Assembly: GCA_963708025.1 (NCBI GenBank)
Contig: CAVPSB010000002.1
Location: 288,001 to 352,000, forward strand
DNA length: 64,000 nt
Reading direction: 5' to 3'
Source: an uncultured Candidatus Rokubacteria bacterium
GTDB taxonomy: Bacteria; Methylomirabilota; Methylomirabilia; Rokubacteriales; DASRDR01
Part shown: piece after piece, positions 1 to 64,000 of the stretch
How positions within the stretch are numbered: the first letter of the stretch is position 1
How the letters are laid out: the number at the start of each line of letters is the position of its first letter
Notes under the pieces: model-generated
Database searches by the model: none
The model's input: the letters and a program-made list of their open reading frames with translations, nothing else
Told to the model about the DNA's origin: nothing
Made by a program: the position numbers and the translations under genes

Positions 1-1372
1 CTTCCTCCAGCATCAGCTCGATCCGGGACGTCATGATGCCGATCGGGTTGTTGATCTCGTGGGCCACGCCGGCCGCCAGCGTCCCGATGGCCGCGAGCTT
101 CTCGGATTCCTGGACGGACTGCTCGAGCTTGACGCGGTCGGTGATGTTCTCGAGATGGAGGACCACGCCCTCGATCCCGCCGCTCGAGCCGCGGATGACG
201 CTGCCCTTGAGCTCGAGGATCGTCGGCCCCCCGCTCCGAAGGACGTGAGGAAAGCGCGACAGCGCGAAGGCCTCCTCCACGCCCCTGTACAGCCGATCCA
301 GGTGCGCCTCCACTCCGGCCGGACGGAAGCCCGGGAAGACGTCGAAGAAATGCCGACCGCGGATCTCGTCGAGCGGGACGCCCGAGTGGACGGCGAGGGC
401 CTGGTTCCACCCCACAATCCGCCGATCGAGGTCCAGGATCGCGATGCCGTCGCGGAGGCTCTCGATGACACTCCGGATGAAGCGCTCCTTCGTCTCCAGG
501 TTGAGATTCAGGGCCAGGATCTCCCGGCGCTCGCGGGCCAGGAGCGCGGCTTGCTCCCGCAGCTCTCGGGTCCGCGCCTGGACCAGCTCCTCGAGGTGGT
601 CGCGATGGGTGCGCAGCTCCTCGGCCATCCGCACCCGGTCGGTGACGTCGCGGATCGCGCTGATCACCCAGGGGCCGTCCTCCGTCTCCATCGGGCTCAG
701 GCTGATCTCCACCCGGAACTCGGCGCCGTCCCGGCGGCGGGCGAACAGCTCGAGACCCTCCCCCATGGGGCGGACTTGGGGCCGGGCGGCGTAGTCGGCG
801 CGGCGGGCGACGTGTCCCGCGCGAAGCCGCGCCGGGAGGAGGACCTCGATCGACTGCCCGAGGAGATCCTGCCGTGGGTAGCCGAAGAGGCTCTCCGCTC
901 GCGCGTTGACCAGGACGATCCGGCCGTCGGGGCCGATGATCACGAGCGCGTCGGGGGCCCCTTCGAGGAGGTTTCGGAACTTCGCCTCCGCCCGCTGGCG
1001 CTCGGTGAGATCCCGGATGACCTCGGTGATCAGGAGCCCCTCGCCGGTCGCCAGGGGGCTGATGGTGATCTCGGCCGGGAACTCGCTCCCGTCCTGGCGA
1101 CGCCCGAAGACCACCAGGGCGGCGCCCATCGGCCGGGCGCGGGGCTCGGCGGAGTAGTGGGCGCGGTGGGCGACGTGAGCGGCCCGGTAGCGCTCGGGCA
1201 GGAGGAGCTCCACCGCCTGGCCGAGGAGCTGCCCCGGGGTGTAGCCGAAGAGCCGCTCGGTGGCGGCGTTGATCAGCTCGATCCGGCCGTCGCGGGTGAC
1301 GACGACGGCATCGGGGGCCGCGTCCATCAGGTTGCGGACGACCTCGTCGGTCAGGTGGGAGCGGAACGGCAT
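1..1372 (-). CDS. Multi-PAS sensor histidine kinase (runs off window start)
   Basis: Not in the ORF track because no stop lies in the window. ATG at 1372 (MPFRSHLTDEVVRNLMDAAPDAVVV). Three PAS-like repeats, then H-box EKLAAIGTLAAGVAHEINNPIGIM near nt 30-100. The + ORF 59..1870 is its antisense shadow. Confidence 0.92.
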   Translation of the reverse strand, partial: MPFRSHLTDEVVRNLMDAAPDAVVVTRDGRIELINAATERLFGYTPGQLLGQAVELLLPERYRAAHVAHRAHYSAEPRARPMGAALVVFGRRQDGSEFPAEITISPLATGEGLLITEVIRDLTERQRAEAKFRNLLEGAPDALVIIGPDGRIVLVNARAESLFGYPRQDLLGQSIEVLLPARLRAGHVARRADYAARPQVRPMGEGLELFARRRDGAEFRVEISLSPMETEDGPWVISAIRDVTDRVRMAEELRTHRDHLEELVQARTRELREQAALLARERREILALNLNLETKERFIRSVIESLRDGIAILDLDRRIVGWNQALAVHSGVPLDEIRGRHFFDVFPGFRPAGVEAHLDRLYRGVEEAFALSRFPHVLRSGGPTILELKGSVIRGSSGGIEGVVLHLENITDRVKLEQSVQESEKLAAIGTLAAGVAHEINNPIGIMTSRIELMLEE

Positions 1373-1437
1373 GCCCCGATTGTACCGGCCGGCCGCCGGG
1401 GACCGGGGGGCGATTTCGCGGGGCCCGTCGGGGGCGA

Positions 1438-2076
1438 TCAGCCACGCCAGGGCTGTCGAACGTCGAAGCCTCGCGCCTGCAGAGCCGCCATCGCCGGCGC
1501 CGGGTCGGTGGTGGTGATCCGGACGGCGACGTCCCGAACGCCCGCGCGGTTGGTCAGCGTCATGATGCTCGCGATGGGGGCGCCGGTCTGCTCGATCGCG
1601 GCCACGATCTCGGCCAGTCCCGAGGGCCGATCGTCGAGCAACAGGTCGAGCCGGGTCAACGGGGTCCCGGCGCCCATGGCCCGGACCAGCAGCTCCAGCA
1701 GGTCGGTCTCGGTGACGATCCCGATCAGCTGCCCGGCGGCGGTCACCGGCAGGGCGCTGATCTTCTCCTGCACCATGAGCCGGGCCGCCTCCTCGATCGG
1801 GAACATCGGCCCGATGGTGATGACGGCTCGAGTCATGATCTCGGCGACGGTGAGCCGGTTCAGCAGGTAGTTCAGCTCGTGTGCCTCGAGGCTCGTCGCG
1901 GGCGAGGCCATCGCCTGCTTGAGGTCGCGGTCGGAGACGATGCCGATCAGGTCACCGTCCCGGACCACCGGCAGGTGGCGCACCCTGCGCTCGGCCGCCA
2001 GCCGCATGGCCTGCGGGAGGGTCGTCTCCGGATCGATCGTGATGAGCTTGGACTGCATGACGTCGCGAACCAGCAT
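1438..2076 (-). CDS. CBS-pair plus ACT-domain protein (AcuB-like)
   Basis: VRHLPVV..GIVSDRDL and ISALPV..GIVTETDLL CBS motifs; C-terminal DRPSGLAEI ACT signature; GGGAGG RBS. Confidence 0.88.
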   Translation of the reverse strand: MLVRDVMQSKLITIDPETTLPQAMRLAAERRVRHLPVVRDGDLIGIVSDRDLKQAMASPATSLEAHELNYLLNRLTVAEIMTRAVITIGPMFPIEEAARLMVQEKISALPVTAAGQLIGIVTETDLLELLVRAMGAGTPLTRLDLLLDDRPSGLAEIVAAIEQTGAPIASIMTLTNRAGVRDVAVRITTTDPAPAMAALQARGFDVRQPWRG

Positions 2077-2176
2077 GACGACCTCCCGCTCCGTGGGCCC
2101 CCGCTCCGGGGGCCGAAAGCTGGACGACCCCCGGGAATGCGCTCCCGGGGGTCGCCGTGGACCGGCCTGGGCGAGG

Positions 2177-2569
2177 CTACGTGCCGCGCCGCCACGGGCC
2201 GCCGAACGGCATCACGGCGCCGAACGGGTTGATGTGGAGGACCCGCACCTCGTCACCTGGGCCCTTCAGCTCGACGGAGTACATCGTGCCGTGCCGCCCG
2301 GTCCAGGGCAGCACCTTCTCGACGGTGTACCCCTTGAGGTACGTGTCGGCATACTCCTGCGCCAACGCCTTGGCCCTTTCCTCCGTGACCGGCGTCCCGG
2401 TGCCGGTCGCGACCATCCCGGGGCAGCCGCCCCCGCCCATCATGCCGGGGCCCATGCCCATCACGCCCGGGCCCATGCCCATCACGGCAGGGCCCATCCC
2501 CGCCAGCGCGCCACCGGCGAGGCCGGCGAGCACCATCGCAGCCACGACAACGCTGACCAATCGCTTCAT
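2177..2569 (-). CDS. Small secreted protein with Met/Gly-rich linker and PepSY-like C-terminus
   Basis: Signal peptide (ALA cleavage), MGPG repeats, EERAKALAQEY..YSVEL..HINPFGAV; GGAAGG RBS and sigma-54 site upstream. Confidence 0.7.
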   Translation of the reverse strand: MKRLVSVVVAAMVLAGLAGGALAGMGPAVMGMGPGVMGMGPGMMGGGGCPGMVATGTGTPVTEERAKALAQEYADTYLKGYTVEKVLPWTGRHGTMYSVELKGPGDEVRVLHINPFGAVMPFGGPWRRGT

Positions 2570-2600
2570 CTTGGCTCACCTTCCTCTCCACCCCTCGTAC

Positions 2601-2616
2601 AGCATCCGGGATGCCA
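2601..2616 (-). promoter_or_regulatory. Sigma-54 -24/-12 promoter
   Basis: Minus strand TGGCATCCCGGATGCT, ~30 nt upstream of the ATG at 2569. Confidence 0.55.
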
Positions 2617-2689
2617 TCTCGGCAGCGCCGGACCGAGACGCTGGAATCGGGCGTTGCATCGGGGCTCGGCCACCGACGCTTCGACGGGG

Positions 2690-2727
2690 AGGGGCGGTCG
2701 CGCCGCAAGTGGGACAGGAACGCCTCA
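2690..2727. promoter_or_regulatory. Tandem palindromic putative activator sites (UAS)
   Basis: AGGGGC-N6-GCCGCA and TGGGAC-N6-GCCTCA, 20-bp period, between divergent sigma-54 sites. Confidence 0.5.
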
Positions 2728-2768
2728 CCGACCGGCCGTGTTGCGCTGCGGGGGAAAGACGGCTAGCG

Positions 2769-2784
2769 TGGCATGGTCGCTGCA
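2769..2784 (+). promoter_or_regulatory. Sigma-54 -24/-12 promoter
   Basis: TGGCATGGTCGCTGCA upstream of the gene at 2899. Confidence 0.55.
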
Positions 2785-2898
2785 CCCGGGGAACCAGCCG
2801 GACGCGGGCCGCCTGGCGGTTCGGCCCGAATGTGGCGCTCGGCCAGGGGGCTGGAGCACCGGCCGGTGTACCGACTCTCGCCGGAAAGAGGGGCGCTC

Positions 2899-4113
2899 AT
2901 GAGACTGCATCGACTGGCCGCCTGGGCGTTCGGGCTGGCCCTGGTCGTTCACGCGACGCCGGCCGCCGTGGGCCAGGAGCGACCGCCGCAGCCGTTCGCC
3001 CCCACGTGGGCCAACCTGGCCGGCGCCACCGTCTTCGCCAGCAAGGGGTGCGGGCGGTGCCACGCCATCCGGGGATTCGGGGCGACCGCCGGGCCCGACC
3101 TCAGCCGGATCGAGCAGAAGAGCTTCTTCGACCTGGGCGCCGCGCTCTCGAACCACCTCCGCGGTGTCGCCATCCAGCGCCCCACCTTGACCGCCGAGCA
3201 GGTCACCAGCCTGATCGCGTTCCTGTTCACCCTCCAGTACGCGGACCAGCCGGGCGACCCCCAGGCCGGAGAGCAGCTCTTCACCGCAAAGGGCTGCGTC
3301 CAGTGTCACGAGGTCGGGGGCAAGGGCGGCCGGCTGGGTCCGAGCCTGGACTTCCTCAAGCGCGCCAACTCGCCGGTTCTGATCGCGGCCGCCCTGTGGA
3401 ACCACGGCCCCGAGATGGTGGAGACGCTGAAGGCCGTCGGGATCGAGCGCCCGACCTTCGCCGGCCGGGAGCTGGCCGACATCATCGCCTTCGTCCAGAG
3501 CTCGCCCCGGGAGCCCGGCGCCGAGACGGCCCGGGTCGTGGCTGGAACCCCAGAGCGTGGTGAGAAGCTCGTCGCCGAGAAGCGTTGCCTGGCCTGCCAC
3601 TCCATCGCGGGCAAGGGCGGCAAGGTCGGTCCCGAGCTGGGCCGGCGCCAGCACGTCAGCCTCACGCAGTTCGCGGCGCTGATGTGGAACCACGCCCCGG
3701 GAATGTGGGCCCAGATGGCGGCGCGCGGGGTCCAGGTGCCCCGCATGACCGGTCAGGAGATGGCGGACATCGTGGCCTACCTGTACGCGTCCCATTACTT
3801 CGACCAGCCGGGCGATGCCGGCCGCGGGCAGCAGCTGCTCCAGGTCAAGGGTTGCGCGAGCTGCCACGCGATCCGGGGCACCGGGCCGAAGGTCGGGGCG
3901 GATCTGGCCTCCTATTCCGCGCTCCGCTCCACGGCCGGCCTGGTCGCCGCGCTGTGGAATCACCCGCGGTACCTCGCGGCGCAGCAGCGGGAGGTTCCCT
4001 GGCCGCTGTTGACCGGGCAGGAGCTGTCCGACGTCGCCGCCTACGTGAGCGGACTGCCGAAGGGAGCGACGCCCGGGCCGAAGGGCGCGACTCCCCGGCC
4101 GAAGGGCCCGTAG
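2899..4113 (+). CDS. Periplasmic tetraheme cytochrome c built of four class I-like domains
   Basis: Signal peptide; CGRCH, CVQCH, CLACH, CASCH, each followed by a (W/S)NH motif; start moved to ATG 2899 (GAGGGG RBS). Confidence 0.9.
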   Translation: MRLHRLAAWAFGLALVVHATPAAVGQERPPQPFAPTWANLAGATVFASKGCGRCHAIRGFGATAGPDLSRIEQKSFFDLGAALSNHLRGVAIQRPTLTAEQVTSLIAFLFTLQYADQPGDPQAGEQLFTAKGCVQCHEVGGKGGRLGPSLDFLKRANSPVLIAAALWNHGPEMVETLKAVGIERPTFAGRELADIIAFVQSSPREPGAETARVVAGTPERGEKLVAEKRCLACHSIAGKGGKVGPELGRRQHVSLTQFAALMWNHAPGMWAQMAARGVQVPRMTGQEMADIVAYLYASHYFDQPGDAGRGQQLLQVKGCASCHAIRGTGPKVGADLASYSALRSTAGLVAALWNHPRYLAAQQREVPWPLLTGQELSDVAAYVSGLPKGATPGPKGATPRPKGP

Positions 4114-4236
4114 TCCCGGCGCCGTGCCGGGTGGGGCGCCGCCACCCCACCCGGCTTGGCCGCGTGCCGCCTCGCGCGCGCGCTTCCCGGAGCATTTCCC
4201 CCGTGATTGCTGCCGGTTGCTCCGCTCGGCCACCGG

Positions 4237-4252
4237 TGGCACGACCGTTGCT
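4237..4252 (+). promoter_or_regulatory. Sigma-54 -24/-12 promoter of the cytochrome operon
   Basis: TGGCACGACCGTTGCT, an exact match to TGGCACG-N4-TTGCW, 45 nt upstream of ATG 4298. Confidence 0.85.
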
Positions 4253-4297
4253 GACCTGCACCTCCGACGCTGGATCGACGCCAACGGAGGGGACTTG

Positions 4298-4762
4298 ATG
4301 AGCCGTCAGCGGAACGTGTCGCGCAGTTCGAGGGCCTGGACGTTCTGGTCGCTCGCGGCCCTCACCGCGTTCCTCGCGCTGGGGGCCGGGCTCCTGTGGA
4401 TCCGGACGCCCGAGCCGGCGCCCACCGCCGCCGGGGGCCCGACCGTCTCCGCCGGCGGCCCCGGGAATGCGGTCGCGCGTCGCGAGACGCGACCGACGCT
4501 CGACCCGGCCCGCTTCGTCGGGAAGGCCGCCCGCGCCCACCAGGTGGCGCGGGAGATTCCCGACGTGCTGGACCGGCTCTACTGCTACTGCGAGTGCGAC
4601 CGGAACCTCGGTCACCGGAGCCTGCTCTCCTGCTACACCGACGGCCATGCCGCCACCTGAGGCATCTGCATGGACGAGGCGCTGGATGCGTCTCGCATGG
4701 TGAAGGCGGGGTACCCGGTGGAGCGGATCCGTTCCGAGATCGACCGGACGTACGGCCGATGA
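4298..4762 (+). CDS. PCYCGC/CYCXC-motif membrane-anchored protein, predicted selenoprotein (UGA 4658-4660 = Sec)
   Basis: GGAGG RBS; TM helix; LYCYCECDRNLGHRSLLSCYTDGHAAT-[TGA]-GICMDEALDASRMVKAGYPVERIRSEIDRTYGR*. The TGA sits at the first Cys of the family CxxC. The extended frame ends in an ATGA overlap with the next gene. Confidence 0.85.
4669..4699 (+). promoter_or_regulatory. Candidate bacterial SECIS hairpin
   Basis: CATG-GA-CGAGGCGC[TGGAT]GCGTCTCG-CATG; the loop starts 22 nt after the UGA and has G at position 2. Confidence 0.7.
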
Positions 4763-6705
4763 TCGCCCGGGCGCTCGGACTGGCCCTGGCCGTCCTGGTC
4801 CTCCCCGTCGCGGCCGCCGCCCACGGCGACGAGCACCGCGAGGCGACGCCCGCCGGGAGCACGGGGGGCGTGGTGGTCCAGGGCTACCGCATCGAGCTCC
4901 AGAGCCACGGCGGCCTCGCCGCCGGGCAGGCCGCGCACCTGATCGCCCGGATCTCACGCGAGGCGCCGCCCGCTCCGGTGTCCGGCGGGCGCGTGCTCGT
5001 CGGCCTGGCCGCGGCCGGAGCGATTCCGGATCCGGCGCCGGCCCCTGAGGCGACGTGGGCCGGGAGCTACGCCGTCCCGGTGACGCCGAGCCGGCGGGGC
5101 GTCTATCAGGCGCGGGTCGTCGTGGAGGAGCTGGACGGCCGGCACCTGCACCCGCCGATCGTCGTTGACTTCCCGCTGACCGTGGAGCCGGCGCCGGGAC
5201 TCGGCGCCGGCGTCTGGGCGCTGCTGGCGTTCGTCGCCGGCCTCGGGCTCCTCGGCGTGTACGGGGTCGCGCTGCGGGCGAAGCTGGCTCGACCGGGAGC
5301 CGCCCTGAACCTCCTCGAGGTCGGCTGGATTCGCCGGCTCCTGACCGCTCGCGCCCTGCAGCCGGCGCTGCAGGTCCCGTTGCTCGCCCTGATGGGCGTC
5401 GTGGTCTTCGTCGGCCTCACCGACGTCCAGGACGGCGGACGGAACCTGGCGACCAAGCTGACGTGGACCATCTGGTGGGCCGGGATCATCTTCACGTTCT
5501 TCCTGGCCGGGCGGGTCTGGTGTCTCGCCTGCCCGTTCGGCGCCCTCAACGAGTGGACCTCGCGGCTGGTCCGGCCGCTCCGGCGACTGCCGGCCGCGTT
5601 CCGCAACATCTGGTGGGCGACGGCCGCGTTCGTCCTCCTGACCTGGGCCGACGAGCAGCTCGGGGTCGTGCGGTCACCCCAGGTCACGGCCGGGATCGTC
5701 CTCTTCTTCGCCGCGCTCGCCGTCGCAATCGGCCTCTTCTACGAGCGACGGAGCTTCTGCCGGCACCTCTGTCCGATCGGCGGCCTCATCGGCGTCTACT
5801 CGATGACCGCTCCGGTCGAGCTGCGTGCCAGGGACGGCGCGGTGTGCGCGGCGGACCACGACAAGGCCTGCTATCGAGGCGGCGAGACGGCGCGCGGGTG
5901 CCCGATGTTCGAGTTCCCCGGGAGCATGGACCGGAACAACTACTGCACGCTGTGCGCCGAGTGCGTCAGCGGGTGCGCCCGCCACAACCTGGTGCTCCGG
6001 CTGCGCGCCTTCGGCCAGGACCTCTGGGCGACGCGGCGGCGGCTGCTCGACGAGTCGTACCTCGCGGTGGTGCTCGTCGGCCTCACGCTCCTGGTGACCG
6101 CCCAGATGCTCACCGCGTGGCCGGGCTGGATCTCCGCCCTCGCCGGTGGCCTGCCCGGCTGGGTTCGGGCGTCCCTCAAGCCGGTGACGTATCTCGGGCT
6201 GGTCGAGTCCGCCGTCCTCCTCGGGGGGAGCCTGGTCGTCGTCCCGGCGCTGGTGCTGGGGGGCGCCGCCGTCGCCGATCGGCTCGCCGGCGAGCGGCGG
6301 CTCGGCTTGCGGCGGACGTTCGTCGCCTTCGGCTACATGTTCGTCCCGGTCGGCCTCGCCATGCACCTCGCCCACAACCTCGCGCACCTGCTCCTCGAGG
6401 GCGGCGGCATCGTGCCGGTCGTCCAGCGGGTGGTCGCCCGGTACACGCCGTTCTCGCTCGGCGTGCCCGACTGGGATGTCACGCCGCTGGCGCCCGAGCC
6501 GGTGGTCGCCCTGCTCCAGGTGGCCTTCCTGGTCGGCTTCTTCGTCCTCTCGCTCCAGGCGGGGCACCGCCTGTCGCTCCGCCTCTACCCCGACGCGCGG
6601 GTGGCGAGCCGCGCGTGGATCCCGATGGCCGGGTTGGCCCTGCTCTTCACCCTGGCCGGCATCCTCCTGCTGATGCAGCCCATGGGGATGCGTCACGCGA
6701 TGTAG
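4759..6705 (+). CDS. Membrane polyferredoxin (NapH/MauN/FixG-like 4Fe-4S protein) with N-terminal periplasmic beta domain
   Basis: Signal peptide then AHGDEH; GRVWCLACPFG, RSFCRHLCPIGG, CPMFEFP, CTLCAECVSGC; many TM helices; start at ATG 4759. Confidence 0.85.
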   Translation: MIARALGLALAVLVLPVAAAAHGDEHREATPAGSTGGVVVQGYRIELQSHGGLAAGQAAHLIARISREAPPAPVSGGRVLVGLAAAGAIPDPAPAPEATWAGSYAVPVTPSRRGVYQARVVVEELDGRHLHPPIVVDFPLTVEPAPGLGAGVWALLAFVAGLGLLGVYGVALRAKLARPGAALNLLEVGWIRRLLTARALQPALQVPLLALMGVVVFVGLTDVQDGGRNLATKLTWTIWWAGIIFTFFLAGRVWCLACPFGALNEWTSRLVRPLRRLPAAFRNIWWATAAFVLLTWADEQLGVVRSPQVTAGIVLFFAALAVAIGLFYERRSFCRHLCPIGGLIGVYSMTAPVELRARDGAVCAADHDKACYRGGETARGCPMFEFPGSMDRNNYCTLCAECVSGCARHNLVLRLRAFGQDLWATRRRLLDESYLAVVLVGLTLLVTAQMLTAWPGWISALAGGLPGWVRASLKPVTYLGLVESAVLLGGSLVVVPALVLGGAAVADRLAGERRLGLRRTFVAFGYMFVPVGLAMHLAHNLAHLLLEGGGIVPVVQRVVARYTPFSLGVPDWDVTPLAPEPVVALLQVAFLVGFFVLSLQAGHRLSLRLYPDARVASRAWIPMAGLALLFTLAGILLLMQPMGMRHAM

Positions 6706-6732
6706 GCCGGACCGCAGAAAGGGAGACAGTCA

Positions 6733-7765
6733 GTGAAAAGCTGGAAATGGACGATCCCCACCCTGGTGCTCACCGCGGGCATCGGCCTCGGCGTCCTCGT
6801 CGGGCAGCCCGAGGCGCAGCAGAAGAACCTCCTCGTCTCGAAGAAGGTGGCCGCCGGGCCGACCCTCGACGGGACCATGAAGGACGCCTGGAAGGACGCC
6901 GCGCCCCTCACGGTCAAGGCCCTCGGCGGGAAGAACCTGCCCGGCGGCACGACCGAGATCACGATCCGCTCGGTGTACACCGAGGAGACCGTGTACTTCC
7001 TCGTCCAGTACAAGGACCCGACCGAGAGCGTCCAGCGCGAGCCGTGGCAGAAGCAGGCCGACGGCTCCTGGAAGCAGCTGAAGGACCCCGACGACAAGGG
7101 CGGGGACAACAACAAGTACTACGAGGACAAGCTGGCGATCCTCTGGAACATCAGCTCGCCGGCCTTCGAGCAGAAGGGCTGCCTGTCCGCCTGCCACACC
7201 GGCGAGGGCAAGCCGTACGGCAACAAGTACACCGCCGGCGCGGGCGAGCGGCTCGACATGTGGCACTGGAAGGGCGTGCGCACCGGCACCATCGGGCAGG
7301 TCGACGACCAGTACGTGGACAACACGAAGTACGACAAGGACAAGGCGCCCGAGGCCGGCCGCAAGAGCGACCCCAAGCACCGGCGGCGGCTACAAGAACA
7401 ACGTCAGCGACGACAAGAAGGGCCCGAAGTTCGCGCTGAAGCCGGCAACAAGCCGGCGCCGCCCTACTGGATCGTCGACGCCGAGAAGGAGCCGTTCGAC
7501 GACTCGCAAGTACAAGGCGGGCGACGAGGTGCCCGGGCATCGATCGTGGCGCCCTTCACCGGCGACCGCGGCGACATCGCGGCGAAGTCCACCTGGAAGG
7601 ACGGGGTCCGGACGGTCGAGATGGCGCGGAAGCTCGTCACCAACAGCGAGTTCGACGTGCAGTTCAACGACGAAGAAGGAGTACGCCTTCGGCGTCGCGG
7701 TCTTCGACAACGCCCAGGTGCGCCACGCCTACACCCCGGGCGTCCTGAAGATGGTCCTGGAATAG
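6733..7765 (+). CDS. Ethylbenzene-dehydrogenase-gamma-like (DOMON) heme-binding periplasmic protein, frameshifted in this assembly
   Basis: YFLVQYKDPTES, YYEDKLAILW, CLSACH, LDMWHWK, FGVAVFDNAQVRH. The frame switches at about 7378, 7440, 7507, 7540 and 7670; TAG at 7763-7765. Confidence 0.78.
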
Positions 7766-7820
7766 CACGGTCGGGCGCCGGCCCGGGGGAGTTCGCCTCC
7801 GGGCCGGCCGGAGGTCTGGC

Positions 7821-8189
7821 ATGACTCGATGGCTCGGTGTCGCGGCAGTCGTCGCCCTGCTGGTTGGCGGGCTCGTCTCCCAGGAGGTGGTTGCCCAGCC
7901 GAAGGGTGATCCGGCCAAGGGCGAGGCCCTGTACAAGGCCCGGTGCGTCACCTGTCACGGCGCGGCCGGCGCCGGCGACGGCCCGGCCGGGAAGGTGCTC
8001 AAGGACAAGCCCAAGGACTGGACCAAGGGCGAGGGCCTCAAGGATCTCTCGGACCAGCAGCTCTTCGACGCCATCAAGAAGGGCGGCAAGGCGATCGGCA
8101 AGTCGCCGGCGATGATCGCGTTCCCCAGTCTCTCCGACGCCGAGATCCAGAACGTGATCGCCTACGTCAAGACCCTGACCAAGTCGTGA
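7821..8189 (+). CDS. Monoheme cytochrome c
   Basis: Signal peptide; CVTCHG; distal Met candidate in AMIAFP; GGAGG RBS. Confidence 0.92.
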   Translation: MTRWLGVAAVVALLVGGLVSQEVVAQPKGDPAKGEALYKARCVTCHGAAGAGDGPAGKVLKDKPKDWTKGEGLKDLSDQQLFDAIKKGGKAIGKSPAMIAFPSLSDAEIQNVIAYVKTLTKS

Positions 8190-8199
8190 CGCGACCGGC

Positions 8200-9384
8200 A
8201 TGACCCGGCATCCGGCGACCGCCCTGGTCGCGGCACTCCTGCTGGCGGGGGCGGCGGCCACCGCCGCCGCCCAGCCGCTGTTCGGCCCGGCCCAGGACCC
8301 GGTCGCCGGCTCCCGGGTCTTCGGCGACAAGGGCTGCGTCAAGTGCCACGCGGTGAACGGGGTGGGCGGGAAGGTCGGCCCCGACCTGGGGCGGCCGCCG
8401 CGTCCGCGCTCGTTCTTCGACCTCGCGGCCGGCATGTGGAATCACCTCCCCCGGATGACGGAGCGCATGCGGGCGCTCGGCGTCGCGCGCCCGCGGCTCG
8501 ACCCGCGCGAGGCCGGGGACCTCATCGCCTTCCTCTTCACCCTCGACTACTTCGACCCGCCCGGCAACCCGCAGGTGGGTCGCCGCCTCTTCCAGCAGAA
8601 GAAGTGCGTCGTCTGTCACCAGGTGGGCGACGTCGGCGGCGTGGTCGGGCCGAGCCTCGACCACCTCAAGCAATACGGCTCGCCGATCTTCGTGGCCGCC
8701 GCCATGTGGAACCACGGGCCGGCGATGACGGAGACGATGCGGGCCCGGGGGATCGAGCGGCCCGTCTTCAAGGACGCCGAGCTGATCGACCTGATCGCCT
8801 ACATCAAGTCGGCCTCGCCGCTCCCGGTGGCGGGCCCGCTGTACGTCCTGCCGGGCCGCGCCGCCGAGGGCCACCGGCTCTTCGTCGAGAAGCGCTGCAG
8901 CGACTGCCACGGGGTCGCCGGGAAGGGCGGCGGGGTCGGCCCCGACCTGGCCGAGCGCGGCGTGCACCGGAGCCTGACCCAGTTCGCGGCCGGGATGTGG
9001 GACAAGGCGCCGGCCATGCTGGCCGCGATGACGGCCCGGGGCATCCCGGTGCCGCAGCTCCGGGCCGAGGAGATGGCCGACATCGTCGCCTACCTCTACG
9101 CCGTGCAGTACTTCGCCGTGCCCGGGGACCGGCAGCGGGGGGCGAGGGTGGCGAAGGACAAGGGCTGCCTCGGCTGCCACACCGTGCTGGCCCGGGACGG
9201 GACGGCGCCGGCGGAGCTGAGCCGGGTCGCCGGCCTGGAGTCCCCGGCGGGGGTCATCGGGGCGCTGTGGAACCATTCGTTCCTCGCCGAGCCCGCGGCC
9301 CGCAAGCGTGGCTGGTCCGCGCTCCGTCCCGACGAGATGGCCGACCTGCTGGCCTTTCTGCGGTCGCTCCGGCCTTCGCCATGA
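8200..9384 (+). CDS. Tetraheme cytochrome c, paralog of 2899..4113
   Basis: CVKCH, CVVCH, CSDCH, CLGCH with MWNH/LWNH motifs. Confidence 0.9.
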   Translation: MTRHPATALVAALLLAGAAATAAAQPLFGPAQDPVAGSRVFGDKGCVKCHAVNGVGGKVGPDLGRPPRPRSFFDLAAGMWNHLPRMTERMRALGVARPRLDPREAGDLIAFLFTLDYFDPPGNPQVGRRLFQQKKCVVCHQVGDVGGVVGPSLDHLKQYGSPIFVAAAMWNHGPAMTETMRARGIERPVFKDAELIDLIAYIKSASPLPVAGPLYVLPGRAAEGHRLFVEKRCSDCHGVAGKGGGVGPDLAERGVHRSLTQFAAGMWDKAPAMLAAMTARGIPVPQLRAEEMADIVAYLYAVQYFAVPGDRQRGARVAKDKGCLGCHTVLARDGTAPAELSRVAGLESPAGVIGALWNHSFLAEPAARKRGWSALRPDEMADLLAFLRSLRPSP

Positions 9385-10688
9385 GGCGGCCCCGCTGGCT
9401 CGCCGCCCTGAGCGGGCTCCTGTCGGCGCTGGCCCTGTCGGTCGCGGCGCCCGCGGCCGCCGCGCCGCCGGCCGAGACGTGCCCCGCCTGTCACCTGGCG
9501 ATCGGCGACGAGCGGCTGACGGCTCCGGTCAAGGCCTTCGCCGAGGACATCCATGCCGCGAAGGGGTTCGGCTGCGTCGCCTGCCACGGGGGCGACGGCA
9601 AGGACCCGGGCATGGAGGCGATGGATCGGGCGAAGGGGTACATCGGCAAGCCGGATCGCCGGCAGATCGTCCAGGTCTGCGGCCGGTGTCACGCCGATGC
9701 CCGGTTCATGAAGCAATACAACCCGGCGCTCCGCGTGGACCAGGTGGCCGAGTATGCGACCTCCGTCCACGGGCGCCGGCTGCGGGAGCTCGGTGATCCC
9801 AGGGTCGCGGTCTGCACGAGCTGCCACCCGGCCCACTCGATCCGGCCCCCGTCGGACCCGAAGTCGAGCGTTCATCCGGTCCAGGTCGCGGAGACGTGCG
9901 GGCGCTGTCACGCGGACCCGAAGCACATGGCCGGCTACAAGATCCCGACCGACCAGGTCCAGAAGTACAAGGCGAGCGTCCACTGGGCGGCGATGTCGGT
10001 GAAGGGCGACCTCTCGGCGCCGACGTGCAACGACTGTCACGGGAACCACGGGGCGGCGCCCCCGGGGATGTCGTGGGTGGGCAACGTCTGCGGCCAGTGC
10101 CACACCGTGATGGCGGACCTGTACGCCCGGAGCGCCCACGCGACGGTCTTCGCCCAGATGGGGGTCCCCGGCTGCGCGACCTGCCACGAGAACCACGCGA
10201 TCGAGGCGGCCAGCGACGAGCGGCTGGGGACCGGGGACAAGGCGGTCTGCGCCGGCTGTCACACCGCCGAGGACCCCGGCGGGAAGGCGGCGACCGAGAT
10301 GCGCCGGCAGATCGACTCGCTCGCCGGCGAGCACGAGCGGGCCCGCGCGATCCTGGCGAAGGCGGAGCAGTCCGGCATGGAGGTGAGCCAGGCGCAGTTC
10401 GACCTCAACGGCGCCAAGGACGCGCTGGTCAAGGCCCGGGCCGCCGTGCACGCGTTCAGGCCGGAGGCGGTGACGCGGGAGACGGAGCCCGGGCTGGCGA
10501 TCGGCAGCAAGGCGTATGCGCGCGGCGTTCGGGCCCTCGAGGAGCTCGCCTTCCGCCGGAAGGGACTGGCGGTCTCGGTCGTGATCATCCTGGCCCTGAT
10601 CGGGGGCCTCGTGCTGAAGATCCGGCAGCTCGAGCGCGGCCGGCCGGAGCCCGGCTCCGGGGGAGGGGAGCGGCCCGATGTGTTGTGA
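9381..10688 (+). CDS. Nonaheme cytochrome c with C-terminal membrane anchor
   Basis: ATG 9381 overlaps the upstream stop; signal peptide; 9 CxxCH; helical stalk and C-terminal TM LAVSVVIILALIGGLVL. Confidence 0.9.
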   Translation: MRRPRWLAALSGLLSALALSVAAPAAAAPPAETCPACHLAIGDERLTAPVKAFAEDIHAAKGFGCVACHGGDGKDPGMEAMDRAKGYIGKPDRRQIVQVCGRCHADARFMKQYNPALRVDQVAEYATSVHGRRLRELGDPRVAVCTSCHPAHSIRPPSDPKSSVHPVQVAETCGRCHADPKHMAGYKIPTDQVQKYKASVHWAAMSVKGDLSAPTCNDCHGNHGAAPPGMSWVGNVCGQCHTVMADLYARSAHATVFAQMGVPGCATCHENHAIEAASDERLGTGDKAVCAGCHTAEDPGGKAATEMRRQIDSLAGEHERARAILAKAEQSGMEVSQAQFDLNGAKDALVKARAAVHAFRPEAVTRETEPGLAIGSKAYARGVRALEELAFRRKGLAVSVVIILALIGGLVLKIRQLERGRPEPGSGGGERPDVL

Positions 10689-11136
10689 CCCGACGGTCGC
10701 GGTCGAGCCGAGCCGGCGGAGCTTCGTCAACTGGTTCCTCGGCACCAGCGCGGGGGCCTTCCTGCTGGCGGTCGCCTATCCCCTGACCCGGTACCTGGTC
10801 CCGCCCCAGGTCGCGGAGTCCACGGCCGGCAGCGTGACCCTCGCGATCGAGGCCGACCAGGTGAAGCCGAACACCGGGCAGATCTTCAAGTTCGGCAGCC
10901 GGCCGGCCATTCTCGTCCGGACGCCGGCCGGGGAGCTGCGGGCCTTCTCGGCCGTGTGCACGCATCTGAACTGCACCGTCCAGTACCGGCCGGACCTCAG
11001 CCACATCTGGTGCGCCTGCCACAACGGCCACTTCGACCTGAGCGGCCGGAACATCGCGGGCCCGCCCCCGCGACCGCTCGACGCGCTGGTCGTCAACGCG
11101 CGGGGCAAGCAGATCGTGGTGAGCAAGGGCGCCTGA
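10678..11136 (+). CDS. Rieske 2Fe-2S subunit of a cytochrome bc-type complex
   Basis: Tat motif SRRSFV; CTHLNC and CACHNGHF boxes; GPPPRPL. Confidence 0.95.
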
Positions 11137-11141
11137 GCCCC

Positions 11142-12245
11142 ATGAGCGCCGGCGTGGTTGGAGCGAAGCACGGCCGCCTCTGGCGCTGGCTCGACGAGCG
11201 CGTCGGGCTGGCCGAGATGGAGAAGCTCGCCCGGAAGAAGCAGGTCCCGGTTCACCGGCACACCATCTGGTACTACTTCGGCGGGATGACCCTCTTCCTG
11301 TTCCTGGTCCAGGTGACGACCGGCATCCTGCTCCTCCTCTACTACCGGCCCAGCGCCGAGGAGGCATACGAGTCGGTGCAGTTCCTGATGACGGAGGTGC
11401 AGTTCGGCTGGCTCGTCCGGTCCATCCACGCGTGGGCGGCAAACCTCATGGTCCTCACCCTCTTCGTCCATCTCTTCAGCGTGCTGCTGCTGGCCGTGTA
11501 CCGCCGGCCCCGCGAGCTCACGTGGGCCTCGGGCGTCGGCCTGATGGGCCTCGCCCTCGGCTTCGGGTTCACGGGATACCTCCTCCCGTGGAACGAGCTG
11601 TCGTACTTCGCGACCAAGGTGGGCACGGAGATCACGGGCGCCGTCCCCCTGGTGGGGGGGTTCCTCCGACGCCTGCTGCGGGGCGGGGACGAGGTGACCG
11701 GCGCCACCCTGACGCGATTCTACGGGATCCACGTCGCCGTCCTTCCGGCGCTGACCACACTGCTCCTCGGCCTCCACCTCTTCCTGGTCCAGAAGCACGG
11801 GATGAGCGTCCCACCCGGCGTGGCGCGGCGGGGCGGGGCCGGGCGGAGCATGCCGTTCTTCCCCAACTTCCTGCTGCGGGACCTCGTGGGCTGGCTCTCG
11901 GCCCTGGCGGTCCTGGCCGCCCTGGCGGCGTACCTCCCGGCCGAGCTGGGCCGGAAGGCCGATCCGTTCGCCGCGGCCCCGGCGGGCATCAAGCCGGAGT
12001 GGTACTTCATGTTCATGTTCCAGACGCTGAAGTACCTCCCGAGCTACATCCTCGGCGTCGAGGGCGAGATCGTCGGGGTCGTCGGCTTCGGCCTCGGGGG
12101 CCTCTTCCTCCTGCTGGTGCCGTTCCTGGATCGACGGGCCGGGCGCGGCGAGCCCAATCGGCTGTTCATCGCGATCGGCCTCGCGATCATCGCCTACATG
12201 CTCGTGCTGACCTACCTCGGCTACGTGGCGAGCCCGACGAAGTGA
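11142..12245 (+). CDS. Cytochrome b subunit of a bc-type complex
   Basis: [34 protein letters not shown], and the Qo-site KPEWY motif; start ATG 11142. Confidence 0.95.
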
Positions 12246-12917
12246 CCACGCGAGGACCGCTCGGCGCGCTCCTGCTGGGCGCGACCCTGGGCGCCGCCGT
12301 GCTCGCCGCCGCCGCCCGGGCCGCCGAGCCGCCGGGGGACGCCGGGCGCGGGGCCGCGGTCTTCACGGCGAAGGGCTGCGGGCGCTGCCATCTCCCGAGC
12401 GACCGGGGGCCGGGATGGGGCCGGCCCTCGGCGAGGTCCGGCGACCCCAGGGGATGCTGGAGCTGACCGGCCGGCTGTGGAATCACGCGCCGGCCATGTT
12501 CGCGGCGTTCGAGACAGCAGGGGCTCCCGTGGCCCGGGATGACGCGCGAGGAGATGGCCGACCTGGCCGCCTACCTCCAGGCCGATCCGACCCGCGATCC
12601 CAGGCCGGATCTCTTCCAGGGCCGCGTCACGCTGGTCCGCAAGGGCTGTCTCAAGTGTCACACCCTCCGGGGGGAGGGCGGCTCGGCGGCGATCGAGCTG
12701 TCGACGTATCATGGGCGCTACGAGTCGCCCGTGACCTGGGCCACGACCGTCTGGAACCACGCCCCCCGCATGGCGGCCGTCGCCTCCCGGCTCGAGCGTG
12801 CTCTATCCGCGCTTCTCCGGAGACGAGATGGCGCACCTCTTCCGCTTCCTGCAGAGCGCCGCCGCCACGGCGGGGGCGGATCGGGGGGGTCTTCCGCGAC
12901 CCCCCCGAGGGATCTAG
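12242..12917 (+). CDS. Diheme cytochrome c of the same WNH-repeat family, frameshifted in this assembly
   Basis: GTG overlaps the cytochrome b stop; signal peptide, [30 protein letters not shown]. The frame switches near 12412, 12522 and 12795; TAG at 12915-12917. Confidence 0.75.
12881..12908. repeat. Solo copy of the REP-like hairpin
   Basis: TCGGGGGGGTC-TTCCGC-GACCCCCCCGA, related to the hairpins at about 43050, 52215, 63045 and 63290. Confidence 0.6.
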
Positions 12918-12919
12918 AC

Positions 12920-13291
12920 GTGGCAACGGCTCGCCGGGTCCGCCTCGTCCTCGCTGCCGGCCTCGCCCTGGCGTCCGGGGTCGCGGCCGGTGTCCTGGCC
13001 GCCGCCCCGGCGGTGCCGCCGGTGACGATCCCGCCCGACTTCGTGCTCCCCAAGGCCGAGAGCAGCCCGGGCCCGGTTCCCTTCAGTCACGCGAAGCACC
13101 TCCCGAAGGTGGAGAAGTGCACCCGGTGCCACATGCGCGGCTTCAAGCTCGGGCTCGGCCAGTCGGGGCCGATCACGCTGGAGGCGCTGATGCAGGGCAA
13201 GTTCTGCGGAGCCTGCCACGACGGGAAGACGACGATGGCGGGGAGCGTCGTCTTCCCGATCGACGCGTGCGACCGGTGCCATCCCTCGTGA
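12920..13291 (+). CDS. c7-type triheme cytochrome
   Basis: GTG 12920; signal peptide; VPFSHAKH, CTRCH, MQGKFCGACHDG, CDRCH. Confidence 0.88.
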   Translation: MATARRVRLVLAAGLALASGVAAGVLAAAPAVPPVTIPPDFVLPKAESSPGPVPFSHAKHLPKVEKCTRCHMRGFKLGLGQSGPITLEALMQGKFCGACHDGKTTMAGSVVFPIDACDRCHPS

Positions 13292-13319
13292 GCGCGCCCG
13301 TCGCCCCGGGTGAGCCGGC

Positions 13320-14222
13320 ATGACCGAGCCCGAGGAGGGCCAGGTCCGCCGCCGGCCCCATGCTGACCACCGCCGCCGCCGGCTCGTCCTCGTCGTCCTG
13401 GGCGGGCTCCTCGTCGTGGGAGCCGTCGGGCTGGCCGGACTCTGGCAGGTGAGCGCGAGCCCGCAGTTCTGCAATTCGTGCCACATCATGGAGCCCTACG
13501 TCCAGGCCTGGAAGGTCTCCAAGCACGCCGCCGTCGCCTGCGTCGACTGCCACTATCCCCCCGGCCTCCGGGACACGCTGTGGGTGAAGTACCAGGCGAT
13601 CAGCCAGGTCGCGAAGTGGGCGACCCGGACGTACAGCTCCAAGCCCTTCGCGGAGGTCGAGGACGCGAGCTGCCTCCGCTCGGGCTGCCACGCCCTGGCC
13701 CGGCTCGAGAGCAAGGGCCCCGCCGAGTTCAAGCGCGGCGTGCGGTTCGACCACCGCCCGCATCTGGCCGCGGAGAAGATGGGTCGCGCGCTCCGGTGCA
13801 CGAGCTGCCACTCGCAGATCGTGGTGGAGAAGCACTTCGAGGTGGACCAGCGGAGCTGCTTCCTCTGCCACTTCAAGGGCACGAAGCACGGACGGGAGCT
13901 GACCCCGATCGCCGGCTGCACTGGCTGTCACCAGCCGCCGTCGGGTGACATCCTCGTCGGGTCAATCCGGTTCAACCACCAGGAGGTCGTGGGCCGCGGC
14001 GTCGCCTGCGAGAAGTGCCACCTGCGCGTCGTCGAGGGGGACGGGGAGGCGCCCCGCGAGCGGTGCCTCTCCTGCCACAACCAGCCCGAGAAGCTCCAGC
14101 GCTTCGAGGACCGGGCGCTCGTCCACGCCGTCCACGTCGCGCGCCACACGATCGACTGCAGCCGCTGTCACGGCGAGATCCGGCATCGGCTGCCACCCCC
14201 CATCGGGCTCCCGGCGTCATGA
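13320..14222 (+). CDS. NapC/NirT-like membrane-anchored multiheme cytochrome (8 CxxCH + 1 CX4CH)
   Basis: N-terminal TM helix, SPQFCNSCHIM, CVDCH, CLRSGCH and six further CxxCH. Confidence 0.88.
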   Translation: MTEPEEGQVRRRPHADHRRRRLVLVVLGGLLVVGAVGLAGLWQVSASPQFCNSCHIMEPYVQAWKVSKHAAVACVDCHYPPGLRDTLWVKYQAISQVAKWATRTYSSKPFAEVEDASCLRSGCHALARLESKGPAEFKRGVRFDHRPHLAAEKMGRALRCTSCHSQIVVEKHFEVDQRSCFLCHFKGTKHGRELTPIAGCTGCHQPPSGDILVGSIRFNHQEVVGRGVACEKCHLRVVEGDGEAPRERCLSCHNQPEKLQRFEDRALVHAVHVARHTIDCSRCHGEIRHRLPPPIGLPAS

Positions 14223-15556
14223 GGCCCGCCCCCGCGCTCCTCATCCTGATCCTGCTCGCCGCCGCCAGCTCGATCGGCGCCCAGGGCGTGCGCCCGCCCG
14301 AGCCGCCGGGGGCCCGGACCGGGGCCCCGGCGCCGGCGCCTCCGGCGGCGGTCCACCGCCCCGGCGAGCTCGACTGCCAGAACTGTCATCAGGGCAAGCA
14401 CCAGGGCGTGGTGCGGATGTACCTCGGGATGGGCGGGCGGGGAACGCCCATGATCCCGAGCCACATGGTCCAGGTGCGGGTCGAGTGCGCGGCCTGTCAC
14501 ATCGCGCCGAAGGAAGAGGAGCTCTGGGCCGGCATCGTCGGCCAGACGTTCCGGCCGAGCGAGCAGGCGTGCATCGGCTGCCACGGGGAGAAGTATCGCG
14601 GAATGCTGGGGCGGTGGGCGAGCACGCTGGTCCGGATGCAGGAGCTCCTGGCCCCCAAGCTGGCGGCGGCCCGGGGCGCGGTCGGCGCCGGCGACCCGAA
14701 GGACCCGAAGCGGGTGCGCGCGGGCCGGCTCCTGGACGACGCCGAGTTCAACAGCCGCTTCGTCGCGCTGGCCAGAGGCGTGCACAACGTCTTCTATGCC
14801 GCCGACCTGCTGAAGCTCGCGAACGGCTGGGTCGAGGAAGCGGCCGTGCTGGCGGGCAAGCCGGTCGTCCGGGGCGACGACACGCTCATCCGCGGGGGCT
14901 ACTGCGCCGTCCTCTGCCACGAGCAGGCCGGCGTGAAGCTGAAGGACACGGTCACCTTCGCCGACCGGAAGCTGCCGCACGCCCGGCACACGACGGAGTT
15001 CGGCGCGGTGTGCACGAGCTGTCACTCGGCCGAGGTCCACAAGGCGGTGACCGCCACCCCCGCGGCCTGTACCGCCTGTCACCACGGCCCGCAGAACGAC
15101 CGGTGCGAGGGCTGCCACCGCGCCCAGAGCGCCTTCTACCGGGGCCAGGCGCGCACCGACCACGGGCCCGTCGCGCCGAACCTGATGGCGGAGGCCGTGC
15201 CGTGCACCGGCTGTCACGATCTCGCGCGCAAGCACTCGCGAGCGGCGGTCGGGGAGAGGTGCCGGGCTTGCCACGAGCCGCCCTACCTGGCGCTGCTCGG
15301 CGAGTGGACGGTCGGGTTCGACCGGGACGCCGGGCGGGCGACCGCGGCGCTCCAGCGGGCGGAGGCGGCGCTCGCGAGCGCCCGGAAGGCCGGCCGGCCG
15401 ACCGGCGAGGGGGAGGCGCTCGTGAAGGAGGCCCGGCGGGCGCTGGCCCTCGTCCGCGGCGCCCGGGGCGCCCACAACCCGCTGGCCGCCGACGCGCTGC
15501 TCGAGGGCGCCCGGCAGAAGGCCGAGGCGGCGCTGGCGATGGTGGGACGGAAGTGA
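14219..15556 (+). CDS. Multiheme cytochrome c (8 CxxCH + 1 CX3CH)
   Basis: ATG 14219 overlaps the upstream stop; signal peptide; two heme clusters, each followed by a helical segment with GVHN/GAHN. Confidence 0.87.
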   Translation: MRPAPALLILILLAAASSIGAQGVRPPEPPGARTGAPAPAPPAAVHRPGELDCQNCHQGKHQGVVRMYLGMGGRGTPMIPSHMVQVRVECAACHIAPKEEELWAGIVGQTFRPSEQACIGCHGEKYRGMLGRWASTLVRMQELLAPKLAAARGAVGAGDPKDPKRVRAGRLLDDAEFNSRFVALARGVHNVFYAADLLKLANGWVEEAAVLAGKPVVRGDDTLIRGGYCAVLCHEQAGVKLKDTVTFADRKLPHARHTTEFGAVCTSCHSAEVHKAVTATPAACTACHHGPQNDRCEGCHRAQSAFYRGQARTDHGPVAPNLMAEAVPCTGCHDLARKHSRAAVGERCRACHEPPYLALLGEWTVGFDRDAGRATAALQRAEAALASARKAGRPTGEGEALVKEARRALALVRGARGAHNPLAADALLEGARQKAEAALAMVGRK

Positions 15557-16416
15557 GCCGCCGGCGCCGCGAGGAGCGCGCGCGGCAGGAGGCAGCCCTC
15601 CTCCAGGCGGGGCGCCCGCAGTGGCTGGTCGCCGCGCTGAGCGCGGTCGGGCTGGCGGTCGCCGGGTACCTGGCGGTGACGAAGCTCGCGGGCGGCGGCG
15701 CCCTGTTCTGCCGGGGCGTCGGCGGCTGCGAGGTGGTGCAGCAGAGCCGCTACGCGACCTTCCTGGGGCTGCCCACCGCGGCCTGGGGCGCCTTCGTCTA
15801 CGCGGCCGTCGGGGGCCTGGCCCTCGCCGGCCTCGCCCCCTGGCGCTGGCTCGCGGCCTTCGCGCTGGCGGCGGCGGCCGTCGCCTTCTCCGGCTACCTG
15901 ACCTACCTGGAGCTGTTCGTCATCGGGGCGGTCTGCTGGTACTGCGTGGTGTCGGCGGCGACGGCCACGGCGGTCCTGGGCGTGCTGCTCGGGCGCCGGC
16001 CGCCGAGCGGGCGGCACGGCCCGACCGCGCCGGCCCGGGTCGTGGGGGTGGGAGGGGCGTCGGCGCTGGGCGCCGTGGTGCTCGGCATCGCGGTCTTCGC
16101 CGCGACCGCCCCCGGCGGCGCCCCCGGCTACCAGGAAGCCCTCGCCCGCCACCTCGCCCAGAGCGGCGCGGTCATGTACGGCGCCTTCTGGTGACCCGCC
16201 TGCAAGGAGCAAAAGGCCCGGTTCGGGCCTGCCGCCGACCTCCTCCCCTACGTCGAGTGCGACCCGCGCGGATCCGGGGCGCGGCCCGACCTGTGCCAGC
16301 GCGTCGGCGTCCGCGGCTATCCGACCTGGACGGTCGGCGGGGAGCGCCTCGAAGGCGTCCTGTCCCTCGATCGCCTGGCCGAGCTCTCCCGCTACCAGCC
16401 CCCCGCGGGTCACTGA
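15553..16416 (+). CDS. VKOR-thioredoxin-like fusion, predicted selenoprotein (UGA 16192-16194 = Sec)
   Basis: GTG overlaps the upstream stop. VKOR motifs CRGVGGC..SRYATFLGLP..CWYC, then MYGAFW-[TGA]-PACKEQKARFG..YVECDP..CQRVGVRGYPTW..TGA 16414-16416. The internal TGA replaces the first Cys of WCxxC. Confidence 0.88.
16209..16232 (+). promoter_or_regulatory. Candidate bacterial SECIS hairpin
   Basis: GC-AAA-AGGCCCG[GTT]CGGGCCT-GC; the loop begins with G, 25-26 nt after the UGA. Confidence 0.7.
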
Positions 16417-16526
16417 CCCCGGGGGGCCGGAAGCTCTTCTTGGTGTAAGCTAGGACGGCAGCGACCGGGAGGATCGGCCTCCCGGCCGCGCGCCGAGCTC
16501 GACGCTTTCGAAGGAGGAGCATCGGG

Positions 16527-16898
16527 ATGACACGAGGAATCCGTGCGGGAGTCGTCGTGGCCGCCGCCGTTGGCGTGGTGTCCCTGACCGTCGGGTTCGC
16601 GGCCGGCCAGGCCAAGGGGGACGCGAAGGCCGGCGAGCCCGTGTACAAGGCGAAGTGCGTCACCTGTCACGGCGCGGCCGGCAACGGCGACACCCCGGCC
16701 GGGAAGGCGCTGAACCCGAAGCCGCGGGACTGGACGAAGGGCGACGGGCTCGACCTCACCGACCAGCAGCTCTTCGACTCGATCAAGAAGGGGGGCGCGG
16801 CGGTCGGGCGGGGGAAGACGATGATCGCCTTCCCGACCCTGTCGGACACCGAGGTCTGGAATCTCGTCGCCTACGTCAAGTCGCTGAAGAAGTCCTGA
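16527..16898 (+). CDS. Monoheme cytochrome c, close paralog of 7821..8189
   Basis: AAGGAGG RBS; CVTCHGAAG..DWTKG..MIAFP shared with the 7821 gene. Confidence 0.92.
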   Translation: MTRGIRAGVVVAAAVGVVSLTVGFAAGQAKGDAKAGEPVYKAKCVTCHGAAGNGDTPAGKALNPKPRDWTKGDGLDLTDQQLFDSIKKGGAAVGRGKTMIAFPTLSDTEVWNLVAYVKSLKKS

Positions 16899-17071
16899 GC
16901 GGAGGCTCGGCGCAGGCCGGCGCGGGCGCGGGGGGGTCAGCGGGCCGAGGCCGCGTTCACCCCCGCGCCCGCCGCGGCGAGCCGGGCCGCCCGCAACCGG
17001 CCCACGAGCCGCCTATCCGGGGTTTCCGGAGACGCGCTCGCAGTCCGACCAGCGGGGGCGTCCGCCCTCGG

Positions 17072-17281
17072 CTACAGCAGTTCCTTGGCGCGGAGGTCCG
17101 CCAGCACCGCACCCGCCAGGAGCGCGAGCGCGACCAGGAAGAGCGCCTGGCCCAGGAACATGAAGATCGTGAAGGCGGTCGGCATGTTCCGCACGAGCAC
17201 GACGAGCGCCATCACGTCGAAGACGGCGGTCAAGAGGATCGCGAGCTGCAGCGCGCGGACGCGGCGTGGCTGTCCGGTCAT
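17072..17281 (-). CDS. Small two-TM membrane protein
   Basis: ATG overlaps the stop of the NapC-like gene (ATGA); two hydrophobic helices. Confidence 0.7.
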   Translation of the reverse strand: MTGQPRRVRALQLAILLTAVFDVMALVVLVRNMPTAFTIFMFLGQALFLVALALLAGAVLADLRAKELL

Positions 17282-17982
17282 CGGGAGGCCGCCTGCTTCG
17301 GCTCCGGATGGGCCGGGGCATGACAGCTCAGACAGGGGATCGTGTCGTTCACCATGTTGGGCACCAGCTCTGTTGGGTGTCCCGGCGAGTTGAGGAACTT
17401 CTGCGAGGCCCCGTGGCAGCCCAGGCAGCGCAGGCTCGGGTAGGGGTGCGCGATCTTGATCGGCAGCGTGTACGAGCCGATCAGGGACCGCCACACGTGA
17501 CCGAGGCCCGCCAGCTTCGCACCGAGCGTCCCCGTGAGCCCGTAGTCGGAATGACACGTGTAGCAGTGCTTGTCCTGGATGTACCGGTTCTTGAAGTGCG
17601 TGGCCGCCAGGGTGGCGCTCTGAGGGTTCCGGAGGTCCGCGACGAAGGGGGTCATGACGTGGCAGCCGCCACACGAGTTGACGGTGGACGAGCTCTCCAG
17701 GCCGGAGGCGAACGACAGGAAGGCCACCATCATGGGAACCAGGCCGACGGCCACCAGGAGCCACCCGCGCGCGGTGGGGGTCAGCCCGGACCGGCGCAGG
17801 GTGCGCCAGGCCACCGCGAGCAGCGCCAGGTTGAAGAGTGCGAAGACGATCCCCAGCCCCTGGAGCCACTGGTCGGTCGTCCCGATCCAGCCGCGGGGGA
17901 GGGGAACGGCGTCCTCGGCCGCGACCGCGGCGAGGGGCGCCAGCAGCACTAGGAAGGGGGCGGCCAGGGCGGTCCCGTTCAT
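17278..17982 (-). CDS. NapC/NirT (CymA-like) tetraheme quinol-interacting cytochrome with extra N-terminal TM helices
   Basis: GGAGGAG RBS, ATG 17982; CGGCHVM, CYTCH, CLGCH, CLSCH after the TM segments. Confidence 0.82.
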   Translation of the reverse strand: MNGTALAAPFLVLLAPLAAVAAEDAVPLPRGWIGTTDQWLQGLGIVFALFNLALLAVAWRTLRRSGLTPTARGWLLVAVGLVPMMVAFLSFASGLESSSTVNSCGGCHVMTPFVADLRNPQSATLAATHFKNRYIQDKHCYTCHSDYGLTGTLGAKLAGLGHVWRSLIGSYTLPIKIAHPYPSLRCLGCHGASQKFLNSPGHPTELVPNMVNDTIPCLSCHAPAHPEPKQAASR

Positions 17983-18101
17983 ACGCGCTCCTCCGGAAGT
18001 TCGATCGGTCCCGGGGATTATGGCGGAGCGGCGGCCGGTCTGGCAACTCCCGGCTCCGCGGCTCCCGGGCCTGGGGGTCCCGGGATAGTGCATTTTCCTC
18101 A

Positions 18102-18130
18102 TTGACGCGCCGGGACCCCGGTCCTAGTAT
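18102..18130 (+). promoter_or_regulatory. Sigma-70-type promoter of the mtrAB-like pair
   Basis: TTGACG-N17-TAGTAT. Confidence 0.6.
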
Positions 18131-18184
18131 CGGCACCAATCCAGCGCAGTCGTTCCTCCGACGGAACCAGGGAGGACCCCGAGC

Positions 18185-19141
18185 ATGCGGCGACCAGGCA
18201 GGTCACTTCTCCGGGCCGGCCTTCTCTTCACAGCGGTCTTCCTCGTGGTGGTCGCGCTGGGGTCGTGCGCGCGTACCACGCGTCCCGACCGGGCGGCGCT
18301 CGTGCCGACCGGCCCTCCCGAGGCCTACGTCGGGGCGGAGCTGTGCAAGGCTTGCCACGAGCCGGCGTTCAATCGCTTCGGGCACACCAAGATGGGCCGG
18401 CTCTTCCTGCACCAGCCGCGGAACGACAAGGAGCGCATGGGCTGCGAGAATTGCCACGGCCCCGGCAAGGCCCATGTGGAGGCGGGCGGGACCCAGCCCA
18501 TGCCGGTCGCCTTCACCAAGAAGGGGAAGGAGACCGTCGAGGTCCGCAACGCGGTCTGCCTCCAGTGCCACGAGCGGCTGGCCCGGCTGTTCTGGGACGG
18601 CAGCGCTCACGAGTCGCGCGACCTCGCCTGCACGAACTGCCACCGGGTGATGGAGGACGTCAGCCCGAAGTTCCAGCTCGTCAAGAGCACCGAGCTGGAG
18701 ACGTGCGGGCAGTGCCACCTCGAGAAGCGGGCCGCCCAGATGCGCTCCTCGCACATGCCGCTGCGGGAAGGGAAGATGACCTGCAGCTCGTGCCACAACC
18801 CCCACGGGACGCTCAGCCAGACCCTCCTGAAGGAGAACTCGGTCAACGAGACCTGCTACGTCTGCCACGCCGAGAAGCGGGGCCCGTTCCTGTGGGAGCA
18901 CCCGCCGGTGACGGAGAACTGCGTCAACTGCCACGATCCCCACGGGTCGAACAACGAGAAGATGCTGAAGGTCTCCAAGCCGCGGCTCTGCCAGCAGTGC
19001 CACATCGAGACGCGGCACCCGACGCGCCCCTACGGGACGGACGCGGCGTCCTTCAAGTTCGTCATGGGACGATCGTGCTTGAACTGCCACGCCAACATCC
19101 ACGGCTCCAACCACCCGTCCGGCACGTACTACACCCGATAG
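18185..19141 (+). CDS. mtrA: DmsE/MtrA/MtoA/PioA-family decaheme cytochrome c
   Basis: Exactly 10 CxxCH; family motifs CHGPG, CSSCHNPHG, CHAEKRGPFLWEHPPV, CLNCH..IHGSNHPSG. The symbol is a family-level label only. Confidence 0.93.
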   Translation: MRRPGRSLLRAGLLFTAVFLVVVALGSCARTTRPDRAALVPTGPPEAYVGAELCKACHEPAFNRFGHTKMGRLFLHQPRNDKERMGCENCHGPGKAHVEAGGTQPMPVAFTKKGKETVEVRNAVCLQCHERLARLFWDGSAHESRDLACTNCHRVMEDVSPKFQLVKSTELETCGQCHLEKRAAQMRSSHMPLREGKMTCSSCHNPHGTLSQTLLKENSVNETCYVCHAEKRGPFLWEHPPVTENCVNCHDPHGSNNEKMLKVSKPRLCQQCHIETRHPTRPYGTDAASFKFVMGRSCLNCHANIHGSNHPSGTYYTR

Positions 19142-19150
19142 GAGGCCGTC

Positions 19151-21380
19151 ATGCGCGCGTCGGGGACGGCACGGCTCATCGTGGCGGCGGCGGGGGCGCT
19201 GGCGCTCTCGGCCATGTCGGATGTCGCGTCGGCGCAGACGTCGATCTTCGGCCTCCAGGTCGACGGGTACGTGGAGCTGGGCGGCCGTGTCTACATCGAC
19301 GAGCCGTCCGACCAGGAGAAGGCGAAGCTGGAGGAGTACCGTGACCTCTCCCAGCAGCCCTTCGGGGCCTTCGGCGTCCGGCTCTTCCGCCCGGACGAGA
19401 GCCTGGCGATCGACCTGGGCGGCTCGAAGATCGGCCAGGACGACCAGGAGTTCTTCCTGGGTGTCGGAAAGCCCGGCCTCTGGCGGTTCGACTTCGACTG
19501 GAACCAGATCCCGCACGTCTACTCGACGAACGCCCGGCTCCTGGCGACCGAGCCGTCGTCCGGCGTCTTCACGCTGCCGACGCCGCGGCCCAACCTGAAC
19601 CTGTACAACGCGGCCCCCCGGCTGGACGAGATCAAGCAGGAGTGGGACGTCGGGACCTTCGGGTTCACGCTGACGCCCGACGCCGGACATCGACATCCTG
19701 GTCGAGTACACGCGGATCAAGAAGGACGGGAACATCCCGTTCGGGATGACGATGGGCAGCCCCGGGAGTAACTTCGTCGAGTTCCTCCAGCCGATCGACC
19801 AGACCATCCACGACGTCCGGGCCAAGGCCTCGTGGGTCGGCGAGGGCTGGCAGGTCCAGGCAGCCTACCAGCTCTCGCTCTTCGAGAACGCCCTCGATTC
19901 CGTGACCTTCGACAATCCCTGCTTCCGCCTGTCGGCGGCGGTGACGGCCGGCGGCTGCGCCGGCGACGGCGCCGGCCCCCAGCGGGGGCAGAGCGCGCAG
20001 CCTCCCGACAACGTCGCCCACACGTTCAGCATCGCCGGCGGCGTCAACCTGCCGATGCGGACCCGGGTGAACGGGAACGTCTCGTACAGCCTTCGCCTCC
20101 AGGACGAAGACTTCCTGCCCCACACGATCAACCCGGCGATCAGGTCACCGCTCCTCGCCCTGCCCAAGCAGAGCCTGGATGGCATGGTGGGCATCTTCCT
20201 CCTGAACCTGAACGCGACGAGCCGGCCGCTGCCGCCGCTCACGCTGACGGGACGCTTCCGCCTGTACGATTTCGACGACATGACCGACGAGATCCTCTTC
20301 CCTGGCCGGGTCGTGGACAACCGCTCCCTGAACACCGACCCGTTCACGGCCGTCCGCTACGACTACACGACGTACGAGGCGGGGCTGGACGGCCGCTGGC
20401 GCTTCAACCCGCAGGTGGCCGGCACCCTTGGTTTCGCCTGGCAACGCTGGGACCGCAACGCGAACCGCGAGGCGCAGCGGAGCGACGAGTACACCGCGAA
20501 GCTGGCGGTTGACACCACGCCGCTCGACTGGCTGCTCGGACGGCTGACCTACCGGCCGTCCTTCCGCCGGATCGGCGATTACAACACCTTCGCCCACCTG
20601 ATCCACGCCGCGACCGAGGAGGACGCCGCGACCGAGGCGCCGGTCAGCCAGTCCGTGCTGCTCCGGAAGTTCGACGAGGCGGACCGCGACCGCCAGCGGG
20701 TCGACCTCCTGCTCCAGTTCACGCCGACCGACGTCATCGCGATCACGCCGACCTTCAGCTACTGGTACGACGACTACTACAACTCGCCGCTCGGGCTCCA
20801 GAGCTCGGAGAACTACTCGGTCGGGATCGACGTGACCTGGAGCCCCTTCCCCTGGCTGGCCCTGACCGCCGGGTACGTCTACGAGCGGCTCGACCAGCAG
20901 CAGCGCTCGCAGAGCCGGGAGGTGGTCGGGGGGGTGACGTTCGAGCCCCCGGACTTCATCTGGAAATCCGACAACGTCGATACGTACAACACCGTGCACG
21001 CGAGCCTGAAGGCCACGCTGATCCCCGAGGTCCTGGACTGGTACCTGTACGTGAACTTCTCGATGGGCGACGGGGAGATCAAGACCTCGAACCCGATCCC
21101 GCCCCGGAGCGGCAACGCGTCCCAGAACTCCAACGCGACCGCCAAGCCGTTCCCCGACCTGGAGAACACCCTCGTCCAGGTGGGGACGACCTTCCGCTAC
21201 CGCTTCGCGAAGGCCTGGAGCTTCGCGCTCAGCTACCTCTTCGAGCAGTTCGACGAGACGAACTTCCGGACCGACGCGCTGAAGCCCTTCCAGACCCAGA
21301 CGTCCTCCATCTACCTCGGCAACGACCTCAAGGACTACACCGCGCACATCATCACGCTGGCGCTGGCGTACCGCTTCTAG
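19151..21380 (+). CDS. mtrB: MtrB/PioB-family outer-membrane beta-barrel (one frameshift near 19676)
   Basis: Signal peptide, KLEEYRDL, PIDQT, PPDN.AH, RKFDEADRDR, C-terminal YRF beta-signal. Removing one C near 19676 joins ORFs 19151 and 19746. The symbol is a family-level label only. Confidence 0.9.
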
Positions 21381-21434
21381 TAGGGTCGGGCGTCGCCCGG
21401 GACGGGCCGCCCGTCGGATCGGGGCCGGGCTCCC

Positions 21435-21464
21435 TTGACCGCGGCGAGGGCCGCCGGGTACTGT
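21435..21464 (+). promoter_or_regulatory. Sigma-70-type promoter, possibly giving a leaderless mRNA
   Basis: TTGACC-N18-TACTGT ending 6 nt before GTG 21471. Confidence 0.45.
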
Positions 21465-21470
21465 GTCGGC

Positions 21471-22058
21471 GTGGATCGAGAGGAGGCGCCGATCTCGGTT
21501 CGGTCGCCGGAGGGAGAGGCGCCGGGTGCTCCGGGTCTGGCCACCGCGGACCTCCGCCGCGAGCACCAGGTCCTCCTCCGCGCCCTGGCCGTCCTCGAGC
21601 GGGCCGGCCGGCGGTGGGTGGCCCGGCAGCCCGTGGACGACGCGGTGCTGACGGACCTCGTGGCGCTGCTTCGCCGGTTCGCCGAGCAGTGTCACCACGG
21701 CAAGGAAGAGACTCACCTCTTCCCGTCCATGAGGGCGAAGGGCATCGCGGCCGAAGGGGAGATCGGCCGCCTGCTGGCCGCGCACAGCGAAGAGCACGAC
21801 TACCTGGGCACGCTGTCCGGGTACGCGTCGGGGGCCGAGCGGGCGGCCGCCGCCCTCCTGTACGTCGGGGTCATGCGCAAGCACATCGAGGCGGAGGACC
21901 GGACGATCTTTCCGGTCGCCGACCGGCTGTTCACGCCCGACGAGCAGGCGGCGCTGGCGCGGCGCTACGGCGAGCTGGAGATGAACGGCTTCGGCGGCCA
22001 GTTTCGCGAGAGCGTGCTCGACCAGCTGGACCGCCTCGAGCGCCGGCTCCCGGCCTGA
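21471..22058 (+). CDS. Hemerythrin/HHE cation-binding protein
   Basis: LRREH, CHHGKEETHLFP, AHSEE, HIEAEDRTIFP. Start uncertain (TTG 21435 or GTG 21471). Confidence 0.88.
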   Translation: MDREEAPISVRSPEGEAPGAPGLATADLRREHQVLLRALAVLERAGRRWVARQPVDDAVLTDLVALLRRFAEQCHHGKEETHLFPSMRAKGIAAEGEIGRLLAAHSEEHDYLGTLSGYASGAERAAAALLYVGVMRKHIEAEDRTIFPVADRLFTPDEQAALARRYGELEMNGFGGQFRESVLDQLDRLERRLPA

Positions 22059-22117
22059 GTCGCGCCTCGCGCCCGTCCGGCCCGGGGTCCCGGTGAGGCG
22101 GCCGCGCCCCAGGCGGG

Positions 22118-22522
22118 TCACGGCCGGGACGGCGACGCCAGCGCGGGCGCGGGGCCTCCGACCAGCCGCCGGACGGCCTCCCGGAGTCGGGCATTGGCGA
22201 ACGGCTTCGGCAGGTACACGCTGGCCCCGGCGGCGTAGGCGTCGGCCTCCGCCGCCGAGCTGTCGTAGGCGGTCATCAGGATCACGGGAATCGCCGGGGT
22301 CATCTCGCGCGCCCGTCGGGTCACGACCAGGCCATCGAGCCGCGGAAGGCGGAGGTCCGTGATGACGAGGTCGGGCCGTCCCCCGCCCGCCGCGAGGATC
22401 GCGACCGCATCCTCCAGGGTCTGCGCCGCCCAACAGGTGTAGCCGTCCGGCGCGAGCATCCGCATGCAGTTCTCCGTCATGTCGGGCTCGTCGTCGACGA
22501 TGAGGATCGTCGCGTCAGCCAT
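22118..22522 (-). CDS. Single-domain response regulator receiver
   Basis: ILIVDDE, DLVITDLRLPRLDG, MTAY, YLPKPF. Confidence 0.93.
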   Translation of the reverse strand: MADATILIVDDEPDMTENCMRMLAPDGYTCWAAQTLEDAVAILAAGGGRPDLVITDLRLPRLDGLVVTRRAREMTPAIPVILMTAYDSSAAEADAYAAGASVYLPKPFANARLREAVRRLVGGPAPALASPSRP

Positions 22523-22534
22523 GACCGGCTATCA

Positions 22535-22550
22535 TGCAAGACGCGTGCCC
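22535..22550 (-). promoter_or_regulatory. Sigma-54-like promoter
   Basis: Minus strand GGGCACGCGTCTTGCA, 12 nt upstream of ATG 22522. Confidence 0.55.
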
Positions 22551-22569
22551 CGGGCGGTCCCGGCGCCGG

Positions 22570-22710
22570 TCATGGCCCGGCCGGGCCGGCCCCGGACGGG
22601 AAGCCGAGGATGAAGCGCGTTCCCCGCCCGGCGGCCGACTCCACCGTGACGGTTCCCCCGTGCTCGGCCACGATGCGGTAGGACACCGCGAGACCCAGGC
22701 CGGTCAGCGG
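22570..22710 (-). pseudogene. C-terminal remnant of a histidine kinase ATPase domain
   Basis: TGLGLAVSYRIVAEHGGTVTVESAAGRGTRFILGFP (G2 box to end); no upstream kinase sequence. Confidence 0.75.
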
Positions 22711-22847
22711 ATCAGGGTCCAGGAGGAGCCCCTGCGCGGGTACCTGAAGCGCAAGTACGAGTTTCTGCTCTGAAGGGTCCGCGCGCGAGGCCCCCGCCGG
22801 CCCGGTCTCTCGTGAAACCCACCGCCAACCGGGCCGAGAGAAGCAGC

Positions 22848-22876
22848 TTGACACGATCTCTACATAACTGTAGAGT
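22848..22876 (+). promoter_or_regulatory. Sigma-70 promoter with overlapping palindromic operator (chr operon)
   Basis: TTGACA-N17-TAGAGT; perfect inverted repeat CTCTACA-TAAC-TGTAGAG at 22858-22875. Confidence 0.8.
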
Positions 22877-22886
22877 TCACGACATC

Positions 22887-23849
22887 ATGAAGTCGGCGCC
22901 GGGCTGGATGGAGCTGGTCATCAGCCTCCCGACGGAGAACGCCACCGAGCGCATGCGCGTCTGGCGCACCCTGAAGGCCACGGGCGCGGCGGTGCTGCGC
23001 GACGGGGTCTACGTGCTGCCCGAGCGGCCGGACCTCGACGAGGTCCTCCGGCGGCTCGCCGGGGAGATCGCGCGAGGCGGGCGGCAGCTGCCCACGTGCT
23101 GCGGGTGGAGCCCCGCGGCGAGGACCAGGCCGAGGCGCTGCGCGCGCTGTTCGATCGGACGAAGGACTACGCCGCGCTGGCCGACGAGATCGGCCGGGCC
23201 CGAGCCAGCTTCTCCCGCCGGGAGCCCGGCGCCGTCCGGCGCCAGGGCAAGGCCCTGCGCCGGCAATTCGACGCGATCGCCGCCATCGACTTCTTTCCGG
23301 GTGAGGCGAAGGGGCAGGCCGAGGCCGCGCTGATCGAGGCCGAGGCGGCCGCCATGGAGATCCTGAGCCCGGGCGAGCCCCACGGGCGGAGCGGACCCAT
23401 CCCTCGGCTGGATCCCGCCCACTACCGGGGCCGGGTCTGGGCGACGCGCCAGGCGCCCTGGGTGGACCGTCTCGCCTGCGCCTGGCTGATCAAGCGGCAC
23501 ATCGACCCGGCCGCGTCGTTCGTGTGGCTCGAGCAGCCCCACCGCCCTGCCCAAGAAGGCGGTGGGATTCGATTTCGACGGCGCGCCGTTCACCCACGTC
23601 GAGAGCCGGGTGACCTTCGAGGTGCTCCTGCAGAGCTTCGGGCTGGAGGCGGACGCCGCGCTCCGGAAGCTCGCCGACGTCGTCCACTACCTCGACGTCG
23701 GCGGGATCCCCGTCAGCGATGCCCCCGGGGTGGCGACGATCCTGGCCGGCGCCAAGCAGAAGAGCCGCGACGACGACCAGCTCCTGAAGCACGCGCTCGC
23801 GCTCTTCGACTTCCTCTATGCCGCGTACACCGAGAGCGACGCCGAATGA
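22887..23849 (+). CDS. chrB: Chromate resistance regulator ChrB (frameshifts near 23085 and 23540)
   Basis: ISLPTENATERMRVWRTLKATGAAVLRDGVYVLP; IDFFPG; WATR..PWVDRLACAWLI; GFDFDGAPFTH..TFE. Confidence 0.85.
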
Positions 23850-25010
23850 CGCGCCAGTCCGGATCGCAGACCGGCGGCGGACGAGACGCTGCTCGCGCGG
23901 CCCCGCACCGGCCAGCTCCTCCGCTACTTCCTCTACCTGGGCAGCCTCGGGTTCGGCGGCCCGGTCGCGCTGGTGGGCTACATGCAGCGGGATCTCGTCG
24001 AGCATCGCGGCTGGTTCACCCGGGACGAGTACACGAAGTCCCTCGCCCTCTCCCAGCTGGCGCCGGGCCCCCTGGCGGCTCAGCTCGCGATCTGCCTCGG
24101 CTACGTGCACTCCCGGATCCGCGGCGCGACGCTCGTCGCGCTCGCGTTCGTCCTGCCGTCCTTCGTCATGACCGTGGCCATCGGCTGGCTCTACGTGCGG
24201 TTCGGCGGGCTTCCGTGGATGCAGGCGGCCTTCTACGGGGTGGGGGCGGCGGTCATCGGCATCATCACGCTCGCCGCCTACAGGCTGGCGAAGCTGACGA
24301 TGGCCAGGGACCGCCTGCAGTGGGCGATCTTCGCGCTCATGGCCGTCGTGACCGGCGTGGACCGAGTCGGAGATCGCCTGGCTGTTCCTCCTGTGCGGCG
24401 TGCGTCGCCCTGGTCGCGCAGGCCCCGCCGGCGTTTCTGCGTCGGCCCCGCTCGGCCTGCCTGGCGCTGGCGGTCACGCCCGAGGTCCTGGGACAGATCC
24501 TGTGGTTCTTCACGAAGGCCGGCGCGTTCGTCTTCGGGAGCGGCCTGGCCATCGTGCCGTTCCTCTACGGGGGCGTCGTCCAGGAGTACGGATGGCTCAC
24601 CGACAAGCAGTTCGTGGACGCGGTGGCGGTCGCCATGCTGACGCCGGGGCCGATCGTGATCACGGTCGCCTTCATCGGCTACCTCGTCGCCGAGCTTCCC
24701 GGGCGCGGTGGCCGCGGCCATCGGCGTGTTCCTGCCCGTGTATCTCTTCGTCGTGATCCCCTTTCCCTGGTTCGACCGGTTCAGCGGCAACCCGCAGGTC
24801 AAGGCGTTCGTCGGCGGCGTCACCGCGGCCGCGTCGGGGGCGATCGCCGGGGCCTGCTACGTGCTGGCCCGGCGGGCCATCGTCGACATCCCGACGCTGC
24901 TCATGGCCCTGGTCGCCCTGGCGCTCCTCTGGCGGTTCAAGGTGCCGGAGCCGGTGCTGATCGCCGGCAGCGCGGTGGCGGGGCTGCTCATCGTCTGGGC
25001 TCGGCACTAA
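23846..25010 (+). CDS. chrA: Chromate efflux transporter ChrA (several frameshifts)
   Basis: GFGGPVAL, SQLAPGPLA, FGSGLAIVPFL, AMLTPGP motifs of both CHR halves. The frame switches near 23875, 24360, 24400 and 24695. Confidence 0.88.
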
Positions 25011-25036
25011 GAACACGGCGGCGAAAGGACACCATC

Positions 25037-25462
25037 ATGAAATGGGTTACTCGCGAGAAGGCACGCGTCGATCGGATCGCGTGCCCGTGGCTGATCACGC
25101 GATTCATCGACACGGAGCCGGTGTTCCTGTTCGTGCCCGCCGACCAGGTGCTGGAGGTGGCCCGGCGGGAGGCGGCGACGCCGTTCGACGTGCCGGGCGT
25201 CCGCCTCGGACACCACGGGGAGCAGTGCTCGTTCGATGCCTTCCTCGACGAGTACAAGCTCGAGGATCCCGCGCTCCGCGCCCTGGCGCGCATCGTGCGC
25301 GGCGCCGACACCGAGGCCCGGGCCCTGACGCCGGAGTCCTCGGGGCTCTACGCCGCCGCCTCGGGGTTCCGGGAGATCGCCCGGGACGACTTCGACAACA
25401 TGGCCCGGCAGTTCCCGATGTACGACGCCCTGTACGCCTACTGCCGGTCCCGCGGGCGGTAG
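25037..25462 (+). CDS. Short ChrB-C-terminal-domain protein (ChrF-like)
   Basis: AAAGGA RBS; MKWVTREKARVDRIACPWLITRFID..PFD..HHGEQCSFDAF..YDALY. Confidence 0.88.
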   Translation: MKWVTREKARVDRIACPWLITRFIDTEPVFLFVPADQVLEVARREAATPFDVPGVRLGHHGEQCSFDAFLDEYKLEDPALRALARIVRGADTEARALTPESSGLYAAASGFREIARDDFDNMARQFPMYDALYAYCRSRGR

Positions 25463-25484
25463 GCCCCACCGGGAGGGTTCTGCC

Positions 25485-25880
25485 ATGAGCGAGCGCACGA
25501 TCCTGTTCGTCTGTCTGCACGGGGCGGCCAAGAGCGTGGTCGCCGCGACCCACTGCCAGCGGCTGGCGCGCGAAGCCGGTCTCGCGATTCGCGCCACGTT
25601 CGCCGGCACCGAGCCGGATGCCGAGATCGCCCCGGCGGCCGCCGCCGGGCTGCGGGCCGACGGCATCGACGTCGGCGGCCAGCGGCCGCGCCGGGTGACG
25701 CCGGAGGAGATCGCGAAGGCCTGGCGCGTCGTCTCGTTCGGGTGCGATCTGGAGGCGCTGGCGCCGGGCGTCCGCCCGGAGCGGTGGGACGACGTGCCGG
25801 CGGTCAGCGACGGCTACCACGCGGCGCGCGACGCGATCGTCGCGCGGCTCCCGGGACTCCTGGCGATGGGCGCGTCGTGA
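25485..25880 (+). CDS. LMW-PTP/ArsC-fold protein with atypical P-loop
   Basis: ILFVCLHGAAKS, AGTEP, VVSFGC, WDDVP. Confidence 0.75.
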   Translation: MSERTILFVCLHGAAKSVVAATHCQRLAREAGLAIRATFAGTEPDAEIAPAAAAGLRADGIDVGGQRPRRVTPEEIAKAWRVVSFGCDLEALAPGVRPERWDDVPAVSDGYHAARDAIVARLPGLLAMGAS

Positions 25881-26872
25881 AGCCGGCGCCGACCCTGGTG
25901 CTGACCCGGCGGGACGTGGCCGCCCTGCTCGGGATGGAGGAGTGCATCGCGGCCCTGGAGGAGGCCTTCATCCGGCAAGCCGAGGGGGCCGACCCGCCGC
26001 CGGCCATCCTGAGCCTCCACACCGCGCTGGGAGGTCTCCACGTCAAGGCGGCGGTGTTCAGCGAAGCCCGACCCTACCTCGTCGCGAAGGCCAACGCCAA
26101 CTTCCCGGGCAATCGGAGCCGGCACGGCCTCCCGGCGATCCAGGGCGTCATCCTGCTGGTGGACGGCGAGAATGGTCGGCTCCTCGCGCTGATGGACTCC
26201 AGCGAGGTGACCGTGACGCGGACGGCCGCGACCACGGCGATCGCCGCTCGGCACCTGGCCCGGGCGGCCGCGACGACGCTCACCCTGTGCGGCTGTGGCG
26301 TCCAGGGCGGCGCCCACGTCCGCGCACTGGCCCATGTCCTGCCGCTCCGGGACGTTCGCCTGTTCGACGCCGACGCGGCGCAGGCGGAGCGGCTGGCGGC
26401 CGAGCTCTCCTCGGTCCCCGGGCTCCGGGTCGAGCGGGTCACGGACCTCGCGGCCGCCGTCCGGACGAGCGATGTCTGCGTGACGTGCACGCCGTCCCGG
26501 TCCCCGGTGCTGACCCGCGCGGCGCTGGCCCCGGGCCTTTTCGTGGCCGCCGTCGGGGCCGACAGCGCCTCCAAGCAGGAGCTCGAGCCGGAGATCCTGA
26601 CCGGCGCCAAGCTGGTCGTGGACAGCCTCGAGCAATCGGCGACCATCGGCGAGCTCCACCACGCGCTCGCCCGGGGCCTCCTGGGTCGAGCCGACGTCCA
26701 CGCCGAGCTCCCGGACGTCGTCGCCGGACGGCGGCCCGGCCGGGAGGACGACGCCGAGATCACGGTCTTCGACAGCACCGGCATGGCCACCGAGGATGCC
26801 GCGGCTGCCCTGCTCGTCTACCGGAAGGCCGTCGCGCGAGGGGTCGGCCTCCCGCTCGACCTCGAGGGCTGA
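25877..26872 (+). CDS. Ornithine cyclodeaminase/mu-crystallin family protein
   Basis: GTG overlaps the upstream stop; FPGN, RTAA, GCGVQG, AVGAD, VFDSTGMATED. Confidence 0.9.
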   Translation: MKPAPTLVLTRRDVAALLGMEECIAALEEAFIRQAEGADPPPAILSLHTALGGLHVKAAVFSEARPYLVAKANANFPGNRSRHGLPAIQGVILLVDGENGRLLALMDSSEVTVTRTAATTAIAARHLARAAATTLTLCGCGVQGGAHVRALAHVLPLRDVRLFDADAAQAERLAAELSSVPGLRVERVTDLAAAVRTSDVCVTCTPSRSPVLTRAALAPGLFVAAVGADSASKQELEPEILTGAKLVVDSLEQSATIGELHHALARGLLGRADVHAELPDVVAGRRPGREDDAEITVFDSTGMATEDAAAALLVYRKAVARGVGLPLDLEG

Positions 26873-26943
26873 CCGGGGGCCATCGAAGCGGACCGGACGG
26901 GCCTGGTGCCGGTGCCCGGCGAGCGGGCCGCGGCCGGCGCGGC

Positions 26944-28533
26944 TCAGGGCGCGAGGGCCCGGCGGACCGCCTCCACCCGGGCCGCCACCGGCCCCGTCGT
27001 GTCCACGGCGAGGTGCTCCGCCCCCGGCAGCTCGGTGACCGGCTCGAACTCCGCGCGCATGCGCGCGAGGAGCGGCTCCGTCGCGTCGGACACCGAGGGC
27101 CCGGCGGCGCGTCGCCGCAGCCGCTCGCGCAGCGTGGCGTCGTCGCAGGTGGTCTCCACGAAGAGGAAGCGGCGGCGGTGCCGCTCGGCCAGCTCCCGGG
27201 CCCGGCGGCGCAGGTCGCGGTCGCGGAAGGTCGCGTCGAGGATCACCCCCCGGCCGGATCCCAGGACGACGTCGGCGCGGCGGAAGAGCTCGTCGAAGGT
27301 GCGACGCGAGAAGTCGGTCGCGTACGCCTCGGCGGGCGCGCGCTCGGTCGGCCCGATCCCGGCCAGCCACTTGCGCGTCCGGTCGGAGGCCACGACCGGC
27401 AGGGCGAGGGCCCGGGCCAGGGCCTCGGCCATCGCCGTCTTGCCCGTCCCGATGACGCCGCCCACCGCGACGACCGGCCCCGGCTCGGCGGAGCTGCGGG
27501 CCCGGCGCTCCGCGAGGGTGAAGAGCTGGCGGGCCTCCCCGGCCTTGCGCGCGGCCTTGTCCCCGGGCGTCGAGGGGTCGGCGGCCAGGAAGGCGGCGAC
27601 CTTGGCCCGCACCCAGGCACGGTACGACACGTAGAAGTCGACGACGTCGTAGAGGTCGTAGTCGTTCGATTCCAGGGCGAAGCGGCCGAGGAAGCTCGCC
27701 GCCAGGTCCGGGCGGGCCCGCGCCTCCAGCTCCATCACGAGGAAGCCGGCATCGGAGGCCACGTCCCCCATCCGGAAGCGCTCGTTGAACTCGATGCAGT
27801 CGAGGATCAGCGGCGCCGGCCCCTCGAAGTAGACGTGCTCCAGGCGGAGGTCGCCGTGACCGTCGCGGACGCGACCCCGGTCGACCCGGGCCTGGAACCG
27901 GTCGGCGTGGCGCCCGAGGAATCCGACCTGCCAGTCGCGGACGGCGTCGAAGGTGGCCGCGGACAGGAACCGCCCCACGAAGGGGCGGACCTGGTCGAAG
28001 TTCTCCCTGACGTTGGCTCCGATCACGGCGACCGCCCCGTAGTGGGGCGTCGCGGGGGACGCGGCGTAGAAGCGGGCCAGCGTGGCCGCGACGAGCCACA
28101 GGTGATCGTGGGTGAGCGCCCCCGACCGGAGAAGCGCGTCGGCGCTGGCGGCGTCGGGAAGCCGGCGCATCTGGACGGCGTAGTCGACGATCGGGCCGTC
28201 GCCGGTGAGCGTCGGCCCGGCGGGTCCGCGGCGGATGGGGACGACGCCGAGGTAGACGTCGGGAGCGAGCCGGCGGTTCAGGCGCACCTCCTCGTCACAG
28301 AAGTGCCGTCGCCGCTCCAGCGTCGTGTAGTCGAGGAAGCCGTAGTCGACGGGCCGCTTCACCTTCCAGACGTCGTGGTCGGTGAGGAAGACCCACGAGA
28401 TGTGGGTCGCCACCAGGTCGACCCGGGTCGGGGTCGGCGGCGGATAGGCGTCGGGACGCAGCAGGGCCTCGACCAGCGGCGGGCTCGGCCCCACCGGCTC
28501 GGACCCGGACGGCGGCACGTCACCCTTTGACAT
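26944..28533 (-). CDS. Aminoglycoside-phosphotransferase-like plus P-loop kinase fusion (Rv2004c-like)
   Basis: THISWVFLT, KVKRPV..GFLDY, DGHGDLRLEH, DCIEFN; GVIGTGKT Walker A; ILDATF. Confidence 0.9.
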   Translation of the reverse strand: MSKGDVPPSGSEPVGPSPPLVEALLRPDAYPPPTPTRVDLVATHISWVFLTDHDVWKVKRPVDYGFLDYTTLERRRHFCDEEVRLNRRLAPDVYLGVVPIRRGPAGPTLTGDGPIVDYAVQMRRLPDAASADALLRSGALTHDHLWLVAATLARFYAASPATPHYGAVAVIGANVRENFDQVRPFVGRFLSAATFDAVRDWQVGFLGRHADRFQARVDRGRVRDGHGDLRLEHVYFEGPAPLILDCIEFNERFRMGDVASDAGFLVMELEARARPDLAASFLGRFALESNDYDLYDVVDFYVSYRAWVRAKVAAFLAADPSTPGDKAARKAGEARQLFTLAERRARSSAEPGPVVAVGGVIGTGKTAMAEALARALALPVVASDRTRKWLAGIGPTERAPAEAYATDFSRRTFDELFRRADVVLGSGRGVILDATFRDRDLRRRARELAERHRRRFLFVETTCDDATLRERLRRRAAGPSVSDATEPLLARMRAEFEPVTELPGAEHLAVDTTGPVAARVEAVRRALAP

Positions 28534-29965
28534 TGCCGATCGGGCTGAGAAAGACCACCTTGCGGGAGACGTCGAGGCGATGGAGCACGTCCACCACCGC
28601 GGCCAGGTCCTTGTAGGCGAAGCCGGCCTCCTCGGCGACCCCGACCGTGGAGGCGGCGCGCACCACGATGCCGCGCTCGGCCATCTCGCGGATCAGCGCA
28701 TCACCGCGCACCTGGCGCCTGGCCTGCGTGCGCGACATCGTGCGGCCGGCCCCGTGGGCCGTCGAGCCGAAGGTCTCGACCATCGCGTGGGCGGTGCCGA
28801 CGAGGAGCGCGGAGCCGGTCTCCATCGAGCCCCCGATGATCACCGGCTGACCCACCGCCCGGTAGGGCGCCGGCACGTCCGGGGCGCCCGGGCCGAAGGC
28901 GCGGGTGGCGCCCTTTCGGTGCACGACCAGCTCGGCCATCTCGCCGTCCACCCGGTGGCGCTCGAGCTTCGCGGTGTTGTGGCACACGTCGTAGACGACC
29001 GACAGCCCGAGGTCGCGGGGGTCGCGGCCGAAGATCCGCCCCATCACCTCGCGCACCCGGTGGGTGATGACCTGCCGGTTGGCGAAGGCGGTGTTGGCGG
29101 CGGCCGTCATGGCGGCGAAGTAGGCCTGGCCCTCGGGGGAGCGGAACGGCGCGCAGGCGAGCTCCCGGTCGTTGACGGTGATGCCGTAGCGCGGCATCGC
29201 CTCGTCGAAGCGCCGCAGGTAGTCGGTGCCGATCTGGTGGCCGAATCCGCGGGAGCCGCAGTGGAGCATGACCACGACCTGGCCCGGCCGGTCCACCCCC
29301 AGCACCGCCGCCACGCCGGGATCGTGGATGTCGGCGGGCCGGACGACCTGGATCTCGAGATAGTGGTTGCCGGAGCCCAGGGTCCCGAGCTGGTTCAGTC
29401 CCCGCTCGGTCGCCCGCTCGCTGACGTGCGCCGGGTCCGCTCCGGCGAGGCAGCCGCCCCCCTCGATCCGCTCGAGGTCTTCCGGCCAGCCGTAACCGCG
29501 GGCGACGCACCAGCCGGCGCCCTGGACCATGACGTCGCGGAACTCGGCCTCGGTGAGACGCACGAGCCCGTGCGCGCCGACGCCGCTCGGCACGGCGGCG
29601 AAGAGACCGTCGACCAGCTCCCGGAGCTTCGGCCGCACCTCGGCCTCGGTAAGGCTCGTCCGGAGGAGGCGCATCCCGCAGTTGATGTCGAAGCCGATGC
29701 CCCCGGGCGAGATCACGCCGTCCTCGGCCCGGAAGGCGGCGACCCCGCCGATCGGGAACCCGTAGCCCCAGTGGCCGTCCGGCATGCAGAGCGCAGCGCG
29801 CACGATGCCGGGCAGGCACGCCACGTTGGTCACCTGCTCGAAGACGCCCGCGTCCATCTGGCCCAGGAGCGTCTCGGAGGCATAGATGCGGGCCGGCACC
29901 CGCATCCCGGGCTTCTCGCTCGTCGGGATCTCCCAGATGCACTCGCCGGCCGGCCGGATCTTCAT
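28520..29965 (-). CDS. rtcB: RNA ligase RtcB
   Basis: MPDGHWGYGFPIGG, GFDINCG, GTLGSGNHYLE, HCGSRGFGH, YDVCHN, HRKGAT, HGAGR; GGAGG RBS, ATG 29965. Confidence 0.96.
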   Translation of the reverse strand: MKIRPAGECIWEIPTSEKPGMRVPARIYASETLLGQMDAGVFEQVTNVACLPGIVRAALCMPDGHWGYGFPIGGVAAFRAEDGVISPGGIGFDINCGMRLLRTSLTEAEVRPKLRELVDGLFAAVPSGVGAHGLVRLTEAEFRDVMVQGAGWCVARGYGWPEDLERIEGGGCLAGADPAHVSERATERGLNQLGTLGSGNHYLEIQVVRPADIHDPGVAAVLGVDRPGQVVVMLHCGSRGFGHQIGTDYLRRFDEAMPRYGITVNDRELACAPFRSPEGQAYFAAMTAAANTAFANRQVITHRVREVMGRIFGRDPRDLGLSVVYDVCHNTAKLERHRVDGEMAELVVHRKGATRAFGPGAPDVPAPYRAVGQPVIIGGSMETGSALLVGTAHAMVETFGSTAHGAGRTMSRTQARRQVRGDALIREMAERGIVVRAASTVGVAEEAGFAYKDLAAVVDVLHRLDVSRKVVFLSPIGNVKG

Positions 29966-30092
29966 CGGAACCTCCCGCCTACCCCCCCGGAGGATCTCAG
30001 AGCATGTGAAGGGGATCGGGGCCTCCGGCCCCCCCTCCCCCCGGTGGGTGGGGGAGGGGGGCTGGGGGGGTGGGAGGGAGGTCCCGAAAATC

Positions 30093-30521
30093 TCAGATGT
30101 CGATGACGACCTCTGCCCGCCACCCGGCGCCGGCCGGCTCGACGCTGAAGCGGTGGAACGTGACCGCCTTCGCGTCGGCCCGGAGGCCGGTCCGTGAGGG
30201 GTCGATGATATCGCCCCGAACACGCGCCTGCAGACTCGCCGGCCCCGGACCCGTCACGCGCACCCGCGTTTCCGGGTACACCTCGCGGTCACGGTCCTTC
30301 CGGAAGATCAGCTCCGAGAGCCAGTCGTAGAAGAGCAGGTCCACTCGCGGCGCCGTCAGGTCGATCCGCCGCTCGACTGACCGCGGGACGGTCGCCGGGT
30401 CCACCATCAGGTCCACGAGTGCGGCGGCCCCGGTCTCGAAGAGGTCGTCGAGGTCGTCGGCCTCGATCCGCACGGCGCAGTCAGCCAGTGCGATCTCTTC
30501 GAGGAAGACGTAGCGGCCCAT
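30093..30521 (-). CDS. Archease
   Basis: YVFLEEIALAD, DWLSELIF, KAVTFH, C-terminal VIDI; directly upstream of rtcB. Confidence 0.92.
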   Translation of the reverse strand: MGRYVFLEEIALADCAVRIEADDLDDLFETGAAALVDLMVDPATVPRSVERRIDLTAPRVDLLFYDWLSELIFRKDRDREVYPETRVRVTGPGPASLQARVRGDIIDPSRTGLRADAKAVTFHRFSVEPAGAGWRAEVVIDI

Positions 30522-30617
30522 GCTCACCGCGCCGGGCGACACCGGCGCCACGCTGGAAGACCCGGGCCGGCCGACGCCGCCGCGCCGCTCGGGCGGGCGG
30601 GGGCGCCGCCGGCCCCT

Positions 30618-31064
30618 CTACCACAGGAATGGCTCGACGGCCGCGGCCCGGGCCGGGGACTCGCGAATCACGGCCCGGAGGAGGTCGCGCTCGGTGACGA
30701 TGCCGGTGAGTCGGCCGTTCTCGACGACGGGCACGCTGCCGATCCGCCGCTCGTACATGAGCGCGGCGGCGCGGGCCACGGCGGCGTCGGGCTCGACCGT
30801 GACGACACCGCAGGTCATCACGTCCTGGACCTGCAGGTCGTGGTCTGCCTCGCGCAGGGCGTGGCAGCGGGCGAGCACGGCCTGGCGCAGGTCCCGATCC
30901 GTCACGATGCCGACGAGGCGGCCGTCCGGCTCCACGACGGGCAGGTGGCGGATCTCCCGCGCCCGCATGGCGGTGAGGGCCGCTCCCAAGGGCGCGTCCG
31001 GCGTGATCGTGACGGGGTCGCGGCTCATGAGGTCGCGAACGCGGAGCCGGCTGATCGGGCTCAT
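30618..31064 (-). CDS. CBS-domain protein
   Basis: Two CBS repeats (IRHLPVV..GIVTDRDL; IGSVPVV..GIVTERDL). Confidence 0.9.
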   Translation of the reverse strand: MSPISRLRVRDLMSRDPVTITPDAPLGAALTAMRAREIRHLPVVEPDGRLVGIVTDRDLRQAVLARCHALREADHDLQVQDVMTCGVVTVEPDAAVARAAALMYERRIGSVPVVENGRLTGIVTERDLLRAVIRESPARAAAVEPFLW

Positions 31065-31092
31065 GGTGCTATGTCCCTGGCGGTCGGCTCCT

Positions 31093-31650
31093 TCATTGCT
31101 CGAGGCCCCAGCGCTCCGGGCGGGACAGCACGCCTTCCCCGAGCACCCCGATCAAGGTCTTCACCAGGTCGGTCTCGGTGAGGATACCAACGACCCGACC
31201 CCGCTCCACCACCGGCAGCGCGCCCACCTTGTGCGTGTGCATGACGCGCGCCGCCTCGCGCAGGTCCGAATCGGGGCGGACGGTGATGGCGCCCCACGTC
31301 ATGACGTCCTTGATCGTCAAGACGTTCAACGCCCGAGGGGCGTTGCCGAGCTGCGCCTGGAGGTCCGGATCGAGGATCACCTGCCGGAGGTCCCGGTCGG
31401 TCACGATGCCGACCAGCCGGCCGCCGGCCCCGAGCACGGGCAGGTGGCGGACCTTGCGCGCCTTCATGACCTTCCAGCCGGCGCCGATGGTCGCGTCCTG
31501 GCGGATCGTCACCGGCCCCCGGCTCATCAGCTCGCTGACGCGCAGGCGCTCGGGCCACGTCTGGGCTTCGAGCTCGGCGCGCTCCCGCCCCTGGCGCTTG
31601 GGCTGGCGGGTCCGGATGTCGCGGGTGATGGCACGCTTGGGATGTCGCAT
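31093..31650 (-). CDS. CBS-domain protein
   Basis: Two CBS repeats after a basic N-terminal extension. Confidence 0.88.
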   Translation of the reverse strand: MRHPKRAITRDIRTRQPKRQGRERAELEAQTWPERLRVSELMSRGPVTIRQDATIGAGWKVMKARKVRHLPVLGAGGRLVGIVTDRDLRQVILDPDLQAQLGNAPRALNVLTIKDVMTWGAITVRPDSDLREAARVMHTHKVGALPVVERGRVVGILTETDLVKTLIGVLGEGVLSRPERWGLEQ

Positions 31651-31686
31651 CAGGATTCTCTCCGCTTCAGGCGGCCGGGCCGCGCG

Positions 31687-31779
31687 TCAGCGACCGGTGT
31701 AGAGCCAGACGACGAAAGCGGCGACGAGGACGACCACGCCCGCCACGATGACCCACTGGTCCCGAATGGCCTCGACCAT
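31687..31779 (-). CDS. 30-aa single-TM small protein
   Basis: GGAGG RBS 6 nt before the ATG; MVEAIRDQWVIVAGVVVLVAAFVVWLYTGR. Confidence 0.6.
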   Translation of the reverse strand: MVEAIRDQWVIVAGVVVLVAAFVVWLYTGR

Positions 31780-31897
31780 GACGTACCTCCTGCCGGCTGG
31801 CCGCCGGGCGGCGCGTCGGCCGCCACGGCCTCGAACCCGAGGCGCCCGGGGCCGGACGATCGCCCGGACCGGCCGCGTCCGGCCGTTCCAATCTACC

Positions 31898-31913
31898 AGC
31901 AAGCGGTCTGCCA
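31898..31913 (-). promoter_or_regulatory. Sigma-54 promoter
   Basis: Minus strand TGGCAGACCGCTTGCT. Confidence 0.7.
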
Positions 31914-32041
31914 GGTGGGACCTCGGGATTCCAGCCGGTTGGCCAGGGAAGGCCCCGCCGTCGCTGTCCCGGCGACCTCCCCGGCTGGGGCGAGGCCTCC
32001 TCGGGTAGCGGACCGGCGTGGATCAGCCACCACCCGGGACC

Positions 32042-32057
32042 TGGCAAGACCGATGCA
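32042..32057 (+). promoter_or_regulatory. Sigma-54 promoter
   Basis: TGGCAAGACCGATGCA, divergent partner of the 31898 site. Confidence 0.6.
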
Positions 32058-32108
32058 AAGCCGTCCATCTCGAGGGCGGCGCGCGGGCGCCCCCGGAGGA
32101 GGACGCGT

Positions 32109-32306
32109 ATGGCAGCAGCACCTCGCCAGCAGCCCCGGTCCCCGAAGGCCGGACGTCCGCCGCAGGAGAGCGCGGTTCCGGCCAGGGTCCGTCGCCGCCA
32201 GAAGACGGCACGGGTCGCGGTGCGGAAGGACACGATGGTAAGCGAAGCTCCAGTGGGGCCGCGCATCCTCTGGGGGCGCACCCAGCCCAAGATCAAGAAG
32301 GGGTAA
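32109..32306 (+). CDS. Small basic hypothetical protein
   Basis: GGAGGAGG RBS; first ORF after the sigma-54 site; no recognisable domain. Confidence 0.45.
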   Translation: MAAAPRQQPRSPKAGRPPQESAVPARVRRRQKTARVAVRKDTMVSEAPVGPRILWGRTQPKIKKG

Positions 32307-32486
32307 CGCGCTCCCGGCCGCTGTCGCGCTCGCCGTTCACCGGGCCTGGTGCCCCATGCCCGCCCCAGTGGGGCGGAACTACCCCGGCCGGCGACGCTCG
32401 AGGGGACCTGGCCCGGTCGCTCCCAGAGGCCCGGCCGGTGGGCGACCCTGGCGGCGACGTGGGGCTTGACCGGGGGGAGATCCGTT

Positions 32487-32927
32487 ATGAAGAACGTCAT
32501 GGTAGCGGTGGATGGGTCGCCACCCGCCGCCAGGGCGGTGGCGTTGGGAGTCGATCTCGCCAGGCGGTACGGGGCGGCGCTGCACCTGGTGCACGTCGTC
32601 ACCGAGGCGACCGTGCCCGAGGGATTCGAGGAGTTCGCACGGGTCGAGCGTGTTGACAACCCCGCCAGGGTCAGGATGGAGCGAGTGGGTGAGGCGGTTC
32701 TCGGGGTCGCCCGAGCCGATGCGACGGCGAAGGGCGTCGAGGACGTGCGCACCCAGGCGGTGACCGGTGATCCGGCCGAGCGGCTGCTCGGCTATGCCCA
32801 CGATCACGGGATCGAACTGATCGTCATGGGGCGCCGCGGCCTCGGGCCGATGCGGGGCCTGCTCATGGGCAGCGTGTCGGTGAAGGTGAGCAGCCTCGCC
32901 GAGTGCCCCGTGGTCACCGTCAAGTGA
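32487..32927 (+). CDS. Universal stress protein
   Basis: MKNVMVAVDGS..LIVMGRRGLG..LLMGSVS..CPVVTVK. Confidence 0.94.
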   Translation: MKNVMVAVDGSPPAARAVALGVDLARRYGAALHLVHVVTEATVPEGFEEFARVERVDNPARVRMERVGEAVLGVARADATAKGVEDVRTQAVTGDPAERLLGYAHDHGIELIVMGRRGLGPMRGLLMGSVSVKVSSLAECPVVTVK

Positions 32928-32943
32928 TCGGCGAGGCCTTCGA

Positions 32944-33873
32944 GTGAACCGGCGGATGACCGTCGAGACCGTGATGTCCCGCGACCCCCTGACGATCCGG
33001 CCCGACGCGGCGCTCCGGGAGGCGTCGGAGGTCATGCGGAGCAGGGGGGTCCACCACCTGCCCGTGGTCGGGGAAGGCGGACGCCTCATCGGGATCATCA
33101 CGGACCGCGACCTGATGCATGCGGCCCTCCTGCCCGCTCTCGCCGACCAGATGCCCTGGGACGCGCGTCGCGTCAGGTTGCCGCGCGTCCGCGACGCGAT
33201 GACGTGGGCGGTCGTGACGACGCGACCCGACGCCACGCTCGTCGAGGCGGGCCTCGTGATGGTCGAGCGTCACATCGGGAGCTTGCCGGTTGTCGAGGGG
33301 GACCGGCTGGTGGGCATCCTGACCGAGCACGACGTGCTCGAGGCCCTGAGAACGGACATCAGCCCCGACTCGGGGGCTCCAGCTGGTGAGACGCCCCTTG
33401 CATCAGATGACCTGGAGACTGATCGGCGGGCCCGGAGGCCGAGGAGTACCGGCGTGATCGCTCGTGACGTGATGACCCCGAACCCCGTGACCGTGACCCC
33501 GCAAGCCAGCGTCGCGGAGGTCTGGGATCTCATGCGCGAGTTCGACATCCGACACGTCCCGGTCCTGCAAGACGGCGCGCTCGTCGGCATGATGAGCGAT
33601 CGTGACGTGGCCTATCTGGACGTGGCCCGTTTCCTGGCCATCGAGGGGGCCGATGCCCTCCAGCGCCAGCTGGCCACGCCCGTCATCAACGTCATGAGCT
33701 CGGACGTCGTCTTCGTCGAGCCGGAAACGGCGCTGAGCGACGTGATCGGGCTCATGCTGGAGCACCGGATCGGCGCGGTTCCCGTGGTCACACCGGGGAG
33801 CCGCCAGGTCGAGGGCATCGTGAGTTACGTCGACGTGCTGGGGGCCGTCCAAGATCTCCTCGAGGATGAGTGA
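32944..33873 (+). CDS. Protein with two CBS pairs
   Basis: Four CBS repeats joined by a low-complexity linker. Confidence 0.87.
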
Positions 33874-33896
33874 GCCGTCCCACAAGGAGGACCGTC

Positions 33897-35519
33897 ATGC
33901 CATACAAGCAGGTGCTGTTCCGGTCGGAAGCGCGCGAGCGGGTGCTTCGCGGCGTGAGCGCGCTGGCCGATGCCGTGCGGGTGACGCTGGGGCCGAAGTC
34001 CAAGTGCGTCCTCATCGAGAAGAAGTTCGGCCCGCCGGTGGTGTGCAACGACGGGGTCACGATCGCCAAGGAGATGGAGATGAAGGACCCCGTCGAGAAC
34101 CTCGGTGCCCAGATGATCCGCCAGGCGGCCGAGCGGACCGGGGACGCGGTCGGCGACGGCACCAGCACCGCGACGCTGCTCGCCCACGCCATCTTCGCCG
34201 ACGGCGTGCGGAACGTGGTGGCGGGGGCCAGCGCCGTCGACCTGAAGCGGGGGCTCGACCGGGGCCTCTCGGTCACCGTCGCGAGCCTGCGCGAGCTGTC
34301 CCGGCCGGTGAAGAGCCGGCTGGAGAAGGCGCAGGTCGCGACCATCTCCGGCCACAACGACCCGGCCATCGGCGAGCTGGTGGCCGAGGCCATGGAGAAG
34401 GTCGGCGACGAGGGCGTCATCTCGCTGGAAGAGTCGAAGACGACCGAGACCCAGCTGGAGGTCGTCGAGGGGCTCCAGTTCGACCGCGGGTACCTCTCGC
34501 CCTACTTCATCACGGATCCGGAGAAGATGGAGGCGGTGCTCGAGGATCCGCTCATCCTCCTCACCGACAAGAAGCTCGCCGTGATGAAGGACCTGCTCCC
34601 GGTCCTGGAGCGGGTCGCGCAGGCCGGCACCGCCGTCCTGATCATCGCCGACGACGTGGAGGGGGAGGCGCTGGCGACGGTCGTCGTGAACAAGATCCGG
34701 GGCGCGCTCAAGTGCGTGGCCGTCAAGGCCCCCGGCTTCGGCGATCGCCGCAAGGAGATGCTGGCGGACATGGCCATCCTCACCGGTGGGCAGGTGGTCG
34801 CGGAGGAGCTGGGGATCAAGTTCGAGAGCCTGGAGCTGCGGGAGCTGGGGCGGGCCCAGCGCGTCGTCGTGGACAAGGACACCACCACGATCATCGGCGG
34901 GGCCGGCGACAAGAAGGCCATCGAGGGGCGGAAGGTGCAGCTGCGCCAGCAGATCGAGAAGGCCACCAGCGAGTACGACAAGGAGAAGCTCCAGGAGCGG
35001 CTGGCCAAGCTCTCGGGCGGAGTGGCCGTGATCCGGGTAGGGGCGCCCTCGGAGGCGGAGATGAAAAGCAAGAAGGAGGCCCTCGAGGACGCCATTAGCG
35101 CCACCAAGGCCGCGGTGGCCGAGGGGATCGTCCCGGGTGGCGGGCTGGCGCTGCTCCGGGCGACGGCGGCCCTGGAGCGCGAGGAAGGGAAGTGCGAGGG
35201 CGACGAGCGGACCGGGCTCGCGATCCTGCGGCGCGCGCTCGAGATGCCCACCCGCCAGATCGCCGAGAACTCCGCGGTGGACGGCGGCGTGGTGGTCAAC
35301 CAGATGCGGGCCGGCACCGGCAACGTGGGCTTCGATGCCGCGCGGAAGCAGTACGTGGACCTGGTCGAGGCGGGCATCGTCGATCCGACCAAGGTCGTGC
35401 GGATCGCGCTCGAGAACGCGGTGTCGGTGGCGAGCGTGCTCCTCTTGACCGAGGCCACGCTCACCGAGGTCCCGGAGAAGAAGGGGGAGGAGCGGATGCC
35501 GTCGCTCGAGGGAGCCTGA
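33897..35519 (+). CDS. groL: Chaperonin GroEL
   Basis: [65 protein letters not shown]. Confidence 0.97.
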
Positions 35520-35535
35520 TCCGGGCGAGGGCGGG

Positions 35536-35703
35536 AACTATCCGGACATCTGGCCGGACATCTGGCGCCACATCCGCGACCTCGCCGCGCTCGCGGAGCA
35601 CCCGTTCCGCTTCTACGAGCGCTGCGGATACGTGGTCTACGGCCTCCTGCCCGACGCCAGCGGCTGGGGGAAGTCGGGCATCCTGATGGCGAAGCGCCTG
35701 GGC
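35536..35703 (+). pseudogene. C-terminal remnant of an AAC(6')-Ia-like GNAT acetyltransferase
   Basis: YPDIWPDIWRHIRDL..HPFRFYERCGYVVYGLLPDASGWGKSGILMAKRL resembles the family C-terminus; no start; 12-nt tandem duplication CCGGACATCTGG. Confidence 0.6.
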
Positions 35704-35722
35704 TCCGCGCCCTGGCGCGCGG

Positions 35723-36250
35723 TCAGGCGCCGCGCTGCCTCGTGGCCGCCCGCCGTCGGGAGCGAGCGGGACGACGGCTGCGGCGGCCGCGGGTGGCGCT
35801 CCGCGTCCCGCTTCGCACGCTGAGGACCGGGCAGGTGGCGGTCGCGATGACCCGGCTGGCCACGCTCCCCAGAAAGAGCCGCGCCAGCCCGGTCCGCCCG
35901 TGGGTGCCGATGACGAGCACGTCGGCGCGAGCCGAGCGAGCGGCCCGGGCGATCCGATCGTGGGGGATGCCTTCCAGGATGAGGCCGCGCGCCCGGACCC
36001 CGCCGGCCTTCGCCCGCGCCACCAGCCGATCGAGCTGCTTCTTCGCCGCGGCCCGCATGTCGGCCAGCAGGCGGTCGTAGGTCTGGGGCCAGGCGTAGCC
36101 ATCCGGCGTGTAGACAACCGGCGGCGTCAGCACGTGCAGCGCGATCAGCTGCGCGCGGTTGGCCCGCGCGAGCTCGAGGGCCCGGGCGAACGCCGGCCGG
36201 GACGCCGGCGAGAAGTCCGTGGCGTGCAGGATGCGTCGGATCGCGGCCAT
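35723..36250 (-). CDS. Universal stress protein
   Basis: RILHATDFS..VIGTHGRTG..LGSVA..CPVLSV; ATG 36250. Confidence 0.92.
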   Translation of the reverse strand: MAAIRRILHATDFSPASRPAFARALELARANRAQLIALHVLTPPVVYTPDGYAWPQTYDRLLADMRAAAKKQLDRLVARAKAGGVRARGLILEGIPHDRIARAARSARADVLVIGTHGRTGLARLFLGSVASRVIATATCPVLSVRSGTRSATRGRRSRRPARSRRRAATRQRGA

Positions 36251-36504
36251 CAGGGCCTCCTCGCCGCCGCTTCCGCCAGGTACTCGACGCAGCCGTCCAG
36301 CGTCGCGAGCTTCGGGTAGTCGACCTCCGGCACGTCGACGCCGAGCGCCTGGTGGAGGGCGATCATGAAATTGAGGAAATCCATCGAGTCCAGATCGAGC
36401 TGGTCGCGGAAGCTCACGTCCGGCTCGACACGCGCGGGGTCGGCCTCCGGGGCGACCTCCCCCAGGCAATGCAGCACGGTGGCCCGGAGCTCGTCCCGGG
36501 TCAC
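36250..36504 (-). CDS. Acyl carrier protein
   Basis: LDLDSMDF phosphopantetheine motif; GTG overlaps the E2 stop. Confidence 0.9.
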
Positions 36505-37650
36505 AGGCGGGCCGGCTCCTGGAGGAGCCGCTCCACGGCGGCCAGGAAGCGACCGCCCCGGTGCCCGTCGGTCACGCGGTGGTCGGCCGACAGCGAGGCC
36601 GTGACCACGGGACGCGACGCGATCTGCCCGGCCACGGACCAGGGACGCTCCACCACCCGCCCGAATCCGACGATCGCGACCTGCGGCGGGTAGATGATCC
36701 CGAAGACCGTATCGACGCCCTGCTCGCCGAGGTTCGTCACGGTGATCGTGGGATCGGAGAGCTCGGAGCTGCGGAGGCCGCCGGCGCGGGCCCGCCGGAC
36801 CAGGTCCCGGAGCCGGCGCATGAGCTCGTCGAGGCGGAGGCCGTCGGCGTCGTGGAGGGCGGGTGCCACCAGCCCGCCCTCGCGGAGCGCGATCGCGACA
36901 CCGAGGTGGATCGCCGGGCTCGGGACCACGCGGTCGCCCATCCAGACGGCGTTCAGCTCGGGCACCTCCCGGAGCGCCAGCGCGACGGCCTTGAGCAGCA
37001 GCGCGGCGCACAGCAGGCGCTCCGGCACCGGGCGCCGGAGGTTCTCGTCGGCGAGCCAGGCCAGGGCGGCGTGCATGTCGATGGAGCTCGCGAGGTAGTA
37101 GTGCGGGATCTCGCGCTTGGCGCGCGTCATCGCGGCGGCGATGGTCTGGCGGAGCTGAGCCGGGCGGTCCGGGACCGACGGTTGCGCGGTGGCGGCCGCT
37201 CGCTCGACGTCCTCCCGGGTGATCGCGCCGTCCGGGCCCGTGCCCCGCAGCGCGGCGGGGTCGATGCCGAGGCGGGCCGCCAGGGCCCGCGCCGCCGGGG
37301 AGATCCGGAGGCGCGTCCCGACCCGGCGCCGGGGGCGCGATCGGGCCCGGGGCGGCGACACCGGGAACGACGGCGAGCGGCGGGACGGTCGGGGGCGCCG
37401 CGGCGGCGGGCGGTCCCTCCTCCAGGATCATCGCGAGGACCGTGCCCACGGGCACGGTCCGGCCGGGCTCGACCAGGATCCGCTCGAGCACGCCCGTCAC
37501 GAAGATCTCGACCTCGATCAGCCCCTTCTCGGTCTCGACCTCCGCGACGATCTCGCCCCGTCGGACCCGATCTCCCGGCCGCTTGCGCCAGGCCACGAGC
37601 GTGCCGGCCTGCATGTCGGCGCCCAGGATCGGCATCACGAACTCAGCCAC
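36501..37650 (-). CDS. pdhC: 2-oxoacid dehydrogenase E2 (dihydrolipoamide acyltransferase), frameshift near 37323
   Basis: Lipoyl domain (VETEKG), subunit-binding domain ([21 protein letters not shown]), catalytic DHRVTDG. Confidence 0.9.
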
Positions 37651-38623
37651 GGCGCCTCATCAGGTCCCGTACGGCGGCGGCGATCGCCGCCGCCCGGGGG
37701 AGAGCGGCCTCCTCCATGTGCTTGGCGTACGGCATCGGGACCTCCGCGCTGCAGACCCGGGCGACCGGCGCGTCGAGGTCGTAGAAGCCGCCTTCCATGA
37801 TGCGGGCCGAGATCTCGGCTGCCAGGCTGCCGGTTCGCCAGCCCTCGTCCACCACCACGGCGCGATGGGTCTTCGCCACCGAGCCGAGGATGGTGTCCGT
37901 GTCGATCGGGCGGAGCGCCCGCAGGTCGATCACCTCGGCCGCGATCCCCTCGGTGGCCAGTCCGTCGGCGGCCTCCAGGCACTTGCGCAGGGAGCCGCCG
38001 TAGGTCACCAGCGTCACGGCGTCGCCGGGCCGCCGGACCGCCGCCCGGCGGAGATCCCCGGGCGGCGCCGTCTCGTCGAGCTCCCCCTCCGTCGGGTAGA
38101 GCGTGGCGTGCTCGAAGAGGAACACGGGATCCGGCTCCTGGAGCGCTCCCAGCAGCATGCCGTAGGCGTCGCCGACCGTCGCCGGGGCGAGCACCGTGAT
38201 GCCGGGAATGTGGGCGTACCAGCCCTCGAGGCTGTGAGAGTGCTGGGCGGCGAGCTGGCGGCCGCCGCCGGTCGCCATGCGGACCACGAGCGGGACGCTG
38301 AGCTGCCCGCCGGACATGTGGCGGAGCGTGGCCGCGTTGTTCACGACCTGGTCCAGCGCCAGCAGGCTGAAGTTGACGGTCATCACCTCGACGATGGGGC
38401 GGAGGCCGCCGAGCGCCGCGCCGATGCCGGCCCCCACGAACGCCGACTCCGAGAGCGGGGTGTCCCGGATCCGGTCGGGCCCGAACTCCTCGAGAAGGCC
38501 GTGGGTCACCGCGAACGCCCCGCCGTAGCGCCCGACGTCCTCGCCCATCACGAACACGCGCGGGTCGCGCCGCAGGGCCTCGCGGTGGGCGGCTCGGAGC
38601 GCCTCCCGGTACGTCGTCTTCAT
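37643..38623 (-). CDS. pdhB: Pyruvate dehydrogenase E1 beta
   Basis: [29 protein letters not shown] 38623. Confidence 0.93.
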
Positions 38624-39621
38624 CGCGCCGCCGGCTCCGTGTGGACGTCCCGGAGCAGGTCCTCGACCGGCTCCCAAGGTCCGGCCTCGGCGATCGCCAC
38701 CGCCCCCTCGATCTCGGCCGCGACCGCGCTCTCCAGCGCCGCGAGGTCGCTGTCCGCGAGGAGGCCCCCGGCGCGGAGCCGGGCCTCGAACGTGGCGATG
38801 GGATCCCGGGCCTTCCACTGCTCGACCTCGTCCTTGCCTCGGTACAGTTCGGGGTCCGCCATCGAGTGGGCGCGGAAGCGGTAGGTCCGGGCCTCGAGCA
38901 AGCAGGGGCCGTTCCCCGCCCGCACGAACTCCGCGGCCCGGCGGGCCGCCGTCTCGACCGCCCAGACGTCCATGCCCTCGACGGCTTCGGCGGGCATCCC
39001 GTACGACTCGGCCTTCCGGCACAGGTCCGGCTGGGCCTGGTGGCGGGCGAGGGCGGTCCCCATCGCGTAGAGGTTGTTCTCGCAGAGGAAGAGCACGGGC
39101 AGCCGCCACAGGGCCGCCAGGTTCAGGGACTCGTGGAACTCGCCCTCGGCCACGGCCCCGTCCCCGAAGAAGCAGGCGGTCACGCGCCGGCGCGCGAGGA
39201 GGGTGTCGGCGAGCGCCAGGCCGACCGCGATGGGGAGGCCCCCGCCCACGATGGCGTAGCCGCCGTAGAAGCGACGGCTCACGTCGAAGAAGTGCATGGA
39301 GCCGCCGCGGCCGCGGCTGCAGCCGTTGGCCTTGCCGTACATCTCCGCCATCAGGCTACCGGCCGGGAGGCCGCGGGCGAGGGCCTGCCCGTGCTCCCGG
39401 TAGGTGGCCACCACCGCGTCCTCCTCGGTGAGCGCCTGCATCGCGCCGACGGCCACCGCCTCCTCCCCGATGTAGAGGTGCAGGAAGCCCCGGATCTTTC
39501 CCAGGCTGTACAGCTCGGCGGCTTTCTCCTCGAACCGGCGGATGCGGAGCATCTGCCGCAGGAGGTCCAGCCCGTGGTCACGGATCGGAGGCGTGGACCC
39601 GGTGGTGCTGGTGGCGGCCAT
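38620..39621 (-). CDS. pdhA: Pyruvate dehydrogenase E1 alpha
   Basis: [23 protein letters not shown] ThDP motif, [14 protein letters not shown] 39621. Confidence 0.94.
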
Positions 39622-41399
39622 CACGCCTCCTTCCCGCCGTCCTCGAGTGTCGAGGTGTCGCCCTCCGGCAGCCCCAGCTCGCGCGCCTTCAGGAGCCGGC
39701 GCATGATCTTCCCGCTCCGCGTCCGGGGCAGGCCGGGCTGGAAGTCGAGCTCTTTCGGGGCGACGACCGCGCCGAGCCGCGTGCGCGCGAAGGCGAGCAG
39801 CTCCCGCCTGAGCGCCGGGGTCGGCTCGTGGCCGGCCTTCAGGGAGACGAACGCCTTGACCACCTCCAGGGCGACCGGGTCGGGCTTGCCGATGACGCCC
39901 GCCTCGGCGACCGCCGGGTGCTGCAGGAGGACGCTCTCGACCTCGAACGGGCCGACCAGGTGGCCCGAGGTCTTGATCACGTCGTCGGCCCGGCCGACGA
40001 ACCAGAAGTACCCGTCGGGATCCCGGCGGGCGAGGTCCCCGGTGAGGTACCAGCCGCCCGCGAAGCACTTGCGGTAGCGCTCGGGCTCGCCCCAGTAGGC
40101 GCGGAACATCGACGGCCAGCCCGGGCGCAGGGCCAGCTCGCCCTGGACGTCCGGGGAGTCGACGATCTCGATGCCGTCGCCGGCCTTGCGGACGATGGCC
40201 GCCTCCACACCCGGGAGCGGCCGGCCCATCGAGCCCGGGCGGATCTCCATCGCGGCGAAGTTCGCGATCATGATGCCGCCGGTCTCGGTTTGCCACCAGT
40301 TGTCGTGGAACGGGAGGCCGAGGGCGTCCCGGCCCCACACGACGGCCTCGGGGTTCAGCGGCTCGCCCACGCTCGACAGGAACCGGAGGGCTCCGAGGTC
40401 GTGCTTGCGGGGCAGCTCGGCGCCGACCTTCATGAGCATCCGGACGGCCGTGGGCGCCGTGTACCAGACCGTCACGCGCTGATCCTGCAGGGTCCGGTAC
40501 CAGCGCTCGGCGTCGAAGTCGGCTTCGTCCACGATGCTGGTCACGCCGTTCGTCAGGGGAGCGATGATGCCGTACGAGGTCCCGGTGACCCAGCCGGGGT
40601 CCGCCGTGCACCAGAACACGTCGTCCGGGTGGAGGTCGAGGGCGAGCCGGCCGGTGACGTGGTGGGCGACGACGGCCTCGTGGACGTGGACGGCGCCCTT
40701 CGGGGTGCCCGTCGTCCCGCTGGTGAAGTGGAGGAGGGCCAGGTCTCCGGGGTCGGTCGGCGCGATCTCGAACCGGTCACGGGCCTGGGCCAGGAGCGCG
40801 TGAAAGTCGAGCGTGCCGGGGGCGGCACCCGTCCGGCCGGGATCGCCGACCACGAGGACGTGCTCCAGCCGGGGCAGGGCGGCGCGCAGGCCGGCGACCT
40901 TCCGCTCGTACAGCGCCGCCGTGGTCACCAGGACGCGGGCCTCGCCGATCGCCAGCCGGGCGCGGATCGGCTCGGGGCCGAACGCGGAGAACAGCGGGCA
41001 GAAGGCGCTGCCGTGCTTGAGCGTCCCGAGCGCGGCGACGTAGAGCTCCGGGATCCGCCCGGCGAGCGCGTAGACCCGGTCGCCCTTTCCCACGCCGAGG
41101 CCCGAGAGGACGTTGGCGAAGCGATTGGTGAGGGCGTAGAGGTCCCGGTACGTGTAATCCTGCACCGCGCCGCTCTTGCCGAGCCACCGGAGGGCCAGGT
41201 GCCCGGCCCGGGGCCCGGCCGCGTGGCGGTCCACGGCCTCGTGGGCGATGTTCAGGCCTCGCCCGCCCGGCAGGCCGCTCAGCTCCCGGCGAGCCTCCGC
41301 CCAGGAGAAGCCCGCACGGGCCGCCTCGTAGTCGACCAGGGTGGGGGTGACCCGCCAGTCTCGGGGCGGCTTGGCGATGCGCGGATACGATTCGCGCAT
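39621..41399 (-). CDS. acsA: Acetate-CoA ligase (Bacillus AcsA-like)
   Basis: [52 protein letters not shown]. Confidence 0.92.
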
Positions 41400-41418
41400 G
41401 CGGGTCGGAGGTGCCCGC

Positions 41419-42564
41419 TCAGAGCGGGTAGCGGAGGCGGGCGGCGAGGCCGCCGACCTCCCGGAGACCCTCGTGACCCTCGACGACGTCCACCTCGCCG
41501 CCGGCGGCCAGCACCCGGTCCACCAGCGCGTCGCTCAGCTCCACCGCTCGGGTCTCGCCACGGCAGAGCCGGCAGCGCTCGGTCGCCCCGCGCTGGATCG
41601 TCCCGCACGCCGCGCAGCGGCGCGCCGGCTCCCCGAACCCCCGGAGCACGTAGAGACGGTGGACGGCTCCGCGCAGCCCGGCTTCGAGCGTGGCCTCGGG
41701 CCCGGCCACCGCGCGCCCGCCCTTGGCGGCCTCCGTGAGGACGGCGTCCACCGCCGCCCGCGTCGCCTCGGCGTGGATCCGGGCGAGTAGCTCGGTGGCT
41801 CGGCCGGCCAGCGCGCTGGCGGGCTCGTATCGCGCGGCCGAGACGCCGCCGATGACCCGTTCGGCGAGCGACGTCGGCAGATGGGACCGGAGCGTGGCGG
41901 CGAGGCGCTCGTCGCCGGCCAGGACGATCTGCCGGACGCCACCCTCCTCGGCGAGGCGTGCGAGCGCGTGCGCCACCGCCTGGAGATGCTGATCGCGATG
42001 GACTTGGGTGTGCCGCTGGTATCGCGACTGGGCAAGCTGCGCCCAGCCGCCACGGCTGTGATGCCCCGGCACCTCGCTCCGGAGATCGACTTCCTCGCCC
42101 AGGCCGCCGGGAACGAGCGGGATCAGCCGCGCGTGGTCGGCGTCGACGAAGACGACCAGGGCCGGAGGCGCCTCCTCGAGGAGGGCCGCCAGGGGCGTGA
42201 GGTGCGCTGTCCCGTCCACCACGAAGGCGTTCTCCACCGGGATCCGGACGGGCAGCGTCTCCCGGAGGCCGAGGGCGTGGCACGCGAAGAGCGCGACCCC
42301 GACGGCCTCCGGGAGGATCCGCTGGTTGACCAGGGCGGCGCCTTGCGCCTCGATCCAGCCGAGGTCACTCGCCAGGCCCGGATCGGTCGCGGCGCTCCGC
42401 GCCTTCCGGAGCTCGTTCGCCAGGAAGAGGCGGACCCGGTCGCGCTGGTGCTCGTCCGCCCACCGGGTGCTCAGGTACACGCTCACCACCGGGCTGGCCG
42501 GCCCGGAGATCCTGGCCAGCCGGCGGAGTCGCGTCGCCACGTCAATCGTTGCGTCGTTGGTCAT
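41419..42564 (-). CDS. Bacterial eRF1/aRF1-like release-factor homolog with Zn ribbon
   Basis: [29 protein letters not shown] (GGW instead of GGQ), CxxC..Cxx[13 protein letters not shown] 42564. Confidence 0.85.
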
Positions 42565-42618
42565 GCTCTCCCTCGCGCGGTCGTCCCGCAGCTCTCGGTA
42601 GACTGCCCGTCCCTCACT

Positions 42619-42634
42619 CGCAAGGGACGTGCCC
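42619..42634 (-). promoter_or_regulatory. Sigma-54-like promoter
   Basis: Minus strand GGGCACGTCCCTTGCG. Confidence 0.55.
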
Positions 42635-42751
42635 ACCCGCATCGGCTGAGATGGCAGGAAGGAATCCGTCCTCAGGCAGTCCCCTCCCCCCGGTGGGTGT
42701 GGCTAGCGGGAGATCCCGAGCCGGGGGGAACGTCGTCTGGCGGCGCCCGGG

Positions 42752-42789
42752 TGGCGCGTTGCCGCCCCAGGTGAGGCGGCCGCGCCCCA
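42752..42789. promoter_or_regulatory. Tandem palindromic putative activator sites (UAS)
   Basis: TGGCGC-N6-GCCCCA, GG, TGAGGC-N6-GCCCCA; the second unit is identical to 22094-22111. Confidence 0.55.
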
Positions 42790-42910
42790 TCGAGCCCGAG
42801 CCGTGGCTCCTCCCGCCGCTCGCCCGGGGCTGCGTGGCAGCCGGCTCGCCCCGGAGGGGCACAGCCTCAGGGGACCCATCCCCATGGTGGATCCTGATGA
42901 GGCCTGTGCG

Positions 42911-43076
42911 GTGCCAACGGCTCCCATTCCACCGCCCATCGGCGGTCGCAACCCTCCGGCTCCGGCCACGCGGTCGGGGCGTTCCGCTTCGAGCCGCGGC
43001 CCAAAAGGCCGAAGGCCGTCCCACAGTCGCGGCCTCCGAGGGGGGGCCTCGGGGGGTCTTCCGAGACCCCCCCGAA
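42911..43076 (-). repeat. ~165-bp REP/MITE-like dispersed repeat, copy A
   Basis: Its reverse complement aligns with 52212-52378 and 63044-63170 (shared GGCCGCGGCTCGAAGCGGAACGCC and the GGGGGGTCT-CGGA-AGACCCCCC hairpin). Confidence 0.85.
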
Positions 43077-43080
43077 GTTC

Positions 43081-43455
43081 TCACCGGGTCCCTTTCTCCC
43101 GCTGGGTCTGGCAGCTCAGACAGTGGCGGGCGGCCGGGATCGCCCGGAGCCGGGCGAGCGGGAGCTCCCCGCCGCAGCCCTCGCAGAGCCCGTACGTCCC
43201 GGCGCCGAGCTTGGCGAGGGCGATGGAGATCTCGTCGAGCGCATGCCGCTCGCGCCCCTCGAGCCGGGAGAGGATGGCGAGCACCTGGTCGTGGGCCACG
43301 TCCTCGATGGGGGCGCCGGGCTGGTGGGCCTCCAGCGTGGCCAGCTCCTCATCGGTGGCCGCCACGGTGCGCAACAGCGCCGTTCGGGACTCGAGGAGGC
43401 GCTGCCGACACTCCTCTCGCACGGCGGGTTCCAGAGAGCGCCTGGTCTGGGTCAC
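43081..43455 (-). CDS. DksA/TraR C4 zinc-finger protein
   Basis: Coiled coil then GTYGLCEGCG..RLRAIP..CLSCQ. Confidence 0.9.
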   Translation of the reverse strand: MTQTRRSLEPAVREECRQRLLESRTALLRTVAATDEELATLEAHQPGAPIEDVAHDQVLAILSRLEGRERHALDEISIALAKLGAGTYGLCEGCGGELPLARLRAIPAARHCLSCQTQREKGTR

Positions 43456-45878
43456 GGTGGACCTCCTGTCGGCGCCGCGGGCGAACCCGGCGCGGCGCGC
43501 AGCTCGCGGAATCGCCGCACGTGGGCGGCCAGGGCCAGCTCGACCGCCCCGTTGAAGCTGTCGGGGGGGAAGCGCCCGTCCGCCGACCGCTCGCCGGCGG
43601 GCCGGCCGGACAGGAGGGCGAGGCCCTCGTCCACGGTGGAGACGGCGTGGACCTGGAAGCGCTCCTCCCGGACCGCCCGAACGACGTCTTCCCGGAGCAT
43701 CAGGTGGCGGACGTTGGCCGCGGGGATCAGCACGCCCTGGCGGCCCGTGAGGCCCTGACGGACACAGGCGTCGAAGAAGCCCTCGATCTTCTCGTTGATG
43801 CCGCCCACCGGCTGGATCCCGCCGTGCTGGTTGACCGAGCCCGTCACCGCCAGGGCCTGCGTGAGCGGGATGCCGGCGAGGCTCGAGAGGAGCGCGTAGA
43901 GCTCGGCCGAGGAGGCGCTGTCGCCCTCGACCTCCTCGTACTGCTGCTCGAAGGCGATCGAGGCGGACAGCGCGAGCGGGTGCTCGCGCGCGTAGCGGCC
44001 GGCCAGGAAGCCGGTCAGGATCAGGACGCCCTTCGAGTGGATCGGGCCGCCGAGCTTCGCCTCGCGCTCGATGTCGAGGACCCCGGGCTCCCCCGAGTAC
44101 GTGCGGGCGGTGATCCGGGCCGGCCGGCCGAAGGCGTGGTCCCCGAGCGCGAGGACCGAGATGCCGTTGACCTGGCCGACCTCGGCGCCGTCGGTCGCGA
44201 TCAGGAGCGTGCCCTCCGAGATCGCCCGGCCGAGACGCTCCTCCACGAGGTTCGCCCGGTAGCGCCGCTGATCGATCGCTTCACGGACGTCGGCCGCGGT
44301 GACGACCGGGTGTCCGTTCCGGCCGGCCCAGAAGGCGGCTTCCCGCACGAGGTCGCGGAGCTCGCCCAAGCGCGAGGTGAGGCGCTGCTGGTGGGCGACT
44401 AGGCGGGCGCCGTGCTCGATCAGCGACGCCACCGCGTCGGGGCCGAAGGGCGCAAGCGCCTCTTCCCGGCAGACCCCGGCGACGAAGCGCGCGTAGAACA
44501 CCTCGAAGTCCGGCGTCCGCGGGACCGAGTCCTCGAAGTCGACCTTGACCTTGAACAGCTCGCGGAAGTCCTCGTCCAGCGCGTGGAGCAGGTAGTAGAG
44601 GAGCGGGGTCCCGATGAGAACGACCTTCACCGAGAGCGCGATCGGCTCGGGAGCGAGGCCGGCCGCCGCCACCAGGCGGTACTCCTCCAGCGGCTCCTCG
44701 ATCCGCACGGACCGGAACTTCAGCGCCTTCTTGAGGGCCTCCCAGGCGAGGAAGCTCCGGAGGACGTCCCGCGCGTCCAGGACCAGGTAGCCGCCGTTCG
44801 CCCGGTGGACCGCCCCGGCCTGGACGAGCGTGAAGTCGGTGACGAGGCTGCCGAGGTGAACGCGGTGCTCGATGCGGCCCAGTAGGTTCCCGTGCGTGGG
44901 ATTCTCCTCGAGGACCACCGGCGCCCCGGTCGCGCCGCTGCGGTCGACGAAGACGTTGACCCGGTAGCGCTCGAGAAAGGCGCCGGCCGGGGGCAGGAAG
45001 GGCAGGACGGGTGTCTTGCCCTCCTCCAGGCCCCGGAACTCCTCGGCGTGCGCGACGAGGTCGGCCTCGACGCGGTCCAGGTGGCGCTGCACGCCGTCGA
45101 GGCCCGCGAAGCGCTCCCGCAGGTCCTGGACGAGGCGCCGGGTCACCGTCGCGGCCGCCTCGCTCACCGCCTTCTCGTGAGCGAGGCGAGCCTCGCGCTC
45201 CAGCTGGCGGATCTGGCGAAGGGTCGCCTCCACCCGCTCGTCGAGGACCCGGGCCCGGGCCTCGATCGTCTGGCGCTCGCTGTCCGGGAGCGCGCCGAAG
45301 GCCTCGCCCGTCAGCGGCTCCCCCTGGGGAGCGAAGGCCAGCGCGAGGCCGCCGTGGGAGCGGAGGACGACGAACCGCTCGGCCCGGGCCGCCTCGTCCA
45401 GGCGTTCCATCTCCGCGTGCTGGCGCCGGTGGAGGTCCTCGAAGATGGCCGACTTCCGCCGCTCGAACTCCTCGCTCTCGAACGCCCGGGGCAGCCGGGC
45501 CTTGCACTCGTCCACCAGGCGCGCCATCTCCGCCCGGAGCTCGCGCCCCCGTCCGGCCGGCACTGCGAGCGCGGTCGGCCGGTAGGGGTCGGTGAAGTTG
45601 TAGACGTAGCAGTAGTCGTCGGGCACGGGCTCCGCCGCCGCGGCGGCGGCGAGCATGGCCCGGATCGTCGTCGTCTTCCCCGTCGCCGCCGGCCCGAGGA
45701 CGAAGAGGTTGTAGCCGGCCTGCTTCATCCCGATCCCGAAGGTCGTCGCGCCGAGCGCCCGATCCTGGCCGATGAGGCGATCGAGCGGCGTCAGCTCGGC
45801 CGTCGTGGCGAAGGGGAGGGTGGCGGGGTCGGAGATCGCCCGCAGCTCTTCGGCCCGGAGCCGACGCGCCACCGTCAA
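43452..45878 (-). CDS. Lon-like ATP-dependent protease (LonB/LonC type)
   Basis: IGQDRA, GPAATGKT, GAVHRANGGYL, GQVNG, catalytic EGDSAS and GGINEK; start TTG 45878 or GTG 45872. Confidence 0.92.
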   Translation of the reverse strand: MTVARRLRAEELRAISDPATLPFATTAELTPLDRLIGQDRALGATTFGIGMKQAGYNLFVLGPAATGKTTTIRAMLAAAAAAEPVPDDYCYVYNFTDPYRPTALAVPAGRGRELRAEMARLVDECKARLPRAFESEEFERRKSAIFEDLHRRQHAEMERLDEAARAERFVVLRSHGGLALAFAPQGEPLTGEAFGALPDSERQTIEARARVLDERVEATLRQIRQLEREARLAHEKAVSEAAATVTRRLVQDLRERFAGLDGVQRHLDRVEADLVAHAEEFRGLEEGKTPVLPFLPPAGAFLERYRVNVFVDRSGATGAPVVLEENPTHGNLLGRIEHRVHLGSLVTDFTLVQAGAVHRANGGYLVLDARDVLRSFLAWEALKKALKFRSVRIEEPLEEYRLVAAAGLAPEPIALSVKVVLIGTPLLYYLLHALDEDFRELFKVKVDFEDSVPRTPDFEVFYARFVAGVCREEALAPFGPDAVASLIEHGARLVAHQQRLTSRLGELRDLVREAAFWAGRNGHPVVTAADVREAIDQRRYRANLVEERLGRAISEGTLLIATDGAEVGQVNGISVLALGDHAFGRPARITARTYSGEPGVLDIEREAKLGGPIHSKGVLILTGFLAGRYAREHPLALSASIAFEQQYEEVEGDSASSAELYALLSSLAGIPLTQALAVTGSVNQHGGIQPVGGINEKIEGFFDACVRQGLTGRQGVLIPAANVRHLMLREDVVRAVREERFQVHAVSTVDEGLALLSGRPAGERSADGRFPPDSFNGAVELALAAHVRRFRELRAAPGSPAAPTGGPP

Positions 45879-45984
45879 CCCTTCTTCGAGGCGATGATGC
45901 GGCCGGCTCGCGGCACACGGTTGCGCATCTCGTCCTCCCGGCGAGTCGGGGACCCGCTCTCGATGGGCGGAGTCGTTCGGGGGT

Positions 45985-46000
45985 TGCAACGAGAGTGCCA
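45985..46000 (-). promoter_or_regulatory. Sigma-54 promoter
   Basis: Minus strand TGGCACTCTCGTTGCA. Confidence 0.75.
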
Positions 46001-46037
46001 CGGTGCCATGGCCAGCGCCGTGTCGGGGATGGAGGCC

Positions 46038-46053
46038 AGGCACTTCGGTTGCA
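46038..46053 (+). promoter_or_regulatory. Sigma-54 promoter
   Basis: AGGCACTTCGGTTGCA, 22 nt before ATG 46076. Confidence 0.65.
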
Positions 46054-46075
46054 GCGGACATCCGTGGAGGCGGCG

Positions 46076-46531
46076 ATGCGAATCGACGAGGTGATGAGCC
46101 GGAACGTCGTCACGATCGGCCCGGAGGAGACCTGTGCCGGGGCGCTCGCCCGGATGCTGCAGTGGAAGGTCCGCCACCTCCCCGTCCTGGACGCCGGCGG
46201 AAAGCTGAGGGGCATCGTGACGGATCGGGACCTTCGCCACCACCTCTTTGCCCCGGGAGTGCTGGAGCGGCTCGGCCGGACCCCGGCGAAGCGCCTGCTG
46301 GAGCAGCAGTCGGTCCACGCGATCATGTCGGCCCCCCCCATCTGCCTCGAGGCGTCGGCCGACCTCGAGGAAGCGGTCGGCATCATGCGGCGTCACCGGG
46401 TCGGCTCGGTGCCGGTGCTGGATGGCGACAAGGTCGTCGGCATCCTGACGGAGACGGATCTCCTCCGGCATCTCGTGGGCGCCGAGACGCCACCGGGGCC
46501 GGAGCTCGACATCATCGTCTCCTACCCGTAG
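46076..46531 (+). CDS. CBS-domain protein
   Basis: GGAGG RBS; two CBS repeats. Confidence 0.9.
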   Translation: MRIDEVMSRNVVTIGPEETCAGALARMLQWKVRHLPVLDAGGKLRGIVTDRDLRHHLFAPGVLERLGRTPAKRLLEQQSVHAIMSAPPICLEASADLEEAVGIMRRHRVGSVPVLDGDKVVGILTETDLLRHLVGAETPPGPELDIIVSYP

Positions 46532-46549
46532 GTCGGCAGGACCGGACGA

Positions 46550-46587
46550 TGGGGCAGCGCCGACCCAGGTGGGGCACGGACGACCCG
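46550..46587. promoter_or_regulatory. Tandem palindromic putative activator sites (UAS)
   Basis: TGGGGC-N6-GACCCA, GG, TGGGGC-N6-GACCCG. Confidence 0.5.
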
Positions 46588-46638
46588 CTCGCGGCTGCGC
46601 CGGGCGCCGCCGAGGGCATTCATGGAGGGAGGCGGACG

Positions 46639-47334
46639 ATGCGGGCCGGAGACGTGATGACGGCCGACGTGGTGACGGTGTCACCGGGGGCGCGCGTGGA
46701 AGAAATCGCCCGTCTCCTGCTGGAGCACCACATCAGCGCGGTGCCGGTCGTGGACGCGGGGGGACGGCTGGCCGGGATCGTCAGCGAGGGCGATCTGGTG
46801 CGGCGGGTCGAGACCGGAACCGCCGGGTCCCGCGCCTGGTGGCTGGAGCTGCTGGCCGACCCGGCGACGCTCGCGCTCGAGTACGTCAAGACCCATGGGC
46901 GCCGGGCCGCGGACGTGATGACCCGGACGGTGGTGACGGTCGAGGAGGATGCGTCACTGGCCGACGTCGCGCGACTGCTGGAGGGGCGCCGCATCAAGCG
47001 CGTCCCCGTCGTGCGGGAGGGCCGGATCGTCGGGATCGTGAGCCGGGCCGACCTGGTCCGGGGACTGGCGGTCCGGTCGATCGAGCCGCAGCCCGCCACG
47101 GTCGCGGACGATCGGGCGATCCGGGAGGGCGTCCTGGCGGCTCTGCGGGGGCAGCCGTGGTGGATCGGCACCTACCAGACCGTCGTGGTGGTCGACGGCG
47201 TGGTGCACCTGTGGGGGATGGCGCGCTCGGTGGCCGAGCGGGCGGCCATGCGCGTCGCGGCGGAGACCGTGCCGGGGGTCCGGGGTGTCGAGGATCACCT
47301 GATGGACTTCCGCGCGTGGGTGGGCGCCGAGTAG
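46639..47334 (+). CDS. CBS-pair plus BON-domain protein
   Basis: ISAVPVVD..GIVSEGDL, WWLELL, IKRVPVV; BON domain DGVVHLWG..VPGVRGVEDHL. Confidence 0.92.
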   Translation: MRAGDVMTADVVTVSPGARVEEIARLLLEHHISAVPVVDAGGRLAGIVSEGDLVRRVETGTAGSRAWWLELLADPATLALEYVKTHGRRAADVMTRTVVTVEEDASLADVARLLEGRRIKRVPVVREGRIVGIVSRADLVRGLAVRSIEPQPATVADDRAIREGVLAALRGQPWWIGTYQTVVVVDGVVHLWGMARSVAERAAMRVAAETVPGVRGVEDHLMDFRAWVGAE

Positions 47335-47342
47335 CCTGAGCG

Positions 47343-48539
47343 ATGAACCCCATTGCGATCGGCCTACTCGGGAGCGAGCCGGTGGGCGGACGGCGCGTGG
47401 AGCTGGTCGAGCGCAAGGGCCTCGGACACCCGGACACGCTCTGCGACTCCCTGGTGGAGGCCGTCTCCCTCGCGCTCAACCGCCTGTACCTCGAGCGCCT
47501 CGGCACGATCCCGCACTACAACGTCAACAAGGCCCTGCTGGTCGCCGGGCAGTGCAACAAGGGCTTCGGCTGGGGGCACGTCCGCGAGCCGATGGAGCTC
47601 GTGATCGGGGACCGGGCCACCTTCACGGTGAACGGCACGGTCCTCCCCATCGCCGGGACGGTGGAAGCGGCGGTCGGCGCCTGGGTGACCACGCACCTGC
47701 CGCATGTCCGGGCGGGCCAGGATCTCCGGGTCCGGCTGGCGCTGGCGCCGGGGTCGGAGGAGCTGCGCGCGATCTACGCGCCCGGGGGGCCCGTGACCTC
47801 GAACGACACGTGCGGGGCCTCGGGCTATGCGCCGCTCAGTCCGACCGAGAAACTGGTGCTGGCGATCGAGGGCCATCTCAACGGCCCGTCCTTCAAGCGG
47901 CGCTTCCCGGACACGGGGCAAGACGTCAAGGTGTTCGCGTTTCGCGAGGGCGAGGAGGTCGACCTCACCATCGCCATGCCGCTGCTGGCGGCGCTCACCG
48001 GGTCCGAGGTCGCCTACTTCCAGCGGAAGGAGGCGATCATCGCGGAGCTGGCGACCCACTTCGCCGGCGAGCCCTTCGCGCTCGACTGGGCGCTCAACGC
48101 CCTGGACCGCCCCGGCCACGGTGCCGCCGGTGCCTACCTGAGCGTGACGGGCACCTCCGCCGAGGACGCGGACTCGGGGCAGGTGGGACGGGGGAACCGC
48201 GCCAACGGCCTGATCGCGTTCGCTCGCCCCACCGGCGGCGAGGCGGCGGCCGGCAAGAACCCCGTCGCCCACGCCGGCAAGATCTACAGCGTGTTCAGCC
48301 ACCACCTGGCGCGCTGCCTGCACGCCCGCTGTCCCGGGCTCGACGAGGTCTACGTGCACCTGGCCGCGCGGATCGGCGACCCCGTCGACGCACCCCGGGT
48401 GGCGGTGGAGCTCGTCCTGGCCAAGGGTGCCGCGCTGAGCGACGTCGAGGCGTCGGTGCGCGAGGTGGTGGCGGCCGAGGTGGCCCGGCTTGCCGAGTTC
48501 CGGCAGGAGCTCGTCCGGGGGGACCATGCGGTCTGCTGA
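47343..48539 (+). CDS. Archaeal-type methionine adenosyltransferase (SAM synthetase)
   Basis: ELVERKGLGHPDTLCD, SNDT..GYAPLS, GQDVKV, GTSAE..DSGQVGRGNR, AAAGKNPVAHAGKIY. Confidence 0.92.
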   Translation: MNPIAIGLLGSEPVGGRRVELVERKGLGHPDTLCDSLVEAVSLALNRLYLERLGTIPHYNVNKALLVAGQCNKGFGWGHVREPMELVIGDRATFTVNGTVLPIAGTVEAAVGAWVTTHLPHVRAGQDLRVRLALAPGSEELRAIYAPGGPVTSNDTCGASGYAPLSPTEKLVLAIEGHLNGPSFKRRFPDTGQDVKVFAFREGEEVDLTIAMPLLAALTGSEVAYFQRKEAIIAELATHFAGEPFALDWALNALDRPGHGAAGAYLSVTGTSAEDADSGQVGRGNRANGLIAFARPTGGEAAAGKNPVAHAGKIYSVFSHHLARCLHARCPGLDEVYVHLAARIGDPVDAPRVAVELVLAKGAALSDVEASVREVVAAEVARLAEFRQELVRGDHAVC

Positions 48540-49254
48540 TCCGGATGCGACGACCGGCCGCGACCCTCGGGTCCGACCGGAGATGACCGCCGCCCGCCAG
48601 CGCATGGTGGAGCACCAGCTGGTGGCGCGGGGCATCCACGATCCGCGCGTCCTGGACGCCATGCGGGTGGTCCCGCGGGAAGCGTTTGTCGCTTCACGGC
48701 AAGCGGCGTACGCCTACGACGACGGCCCGCTGCCGATCGGGGAGGGGCAGACGATCTCCCAGCCGTACGTGGTCGCCTTCATGATCGAGGCGGTGGCGCC
48801 GGCGGCGGGGGACCGCGCGCTCGAGATCGGAACCGGCTCCGGCTACTCGGCGGCCGTGCTGGCCTCGATCGTGGCCGAGGTCTACACGGTGGAGCGGATC
48901 CCGGCGCTCGCCGACGCGGCCGCCGCGCGCCTGGCCGAGCTCGGCTCCCGGACCGTGCACGTCCGGTGCGGCGACGGGACCCTCGGCTGGCCGGAGCACG
49001 CGCCGTACGACGTCATCATCGTCACGGCGGGCGGCCCCCGGGTCCCACCGGCGCTGCTCGATCAGCTGGCGCCGGGCGGCCGGCTGGTCATGCCGGTGGG
49101 CGACGATCCGCGCGTCCAGCGGCTGGTGCGGGTTCGGCGCGGCGCCGATGGCACGGTATCCGAGGAAGCGCTGGAGGCCGTCGCGTTCGTGCCCCTGATC
49201 GGGGCGCAGGGCTGGCCCTCCGCCGCTGGCGCGCGAGGAAGCGGCGCCGGATGA
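48526..49254 (+). CDS. pcm: Protein-L-isoaspartate O-methyltransferase
   Basis: VPREAF, GQTISQPY, LEIGTGSGY, GDGTLGW..APYD, FVPL. Confidence 0.95.
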   Translation: MRSADPDATTGRDPRVRPEMTAARQRMVEHQLVARGIHDPRVLDAMRVVPREAFVASRQAAYAYDDGPLPIGEGQTISQPYVVAFMIEAVAPAAGDRALEIGTGSGYSAAVLASIVAEVYTVERIPALADAAAARLAELGSRTVHVRCGDGTLGWPEHAPYDVIIVTAGGPRVPPALLDQLAPGGRLVMPVGDDPRVQRLVRVRRGADGTVSEEALEAVAFVPLIGAQGWPSAAGARGSGAG

Positions 49255-49272
49255 CTCGACGCCCTTGGATCG

Positions 49273-50772
49273 TCACGGGGCGCCCCGGGCGAGCAGGAAG
49301 GGAACGCCGACCGCGAGGAGCGAAGCGAGGTAGATGGCCCCGAAGACCGACCCGAGGATCCAGAAGTCCTTGCGACCGACGTACCCGCTCCCGAAATAGA
49401 TGGGCGCGGGACCGGTCGCGTACGGGGTCAGGATCCCCATCAGGCCGATCGCGTAGCAGAGGGCCAGCGCCAGCGGGCGCATCGGCATCCCGGGGATGGC
49501 CGCCCCGGTGGCCAGGAACACGGGCAGCAGCGTCGTGGCGTGCGCCGTGAGGCTCGCGAACATGTAGTGCGCGACGAAGAACGTGGCGACGAAGAGGAAC
49601 ACGATGCCGGTCACCGGGATCGCCGACAGGGCGCCGGACGTCCGCTCGGCGAACCAGTGGAGAAAGCCGACCCGGTTCAGTCCGTCGGCCAGCGTCACCA
49701 GGGTCGCGAACCACACCAGCACTTGCCAGGCGTCCCGGTGGGCGAGGATGTCCGACCAGTCGAGGACGTGCGTCAGCAGCATCAGACACACGGCGATCAG
49801 GGCGACGGCTGTCGGGTCCAGCCACGGCCCGGCGAAGACCCAGAGCCCGAGGGCGAGGATCGCGATGGCGGCCATCGTCACCTCCTTCGCCGTCATGCCG
49901 CCCATGCGGGCGAGCTCGAGCCCGGCCCAGACCGGGACCTCCTCGCTCGTCTTCAATCCCGGCGGGTAGATCACGTAGACCAGGGCCGGCAGCGACAGGA
50001 ACAGCAGGACGCCGACGGGCAGGAATCCGATGGCCCAGTCCCCCCAGCCGACCCGGATGCCGGCGGTGCTCTCGAGCAGGGCCACGGCGAAGAGATTGGC
50101 GGCGTTGGCGGTCAGGAACATGGAACTCGTGATCCCGGTGGCCGCGAACGCGGTCCACATCACGTACGATCCCACGCGGCGCGGGTCGTGGTCCGGCGAC
50201 GAGCCGTAGAGCGCCGGGATGCCCTTGATGATCGGGAAGATCGTCCCCCCGCTCCGCGCCGTGTTCGACGGGATGAACGGCGCCAGCACGAGGTCGGCCA
50301 GCGCCACGGCATAGCCCAGCCCGAGTGTCCGCCGCCCCAGCCGCCGAACCAGCACGAGGGCGATCCGTCGGCCGAGGCCGCTCTTCTCGTAGCCCAGGCC
50401 GAGCATGAAGGCGACGAAGATCAGCCACACGGTGCCGTGGGAGAACCCGGAGAGTGCCCACCGGATGGACTCGGCCGGCGCCGGGGCCACCAGGCGCAGC
50501 GCCGCGGCGGCGGTCACCGCGAGGAGACCGACGACGGGCCCGGGCAGGGGCTCCACGATCAGGGCCGCGATCGTCGCCACGAAGACGCCCAGGTAGCGCC
50601 ACGCGGGGGCGGCGAGGCCCGGTGGGGGCGGCACCAGCCAGATCGTCAGGCCGAGGAGCGCTGGAACGAGCGCCCGCCAGCACCGGTCTCGGGCGGTCGG
50701 GCGTCGGGCGCCGACGGCGGCCGGGGGGACCGGCTCGGCCCGCGCCCCGGTCCCGAGCCCGGCAACGGTCAT
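49273..50772 (-). CDS. DASS family di/tricarboxylate transporter (CitT-like)
   Basis: LSGFS..VWLIF, PSNTARSGG, SSMFLTA, HYMFAS.TAH, TPYATGPAPIY; start 50772 or 50790. Confidence 0.92.
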   Translation of the reverse strand: MTVAGLGTGARAEPVPPAAVGARRPTARDRCWRALVPALLGLTIWLVPPPPGLAAPAWRYLGVFVATIAALIVEPLPGPVVGLLAVTAAAALRLVAPAPAESIRWALSGFSHGTVWLIFVAFMLGLGYEKSGLGRRIALVLVRRLGRRTLGLGYAVALADLVLAPFIPSNTARSGGTIFPIIKGIPALYGSSPDHDPRRVGSYVMWTAFAATGITSSMFLTANAANLFAVALLESTAGIRVGWGDWAIGFLPVGVLLFLSLPALVYVIYPPGLKTSEEVPVWAGLELARMGGMTAKEVTMAAIAILALGLWVFAGPWLDPTAVALIAVCLMLLTHVLDWSDILAHRDAWQVLVWFATLVTLADGLNRVGFLHWFAERTSGALSAIPVTGIVFLFVATFFVAHYMFASLTAHATTLLPVFLATGAAIPGMPMRPLALALCYAIGLMGILTPYATGPAPIYFGSGYVGRKDFWILGSVFGAIYLASLLAVGVPFLLARGAP

Positions 50773-50886
50773 GGGGGGGCGACCTCCCACGACACCATCC
50801 CGACATCGGTTCGTCCCACCGCGCGATTACCTCTCGACCTCGACCGGACTCCCGCCGTCTCGCTCGCGCCCGATCGCGACCCGACG

Positions 50887-50902
50887 CGCAAGCGGCGTGC
50901 CC
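50887..50902 (-). promoter_or_regulatory. Sigma-54-like promoter
   Basis: Minus strand GGGCACGCCGCTTGCG. Confidence 0.5.
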
Positions 50903-50946
50903 GAGACGCCGGTCGAGCCGGGGCGGGCGCATCCGCCGGGCCGGAG

Positions 50947-50984
50947 GCGGACGTCGCCGCCCCAGGTGAGGTGGCGCTGCCCCA
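50947..50984. promoter_or_regulatory. Tandem palindromic putative activator sites (UAS)
   Basis: GCGGAC-N6-GCCCCA, GG, TGAGGT-N6-GCCCCA between divergent sigma-54 sites. Confidence 0.5.
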
Positions 50985-51089
50985 GCCGCATCCGGCGGCC
51001 CGGCGCGCTCACGCCCGGCGCCGGGGTGCCGGGCGCCTGGCGACGGCCAGCGTGGCGCCCCTTGGCCGCGGCGCGCGGCCGGTCGCGCG

Positions 51090-51105
51090 TGGCAGGGTCA
51101 TTGCA
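51090..51105 (+). promoter_or_regulatory. Sigma-54 promoter
   Basis: TGGCAGGGTCATTGCA. Confidence 0.7.
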
Positions 51106-51141
51106 TTCTCCGAACCGGACGATCGGAAACCGAGGAATCGA

Positions 51142-51687
51142 GTGAACCGCATATATCGAGCCTGGACCGTGGAGAAGCGAGCGCTCGCGATCGGGCTCGC
51201 CGTGTTGCTCGTGCTGCTGGTCGCGGCGCCGGTCGAGGCGCACTGGCGGGCGGGGTTCTGGGTCGGACTGGGGACGGGGGCGCTGTTGACGGCTCCGCTG
51301 TGGTGGCCGTATCCGTACGGCTATCCCGCTTATCCCGCGTACCCCTCGTATCCCTCGTATCCCTCCTACTATCCTTACTACCAGTATCCTTACTACCAGC
51401 AGTATCCCTCTTACCAGCCGTATCCCGGGTACGCCTACCCGGCTCCGCCGGGAGGCTCCGCCGCACCTCCGGCGGCGCCGGCGACCCCGACCACCCCCAC
51501 CCCGTCCCCACTCACGCCGTCACCGCCGGCCGCCCCGACGCCGGCCCCATCGGCGGGGACGGGCAGCGGAACGCCGTCGCAGTGCGAGACGGTGTGGGTG
51601 GAAGGTCACTACGAGACGCACGTCGGGCCGAGCGGGCAGGCCGCGACCGTGTGGGTGCCCGGCGGCAGCCGCCAGCTTTGCCAGTAG
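51142..51687 (+). CDS. Secreted Tyr/Pro-rich hypothetical protein
   Basis: Signal peptide (VEA), YPx repeats, Pro-rich linker, C..WVEGHY..WVPG..C tail. Confidence 0.7.
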   Translation: MNRIYRAWTVEKRALAIGLAVLLVLLVAAPVEAHWRAGFWVGLGTGALLTAPLWWPYPYGYPAYPAYPSYPSYPSYYPYYQYPYYQQYPSYQPYPGYAYPAPPGGSAAPPAAPATPTTPTPSPLTPSPPAAPTPAPSAGTGSGTPSQCETVWVEGHYETHVGPSGQAATVWVPGGSRQLCQ

Positions 51688-51724
51688 GCGGCCCGCGGCG
51701 CGGGCCCGCGGCCACCTGGCCGGG

Positions 51725-51740
51725 CGGCGCGATTCTTGCT
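51725..51740 (+). promoter_or_regulatory. Sigma-54-like promoter
   Basis: CGGCGCGATTCTTGCT upstream of ATG 51778. Confidence 0.5.
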
Positions 51741-51777
51741 CGCTGACGAGGGACATTCCATGCACAGGAGGTGCGCG

Positions 51778-52206
51778 ATGATCGGCGATATGTGCACGAA
51801 GCCGGTGATGACGGTCTCGCTCGAGGCGACGATTCACGAGGCGGCCCACCGGATGTGGACGCGGAAGGTCGGCGCGCTCGTCGCGGTTGACGAGGCCGAG
51901 AAGCCGGTCGGGATCGTCACCGACCGGGACATCGTGGTGAAGGTGGTGGCCGCGGGAAAGGACCCGGCCAAGGTGCAGGTGGGCTCCATCATCCGGCGGA
52001 GCCCCGCGGTGATCCGCGAAGACCAGGGCATCCTGGACGCGACCAAGCTCCTGAGCCGGCGGGGCGTCCGACGGCTCCCGGTGGTCGGCAAGGGCGGGAA
52101 GCTCGTCGGAATCGTCTCGCTCGACGACCTCCTGATGCTCCTGGGCAGCGAGATGGGCCACATCGCCTCCGCGCTGGCCAACGAGCTGGGGCGAGCGAAG
52201 GTCTAG
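51778..52206 (+). CDS. CBS-domain protein (Hrp1/Rv2626c-like)
   Basis: AGGAGG RBS; VGALV..GIVTDRDIV, GVRRLPVV..GIVSLDDLL. Confidence 0.92.
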   Translation: MIGDMCTKPVMTVSLEATIHEAAHRMWTRKVGALVAVDEAEKPVGIVTDRDIVVKVVAAGKDPAKVQVGSIIRRSPAVIREDQGILDATKLLSRRGVRRLPVVGKGGKLVGIVSLDDLLMLLGSEMGHIASALANELGRAKV

Positions 52207-52211
52207 AGACT

Positions 52212-52378
52212 TTCGGGGGGGTCTCGGAAGACCCCCCCGATGCCCCCCTTTCGGAGGCCGCGGTCGTGGGACGGCCTTCGGCCTTTGGGCCGCGGCTCGA
52301 AGCGGAACGCCCCGGCCGCGTGGCCAGCGCCGGAGCGCTGCGAGAAGCCGATGGGTGGGGAATGGGCGGCCGCCGGCA
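52212..52378 (+). repeat. ~165-bp REP/MITE-like dispersed repeat, copy B
   Basis: Aligns with copies A and C; begins 5 nt after a stop codon. Confidence 0.85.
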
Positions 52379-52407
52379 TTGGCTGACCCCGGCGTGACGG
52401 AGGGGAC

Positions 52408-53727
52408 ATGCCGACCCGCGTGCTGATCCTGGGCGCCGCCGGCCGGGACTTCCACGACTTCAACGTGGCGTTCCGGAACGATCCGGGCACCGAGGTCGTC
52501 GCGTTCACGGCTACCCAGATTCCGGGGATCGCCGGGCGCCGTTACCCGCCGGCGCTCGCGGGCCCCCGCTACCCGGCCGGCATCCCGATCGAGGCCGAGG
52601 CGGAGCTGGAGCGGCTGATCCGGGAGCGCGCGGTGGATCGGGTCGTCTTCGCGTACAGCGACGTGAGCCACGAGCACGTGATGCATCTCGCCAGCCGCGC
52701 CCTGGCCGCTGGCGCCGACTTCGAGCTGCTCGGGCCCCGGCGGACGATGCTCCGACCCCGGCGGCCCGTCGTCGCCGTGTGCGCCGTCCGGACCGGCTGC
52801 GGCAAGGGCGCGGTCACCCGGCGCATCGTCGGGATCCTCCGGGCGCGCGGCCGCCGCGTCGCGGTCGTCCGCCACCCCATGCCCTACGGCGATCTCGCCG
52901 CCCAGCGGGCGCAGCGCTTCGCCACCTTCGCCGATCTCGACCGGGCCCAGGTCACGCTCGAGGAGCGCGAGGAGTACGAGCCGCACCTCGAGGCGGGGAG
53001 CGTGGTCTTCGCCGGCGTCGACTACGCGGAGATCCTGGTCCAGGCGGAGGCGGAGGCCGACGTGCTGGTGTGGGACGGGGGCAACAACGACCTCCCCTTC
53101 TTCGCGCCCGTCCTCCACCTCTGCCTCGTCGACCCCCACCGGGCCGGCCACGAGTCGCGCTATCACCCGGGCGAGGCGAACCTGAGAATGGCGGACGTCG
53201 CGGTGATCGTGAAGGAGGACACCGCCGCCGTCGCCGACGTCGAGGCCGTTCGGGCGGCCATCCGCGCCCTGAATCCCCGGGCGCGGATCCTCGACACGCG
53301 GCTGCCCATCCGCGTCGAGGGCGACCCGGTGCTGCGGGGTCGGCGGGTGCTCGCGGTCGACGACGGCCCCACCCTCACCCACGGCGGCATGCCGGCCGGG
53401 GCCGCCGAGCTGGCCGCCCGTCGCTCCGGCGCCGTGCTCGTCGATCCGCGCCCGTACGCCCGCGGCTCGCTCCGCGACGTCTTCGCCGAGTACCCGGCCC
53501 TCGGTCGTGTTCTCCCGGCCATCGGCTACGGGCCCGCGCAGCTCGCCGACCTCCAGGCGACGATCGACGCGGTCCCCTGCGACCTCGTCCTCATCGGGAC
53601 CCCGGTCGACCTTCGCCGGGTTCTCGCGGTCCGGCCCCCGGTCCTGCGGGTCCGTTACGACGTCGAGGAAGCGGGGGGTGGCTCCTTCGAGGAGGTGCTG
53701 GCCGGCATCCCGTCGCTCTCGAGCTAG
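52408..53727 (+). CDS. Cyclic 2,3-diphosphoglycerate synthetase-like P-loop protein (COG2403-type)
   Basis: GAAGRDFHDFN, AFTATQIP, AVRTGCGK, RHPMPYGDL, EEREEYEPH, WDGGNND, DGPTLTHGGM. Confidence 0.85.
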   Translation: MPTRVLILGAAGRDFHDFNVAFRNDPGTEVVAFTATQIPGIAGRRYPPALAGPRYPAGIPIEAEAELERLIRERAVDRVVFAYSDVSHEHVMHLASRALAAGADFELLGPRRTMLRPRRPVVAVCAVRTGCGKGAVTRRIVGILRARGRRVAVVRHPMPYGDLAAQRAQRFATFADLDRAQVTLEEREEYEPHLEAGSVVFAGVDYAEILVQAEAEADVLVWDGGNNDLPFFAPVLHLCLVDPHRAGHESRYHPGEANLRMADVAVIVKEDTAAVADVEAVRAAIRALNPRARILDTRLPIRVEGDPVLRGRRVLAVDDGPTLTHGGMPAGAAELAARRSGAVLVDPRPYARGSLRDVFAEYPALGRVLPAIGYGPAQLADLQATIDAVPCDLVLIGTPVDLRRVLAVRPPVLRVRYDVEEAGGGSFEEVLAGIPSLSS

Positions 53728-53762
53728 CGGGCGGGGCCGATGAGCGTCGCCACGTTCATCCC

Positions 53763-53923
53763 GGTCGGGACGCGCTCGGCCTGCGGCCTCACGTCCGTCC
53801 CGACCTATGGTCGTCCTTCGGACGGCCTTCGGCCTGTGGGGTCGTCGCCCATCCTCGGCGTACTCGGAGTACGCCTGCGGTCGGCGACTCCCTGCGTCTC
53901 TCGGACGGCCTTCGGCCTGTGGG
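53763..53923. repeat. Intergenic structured palindromic element
   Basis: 23-nt direct repeat TCGGACGGCCTTCGGCCTGTGGG (53818, 53901) flanking the hairpin GGCGTACT-CGG-AGTACGCC; a further stem GGTCGGGACG/CGTCCCGACC. Confidence 0.65.
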
Positions 53924-53993
53924 CGCTGCTCGCTCCTCGGCCCCGCCCGCAAGAATGTGACTGATCTGCCATGGGTTTCGTGGCCCAAGGACT

Positions 53994-55175
53994 CTACGGG
54001 CCGGGTGTGCTCCCGGCGGCCTCGGGGGCGGAGATCGTCAGCACGTGGACGACATCCCTGAGGCTCAGGTATCCCGCGAGGGCGCCGTCCTCGACCACCG
54101 CGGCCCGGCCCAGCCCGTTCTGCGTGAGCTTCTCCAGCGCGTCGGCCAGGGCGTCTCCGGGCGCCACGGTCAGGGGCGGGGTCAACGGCAGCATGGCCTC
54201 CCGGACCGGCGTCGCGGCCCATCGCTCCCGGGGCACGTGGCGGACCTGCTGGACGCCGAGGATCCCGAGGACGCGGCCGCCGGCGACCACCGGGAAGCTG
54301 GAGACGTGATGGCGCCAGAACGTCTCGTCGACGACGTCGGCGAGGCTGCGATCCGGGGCCACGGACACGACCGTGCGCGTCATCACGTCGCGCACCCGGA
54401 GCGGGGCGAGCGCGCGCCGCACCACGAGCTGCTGGTAGCTGCCTTCCGCGGCCTGGCGGAGAAACAGCCCGATCAGGACCAGCCAGAGTCCACCTAGGAA
54501 CTCGCCGGTCAGACCGCGGAGGATGCCGAGACCGATCAGCACCGAGGCGACGATGGTGCCGGCCCGGCTGGCCACCCGGGTGGCCCAGCTCAGGTCGCCC
54601 CGGGCGTGCCAGAGCGCGGCCCGGAGGATGCGCCCGCCGTCGAGCGGGAAGCCCGGCACCAGGTTGAAGGCGCCGACGATGGTGTTGACCGTGGCCAGGT
54701 AGCGGAGGATCGCCGCGACCGCGGGGGTGCCCGGGGTGGCGGCCGCCCCGCCGGCCGCGACGGCGGCCAGCCCGAAGCTCGTGAGCGGGCCGGCGACGGC
54801 CATCCAGAATTCCACGCCGGGACTCTCCGGCTCCCGCTGGAGCTGGGAGACGCCCCCGAAGACGTGGAGTGTGATGGCGGAGACCGGCAGGCCGTGGGCG
54901 CGCGCCACGATGGAGTGGGACAGCTCGTGCAGGAACACCGAGACGAACAGGAGCAGGGCGGCGACGAGACCCTGGACCCAGTAGGCGGCGGCCGGCACGC
55001 CGGGGAGCACGTGGGGGAAGTAGCCGACCGAGAGGCTCCAGGCGATGAGCCCGAAGATGACCAGCCAACTCGCGTGGACGCGGACGGGGATCCCGGCGAC
55101 CCGGAACAGCGTCACCCCGCGAGTCATCTCGGTCGGCGCCGCCCGGTCGCCGTCCCTGGGGGTTGCCGGCGCCAC
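53994..55175 (-). CDS. Site-2 (M50) zinc protease with CBS pair
   Basis: HELSH, AGP, FNLVPGFPLDGGR; C-terminal CBS repeats. Confidence 0.94.
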   Translation of the reverse strand: MAPATPRDGDRAAPTEMTRGVTLFRVAGIPVRVHASWLVIFGLIAWSLSVGYFPHVLPGVPAAAYWVQGLVAALLLFVSVFLHELSHSIVARAHGLPVSAITLHVFGGVSQLQREPESPGVEFWMAVAGPLTSFGLAAVAAGGAAATPGTPAVAAILRYLATVNTIVGAFNLVPGFPLDGGRILRAALWHARGDLSWATRVASRAGTIVASVLIGLGILRGLTGEFLGGLWLVLIGLFLRQAAEGSYQQLVVRRALAPLRVRDVMTRTVVSVAPDRSLADVVDETFWRHHVSSFPVVAGGRVLGILGVQQVRHVPRERWAATPVREAMLPLTPPLTVAPGDALADALEKLTQNGLGRAAVVEDGALAGYLSLRDVVHVLTISAPEAAGSTPGP

Positions 55176-55182
55176 GTGGCGG

Positions 55183-55635
55183 TCACCCGGCGCGAACCAG
55201 CAGCACCGGGACGCCCGCGAGGCGAGCGACGCCGTCGGCGACGCTGCCGATCAGGAGCTGCTCGGGGCCCTGCCGCCCGTGGCTCCCGATCACGATCACC
55301 TCCGCCGGCCATCGTGCGGCCTCGTCCACGATGGCGCGGCTCACCCGCTGGCTTTCGCGCTGCAGCAGCGCCGTCTCGACGGCGACCCCGGCCCCGCGCG
55401 CCTGCGCGGCCGCTTGATCCAGGATAGTCTGTCCCGCGCGCCGCCAGGTCCGGTCGACCGCCTCCACGTCCACGCCACCGGCGGGATACCAGGCCTCCGG
55501 ATACGCGTACGGGGAATCGACGACGTGGACGATGCGCACCCGGGCATCGGCGCCGCGCGCGAGCTTGCATGCCTCCTCGAGGGCCCGGGCCGCCGTCTTG
55601 CTTCCGTCCGTCGCCACCAGAATCCGCGTGTACAT
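55183..55635 (-). CDS. Universal stress protein
   Basis: MYTRILVATDGS..VIGSHGRQG..IGSVA..PVLLVR. Confidence 0.93.
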   Translation of the reverse strand: MYTRILVATDGSKTAARALEEACKLARGADARVRIVHVVDSPYAYPEAWYPAGGVDVEAVDRTWRRAGQTILDQAAAQARGAGVAVETALLQRESQRVSRAIVDEAARWPAEVIVIGSHGRQGPEQLLIGSVADGVARLAGVPVLLVRAG

Positions 55636-55714
55636 GCGCTCCCTCCTGTCGCTCGGCGGGCCGGCGCCCACCCTTCCTGGAAATCCTCGGCGATCAGGGC
55701 CGCAGGGACGGGGG

Positions 55715-55730
55715 TGCAACGGCGGTACCA
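55715..55730 (-). promoter_or_regulatory. Sigma-54 promoter
   Basis: Minus strand TGGTACCGCCGTTGCA; perfect palindrome TGGGGCGGCGCCGCCCCA at 55793-55810 upstream. Confidence 0.65.
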
Positions 55731-55913
55731 CGACGGCGGATAGGGATTCCGGCAGCTTGCCACGACGTGCCGGCCGGTGACCGGTCCGCCGCTGGGGCGG
55801 CGCCGCCCCACTGTCCCGCCGGGGACCCGCCGGGCGGCAGGAGGCCACCGGATTGGCACGGGGTCACCCGCGCGTCCCCTCGTCCGGGCGCGGGCCTCGG
55901 GGATGCGCCCATG

Positions 55914-56150
55914 TCAGCGGGTCACGGGCCGGACCGACGAGACCCGGGTCCGCCACCGCCGCATCCCCCACTTCCGGACTTCCTCCAGCGACAGGACGAC
56001 GAGCGGGAAGCCGACGAGGGGCGCCCACTCGGCCGGCCGCAGGGGCGCGAGACCGAAGACGCGGGCCAGCGGCGGGACCAGGATCAGCGCCACCAGGATC
56101 GCGATCTCGGCCGCGATGCCGAAGATGACCGCCCGGTTGCGGATCGTCGT
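55914..56150 (-). pseudogene. C-terminal remnant of a cation-transporting P-type ATPase
   Basis: NRAVIFGIAAEIAILVALILVPPLARVFGLAPL..EEVRKW resembles the last helices of the Cation_ATPase_C domain; no upstream body. Confidence 0.6.
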
Positions 56151-56630
56151 CAACGGCGTCTCGCACCAGCTCGTCGCGCGTCTCCGCCACCCGGGCGCGG
56201 GAGAGGAACTCCGGCTCGGCGCAGCGCGCGCGGAGGGCGGCGACCAGCCGCACCGCCCGGCTGCTCTCGGCGATCGGCCCGGTCAACACGACGGCGACGT
56301 CCACCGGGCCCATGTCCGGGCCGAGGACCGGCACGTGCGGGAGGCGAAGCCAGCGGAGGGTGAGGCGGCCGGCGTCAGCCGCGGCCGCGTGGCCCGGCAC
56401 CACCCCCGGCGCCAGGGGCAGCCAGCCCAGTAGGACGCCGTCGAGGCCGGCCGCCCGGGCGAGATCGGCGGTGTCCGCACCTCCGGCCCCAGCCGGGCCG
56501 GCTCGTCCACCAGGTAGAGCGAGACGGCTTCGCGGGCCATCGCGCTGCGGGCCGGGATCCGCCCCGGGCGTCCTATCCGATCGGCCGGCCCATCAGTCGG
56601 CGCTCGACCGGCTCGACGCACACGCGGAGG

Positions 56631-57863
56631 TCACTCGTACCGGAGGGCATCGATGGGGTTCAGGCGGGAGGCCCGTCGCGCCGGGTAGAAGCCGAAGAAG
56701 ACTCCGACCGCGCCGGAGAACAGGAACGCCGGGAGGACCGCCCTGGCCTGGACCGGGGCGGGCCATTCGACGAAGTACGCGATGGACCAGGAGGCCAGGA
56801 TCCCGAGGGCGATGCCCAGCACCCCGCCGGCGAGGGAGACCGTCACCGCCTCGATGAGGAACTGGACCAGGATGTCCCGTCGCCGGGCCCCGACGGCGCG
56901 GCGGAGGCCGATCTCCCGCGTGCGCTCCGTCACCGAGACCAGCATGATGTTCATGATCCCGATGCCGCCGACGGCGAGAGACACGGAGGCAATCGCGGCC
57001 AGGAGCAGGCTGAGGACCCGCGAGGCGGCTGCCTGGCTCTCGACGAGCTCCGAGAGGTTCCGGAGCGTGAAGTCGTCGTCCTGGCCCGGCTGGAGGTGAT
57101 GGCGCTGGCGGAGCAGGGCCCGGATCTCGACCTCCGAGCCCTTCATCGCGCTGGCTTCGCGGGCTCTGACGAGGATGGCGCCGACCGCCCGCGCGTTGGC
57201 CTGACTCGTCCCCAAGAGCTTCTTCTTCGCCGTCGAGAGGGGCACCAGGATCGCGTCGTCCTGGTCCTGTCCCTGTGTCGACTGGCCCTTCCGGGAGAGG
57301 AGACCGACCACCGTCAGGGGCACCTTGTTGATGCGGATCGTCTGCCCGATGGGGTCGGCGTCGCCGAAGAGGTTCTGGGCCACGGTCTGCCCGAGGAGGG
57401 CCACCTTGGTGGCGCCGTCAACGTCGTCCTGCACCACGGCGCGGCCCGCCGCCGTGGGCCAGTCCCGCGCCTCCAGAAATTCGGGAGTCACCCCGAAGAC
57501 GACCGTCAACCAGTTCGCGTTACTCGTGACCACCTGGACGCCTCCGCGGACGACCGGCGCCGCGATCTGGACGGCGTCGATCTCGCGCTCCATCGCCTTC
57601 GCGTCGTCCTCGGTGATGGTGAGCTGGCTGCCGGTCCCGAGGCGCACGCCGCTCGCGGTGATCGACCCCGACATCACGATGATGAGGTTCGAGCCCAGGC
57701 TCCGGATCTGCTCCTCCACCTGGCTCCGGGCGCCGGTGCCGACGGCGACCATCGTGACGACGGCGCCCACCCCGATCACGACGCCCAGCATGGTGAGCCC
57801 GGTGCGCACCTTGTTGGCGGCGAGGGCCGTGAGGGCGAGCTGCGCGGTCGCGCGGGCTTTCAT
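56631..57863 (-). CDS. MacB/FtsX-family ABC permease
   Basis: [60 protein letters not shown]. Confidence 0.95.
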
Positions 57864-58606
57864 GGGCGCACCAGGAGTGGGGCGCGACCCGCCAGCGCGG
57901 TGCGCGCGTCGAGCGGGTCGACGACCGGGTCGTCCCCGACCAGCTCGCCGTCCCGGAAGTACAGGATGCGACGCGCGTGTCGGGCGATGTCGGCCTCGTG
58001 CGTGACCACCACGATCGTGATGCCCTCGCGGTTCAAGGCCTGGAGGATCCCCATGATCTCCAGGCTGGCTCGCGTATCGAGGTTCCCCGTCGGCTCGTCT
58101 GCGAGGAGGAGGACGGGGTCGTTGACGAGGGCGCGGGCGATCGCCACCCGCTGCTGCTGCCCACCGGAGAGCTGGGCGGGCCGGTGGTGTTCCCGGCCCC
58201 CCAGCCCCACCGCCTCGATCTTGGCCGCAGCCTTCCGTCGATGCTCGGCCGCCGCGAGGCCGCTGTAGAAGAGCGGGAGCTCGACGTTGGCGAGGGCGCT
58301 CATGCGCGGCAGCAGGTTGAAGAGCTGGAACACGAAGCCGATCTTCGCGTTTCGAATCCGGGCCAGCTCGTCGTCGCTGAGCTGGGAGACGTCCTGCCCT
58401 TCCAGCAGGTACTGCCCGGCGGTCGGGGTGTCCAGGCAGCCCAGGATGTTCATGAAGGTCGTCTTGCCCGAGCCCGAGGGCCCCATGATGGCCACCAGCT
58501 CCCCCGCCTCGATGGTCACGGACACGCCCCGCAGGACGTGGACCAACTGAGCTCCGAGCGGGTAGTCCTTCTCCACCCGCCGGGTCTCGATGAGCGGGGC
58601 GCTCAT
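57860..58606 (-). CDS. MacB/LolD-type ABC ATP-binding protein
   Basis: [35 protein letters not shown]. Confidence 0.95.
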
Positions 58607-58683
58607 GTGATGCCCTGACCTGGTCCGGGGCGGCCCCCTCCGCCACTCCCCGTCTCTCGCTTCCGACGTGAGGTCACGAAACT

Positions 58684-58699
58684 TGCATGATGCTCGCCA
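58684..58699 (-). promoter_or_regulatory. Sigma-54-like promoter
   Basis: Minus strand TGGCGAGCATCATGCA. Confidence 0.45.
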
Positions 58700-58761
58700 G
58701 CGGCGCGGTGCCCGGGTGCGAAGGCAGTTCGAGCGGCGCCGCGAGATCCGCGGCCCGCGTC

Positions 58762-58799
58762 TGGGGCGCCCTCGCCGCACGTGGGGCGGGGCTGCCCCA
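58762..58799. promoter_or_regulatory. Tandem palindromic putative activator sites (UAS)
   Basis: TGGGGC-N6-GCCGCA, CG, TGGGGC-N6-GCCCCA between divergent sigma-54 sites. Confidence 0.6.
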
Positions 58800-58851
58800 C
58801 AATCCGCCGGCCCCTGTCACCCTCCGCCCCGGTTTCCCGTGGGTTGGAGCG

Positions 58852-58867
58852 TGGCAGCCACATTGCT
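58852..58867 (+). promoter_or_regulatory. Sigma-54 promoter
   Basis: TGGCAGCCACATTGCT. Confidence 0.7.
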
Positions 58868-58956
58868 GCCAGGGGGAGAGTCCATGGAGCCGCGGGTCGC
58901 GCCCGCGGACGAGTCCCGCCGCGGCTCATTCCCGACGTGCCTGGAGGAGAAGTCAC

Positions 58957-59808
58957 ATGGGAGCGAAAGGTGTTCTGGCCGGGCTCGCCACCAGCGTGTT
59001 GCTCGCTCTGTCGGCCGCCGCCCAGCAGCCGGCCTCGCCCCCGGCGGTCTACCAGCAGTCGCCTCGGGCCTCGGATGACCTCGGTCTCCTCGGCGTGCCG
59101 GTCATCGGGCCGATCCTCGACCGCCGCGAAGATCTGGAGCTGTCCGCTTCCCAGGTCGAAGCTCTGGAGCGCCTCGGCATCGACTTCATCCGCGAGACGA
59201 TCCGCCGCCAGGCCGATCTGATGGTGGCGGGCGTGGACCTCGACAGCCTGCTCGGGCCGGATCCGAGCCGGGCGGTCGACCTCGGCAGCGTCGAAGCGAA
59301 GCTCCGGGAGCTGGAGCGGATCCGAACCGATCTGCAAGTCGCCCTCCTGCGCGTCATCGAGGCCGGCAAGGCCCTGCTGACGCCCGACCAGCGCTCCAAG
59401 CTGGCGACGCTGATGGCGGGCGGGCCTCAGAGCCCGGACGACCCTCCGGCCCCGGCTGCGAGCCCGGCGCGTGCAGGCGCTCCCCCTTCCCCGAGGGGGC
59501 CGGGACACCCGGCCCCCGGGCGCGCGGCTCCGGGGGGGCCGGGACACCCGGCGCCGCCCCCACCACGCGGGTTCGAGCCTCACCGCCCCGCCATTCACGG
59601 CCGGAGCTTCGTCGGCGGCTGGGGCGGCTGGGCCCCATTCTGGTGGGAGCCGTACTGGGGCTACCCGGCGCCCCCGGTGATCGTGCCGCAGCCACCGGTG
59701 TACACCCAGCCCGCCTACTGGTACTACTGCCCGAGCGCCCAGGCGTACTATCCCTACGTGTCGAGTTGCCCGGAGCCGTGGGTCCTCGTGACGGTCTCGC
59801 CCCAGTGA
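58957..59808 (+). CDS. Secreted Spy/CpxP-like helical protein with Pro-rich linker and YWYYC tail
   Basis: GGAGG RBS; signal peptide; LELSASQ and LLTPDQR (LTxxQ) motifs; YWYYCP..YYPYV..CP..W. Confidence 0.72.
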   Translation: MGAKGVLAGLATSVLLALSAAAQQPASPPAVYQQSPRASDDLGLLGVPVIGPILDRREDLELSASQVEALERLGIDFIRETIRRQADLMVAGVDLDSLLGPDPSRAVDLGSVEAKLRELERIRTDLQVALLRVIEAGKALLTPDQRSKLATLMAGGPQSPDDPPAPAASPARAGAPPSPRGPGHPAPGRAAPGGPGHPAPPPPRGFEPHRPAIHGRSFVGGWGGWAPFWWEPYWGYPAPPVIVPQPPVYTQPAYWYYCPSAQAYYPYVSSCPEPWVLVTVSPQ

Positions 59809-59845
59809 CGGACCCGGGTCGTCCCACGGCGATCGCCTCGCGGGC

Positions 59846-60001
59846 CACCCGTTGATCGACCAGGTCGATGCCCTGCGGGCGCTCATGCTGTCCGGCGGCG
59901 CGGCCGTCTTCGGCGTGGGCGTCGACTTGGCGGTCCTCGGGGCGGCCTTCGCCGGGGTCGTGGCGGTGGCGGCCCGGCTGTACCCGCGCATGGTGACGTG
60001 A
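59846..60001 (+). pseudogene. C-terminal remnant of an ABC-2 type permease
   Basis: HPLIDQVDALRALML..GVDLAVL..ARLYPRMVT*, resembling the NPLTY.VDALR motif; no N-terminal part. Confidence 0.55.
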
Positions 60002-60172
60002 GGGACGCGGCGCCGGCTCGCTGACCGGAGGACATCACGGCGCCGGCGCCAGGAGGGGACAGAGCCCGATGGCGTCGCAATCGGTTCGAGACAGCCCCGT
60101 GACGACGCGTGCTGTCAGGCCGACCCGAAGGGGGGATCGCGAGCGGCCGATCGGGCGCATCCGGCGTGCGGG

Positions 60173-61567
60173 ATGACAGCCGCATCCCCGCTGCGACCGG
60201 TGGCGTTCTTCAAGACGCTCTGGTTCGACGCGTTCCTGCGTCGCCTGGCTCGCAACTCCAGCTGGGGCATCGCGTCGACGGCGGTCGAGCTGGTCCTGAC
60301 CGTCGCCGAGACGATGCTGGCCGCCCGGTTCCTGGGCCCCGCCGACTACGGCCGGGTGGCCCTGGTGATCGCGGCCATCGTCTCGATCAAGCAGCTGGTG
60401 GACGTCCGCGCCTGGGAAGGCGTCACCCGATACCTCGCCGAGTTCGTCGAGAACCGGCAGCCGGCGCTCGCGCTCGCGACGCTCGAGGTGGCGCTACTCG
60501 CCGATGCCGTCGTGGGACTGGTGGCGTTCGGGATCGCCGTGGCGGGCGCCGGCCTCGTCAGCGGCTGGGTGCTCCGCCAGCCCGACCTCCAGGGCCCGGT
60601 TGCCTGGTACGCGCTGACCCTCCTCGCCACGATGTTCAGCGGCACCGCCGAGGCGGTCCTGCGGGTCTTCGATCGGTTTCGCGACCTGGCGATCCGTGCG
60701 GTAGCGCAGGCGGCGTGGCACCTCGGGCTGATGGCGGCGGTCCTGCTGCTCGGCATGCGCGTCCACGGCCTCGTCCTCGCGTACCTGGTGTCGGACTTGG
60801 CGGGGGCGGCGCTCCTCGCATTCCTGGCGGCCCGGCAGGTGCGCCAGCGGCTCTGGGGGGCCCGACCCCAGGCGCGCCTGACCGCCCTGCGCCCCTATCT
60901 CAAGGACATGCTCTGGTTCACGGCCCAGACGGCCCTCCGCACGAAGCTCAAGGTCAACCGGCAGCTCGACATCCTGGTGCTCGGCTATTTTCGCCCGCCC
61001 ACCGAGGTAGGCTACTATCGGGTGGCACGGCGCCTGGGCGCATCGTTGCAACAGTTGACGGACCCCTTCTACTTCGCCATCCTCCCCGACTTCGCGCGGG
61101 CGTGGGCGAGCTCGCGCCGGCGCTTCGTGGGGCTGGTGGGCCGGACGGCGGTGGTGGCCATGGTGGGCGCGCTGCCTGGCGTGATGCTGGGACTCCTGTT
61201 CGCGCCGCAGGTGATCCGGGCGTGGGTCGGGGTGCAGTATGCGCCGGCGGTCGTCCCGTTCCGGATCGTCATGCTGGGGATGGGGCTCGCCGTTGCCACG
61301 TTCTGGGCGACCCCCGCCGCGCTGGGCAGCGGGCGGCCAGGCATCGCGACCACCGCGTTGGCCTGCGGGGTTCTCGTCAACGTAGCGCTGCTCGTCCTGG
61401 TTCCGGGTCAGGGGGCGACCGGCGCCGCCATCGCCCTCCTGGGGGGATATGTCGCCTTCAGCGTCACCGTCAGCGTGCTGCTGGCCCGCACCGTCTTGAG
61501 AGACACTCCCGGCGGTGGCGCGCCGTCCCCACGCCCTGCGGCGCCGCGATCGTACGGAGACGCTTGA
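60173..61567 (+). CDS. Wzx-like oligosaccharide flippase
   Basis: ARFLGPADYG, LDILVLGYF..VGYYRVA, GATGAAIA; many TM helices. Confidence 0.85.
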   Translation: MTAASPLRPVAFFKTLWFDAFLRRLARNSSWGIASTAVELVLTVAETMLAARFLGPADYGRVALVIAAIVSIKQLVDVRAWEGVTRYLAEFVENRQPALALATLEVALLADAVVGLVAFGIAVAGAGLVSGWVLRQPDLQGPVAWYALTLLATMFSGTAEAVLRVFDRFRDLAIRAVAQAAWHLGLMAAVLLLGMRVHGLVLAYLVSDLAGAALLAFLAARQVRQRLWGARPQARLTALRPYLKDMLWFTAQTALRTKLKVNRQLDILVLGYFRPPTEVGYYRVARRLGASLQQLTDPFYFAILPDFARAWASSRRRFVGLVGRTAVVAMVGALPGVMLGLLFAPQVIRAWVGVQYAPAVVPFRIVMLGMGLAVATFWATPAALGSGRPGIATTALACGVLVNVALLVLVPGQGATGAAIALLGGYVAFSVTVSVLLARTVLRDTPGGGAPSPRPAAPRSYGDA

Positions 61568-61593
61568 TCGGTCCCGGAGATCGAGGAAACCGC

Positions 61594-62289
61594 GTGGACA
61601 GCGTCATCGAGGTCAGCCACCTCTCGATCCGCTTCGGCCAGAGCCGGGTCCTGGAGGACCTCAGCTTCCGGGTCCCTCGCGGGACCTCGCTGGCGATCAT
61701 CGGACCGAACGGTGCCGGCAAGACGGTCCTGTTCAAGGCCCTCATCGGATCGATCCCGTTCGAGGGCACCGTCCGCTGGGCGCCCGGGGTCCGGATCGGC
61801 TACGTCCCGCAGAAGCTCGACCTCGAGCGCGACGTCCCGGTCACGGGCGTCGACTTTCTCCGGGCGCGGGCGGCGCTGGCTCGGGGCTCGGCGGCGGACA
61901 TCGCGCGCTGCCTGGCCCTCGTCGGGGTCTCGCCGGACGTCGCCGAGCAGCCGATCGGAACGCTGTCGGGCGGCCAGTTCCAGCGCCTGCTCGTCGCCTT
62001 CGCCCTCGTCGGCGATCCGAACGTCCTCCTGCTCGACGAGCCGACGGCCGGAGTCGACGAGCCCGGGCAGGAGCGATTGAACGAGCTCGCGCGTCGCCTC
62101 CAGCAAGACCAGGGTCTCACGGTCCTCTTCATCTCGCACGAGCTCACCGTCGTCTACCGGTACGCGACCAACGTGCTCTGTCTGAGCCGGGGCCAGGGGT
62201 GCATGGGGCCGCCGCGAACGGTCCTGACGCCCGACCTCCTCCACGAGATGTACGGGACGCCGATGAACCACCACGTCCATGAGCAGTGA
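61594..62289 (+). CDS. Zn/Mn ABC transporter ATP-binding subunit
   Basis: GPNGAGKT, IGYVPQK, LSGGQFQR, LDEPTAGVD, His-rich end. Confidence 0.92.
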   Translation: MDSVIEVSHLSIRFGQSRVLEDLSFRVPRGTSLAIIGPNGAGKTVLFKALIGSIPFEGTVRWAPGVRIGYVPQKLDLERDVPVTGVDFLRARAALARGSAADIARCLALVGVSPDVAEQPIGTLSGGQFQRLLVAFALVGDPNVLLLDEPTAGVDEPGQERLNELARRLQQDQGLTVLFISHELTVVYRYATNVLCLSRGQGCMGPPRTVLTPDLLHEMYGTPMNHHVHEQ

Positions 62290-63037
62290 AGCGTTCGTGC
62301 TCTCGGTGGCCATGGCCGTCGCCGCCGGCCTCGTGGGCTGCTTCGCCCTGATGCGGCGGATGGCGCTCGCCGCCGATGCCCTCTCCCACGTGGCATTGCC
62401 GGGCATCGGGGTGGCGCTCGCGCTTCACGTGCACCCGATCTTCGGGGCCGTCGCGATGCTCTTCTTCGGCGCGCTGCTCGTGTGGGCGCTCGAGGCGCGA
62501 GCCCGGACCACCACCGAGACCGTGATCGGCGTCGTCTTTTCCGCCGCGCTCGCGCTCGGCAGCCTCATGACCTCGGGCGAGGATCTCATCGAGGCCCTCT
62601 TCGGCGGCGCCGGCACCCTGAGCTGGCCGGAGGTCGTGTTCGGCTTCGTGGCCGCCGGCGCCATCGTGTGGTTCATGGTCACACGCCGGAACAGCCTGAT
62701 CGTGATGCTCGTCTCGCCCGACGTGGCCCGCACGGCGGGGATCGACGTCCGGCGGCTCAATCTCCTGTACCTTCAGGTGTTCGCGCTCACGATCGCCCTG
62801 GGGCTGCGGTATCTGGGCGTGCTCCTCATGGGCGCGCTGATCATCATTCCGGCCGCGACGGCGAAGCGCCTGGCGCGGAACCTGAACGGGATGCTGAGCG
62901 TGGCGGTGGCGGTCGCGGTGATCGCCACCGCGGGCGGCGCCGGGATGGCGGTCTGGCTCCATCGCGAGACCGGCCCGCTCATCGTCACGGTGGCGGCCGG
63001 CGCGTTCGCCCTCAGCCTGCTGCGGCGGCCGTCCTAA
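62279..63037 (+). CDS. Zn/Mn ABC transporter permease
   Basis: RRMALAADALSHVALPG, GVLLMGALIIIPAATA, TGPLIV. Confidence 0.92.
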   Translation: MSSEAFVLSVAMAVAAGLVGCFALMRRMALAADALSHVALPGIGVALALHVHPIFGAVAMLFFGALLVWALEARARTTTETVIGVVFSAALALGSLMTSGEDLIEALFGGAGTLSWPEVVFGFVAAGAIVWFMVTRRNSLIVMLVSPDVARTAGIDVRRLNLLYLQVFALTIALGLRYLGVLLMGALIIIPAATAKRLARNLNGMLSVAVAVAVIATAGGAGMAVWLHRETGPLIVTVAAGAFALSLLRRPS

Positions 63038-63043
63038 GGACAG

Positions 63044-63313
63044 TCGGGGTGGTCTCGGAAGACCCCCCGGGTCCCCCCGGCGGAGGCCGCGCTGGGCGGG
63101 GGCCGCGGCTCGAAGCGGAACGCCTTGGCCGCGGGGCGAGCGTCAGAGGGTCGCGAGAAGCCGACGGGCGGAGAAGTCGGAGTCGCGGTGTTGCTTCACA
63201 GCCCCCGTCGAGTCGCGGGTCGTGCGCCGTAAGCCGCGAAGAGCCTCCGAGCGGCGGCGTTGCCGGCGCAACGGCGAGGGGGGCATCGGGGGGGTGTTCC
63301 GACACCCCCCGAA
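63044..63313. repeat. REP/MITE-like repeat, copy C, with inverted hairpin units at both ends
   Basis: The left ~125 bp align with copy B; the right end (63278-63313) is an inverted copy of the hairpin unit; lies between convergent genes. Confidence 0.8.
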
Positions 63314-63317
63314 TGAT

Positions 63318-64000
63318 CTAGCGGGGGGAGCTCATCACCTGCGGGTACAGCCGCTCGACGTCCTCCCGGCGGCAGAGGGCGGTTCCCGGATTCATCACCG
63401 CGGCGGCGCCGGCCGCGACGCCGAAGCGGACGGCCTCGCCCAGCGGGCGGCCGCGGGCGAGCGAGAGCACGATGCCCGCCACCAGGCTGTCTCCGGCTCC
63501 GACGCTGCTCTTGATGGGAACCGCGGGGGCAGCCAGCCGCTCCCACTCCGAGCCCGTCACCCACAGGGCCCCGCCCGCTCCGAGCGAGAGGACCAGGATG
63601 TCGCACCACCCGCGCTTGACCACGGTGGTGCCGAGGCTCGCGAGCCGGGACTCGTCCACCTCGGGCTCGCCCATCAACGCCTGGAACTCGTGGAGGCTCG
63701 GCTTCAACAGGTGGACGCCCTGGTCGACCGCCCGGGCCAGGGGCGCCCCGGAGGTGTCCAGGACGAGCCGGCTCCCCATGTCACGCGCGACCGACGCCAC
63801 GCGGGCATAGAAGTCCACCGGGACCCCGGGCGGCAGGCTCCCGCTCGCCACGATGAAGGCGGGTGGGGGCCCGAGCTGACGGAGCCAGTCCAGGAAGACC
63901 GGCCACTCGGTCTCCTGGAGCGTCGGGCCGGGCATGCAGAAGCGGAACTGGCGGCCGCTGACCTCCTCCAGGACGTTGAGGTTCTCGCGGGTCCACCCGG
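63318..64000 (-). CDS. pfkB: PfkB-family (1-phosphofructokinase-type) kinase, runs off window end
   Basis: TRENLNV..QFRF, ASGSLPPG, LDTSG, LKPS, VGAGDS; the frame is open to the window edge. Confidence 0.9.
   Translation of the reverse strand, partial: GWTRENLNVLEEVSGRQFRFCMPGPTLQETEWPVFLDWLRQLGPPPAFIVASGSLPPGVPVDFYARVASVARDMGSRLVLDTSGAPLARAVDQGVHLLKPSLHEFQALMGEPEVDESRLASLGTTVVKRGWCDILVLSLGAGGALWVTGSEWERLAAPAVPIKSSVGAGDSLVAGIVLSLARGRPLGEAVRFGVAAGAAAVMNPGTALCRREDVERLYPQVMSSPR

Follow-up and report, generated by a model that had tools for sequence, protein, structure and literature searches.

A selenoprotein-containing Rieske/cytochrome b and multiheme cytochrome operon upstream of an MtrA/MtrB conduit in a Candidatus Rokubacteria genome

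Gene content and order of the locus

Analysis of the window, i.e. the whole stretch of 64,000 nucleotides under study, confirms the 13 co-oriented genes of the original prediction, all on the + strand behind a consensus sigma-54 (-24/-12) promoter, TGGCAC-N5-TTGCT, recognised from the sequence at 4237–4252 (+ strand). The pattern TGGCAY-N5-TTGC has 2 matches in the 64-kb window vs. 0.08 expected from shuffles, the form TGGCAY-N5-(T/A)TGC lies upstream of the first gene in 26 of 30 loci from relatives, and rpoN is present in the genome. According to the coordinates, the junctions among the 13 genes are overlaps or short gaps. The series opens with the CYCXC (OS_HP4) selenoprotein (4298–4762; NF041379, 131 bits for a cut-off of 90), a NapH/CcoG-like membrane polyferredoxin (4759–6705; Pfam Fer4_5, with weak NapH matches below cut-off) and an EB_dh-family heme protein (6733–7824; PF09459, 129.7 bits) containing a single heme motif of the CX3CH type, CLSACH. 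Domain searches and motif counts assign the two following genes to a monoheme class-I cytochrome c (7821–8189) and a tetraheme cytochrome with four class-I domains (8200–9384). They precede a nonaheme cytochrome c (c9) with nine CxxCH motifs and a C-terminal membrane helix (9381–10688), a Rieske 2Fe-2S protein with the motifs CTHLNC and CACHNGH and a twin-arginine anchor (10678–11136), and a cytochrome b in which b6 and subunit IV are fused and the PEWY motif is found (11142–12245; PF00033, 179 bits). The remaining genes encode a diheme class-I cytochrome that is frame-broken in the assembly (12242–12917), a c7-type triheme cytochrome with an N-terminal anchor (12920–13291; TIGR04257, 62 bits for a cut-off of 40; three CxxCH), an NrfH/NapC-type membrane cytochrome with eight CxxCH and one CX4CH (13320–14222; PF03264, NrfH model below cut-off), a periplasmic multiheme cytochrome (c8) with eight CxxCH and one CX3CH (14219–15556; domain search and motif count) and a VKOR-thioredoxin (VKOR-Trx) fusion selenoprotein (15553–16416; PF07884, 91 bits). 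A GC-rich palindromic, REP-like repeat element of 60 nt, to which no strand is assigned, lies between the diheme and c7 genes (12857–12924) and is missing from a near-identical metagenome contig. Upstream of the promoter, a further tetraheme class-I cytochrome c (2773–4113, + strand; Pfam Cytochrom_C, four CxxCH), a paralogue of the operon tetraheme, is a conserved neighbour of CYCXC and is seen there in many relatives. Genes for Usp, CBS, hemerythrin and PAS-kinase proteins surround the cluster.

The gene unit, which had been thought to end at 16416, extends past this position: a second monoheme class-I cytochrome c (16527–16898, + strand; domain search and motif count) is the 14th co-oriented gene, and MtrA and MtrB genes (18185–21380) lie further downstream. 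The former encodes an MtrA/DmsE-family decaheme cytochrome (18185–19141, + strand; TIGR03508, 262.9 bits for a cut-off of 192.2; 10 CxxCH), the latter an MtrB/PioB outer-membrane porin (19151–21380, + strand; TIGR03509, 276.9 bits for a cut-off of 240). These two proteins, both above the NCBIfam cut-offs, were overlooked in the claim that the window holds no terminal component and that the substrate is unknown. Between the operon and mtrAB, the window has the monoheme gene and an opposite-strand gene for a NapC/NirT-like tetraheme membrane cytochrome (17278–18102, − strand; domain/profile matches and motif count), and mtrAB is preceded by its own sigma-70-like promoter match (18102–18130). In several relatives, mtrAB directly follows the c8 or the VKOR gene and is contiguous with the operon. 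No member of the MtrC/OmcA families scores above cut-off in the genome.

Two couplers to the quinone pool are encoded in the operon, the Rieske/cytochrome b complex and, as a putative second link, the NrfH/NapC-type 8–9-heme cytochrome; together with the PEWY motif, they bear out the proposal of a quinone-linked periplasmic electron-transfer system. The membrane-anchored nonaheme cytochrome, which adjoins Rieske and cytochrome b in other phyla too, is the probable equivalent of cytochrome c1 in this complex. Encoded with the couplers, and like them next to MtrAB, are about 38 further c-heme sites in class-I mono-, di- and tetraheme cytochromes, the c7 triheme and the 8–9-heme periplasmic protein. 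The genome contains two cytochrome b loci, one of which is the operon copy, and also has genes for cytochrome c maturation.

The two selenoproteins

The reading of both in-frame UGA codons as selenocysteine (Sec), made originally from the window alone, is borne out by comparative sequence data. The genome encodes selA, selB, selD and tRNA-Sec, and Cys-form homologues exist for both proteins. In CYCXC, the Sec codon is the TGA at 4658–4660, within a UxxC motif, followed by a putative SECIS hairpin at approximately 4669–4699; TGA and invariant hairpin are kept in all 30 CYCXC loci, and the Sec column is Cys in 31 of 32 full-length homologues. In VKOR-Trx, the TGA at 16192–16194 (motif FWUPAC) is followed by a hairpin at approximately 16214–16230; TGA and a near-invariant hairpin occur in 29/29 TGA-bearing loci, and the sole Cys-form locus among 30 has lost the hairpin. 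Both TGAs are thus real Sec codons.

CYCXC shares the UxxC motif with the NF041379/OS_HP4/Pfam PCYCGC family, scores above its cut-off and carries an N-terminal membrane anchor. The polyferredoxin, whose start overlaps the CYCXC stop, has a signal peptide and an N-terminal periplasmic domain, and adjoins CYCXC in 24 of 30 genome loci and 42 of 55 metagenome loci. CYCXC(Sec), a Cys/His-rich periplasmic domain on a membrane anchor, may form with the polyferredoxin a transmembrane redox pair reducing a periplasmic thiol or metal centre. CYCXC is tabulated as a known selenoprotein family in two catalogue texts (PMC13188914, PMC9312934), in the accessible portions of which we found neither its near-constant pairing with a NapH-like polyferredoxin nor its place as first gene of a Rieske/cytochrome b operon.

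The VKOR-Trx protein combines the VKOR and Trx domains of the Synechococcus VKOR-thioredoxin fusion (PDB 3KP9, 4NV2) and has the same Cys pair in the loop, CxxC in the membrane part and CxxC position in Trx; in the last of these, unlike in the Synechococcus protein, selenocysteine replaces the first Cys and has a SECIS of its own. A Cys-form homologue, 56% identical to the window protein, aligns with 3KP9/4NV2 over both domains (E = 8e-39). In public protein sets, the Sec forms are truncated at 212–217 residues, and the VKOR-Trx selenoprotein is missing from two selenoprotein catalogues. By analogy with the Synechococcus protein, VKOR-Trx(Sec) would oxidise periplasmic thiols and pass the electrons to quinone, with Sec as the attacking residue in the CxxC of Trx. 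The gene is single-copy, and its product is the only VKOR detected in this 99.67%-complete genome, in which a search for DsbB was negative, and hence the only detectable quinone-linked disulfide oxidase. It may therefore be a housekeeping enzyme, the general disulfide oxidase of the cell, rather than operon-specific; the cytochrome, Rieske and MtrAB machinery would depend on it in that capacity. Among 30 VKOR loci, MtrA follows in 6, c8 precedes in 6 and either is found in 11, and in 19 no gene of the cluster lies within 1.5 kb. The bracketing of the operon by two selenoproteins is correct for the window but does not hold as a general trait, since only two of the genomes seen (G000 and G057) have both of them at its ends on a single contig. 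CYCXC and VKOR-Trx are parts of distinct modules.

Conservation in relatives and the proposed electron-transfer pathway

The operon genes are syntenic in relatives, in genomes as well as in metagenome contigs, as the original prediction had supposed, and DNA blocks 75–82% identical to the operon occur there. To judge from homologue names, the host, a soil bacterium, belongs to Rokubacteriales in the phylum Methylomirabilota. In G006, one strand carries CYCXC, polyferredoxin, EB_dh, tetraheme, c9, Rieske, cytochrome b, diheme, c7, NrfH-like, c8, MtrA and MtrB genes in this order; in G057, CYCXC (18.5 kb), c9 (23.4 kb), VKOR (32.5 kb) and MtrA (33.5 kb) share one contig; and a Thermoanaerobaculia MAG likewise has Rieske, cytochrome b and c9 followed by MtrA and MtrB. 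The nonaheme, c7 and NrfH-like genes keep the same arrangement in different families of the order, as they do in 80 metagenome contigs. The cluster is conserved in about a quarter of the 183 genomes of the order: c9 and MtrA orthologues are each found in 45, and both in 29 vs. approximately 11 if independent, counts that are descriptive as related genomes are not independent. In the same descriptive sense, c9 accompanies a strong CYCXC match in 27 of 34 genomes and a TGA-form VKOR in 23 of 39, vs. 6 of 37 genomes without TGA. In 16 of 45 genomes c9 occurs without detected MtrA, and in 16 of 45 MtrA without c9, many of these being incomplete MAGs.

The operon probably supplies the inner-membrane and periplasmic components of a conserved supercluster that ends in the MtrA/MtrB conduit and constitutes an extracellular electron-transfer pathway, the functional link between operon and mtrAB being suggested by contigs, gene content and gene order. 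Electrons would move between quinol/quinone and MtrA via the periplasmic cytochromes and be exchanged through the outer membrane with Fe/Mn minerals or humic matter; since an outer-membrane conduit follows the operon, the substrate is likely extracellular, i.e. such minerals or humics. As to direction, the precedent of the Geobacter Ext cluster, the sigma-54 promoter and the PAS-kinase, Usp, CBS and hemerythrin genes close by slightly favour outward respiration under oxygen limitation. Oxidation of Fe(II) or minerals in the manner of MtoAB/PioAB, supported by the lack of MtrC and the large number of class-I cytochromes, seems slightly less favoured. A Rieske centre has a high potential and is ill suited to supplying electrons to low-potential Fe(III) oxides, which counts against the proposed pathway.

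Other readings of the locus have to be weighed against this pathway. The original view of a self-contained quinone-linked periplasmic chain, with a soluble substrate, dedicated selenium-based thiol-redox or maturation factors and no tie to MtrAB, could draw on the separate promoter-like site of mtrAB as opposed to the operon's own sigma-54 promoter, and on the position of CYCXC and VKOR at the two ends in the window and in G057. It could further draw on two relatives: G013 (99% complete) carries the operon and VKOR, yet yielded no MtrA orthologue at E≤1e-60, and G028 carries the core and VKOR, with no MtrA orthologue detected. We nevertheless regard it as quite improbable: several relatives have mtrAB immediately behind c8 or VKOR, c9 and MtrA co-occur beyond expectation, the supposedly dedicated VKOR is the only VKOR or DsbB-type enzyme detected in the genome, and no catalytic reductase or oxidase was found in the cluster of any relative examined. 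Alternatively, the cluster could be an ordinary respiratory regulon within a hypoxia or stress island, in which Rieske/cytochrome b and class-I cytochromes feed oxidases or N-oxide reductases encoded elsewhere, and the multihemes, VKOR and mtrAB are mere neighbours. Five class-I cytochrome genes, of a kind usually serving oxidases, the surrounding Usp, CBS, hemerythrin and PAS-kinase genes and the housekeeping appearance of VKOR would suit such a regulon; it is unlikely in view of the constant order of the multiheme genes and the contiguity of MtrAB in relatives, and the second cytochrome b locus could be the housekeeping complex.

A further reading is metalloid or metal handling, either by selenite/tellurite reduction as proposed for Geobacter Ext or by a copper or iron reductase, of which CYCXC and the CcoG-like polyferredoxin would be the catalytic part and the cytochromes the electron supply. 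The cytochrome b reaches 214 bits on the ExtP model, the cytochromes match ExtS weakly, the Ext cluster also has a selenoprotein and a porin (PMC5877670), and NosL occurs in 20% of the members of a related polyferredoxin cluster (Atlas score 0.76, a lead only). All Ext models nonetheless remain below cut-off (ExtP 214 vs. 290, ExtS 35–59 vs. 100, ExtQ 19.6 vs. 150), no ExtI-type porin, rhodanese or ExtKL was seen, and the porin is of the MtrB type, so that we hold this function to be very unlikely.

Relation to known systems and frame breaks in the assembly

The statement that no characterised system has this composition stands in detail but overlooks a close analogue. The closest known one is extHIJKLMNOPQS of Geobacter sulfurreducens (PMC5877670), which encodes a porin, a Sec-cytochrome, 12- and 10-heme cytochromes, Rieske and cytochrome b, and the function of which is described there as not settled. 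Both clusters combine Rieske, cytochrome b, an approximately 10-heme cytochrome beside the Rieske gene, more multihemes, an outer-membrane porin and a selenoprotein in one conserved unit. The window differs in its MtrB/PioB-type porin with MtrA decaheme instead of the phosphate-porin-like ExtI, its selenoproteins CYCXC and VKOR-Trx instead of the cytochrome ExtKL, its fused cytochrome b, the absence of rhodanese and the phylum; NCBIfam ExtP, ExtQ and ExtS all score below cut-off.

With MtrAB, MtoAB and PioAB of Shewanella, Sideroxydans and Rhodopseudomonas, the window shares the decaheme and porin above NCBIfam cut-offs and a NapC/NirT-type quinone-pool cytochrome adjoining the conduit. To our knowledge, Mto and Pio clusters lack MtrC, which was not detected in the window genome either. 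Unlike in those systems, the conduit here is joined to a Rieske/cytochrome b/nonaheme complex, the further hemes and two selenoproteins, an association of which a literature search found no description. In variant Rieske/cytochrome b complexes of Deltaproteobacteria and Planctomycetes/anammox bacteria, a multiheme cytochrome replaces c1 and several loci occur per genome, comparable to c9 in the c1 place and the two cytochrome b loci here, whereas the subunit set of nonaheme plus tetraheme class-I cytochromes and the link to MtrAB are different.

The reading frames of three genes are disrupted in this assembly, so that the strain may have a defective pathway. Comparison with an orthologue places about five frame changes in the EB_dh gene between 7377 and 7672, its true C-terminus probably lying in another frame that ends at 7765; orthologues have 343 residues, and the region shows indels relative to metagenome contigs. 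The diheme gene has three frame changes (near 12400, 12522 and 12795), is intact in G006 and G013, and is crossed by one contig (X5) with 3 gaps. The MtrB gene is split into two frames near 19746–19771, is a single frame in G006, and its break is crossed by two contigs (X18 and X7) with one gap each. Real mutations, i.e. a pathway decaying in this genome, would agree with the confinement of nine frame changes to three genes with intact neighbours and with a within-gene clustering that is unusual for random consensus error. We consider decay rather doubtful, however, as the breaks lie at or near G/C runs, some are compensating pairs 35–65 nt apart, and contigs 90–99% alike from four runs have indels here that restore the orthologous frame. 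ChrB and ChrA nearby are also fragmented, pointing to indels as a general problem of this assembly.

Gene content of the operon and its surroundings

GC3-guided ORF calling and translation, combined with searches against Pfam and NCBIfam, bear out the series of thirteen co-oriented genes described in the original prediction (4298–16416), in a source genome of 8.17 Mb (49 contigs, 72% G+C, 99.67% complete, 8.18% contaminated). Its lineage is taken as Rokubacteriales-like: close homologues come from sources named 'Methylomirabilota bacterium', 'Candidatus Rokubacteria bacterium' and 'candidate division NC10', and Candidatus Methylomirabilota is the most frequent phylum in the protein Atlas. The monoheme, tetraheme (c4), nonaheme (c9) and c7 triheme proteins contain 1, 4, 9 and 3 heme motifs, respectively, the NrfH/NapC-like protein 8 CxxCH and one CX4CH, and the 8-heme protein 8 CxxCH and one CX3CH. 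Two more motifs come from the diheme gene and one CX3CH from the EB_dh protein, whose ethylbenzene dehydrogenase gamma-like heme domain scores 129.7 bits with PF09459 (cut-off 33.3). The Rieske protein (PF00355, 46.7 bits, cut-off 20.3) carries the CxH...CxxH motifs as CTHLNC ... CACHNGH, including the extra Cys pair of disulfide-bearing Rieske proteins, and cytochrome b comprises both the N- and the C-terminal domain (PF00033, 179 bits; PF00032, 42 bits) with the PEWY Qo motif in the form KPEWYF.

A tetraheme gene paralogous to the one of the operon lies upstream (2773–4113), in a position conserved by synteny. Downstream follow a fourteenth co-oriented monoheme gene, a NapC/NirT-like tetraheme gene on the opposite strand, and the genes of MtrA and MtrB (18185–21380). 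The former encodes a decaheme cytochrome of the MtrA/DmsE family with 10 CxxCH motifs (TIGR03508, 262.9 bits, cut-off 192.2), and the adjoining gene an MtrB/PioB β-barrel (TIGR03509, 276.9 bits for the C-terminal piece, cut-off 240.05). No MtrC or OmcA was detected in the genome, the best match to TIGR03507 reaching 19.1 bits (cut-off 209.3). Beyond MtrB are found hemerythrin, response-regulator, Usp and CBS genes, and a triple-PAS histidine kinase (locus L114) is encoded 5' of the window. CBS-domain, universal-stress, hemerythrin, RtcB/archease and chaperonin-family genes occur around the operon at 1438–2076, 21435–22058 and 30618–35519; these surroundings look like a stress or low-oxygen island.

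Three genes are interrupted in the assembled sequence. The reading frame of the diheme gene changes near 12400, 12522 and 12795, the corresponding gene being a single ORF of about 200 residues in two relatives (G006 and G013); the EB_dh gene, whose orthologues have 343 residues, contains shifted stretches at about 7377–7442 and 7505–7540, and beyond 7672 the true C-terminal part is read in a different frame, as far as 7765; the MtrB gene is split near 19746–19771 and is in one frame in G006. These breaks could reflect decay of the genes or errors of the assembly, and the evidence leans towards the latter: they lie at or near G/C runs, and contigs from four public sequencing runs that are 90–99% alike to the window have indels at the break sites. 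A contig of run X5 covers 12016–12864 with three gaps, contigs of X18 and X7 cross the MtrB break, each with a single gap, and in the EB_dh region the indels among the differences listed fall at 7377–7672. Of the sampled words, at most 0.32 are present in any one run, and contigs of this degree of likeness cannot show a transcript, expression or the reads of the window itself; those of X18, an RNA library, on parts of the CYCXC, polyferredoxin, EB_dh/monoheme, c9/Rieske, MtrA and MtrB genes are no evidence of transcription. Because the word shares are small, the habitats given for the runs (soil, wetland, sediment, bog) were set aside. Short ORFs at 23562–25010 match parts only of ChrB and of a chromate transporter, and look like further frame breaks fitting an indel-prone assembly. 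An in-frame TGA of the diheme gene (12464–12466) was considered as a third selenocysteine codon and rejected, the orthologues reading another frame at this place. The end of the diheme ORF also overlaps a GC-rich palindrome of about 60 nt (12857–12924) that stops at the c7 start codon and is predicted to form a strong hairpin; blastn finds 71 matches to it in the source genome, some to a 29-nt core only. Related genomes contain copies as well, and a near-identical metagenome contig lacks the element at this place.

Predicted selenocysteine in CYCXC and VKOR-Trx

The in-frame UGAs of the first and last genes had been proposed to encode selenocysteine (Sec), and the genome contains what is needed: selA, selB and selD match above cut-offs and a tRNA-Sec is found by ARAGORN. 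The selD gene itself (contig C7, 91381–92304; L011) has an in-frame TGA and is probably a selenoprotein; a second selD-like match, with no stop, is located on contig C23. Conserved coding sequence downstream of both UGAs, together with homologues bearing Cys at these positions, upholds their predicted role as Sec codons.

CYCXC (NF041379, 131.4 bits, cut-off 90) belongs to a selenoprotein family listed in the available parts of two reviews (PMC13188914, PMC9312934). It has an N-terminal anchor and the CYCxC and U/CxxC motifs, with C96, C98, C100, H106, C112, H117, U121 and C124 invariant. A match is present in 43 of the 183 genomes of the order, nearly all with one TGA. The Sec codon is TGA in all 30 fetched loci, where it is followed by an invariant GAGGCGCTGGA-N-GCGTCTC hairpin, and an in-frame stop occupies the site in 80/80 metagenome contigs. 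Among 32 full-length homologues of other lineages, Cys is found in this column in 31. Homologues of VKOR-Trx were found in 76 of the 183 genomes, 39 with one TGA and 37 with none. TGA occurs in 29 of 30 fetched loci, followed by the near-invariant GAGCAAAAGGCCCGGTTCGGG; the hairpin is absent from the single Cys-form locus (TGC). Five of nine third codon positions are invariant within this hairpin vs. one of 17 downstream. SECIS hairpins are predicted shortly 3' of both UGAs. Covariation is absent because nothing varies, the z-scores from single-sequence folding of the two regions are unremarkable (−0.77 and +0.56), and the case for these putative elements is one of conservation. Four VKOR-Trx genes of genus g20 (genomes G144, G139, G141 and G138) have one in-frame TAG each. 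TAG as the codon of the Sec site was rejected, since the one locus checked (L078) has TGC there, which puts the TAG elsewhere.

VKOR-Trx (PF07884, 91 bits) combines a loop Cys pair (FCRGVGGC), a membrane CWYC motif and a C-terminal thioredoxin-like domain. A Cys-form homologue (P0019) aligns over both domains to residues 25–278 of 4NV2, the Synechococcus enzyme (3KP9/4NV2), and by this alignment Sec takes the place of the first Cys in the CxxC of the thioredoxin domain. VKOR is single-copy and DsbB was not detected in the genome, 99.67% complete as it is, so that VKOR-Trx is probably the general disulfide oxidase of the cell; in view of its extra Cys pair, the Rieske protein would need such an enzyme, as would other envelope proteins. 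As the sole detectable disulfide-forming enzyme of the genome, VKOR-Trx would make periplasmic protein folding selenium-dependent in this organism. No paper describing a VKOR selenoprotein of bacteria emerged from our literature search, a prior listing being possible. Neither VKOR nor vitamin K occurs in the available parts of the selenoprotein reviews PMC13188914 and PMC9312934 and of deep-Sep, the first of which cites a Methylomirabilota MAG for which 63 selenoproteins have been predicted. The Sec form of VKOR-Trx appears to be missing from current catalogues. In public protein sets its entries end at the UGA after 212–217 residues, under the names 'uncharacterized membrane protein' or 'vitamin K epoxide reductase family protein', and those of CYCXC likewise after 110–122 residues. 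Annotation pipelines could recover many full-length proteins from the truncated VKOR-Trx entries.

Conservation of gene order and putative promoters

The prediction that these genes stay together in related genomes holds. DNA blocks 72–82% identical occur in relatives from several families of the order, and on one contig (G006:C78) all genes of the series share a strand, the 8-heme gene being immediately followed by mtrA and mtrB. Another (G057:C40) contains CYCXC, c9, VKOR and MtrA in the order of the window within 15 kb, and c9, VKOR and MtrA are present on G061:C95. Among 30 VKOR loci, mtrA lies 3' of VKOR in six, the 8-heme gene 5' of it in six, and neither is found within 1.5 kb in 19. 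Counted over the 183 genomes, c9 and MtrA occur in 45 each and together in 29, c9 is present in 27 of the 34 genomes with a strong CYCXC match, and in 23 of the 39 with TGA-form VKOR vs. 6 of the 37 without TGA, numbers that are descriptive only, as the relatives are not independent. In other phyla (MAGs of Bryobacterales, Thermoanaerobaculia, Armatimonadetes and Myxococcales) only the core of Rieske protein, cytochrome b and nonaheme cytochrome is kept; one Thermoanaerobaculia contig has this core plus MtrA and MtrB.

CYCXC is paired with the polyferredoxin, whose gene directly follows in 24 of the 30 genome loci (of the six others, two lie at contig ends) and in 42 of the 55 metagenome loci that extend 800 nt or more past CYCXC, its start often being overlapped by the CYCXC stop. 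The polyferredoxin scores 46.8 bits with Fer4_5 (cut-off 22) and 38.4 bits with the NapH/MauN model TIGR02163, below the cut-off of 213, and keeps the CxxCP membrane motifs and the ferredoxin cysteines seen in NapH/CcoG-type proteins. The two proteins may form a thiol- or metal-reducing transmembrane pair, and their constant pairing offers a first functional handle on the CYCXC family. At one locus (L095, G174:C71) a stand-alone homologue of the VKOR-type thioredoxin domain, with no stop codon, is encoded about 300 nt 3' of CYCXC.

The consensus sigma-54 element originally noted, TGGCAC-N5-TTGCT, was located 46 nt 5' of the CYCXC start. The pattern TGGCAY-N5-TTGC has two matches in the window, where 0.08 are expected, the second exact one being at 45986–46000 on the minus strand. 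TGGCAY-N5-(T/A)TGC precedes CYCXC in 26 of 30 relatives' loci, and one of the remaining four had just 49 nt of upstream sequence. The genome encodes rpoN; neither the scanned genes of the window nor the 10 kb 5' of it yielded a gene for an enhancer-binding protein. Between 16350 and 18250, no intrinsic terminator was found. A sigma-70-like match (TTGACG-17-TAGTAT, 18102–18130) lies just 5' of mtrA, and this pattern has two matches in 1.9 kb vs. 0.0 in shuffles.

Proposed electron transfer between quinone pool and cell exterior

The nature of the parts and the conservation of their order are established, as is the presence of two quinone-pool couplers and of a porin-cytochrome pair. Based on these, electrons would pass through the chain between the quinone pool and the exterior of the cell, a pathway that we consider probable as such. 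Uptake of electrons is supported by two features in which the cluster resembles the Mto/Pio systems of iron oxidisers: it lacks MtrC and is rich in class-I cytochromes. Outward respiration, on the other hand, is supported by putative sigma-54 control, by the hypoxia-type neighbours and by the Geobacter Ext proteins, reported to rise on Fe(III) oxide in the available part of PMC5877670; within the pathway, the outward direction is slightly favoured. Of the known systems, the closest is Ext, an operon with a proposed role in selenite/tellurite reduction, but the equivalog models of its proteins score below their cut-offs here (ExtP 214.5 vs. 290, ExtQ 19.6 vs. 150, ExtS 35–59 vs. 100 bits). Literature searches for Rieske proteins with MtrB, or for Rokubacteria with extracellular electron transfer, yielded no description of this cluster.

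A further reading, which we regard as speculative and, all its parts taken jointly, as unlikely, is that the cluster encodes a respiratory supercomplex not described before, in uncultured Rokubacteriales of the soil. In it, a Q-cycle Rieske/cytochrome b complex would be hard-wired to MtrAB, so that energy is conserved when electrons are exchanged with minerals. Both selenoproteins would themselves take part in the redox reactions and not serve as maturation helpers: CYCXC, together with the polyferredoxin and EB_dh, would make up an electron loop of a new kind across the membrane, leading to a periplasmic Sec/Cys-metal site, and electrons taken from thiols by Sec-containing VKOR-Trx would enter the quinone pool used by the complex.

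Rokubacteriales are widespread uncultured bacteria of soils and sediments whose energy metabolism has largely been guessed. The conserved gene link between Rieske/cytochrome b and MtrAB provides a concrete, testable route for the exchange of electrons with minerals or humic substances, and bears on how complex-III-type enzymes join in extracellular electron transfer. A second cytochrome b locus of the genome (contig C13, 364077–364628; L132) is possibly that of the housekeeping complex III.

Follow-up and report, generated by a model that had tools for sequence, protein, structure and literature searches.

Background

In bacteria, the disulfide bonds of proteins outside the cytoplasm come from VKOR and DsbB enzymes; the human homolog of VKOR is the target of warfarin. 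DsbA, the periplasmic thioredoxin (Trx)-fold oxidase of E. coli, carries the motif CPHC. It is reoxidised by the quinone-linked membrane enzyme DsbB, and the DsbB-DsbA pair is a functional analogy for the protein described here (PMC3800646); however, DsbB and VKOR are different membrane protein families, and our protein joins both partners in one chain, with a predicted selenium in the oxidase part.

The closest described system is the VKOR-Trx enzyme of Synechococcus sp. (PDB 3KP9, 4NV2, 4NV5 and 4NV6; Trx-like domain, 3KP8), in which, according to PMC3800646, electrons pass from the substrate to Cys209/Cys212, then to the loop pair Cys50/Cys56, then to Cys130/Cys133, which adjoin the quinone, and finally to the quinone itself. 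A second point of comparison is provided by the UxxC selenoproteins of the Trx fold (Trx, PF00085; DsbA-like form 1, PF01323; DsbG-like, NF041057; and PF13098, listed as a thiol:disulfide interchange protein in Table 1 of PMC13188914), in which selenocysteine (Sec) takes the place of the N-terminal Cys of the CxxC motif (PMC13188914).

The gene reported here lies in a 64,000-nucleotide stretch of a genome from an uncultured Candidatus Rokubacteria bacterium (below, the window is this whole stretch). Comparison of its sequence with those of its relatives leads us to propose, with a probability of about 0.92, that it is a VKOR-Trx gene in which the UGA at 16192-16194 is decoded as Sec under the direction of a downstream hairpin, giving a U214-P-A-C217 redox centre. 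The architecture is identical to that of the Synechococcus enzyme. Each of the three redox centres, namely the cysteine pair of the loop, the CxxC in the membrane and the CxxC-type motif of the Trx-like domain, falls in the same columns in both proteins, and so do the MYGA(Y/F)W strand and the cis-Pro loop (YPTW). At the matching place the Synechococcus enzyme reads MYGAYWCPHC, in agreement with the motif that the initial annotation had ascribed to such fusions, whereas here the motif is UPAC, with the His lost, and the equivalent of Cys209 is a UGA (predicted Sec) with a putative SECIS hairpin within the next 40 nt. As in the UxxC selenoproteins, Cys-form homologs exist and the predicted bacterial SECIS element (bSECIS) lies just 3' of the UGA. 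Those proteins are soluble or lipid-anchored and consist of a single domain, whereas the Trx-like domain here is fused to the membrane enzyme predicted to reoxidise it.

Gene and protein layout

The features of the locus are as follows.

14015 to 15556, + strand: multihaem cytochrome c gene, upstream (Pfam PF14522 and PF14537)
15553 to 16416, + strand: complete gene of the predicted VKOR-Trx selenoprotein, 287 codons from a GTG start, one of them the predicted Sec codon
15622 to 15981, + strand: VKOR domain, aa 24-143 (Pfam PF07884, E = 8.5e-26, 91.1 bits against a cut-off of 27.5)
15709 to 15729, + strand: loop cysteine pair C53/C59 between helices 1 and 2, aligned with Cys50/Cys56 of the Synechococcus enzyme
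15934 to 15945, + strand: membrane-embedded active site C128-W-Y-C131, aligned with Cys130/Cys133 of 3kp9_A
16039 to 16095, + strand: fifth hydrophobic helix, aa 163-181 (hydropathy peak 2.19; the corresponding part of 3kp9_A aligns)
16138 to 16401, + strand: Trx-like domain, aa 196-283 (match to 3kp8_A, E = 3.8e-24 over query 196-283)
16192 to 16194, + strand: UGA as predicted selenocysteine U214, in the column of Synechococcus Cys209
16214 to 16230, + strand: predicted bacterial SECIS hairpin AGGCCCG-GUU-CGGGCCU, inside the codons K-A-R-F-G-P (-11.9 kcal/mol)

The region 15553-16416 is one intact gene comprising the VKOR domain, the fifth helix and the Trx-like domain. Its GTG codon, which overlaps the stop codon of the upstream gene (GTGA), is also the start of the public gene call (P0002; 213 aa, 100% identical), and that call ends at ...MYGAFW, immediately before the in-frame TGA (context ...AVMYGAFW-U-PACKEQKARFG...). 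The initial annotation had the frame continuing for 73 codons past MYGAFW, and the count proved exact: 73 codons (PACK...PPAGH) separate the TGA at 16192-16194 from the second TGA, the terminal stop at 16414-16416. The two halves cannot be separate genes, because the UGA splits the Trx fold, the strand AVMYGAFW preceding it.

Hydropathy analysis placed four hydrophobic cores in the VKOR domain (aa 25-43, 76-94, 99-117 and 127-145). Positive charges are concentrated in the first 23 residues (7 K/R) and in the loop of aa 145-165 before the fifth helix (4 K/R), a positive-inside pattern, and the fifth helix probably returns the chain across the membrane to the Trx-like domain. The latter contains U214-P-A-C217, two conserved cysteines (C236, C248) and a cis-Pro loop with the sequence YPTW, and scored under the Pfam cut-offs (Thioredoxin, 17.3 bits against a cut-off of 23.5; DSBA, 13.1 bits). 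The readthrough protein aligned with 3kp9_A from end to end (query 13-283 to chain 11-279, E = 7.9e-46), with U214 opposite Cys209, the substrate-facing cysteine of the Synechococcus VKOR-Trx (3KP9). At the level of sequence similarity, this match to a solved structure settles the predicted fold.

Sequencing support for the in-frame TGA

The source assembly consists of 49 contigs with an estimated contamination of 8.18%, and a TGA in this one assembly might on these grounds be taken for a TGC or TGT misread during sequencing or assembly. However, contigs of four runs from four independent studies cover 16192-16194, and no variant at this position is among the variants listed, a list that covers all but 13 less-supported rows, among which a rare variant at the TGA may lie, while synonymous sites near the TGA do vary among the run contigs. 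Four records bridge the TGA and extend 31 nt or more to either side of it; one run piece is identical over 16085-16297 and another has a single difference over 16150-16411. Note that the run contigs are relatives and fragments (the best run shares 0.41 of the sampled words, and none is clearly the same strain) and that, among the run pieces listed, none spans the entire VKOR-Trx gene. The runs listed include no RNA data set. Since a TGA also stands in the same column of 46 other genomes, we regard an error as effectively refuted, and its likelihood as negligible.

The UGA/Cys column across the phylum

Among 251 genomes of the phylum, the gene was present in 90 (E <= 1e-20), and all accessible matches were fetched. 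The initial annotation had suggested looking for Cys/TGA pairs in this column with homology on both sides, and such pairs were found: a TGA occupies the U214 column in 48 loci from 47 genomes (UPAC in 45 and UPVC in three), and TGC or TGT occupies it in 38 genomes. The homologs are 49-70% identical to the query across the whole length. These counts suggest that the predicted selenium VKOR-Trx is common in this soil and sediment phylum. One further locus, L106 (G242), gave a partial match that begins at residue 214. We also searched genome contigs with a pattern back-translated with Cys codons, a choice which biases the search against Sec forms; it matched Cys forms and distant cyanobacterial, CPR and archaeal sequences only, and just two outgroups were taken from it.

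Translation past the UGA

If the TGA were a true stop, translation would yield a VKOR protein of 213 aa that lacks a functional Trx domain, leaving the following 73 codons as an untranslated, pseudogenised remnant of an earlier fusion. Every public gene call takes it as such, and 28 of the 120 database clusters listed end exactly at ...MYGAFW, as expected from the mis-annotation that had been predicted for this gene. UGA is otherwise a normal terminator in these genomes: it ends the present gene as well as 29 of the 46 TGA-form genes. Long open frames come cheaply in DNA of 72.5% G+C, and on the upstream side this frame runs through another gene without a stop for 763 codons. It is the comparative evidence, not local features such as the open frame or the fold, that raises the finding above chance. 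The same TGA has been kept in 47 genomes whose genes are just 49-70% identical overall to the query, and in 46 of the 48 TGA loci a further 69-78 codons follow without a stop, up to the point at which the Cys forms also terminate; in the other two it is cut by a run of N or by a contig end. The segments PYVECD, YPTW and EG and one Cys are conserved after the UGA. The downstream codons gave a mean pN/pS of 0.57 and a median dN/dS of 0.40, the latter from the 1020 of 1035 pairs with unsaturated synonymous sites, although many of these sites are near saturation. This value reflects only moderate purifying selection, but an untranslated remnant would gather frameshifts and stops rather than keep the Trx hallmark residues, and the cut would fall inside the Trx fold, one residue ahead of the redox motif. 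Taken together, these observations make termination at this TGA highly improbable, and they argue for translation through it.

The hairpin downstream of the UGA

A 7-bp hairpin with a G-initiated loop had been noticed behind the UGA, and we located it at A16214-U16230, with the loop G16221-U-U16223; counted from the UGA, the stem begins at 19 nt and the loop at 26 nt. The published bSECIS criteria are an apical loop of 3-9 nt with a G in its first two positions, an upper stem of 4-16 bp, a UGA-to-loop distance of 16-37 nt and a minimum free energy of -7.5 kcal/mol or lower (PMC13188914, section 5). The present hairpin, with its 3-nt loop GUU, 7-bp stem, 26-nt spacing and -11.9 kcal/mol, agrees with all four.

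Neither a 7-bp GC stem, which is not rare by itself in DNA of 72.5% G+C, nor the stability of the local fold distinguishes this site. The region 16186-16260 folded no better than its dinucleotide shuffles (z = 0.33; 116 of 200 shuffles were as stable), a result that rules out local folding stability as a stand-alone argument. The distribution of the hairpin among the homologs is more telling. The 48 TGA loci represent 48 distinct 57-nt sequences, and yet GGCCCGGUUCGGG is invariant in 46 of them and the loop GUU in all 48; all seven stem pairs form in 28 loci, six in 19 and five in one, so that the hairpin (at least six pairs) is found in 47 of the 48. Third-codon positions are conserved at 0.98-1.00 inside the hairpin, compared with 0.35-0.58 at its flanks. 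In contrast, 37 of the 38 Cys forms have at most three stem pairs and lack the hairpin; the exception is the Cys form L129, which has kept it with six of seven pairs. The stem is nearly invariant among the TGA loci, with no compensatory double changes; what variation there is consists of a one-sided change from G-C to G-U and of variation in the bottom pair. Because the stem shows no covariation, the support from RNA structure rests on the frozen synonymous sites and on the contrast between Sec and Cys forms.

The identity of the inserted residue

The comparative data establish translation of the codon but do not by themselves identify the residue, and no covariation in the stem ties the hairpin specifically to SelB. 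It could be argued on this basis that near-cognate or suppressor decoding places a standard amino acid (e.g., Trp, Cys or Gly) at the UGA, the hairpin being a general stimulator of readthrough. However, all 38 non-TGA homologs have Cys at the first position of the CxxC motif, i.e., the classic Sec/Cys pair, and the hairpin follows the published bSECIS rules for loop, spacing and energy. His at the third position of the motif is found in none of the 48 predicted Sec forms, compared with 31 of the 38 Cys forms, and from the general chemistry of selenium this loss fits a residue that does not need pKa tuning.

The genome, moreover, has a complete Sec system, with selA, selB, selC and selD all present. 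The gene for tRNA-Sec (selC) scored 76 bits against a cut-off of 47, was called SeC with the anticodon tca by ARAGORN, and is clustered with those for SelB and SelA (512 bits) on one contig (C32). SelD is present, its own gene containing one in-frame TGA. Besides SelD, other genes of the Sec/Cys type in the genome are two DsbA-like genes with UPWC and a PF13798 gene in the same window. Considering these points, insertion of a standard amino acid seems quite improbable, and Sec remains our reading of the codon.

A match to SelA was obtained for 215 of the 251 phylum genomes. Among those with a TGA form, 43 of 47 gave one, the remaining four being 81-95% complete. The co-occurrence of the TGA form and SelA has no discriminating power, since nearly the whole phylum has the Sec trait. 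We also scanned both strands of the window for UxxC or CxxU motifs followed at the right spacing by a hairpin whose stem has 6 bp or more and whose loop starts with G. This strict scan gave four sites: the VKOR-Trx site, one in a known selenoprotein family and two others, at 19719-19717 and 13089-13087 on the minus strand, which were rejected, each having no Pfam match and a translation that looks off-frame.

Proposed function and evolution

In the proposed mechanism, SelB and tRNA-Sec would decode the UGA at 16192-16194 as Sec, directed by the hairpin at 16214-16230. The product would be a five-helix membrane protein in which a VKOR domain, a quinone-linked generator of disulfides, is fused to an extracytoplasmic Trx-like domain. 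By homology with the Synechococcus enzyme, electrons would flow from cysteine pairs of exported substrates to U214/C217, then to C53/C59, to C128/C131 and to the quinone. The oxidised Trx-like domain would hold a selenenylsulfide (Se-S) in place of a disulfide, and the selenium would sit at the exposed position which meets the substrate and returns the electrons. From the general chemistry of selenium, the benefit would be a faster exchange by a selenolate of low pKa and protection against irreversible over-oxidation.

The end-to-end homology with the Synechococcus enzyme and the electron path documented for it in PMC3800646 suggest that the protein is an extracytoplasmic selenium-dependent disulfide catalyst, as had been proposed from the sequence at the outset. 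Whether the enzyme acts as an oxidase, an isomerase or a reductase is presumed from a homolog of about 40% identity.

We reconstructed the relationships of the homologs with a quick IQ-TREE analysis, from which the short rows L029, L099 and L104 were dropped. The order of Cys-to-Sec and Sec-to-Cys events is tentative, since the tree is midpoint-rooted and 30 of its 82 inner branches are unresolved. A wider scenario, which we consider possible but on balance doubtful, is that quinone-linked oxidative folding in the phylum runs through a selenenylsulfide. In it, an ancestor of the C-P-A-C type, close to the base of the main clade, would have exchanged its Cys for Sec in a single event. Under the same scenario, several lineages would have reverted to Cys, and three of them would have gained His independently, as CPHC in two large clades and as CAHC in L129 with its fossil SECIS hairpin. 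The VKOR-Trx protein is the sole VKOR of this 99.67%-complete genome, and DsbB (PF02600) was not found in it; within this doubtful scenario, the disulfide formation of the genome outside the cytoplasm would therefore depend on selenium. If true, the family would be a natural experiment, with Sec and Cys-plus-His as alternative solutions for the reactive centre of a DsbA-like oxidase.

Annotation and novelty

We looked for earlier accounts of such a protein. The 119-row table of prokaryotic selenoproteins in PMC13188914 (Table 1, 2026; all rows) has no row for VKOR or PF07884, and the terms VKOR, vitamin K and DsbB have no occurrences in the text of that article. NCBIfam has generic VKOR equivalogs only, all of which scored below their cut-offs (best, 50.1 bits against 120). 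No VKOR or DsbB enzyme with a natural selenium at its substrate-facing redox centre is described in the literature searched.

If the UGA is decoded as proposed, dozens of gene models in public databases are cut at the UGA and call for correction, and a membrane-integral family would join the known prokaryotic selenoproteins. The paired natural forms, with Sec (UPAC) and with Cys (CPHC), together with the solved homologous structure, would allow a tractable test of Sec versus Cys, to which the apparent reversion with a fossil SECIS adds. The findings also suggest that selenium-dependent oxidative folding is possible in a widespread phylum of soil and sediment.

Neighbouring genes

As partners of the VKOR-Trx gene, the downstream cytochrome c gene and the NapC/NirT-like gene were considered and rejected, neither being found at any of the 35 flanked homologous loci. 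The multihaem cytochrome c gene is a syntenic partner in one subclade only, a coupling that differs from the Synechococcus system. Under the doubtful scenario set out above, the VKOR-Trx of this subclade might be dedicated to cytochrome c maturation or electron transfer, or be linked electronically to either process. The gene was directly upstream in 12 of the 35 flanked loci, all of which are TGA forms.

Structure of the VKOR-Trx gene and its readthrough product

We consider it highly probable (roughly 0.92) that the conserved UGA-Sec codon in the VKOR-Trx fusion gene is genuine, in both recoding and gene structure. The gene and the hairpin following its in-frame TGA are located as follows.

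15553-16416, + strand: proposed VKOR-Trx selenoprotein gene, GTG start, in-frame TGA at 16192-16194, second TGA at 16414-16416
16214-16230, + strand: putative bacterial SECIS (bSECIS) hairpin, AGGCCCG-GUU-CGGGCCU, 7-bp stem, loop 26 nt after the UGA

The GTG start overlaps the stop of the upstream gene (GTGA), and the frame reads AVMYGAFW-U-PACKEQKARFG across the TGA, with 73 more codons before the second TGA. The 287-residue readthrough product was aligned end to end with the Synechococcus VKOR-Trx structure 3kp9_A (E = 7.9e-46, query 13-283 against chain 11-279) and also with its isolated Trx-like domain 3kp8_A (E = 3.8e-24), and a Pfam search placed the VKOR domain at residues 24-143 (E = 8.5e-26). 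In the alignment to 3kp9_A, the loop Cys pair C53 and C59 corresponds to Synechococcus Cys50 and Cys56, the membrane CxxC pair C128 and C131 to Cys130 and Cys133, and U214 (the residue at the in-frame TGA) and C217 of the Trx-like motif to Cys209 and Cys212. Because the TGA falls within the Trx fold, one residue ahead of the redox motif, the two halves cannot be independent genes. The open frame alone is a weak argument, since open reading frames are cheap at 72.5% G+C; upstream, this frame runs on without a stop for 763 codons across another gene. Hydropathy analysis gave five hydrophobic cores, the N-terminus is rich in arginine and the loop preceding helix 5 is positively charged, a pattern in keeping with an N-terminus in the cytoplasm and a Trx-like domain outside it.

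The public gene call of this locus (P0002) has 213 amino acids and ends in ...MYGAFW, a split that the initial annotation had predicted. Its other structural claims, namely a TGA after MYGAFW with a 73-codon continuation, a 7-bp hairpin after the UGA and a VKOR-Trx fusion, were likewise borne out, the last by the end-to-end structural match.

TGA and Cys forms across the phylum

In a first sample of 41 related genomes, eight loci had one TGA inside the match and the other loci had none. The main search covered 251 genomes of the phylum, 90 of which had a match at E <= 1e-20; every accessible match was retrieved and the motif column was located in each, one unpublished genome (G074) being left out of the typing.

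Codon in the U214 column of the matches
TGA: 47 genomes, 48 loci (G085 has two)
TGC or TGT: 38 genomes (G072 has a Sec form and also a Cys paralog of 38% identity)
Contig ends before the column: 1 genome (G241)
Partial match, column not assigned: 1 genome (G242)
Match to the VKOR domain only: 3 genomes (G044, G052, G057)

The column thus holds both TGA and Cys codons in homologs, the pairing that the initial annotation had suggested looking for. The TGA forms, present in five family groups (f1, f2, f5, f8 and f10), have the motifs UPAC (45 loci) and UPVC (3), and the Cys forms have CPHC (30), CPAC (4), CAHC, CPVC, CSAC and CPRC (1 each); matches flagged "1 TAG" in the 251-genome search were Cys forms. 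Among the 120 protein-database clusters listed, 28 have ...MYGAFW as their exact C-terminus, and the remaining 92 are CxxC forms of full length. The Sec VKOR-Trx family is common in the phylum and systematically truncated in public annotation.

The two loci of G072 are L075 and L136, and the two TGA-form copies of G085 (L065 and L104) lie on separate short contigs, the hairpin being weakened in one of them (GGG to GGC). These double copies may be strain mixtures or true paralogs. Locus L036 is on the same contig as L110.

Translation past the UGA and reliability of the TGA

In 46 of the 48 TGA loci the frame remains open for 69-78 codons after the UGA and stops where the Cys forms stop (TGA in 29, TAG in 15 and TAA in 2); in the other two it meets an N run or a contig end. 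When the 13 SECIS-constrained codons were omitted, the downstream codons had a mean pN/pS of 0.57 and a median dN/dS of 0.40 (from the 1020 of 1035 pairs with unsaturated synonymous sites). The conserved downstream elements are PYVECD, a second Cys, YPTW and EG.

A sequencing error as the source of the TGA was rejected, the check for TGC or TGT being made on contigs of independent studies. Wetland, soil and sediment metagenomes, four runs in all and each of a separate study, supplied contigs that cover positions 16191-16219. Among the better-supported variants listed in those contigs none lies at 16192-16194; neighbouring synonymous sites vary, and so do the two stem positions farthest out (16228 C>T, 16230 T>C/G). 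Four records span the TGA and reach 31 nt or more past it in both directions; one of them is identical over 16085-16297. No RNA run was among the data sets listed for this sequence.

Conservation of the putative SECIS hairpin

The bSECIS consensus in PMC13188914 has a loop of 3-9 nt, a stem of 4-16 bp and a G in the first two loop positions, with further limits on spacing (16-37 nt) and MFE (<= -7.5). The hairpin of the VKOR-Trx gene, with its 26-nt spacing and an energy of -11.9 kcal/mol in isolation, lies within all four constraints quoted there, a positive outcome of the SECIS check proposed with the initial annotation. The local fold is, like the open frame, a weak argument alone, as the region around the TGA did not fold better than shuffled sequence (z = 0.33). 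The 57 nt following the UGA make 48 distinct sequences in the 48 TGA loci, yet GGCCCGGUUCGGG is unchanged in 46 of them and every locus has a GUU loop. The full seven stem pairs are formed in 28 loci, six in 19 and five in one; apart from G-C to G-U, no stem change recurs. Third-codon conservation is 0.98-1.00 inside the hairpin versus 0.35-0.58 at flanking third positions; the same codons vary freely in the Cys forms, 37 of 38 of which form three or fewer of the seven pairs. No compensatory covariation was found among the 48 loci, because the stem hardly varies.

Sec machinery

All four Sec components that the initial annotation had named as a check were found in the source genome (99.67% complete, 8.18% contamination). 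The tRNA-Sec scored 76 bits against a cut-off of 47 (ARAGORN: SeC, anticodon tca), SelA (512 bits) and SelB adjoin it on contig C32, and SelD is also present.

G000:C7:91381-92304, + strand: best selD match (L012), 398 bits, one in-frame TGA

This TGA makes SelD a probable selenoprotein in its own right; C23:88505-89419 holds another selD-like match, which has no stop. Elsewhere UGA serves as a stop, for example at the ends of the VKOR-Trx gene and its upstream gene. SelA occurs in 215 of the 251 phylum genomes, or in 94 of 104 when only those of high quality are counted, and 43 of the 47 TGA-form genomes have it; its co-occurrence with the TGA form is therefore consistent but not discriminating, and Sec use is close to universal in the phylum. 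The latter agrees with PMC13188914, which remarks (its ref. 66) that the largest selenoproteome predicted for a bacterium is that of a Methylomirabilota MAG (63 selenoprotein genes predicted).

Evolution of the Sec and Cys forms

We reconstructed a quick IQ-TREE phylogeny from 83 rows and two cyanobacterial outgroups (midpoint root, three short rows dropped). The Sec/Cys label requires at least five changes on this tree, compared with a mean of 27.7 for shuffled labels and a value as low in 0 of 500 shuffles. Cys-only lineages lie outside one large clade of 45 Sec and 31 Cys rows, and the nested Cys rows consist of CPHC clades of 21 and 7 rows, both well supported, and three single rows, with His at the third motif position in 28 of the 31; any evolutionary order read from the tree is tentative. 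One of the three single rows, the Cys form L129 (G196:C1:58368-59487, motif CAHC, codon TGC), lies inside a Sec clade as sister to the Sec form L079 with 95% support and keeps a SECIS-type hairpin, GGCCCGGUUCGGGUC, with six of seven pairs. It seems to have reverted from Sec to Cys recently, its SECIS persisting as a fossil.

Two genomes belonging to genus g20 carry a Cys-form gene that changes reading frame near residue 160-170 (L030/L034, G036:C5:257254-258049; L138, G211:C23:146324-147099). A homopolymer error in assemblies of few contigs could explain this, as could a frameshift that made the gene a pseudogene.

Possible role of selenium

In general selenium chemistry a selenolate, ionised at neutral pH, is faster than a thiolate as nucleophile, as leaving group and as electrophilic centre; it also resists irreversible over-oxidation. 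In DsbA-type CPHC motifs the thiolate is tuned by the His at the third position. This His occurs in 31 of 38 Cys forms versus 0 of 48 Sec forms, its absence from the latter fitting the selenolate chemistry. In the Synechococcus enzyme, electrons pass from the substrate to Cys209-Cys212 of the Trx-like domain, the loop Cys50/Cys56, Cys130-Cys133 and quinone (PMC3800646). By analogy, we infer an oxidase function, and a role of selenium, in which U214 would be the exposed atom that takes electrons from substrate cysteines and passes them to the VKOR loop, and the oxidised Trx-like domain would hold an Se-S bond.

Relation to known selenoproteins

Both VKOR-Trx fusions and UxxC selenoproteins of the Trx fold are well documented; their combination is absent from the searchable texts. 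Among the papers listed by the literature searches none concerned a bacterial selenocysteine VKOR, the VKOR/selenoprotein matches listed being eukaryotic, about ferroptosis or unrelated. The 2026 review PMC13188914, "the most comprehensive inventory" with 119 families and subfamilies, has no VKOR or PF07884 row in Table 1 and no VKOR, vitamin K or DsbB in its accessible text. A VKOR selenoprotein is unmentioned in the main texts, supplements aside, of a 2022 review and deep-Sep, "selenocysteine" does not occur in a 2015 VKOR phylogeny paper, and NCBIfam has no model for the Sec VKOR-Trx family. The gene could be listed among the 63 predictions for the ref. 66 MAG or in Haft & Tolstoy 2025. The Trx-like part scores under the Pfam Thioredoxin cut-off, a possible reason for its escaping surveys keyed to domains. 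We regard the protein as a Sec variant of a known enzyme and, apparently, an uncatalogued selenoprotein family.

Genomic context and other Sec candidates

The VKOR-Trx gene lies within a cytochrome c-rich stretch.

14015-15556, + strand: multihaem cytochrome c gene, about 513 aa, stop overlapping the VKOR-Trx start
16527-16898, + strand: monohaem cytochrome c, downstream of the VKOR-Trx gene
17278-18102, - strand: NapC/NirT-type tetrahaem cytochrome, opposite strand to the VKOR-Trx gene

Of the 35 flanked homologous loci, 12 have the multihaem cytochrome c immediately upstream; every one of these is a Sec form, and they match the subclade nearest the gene studied here; the monohaem and NapC/NirT-type genes were found beside none of the 35.

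The gene is the sole VKOR of the source genome, in which DsbB was not found. Its two DSBA-family (PF01323) matches above the cut-off each contain a single in-frame TGA, which falls in the motif Y-(V/L)-U-P-W-C-Y, so that the recognisable thiol-oxidase candidates of this genome all bear Sec codons.

G000:C31:142025-142594, - strand: DSBA-family gene (L058), motif with in-frame TGA
G000:C7:84120-84701, - strand: DSBA-family gene (L059), motif with in-frame TGA
4049-4759, + strand: second selenoprotein candidate in the window, TGA at 4658-4660

The DSBA-family UxxC type is catalogued as the selenoprotein family 'DsbA-like form 1', and PF13798 is a known UxxC selenoprotein, 'CYCXC family protein' (PMC13188914). 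The readthrough of 4049-4759 (...CYCECD...HAAT-U-GIC-MDEA) matched PF13798 (PCYCGC; E = 1.2e-9), and an 8-bp hairpin lies 22 nt after its UGA.
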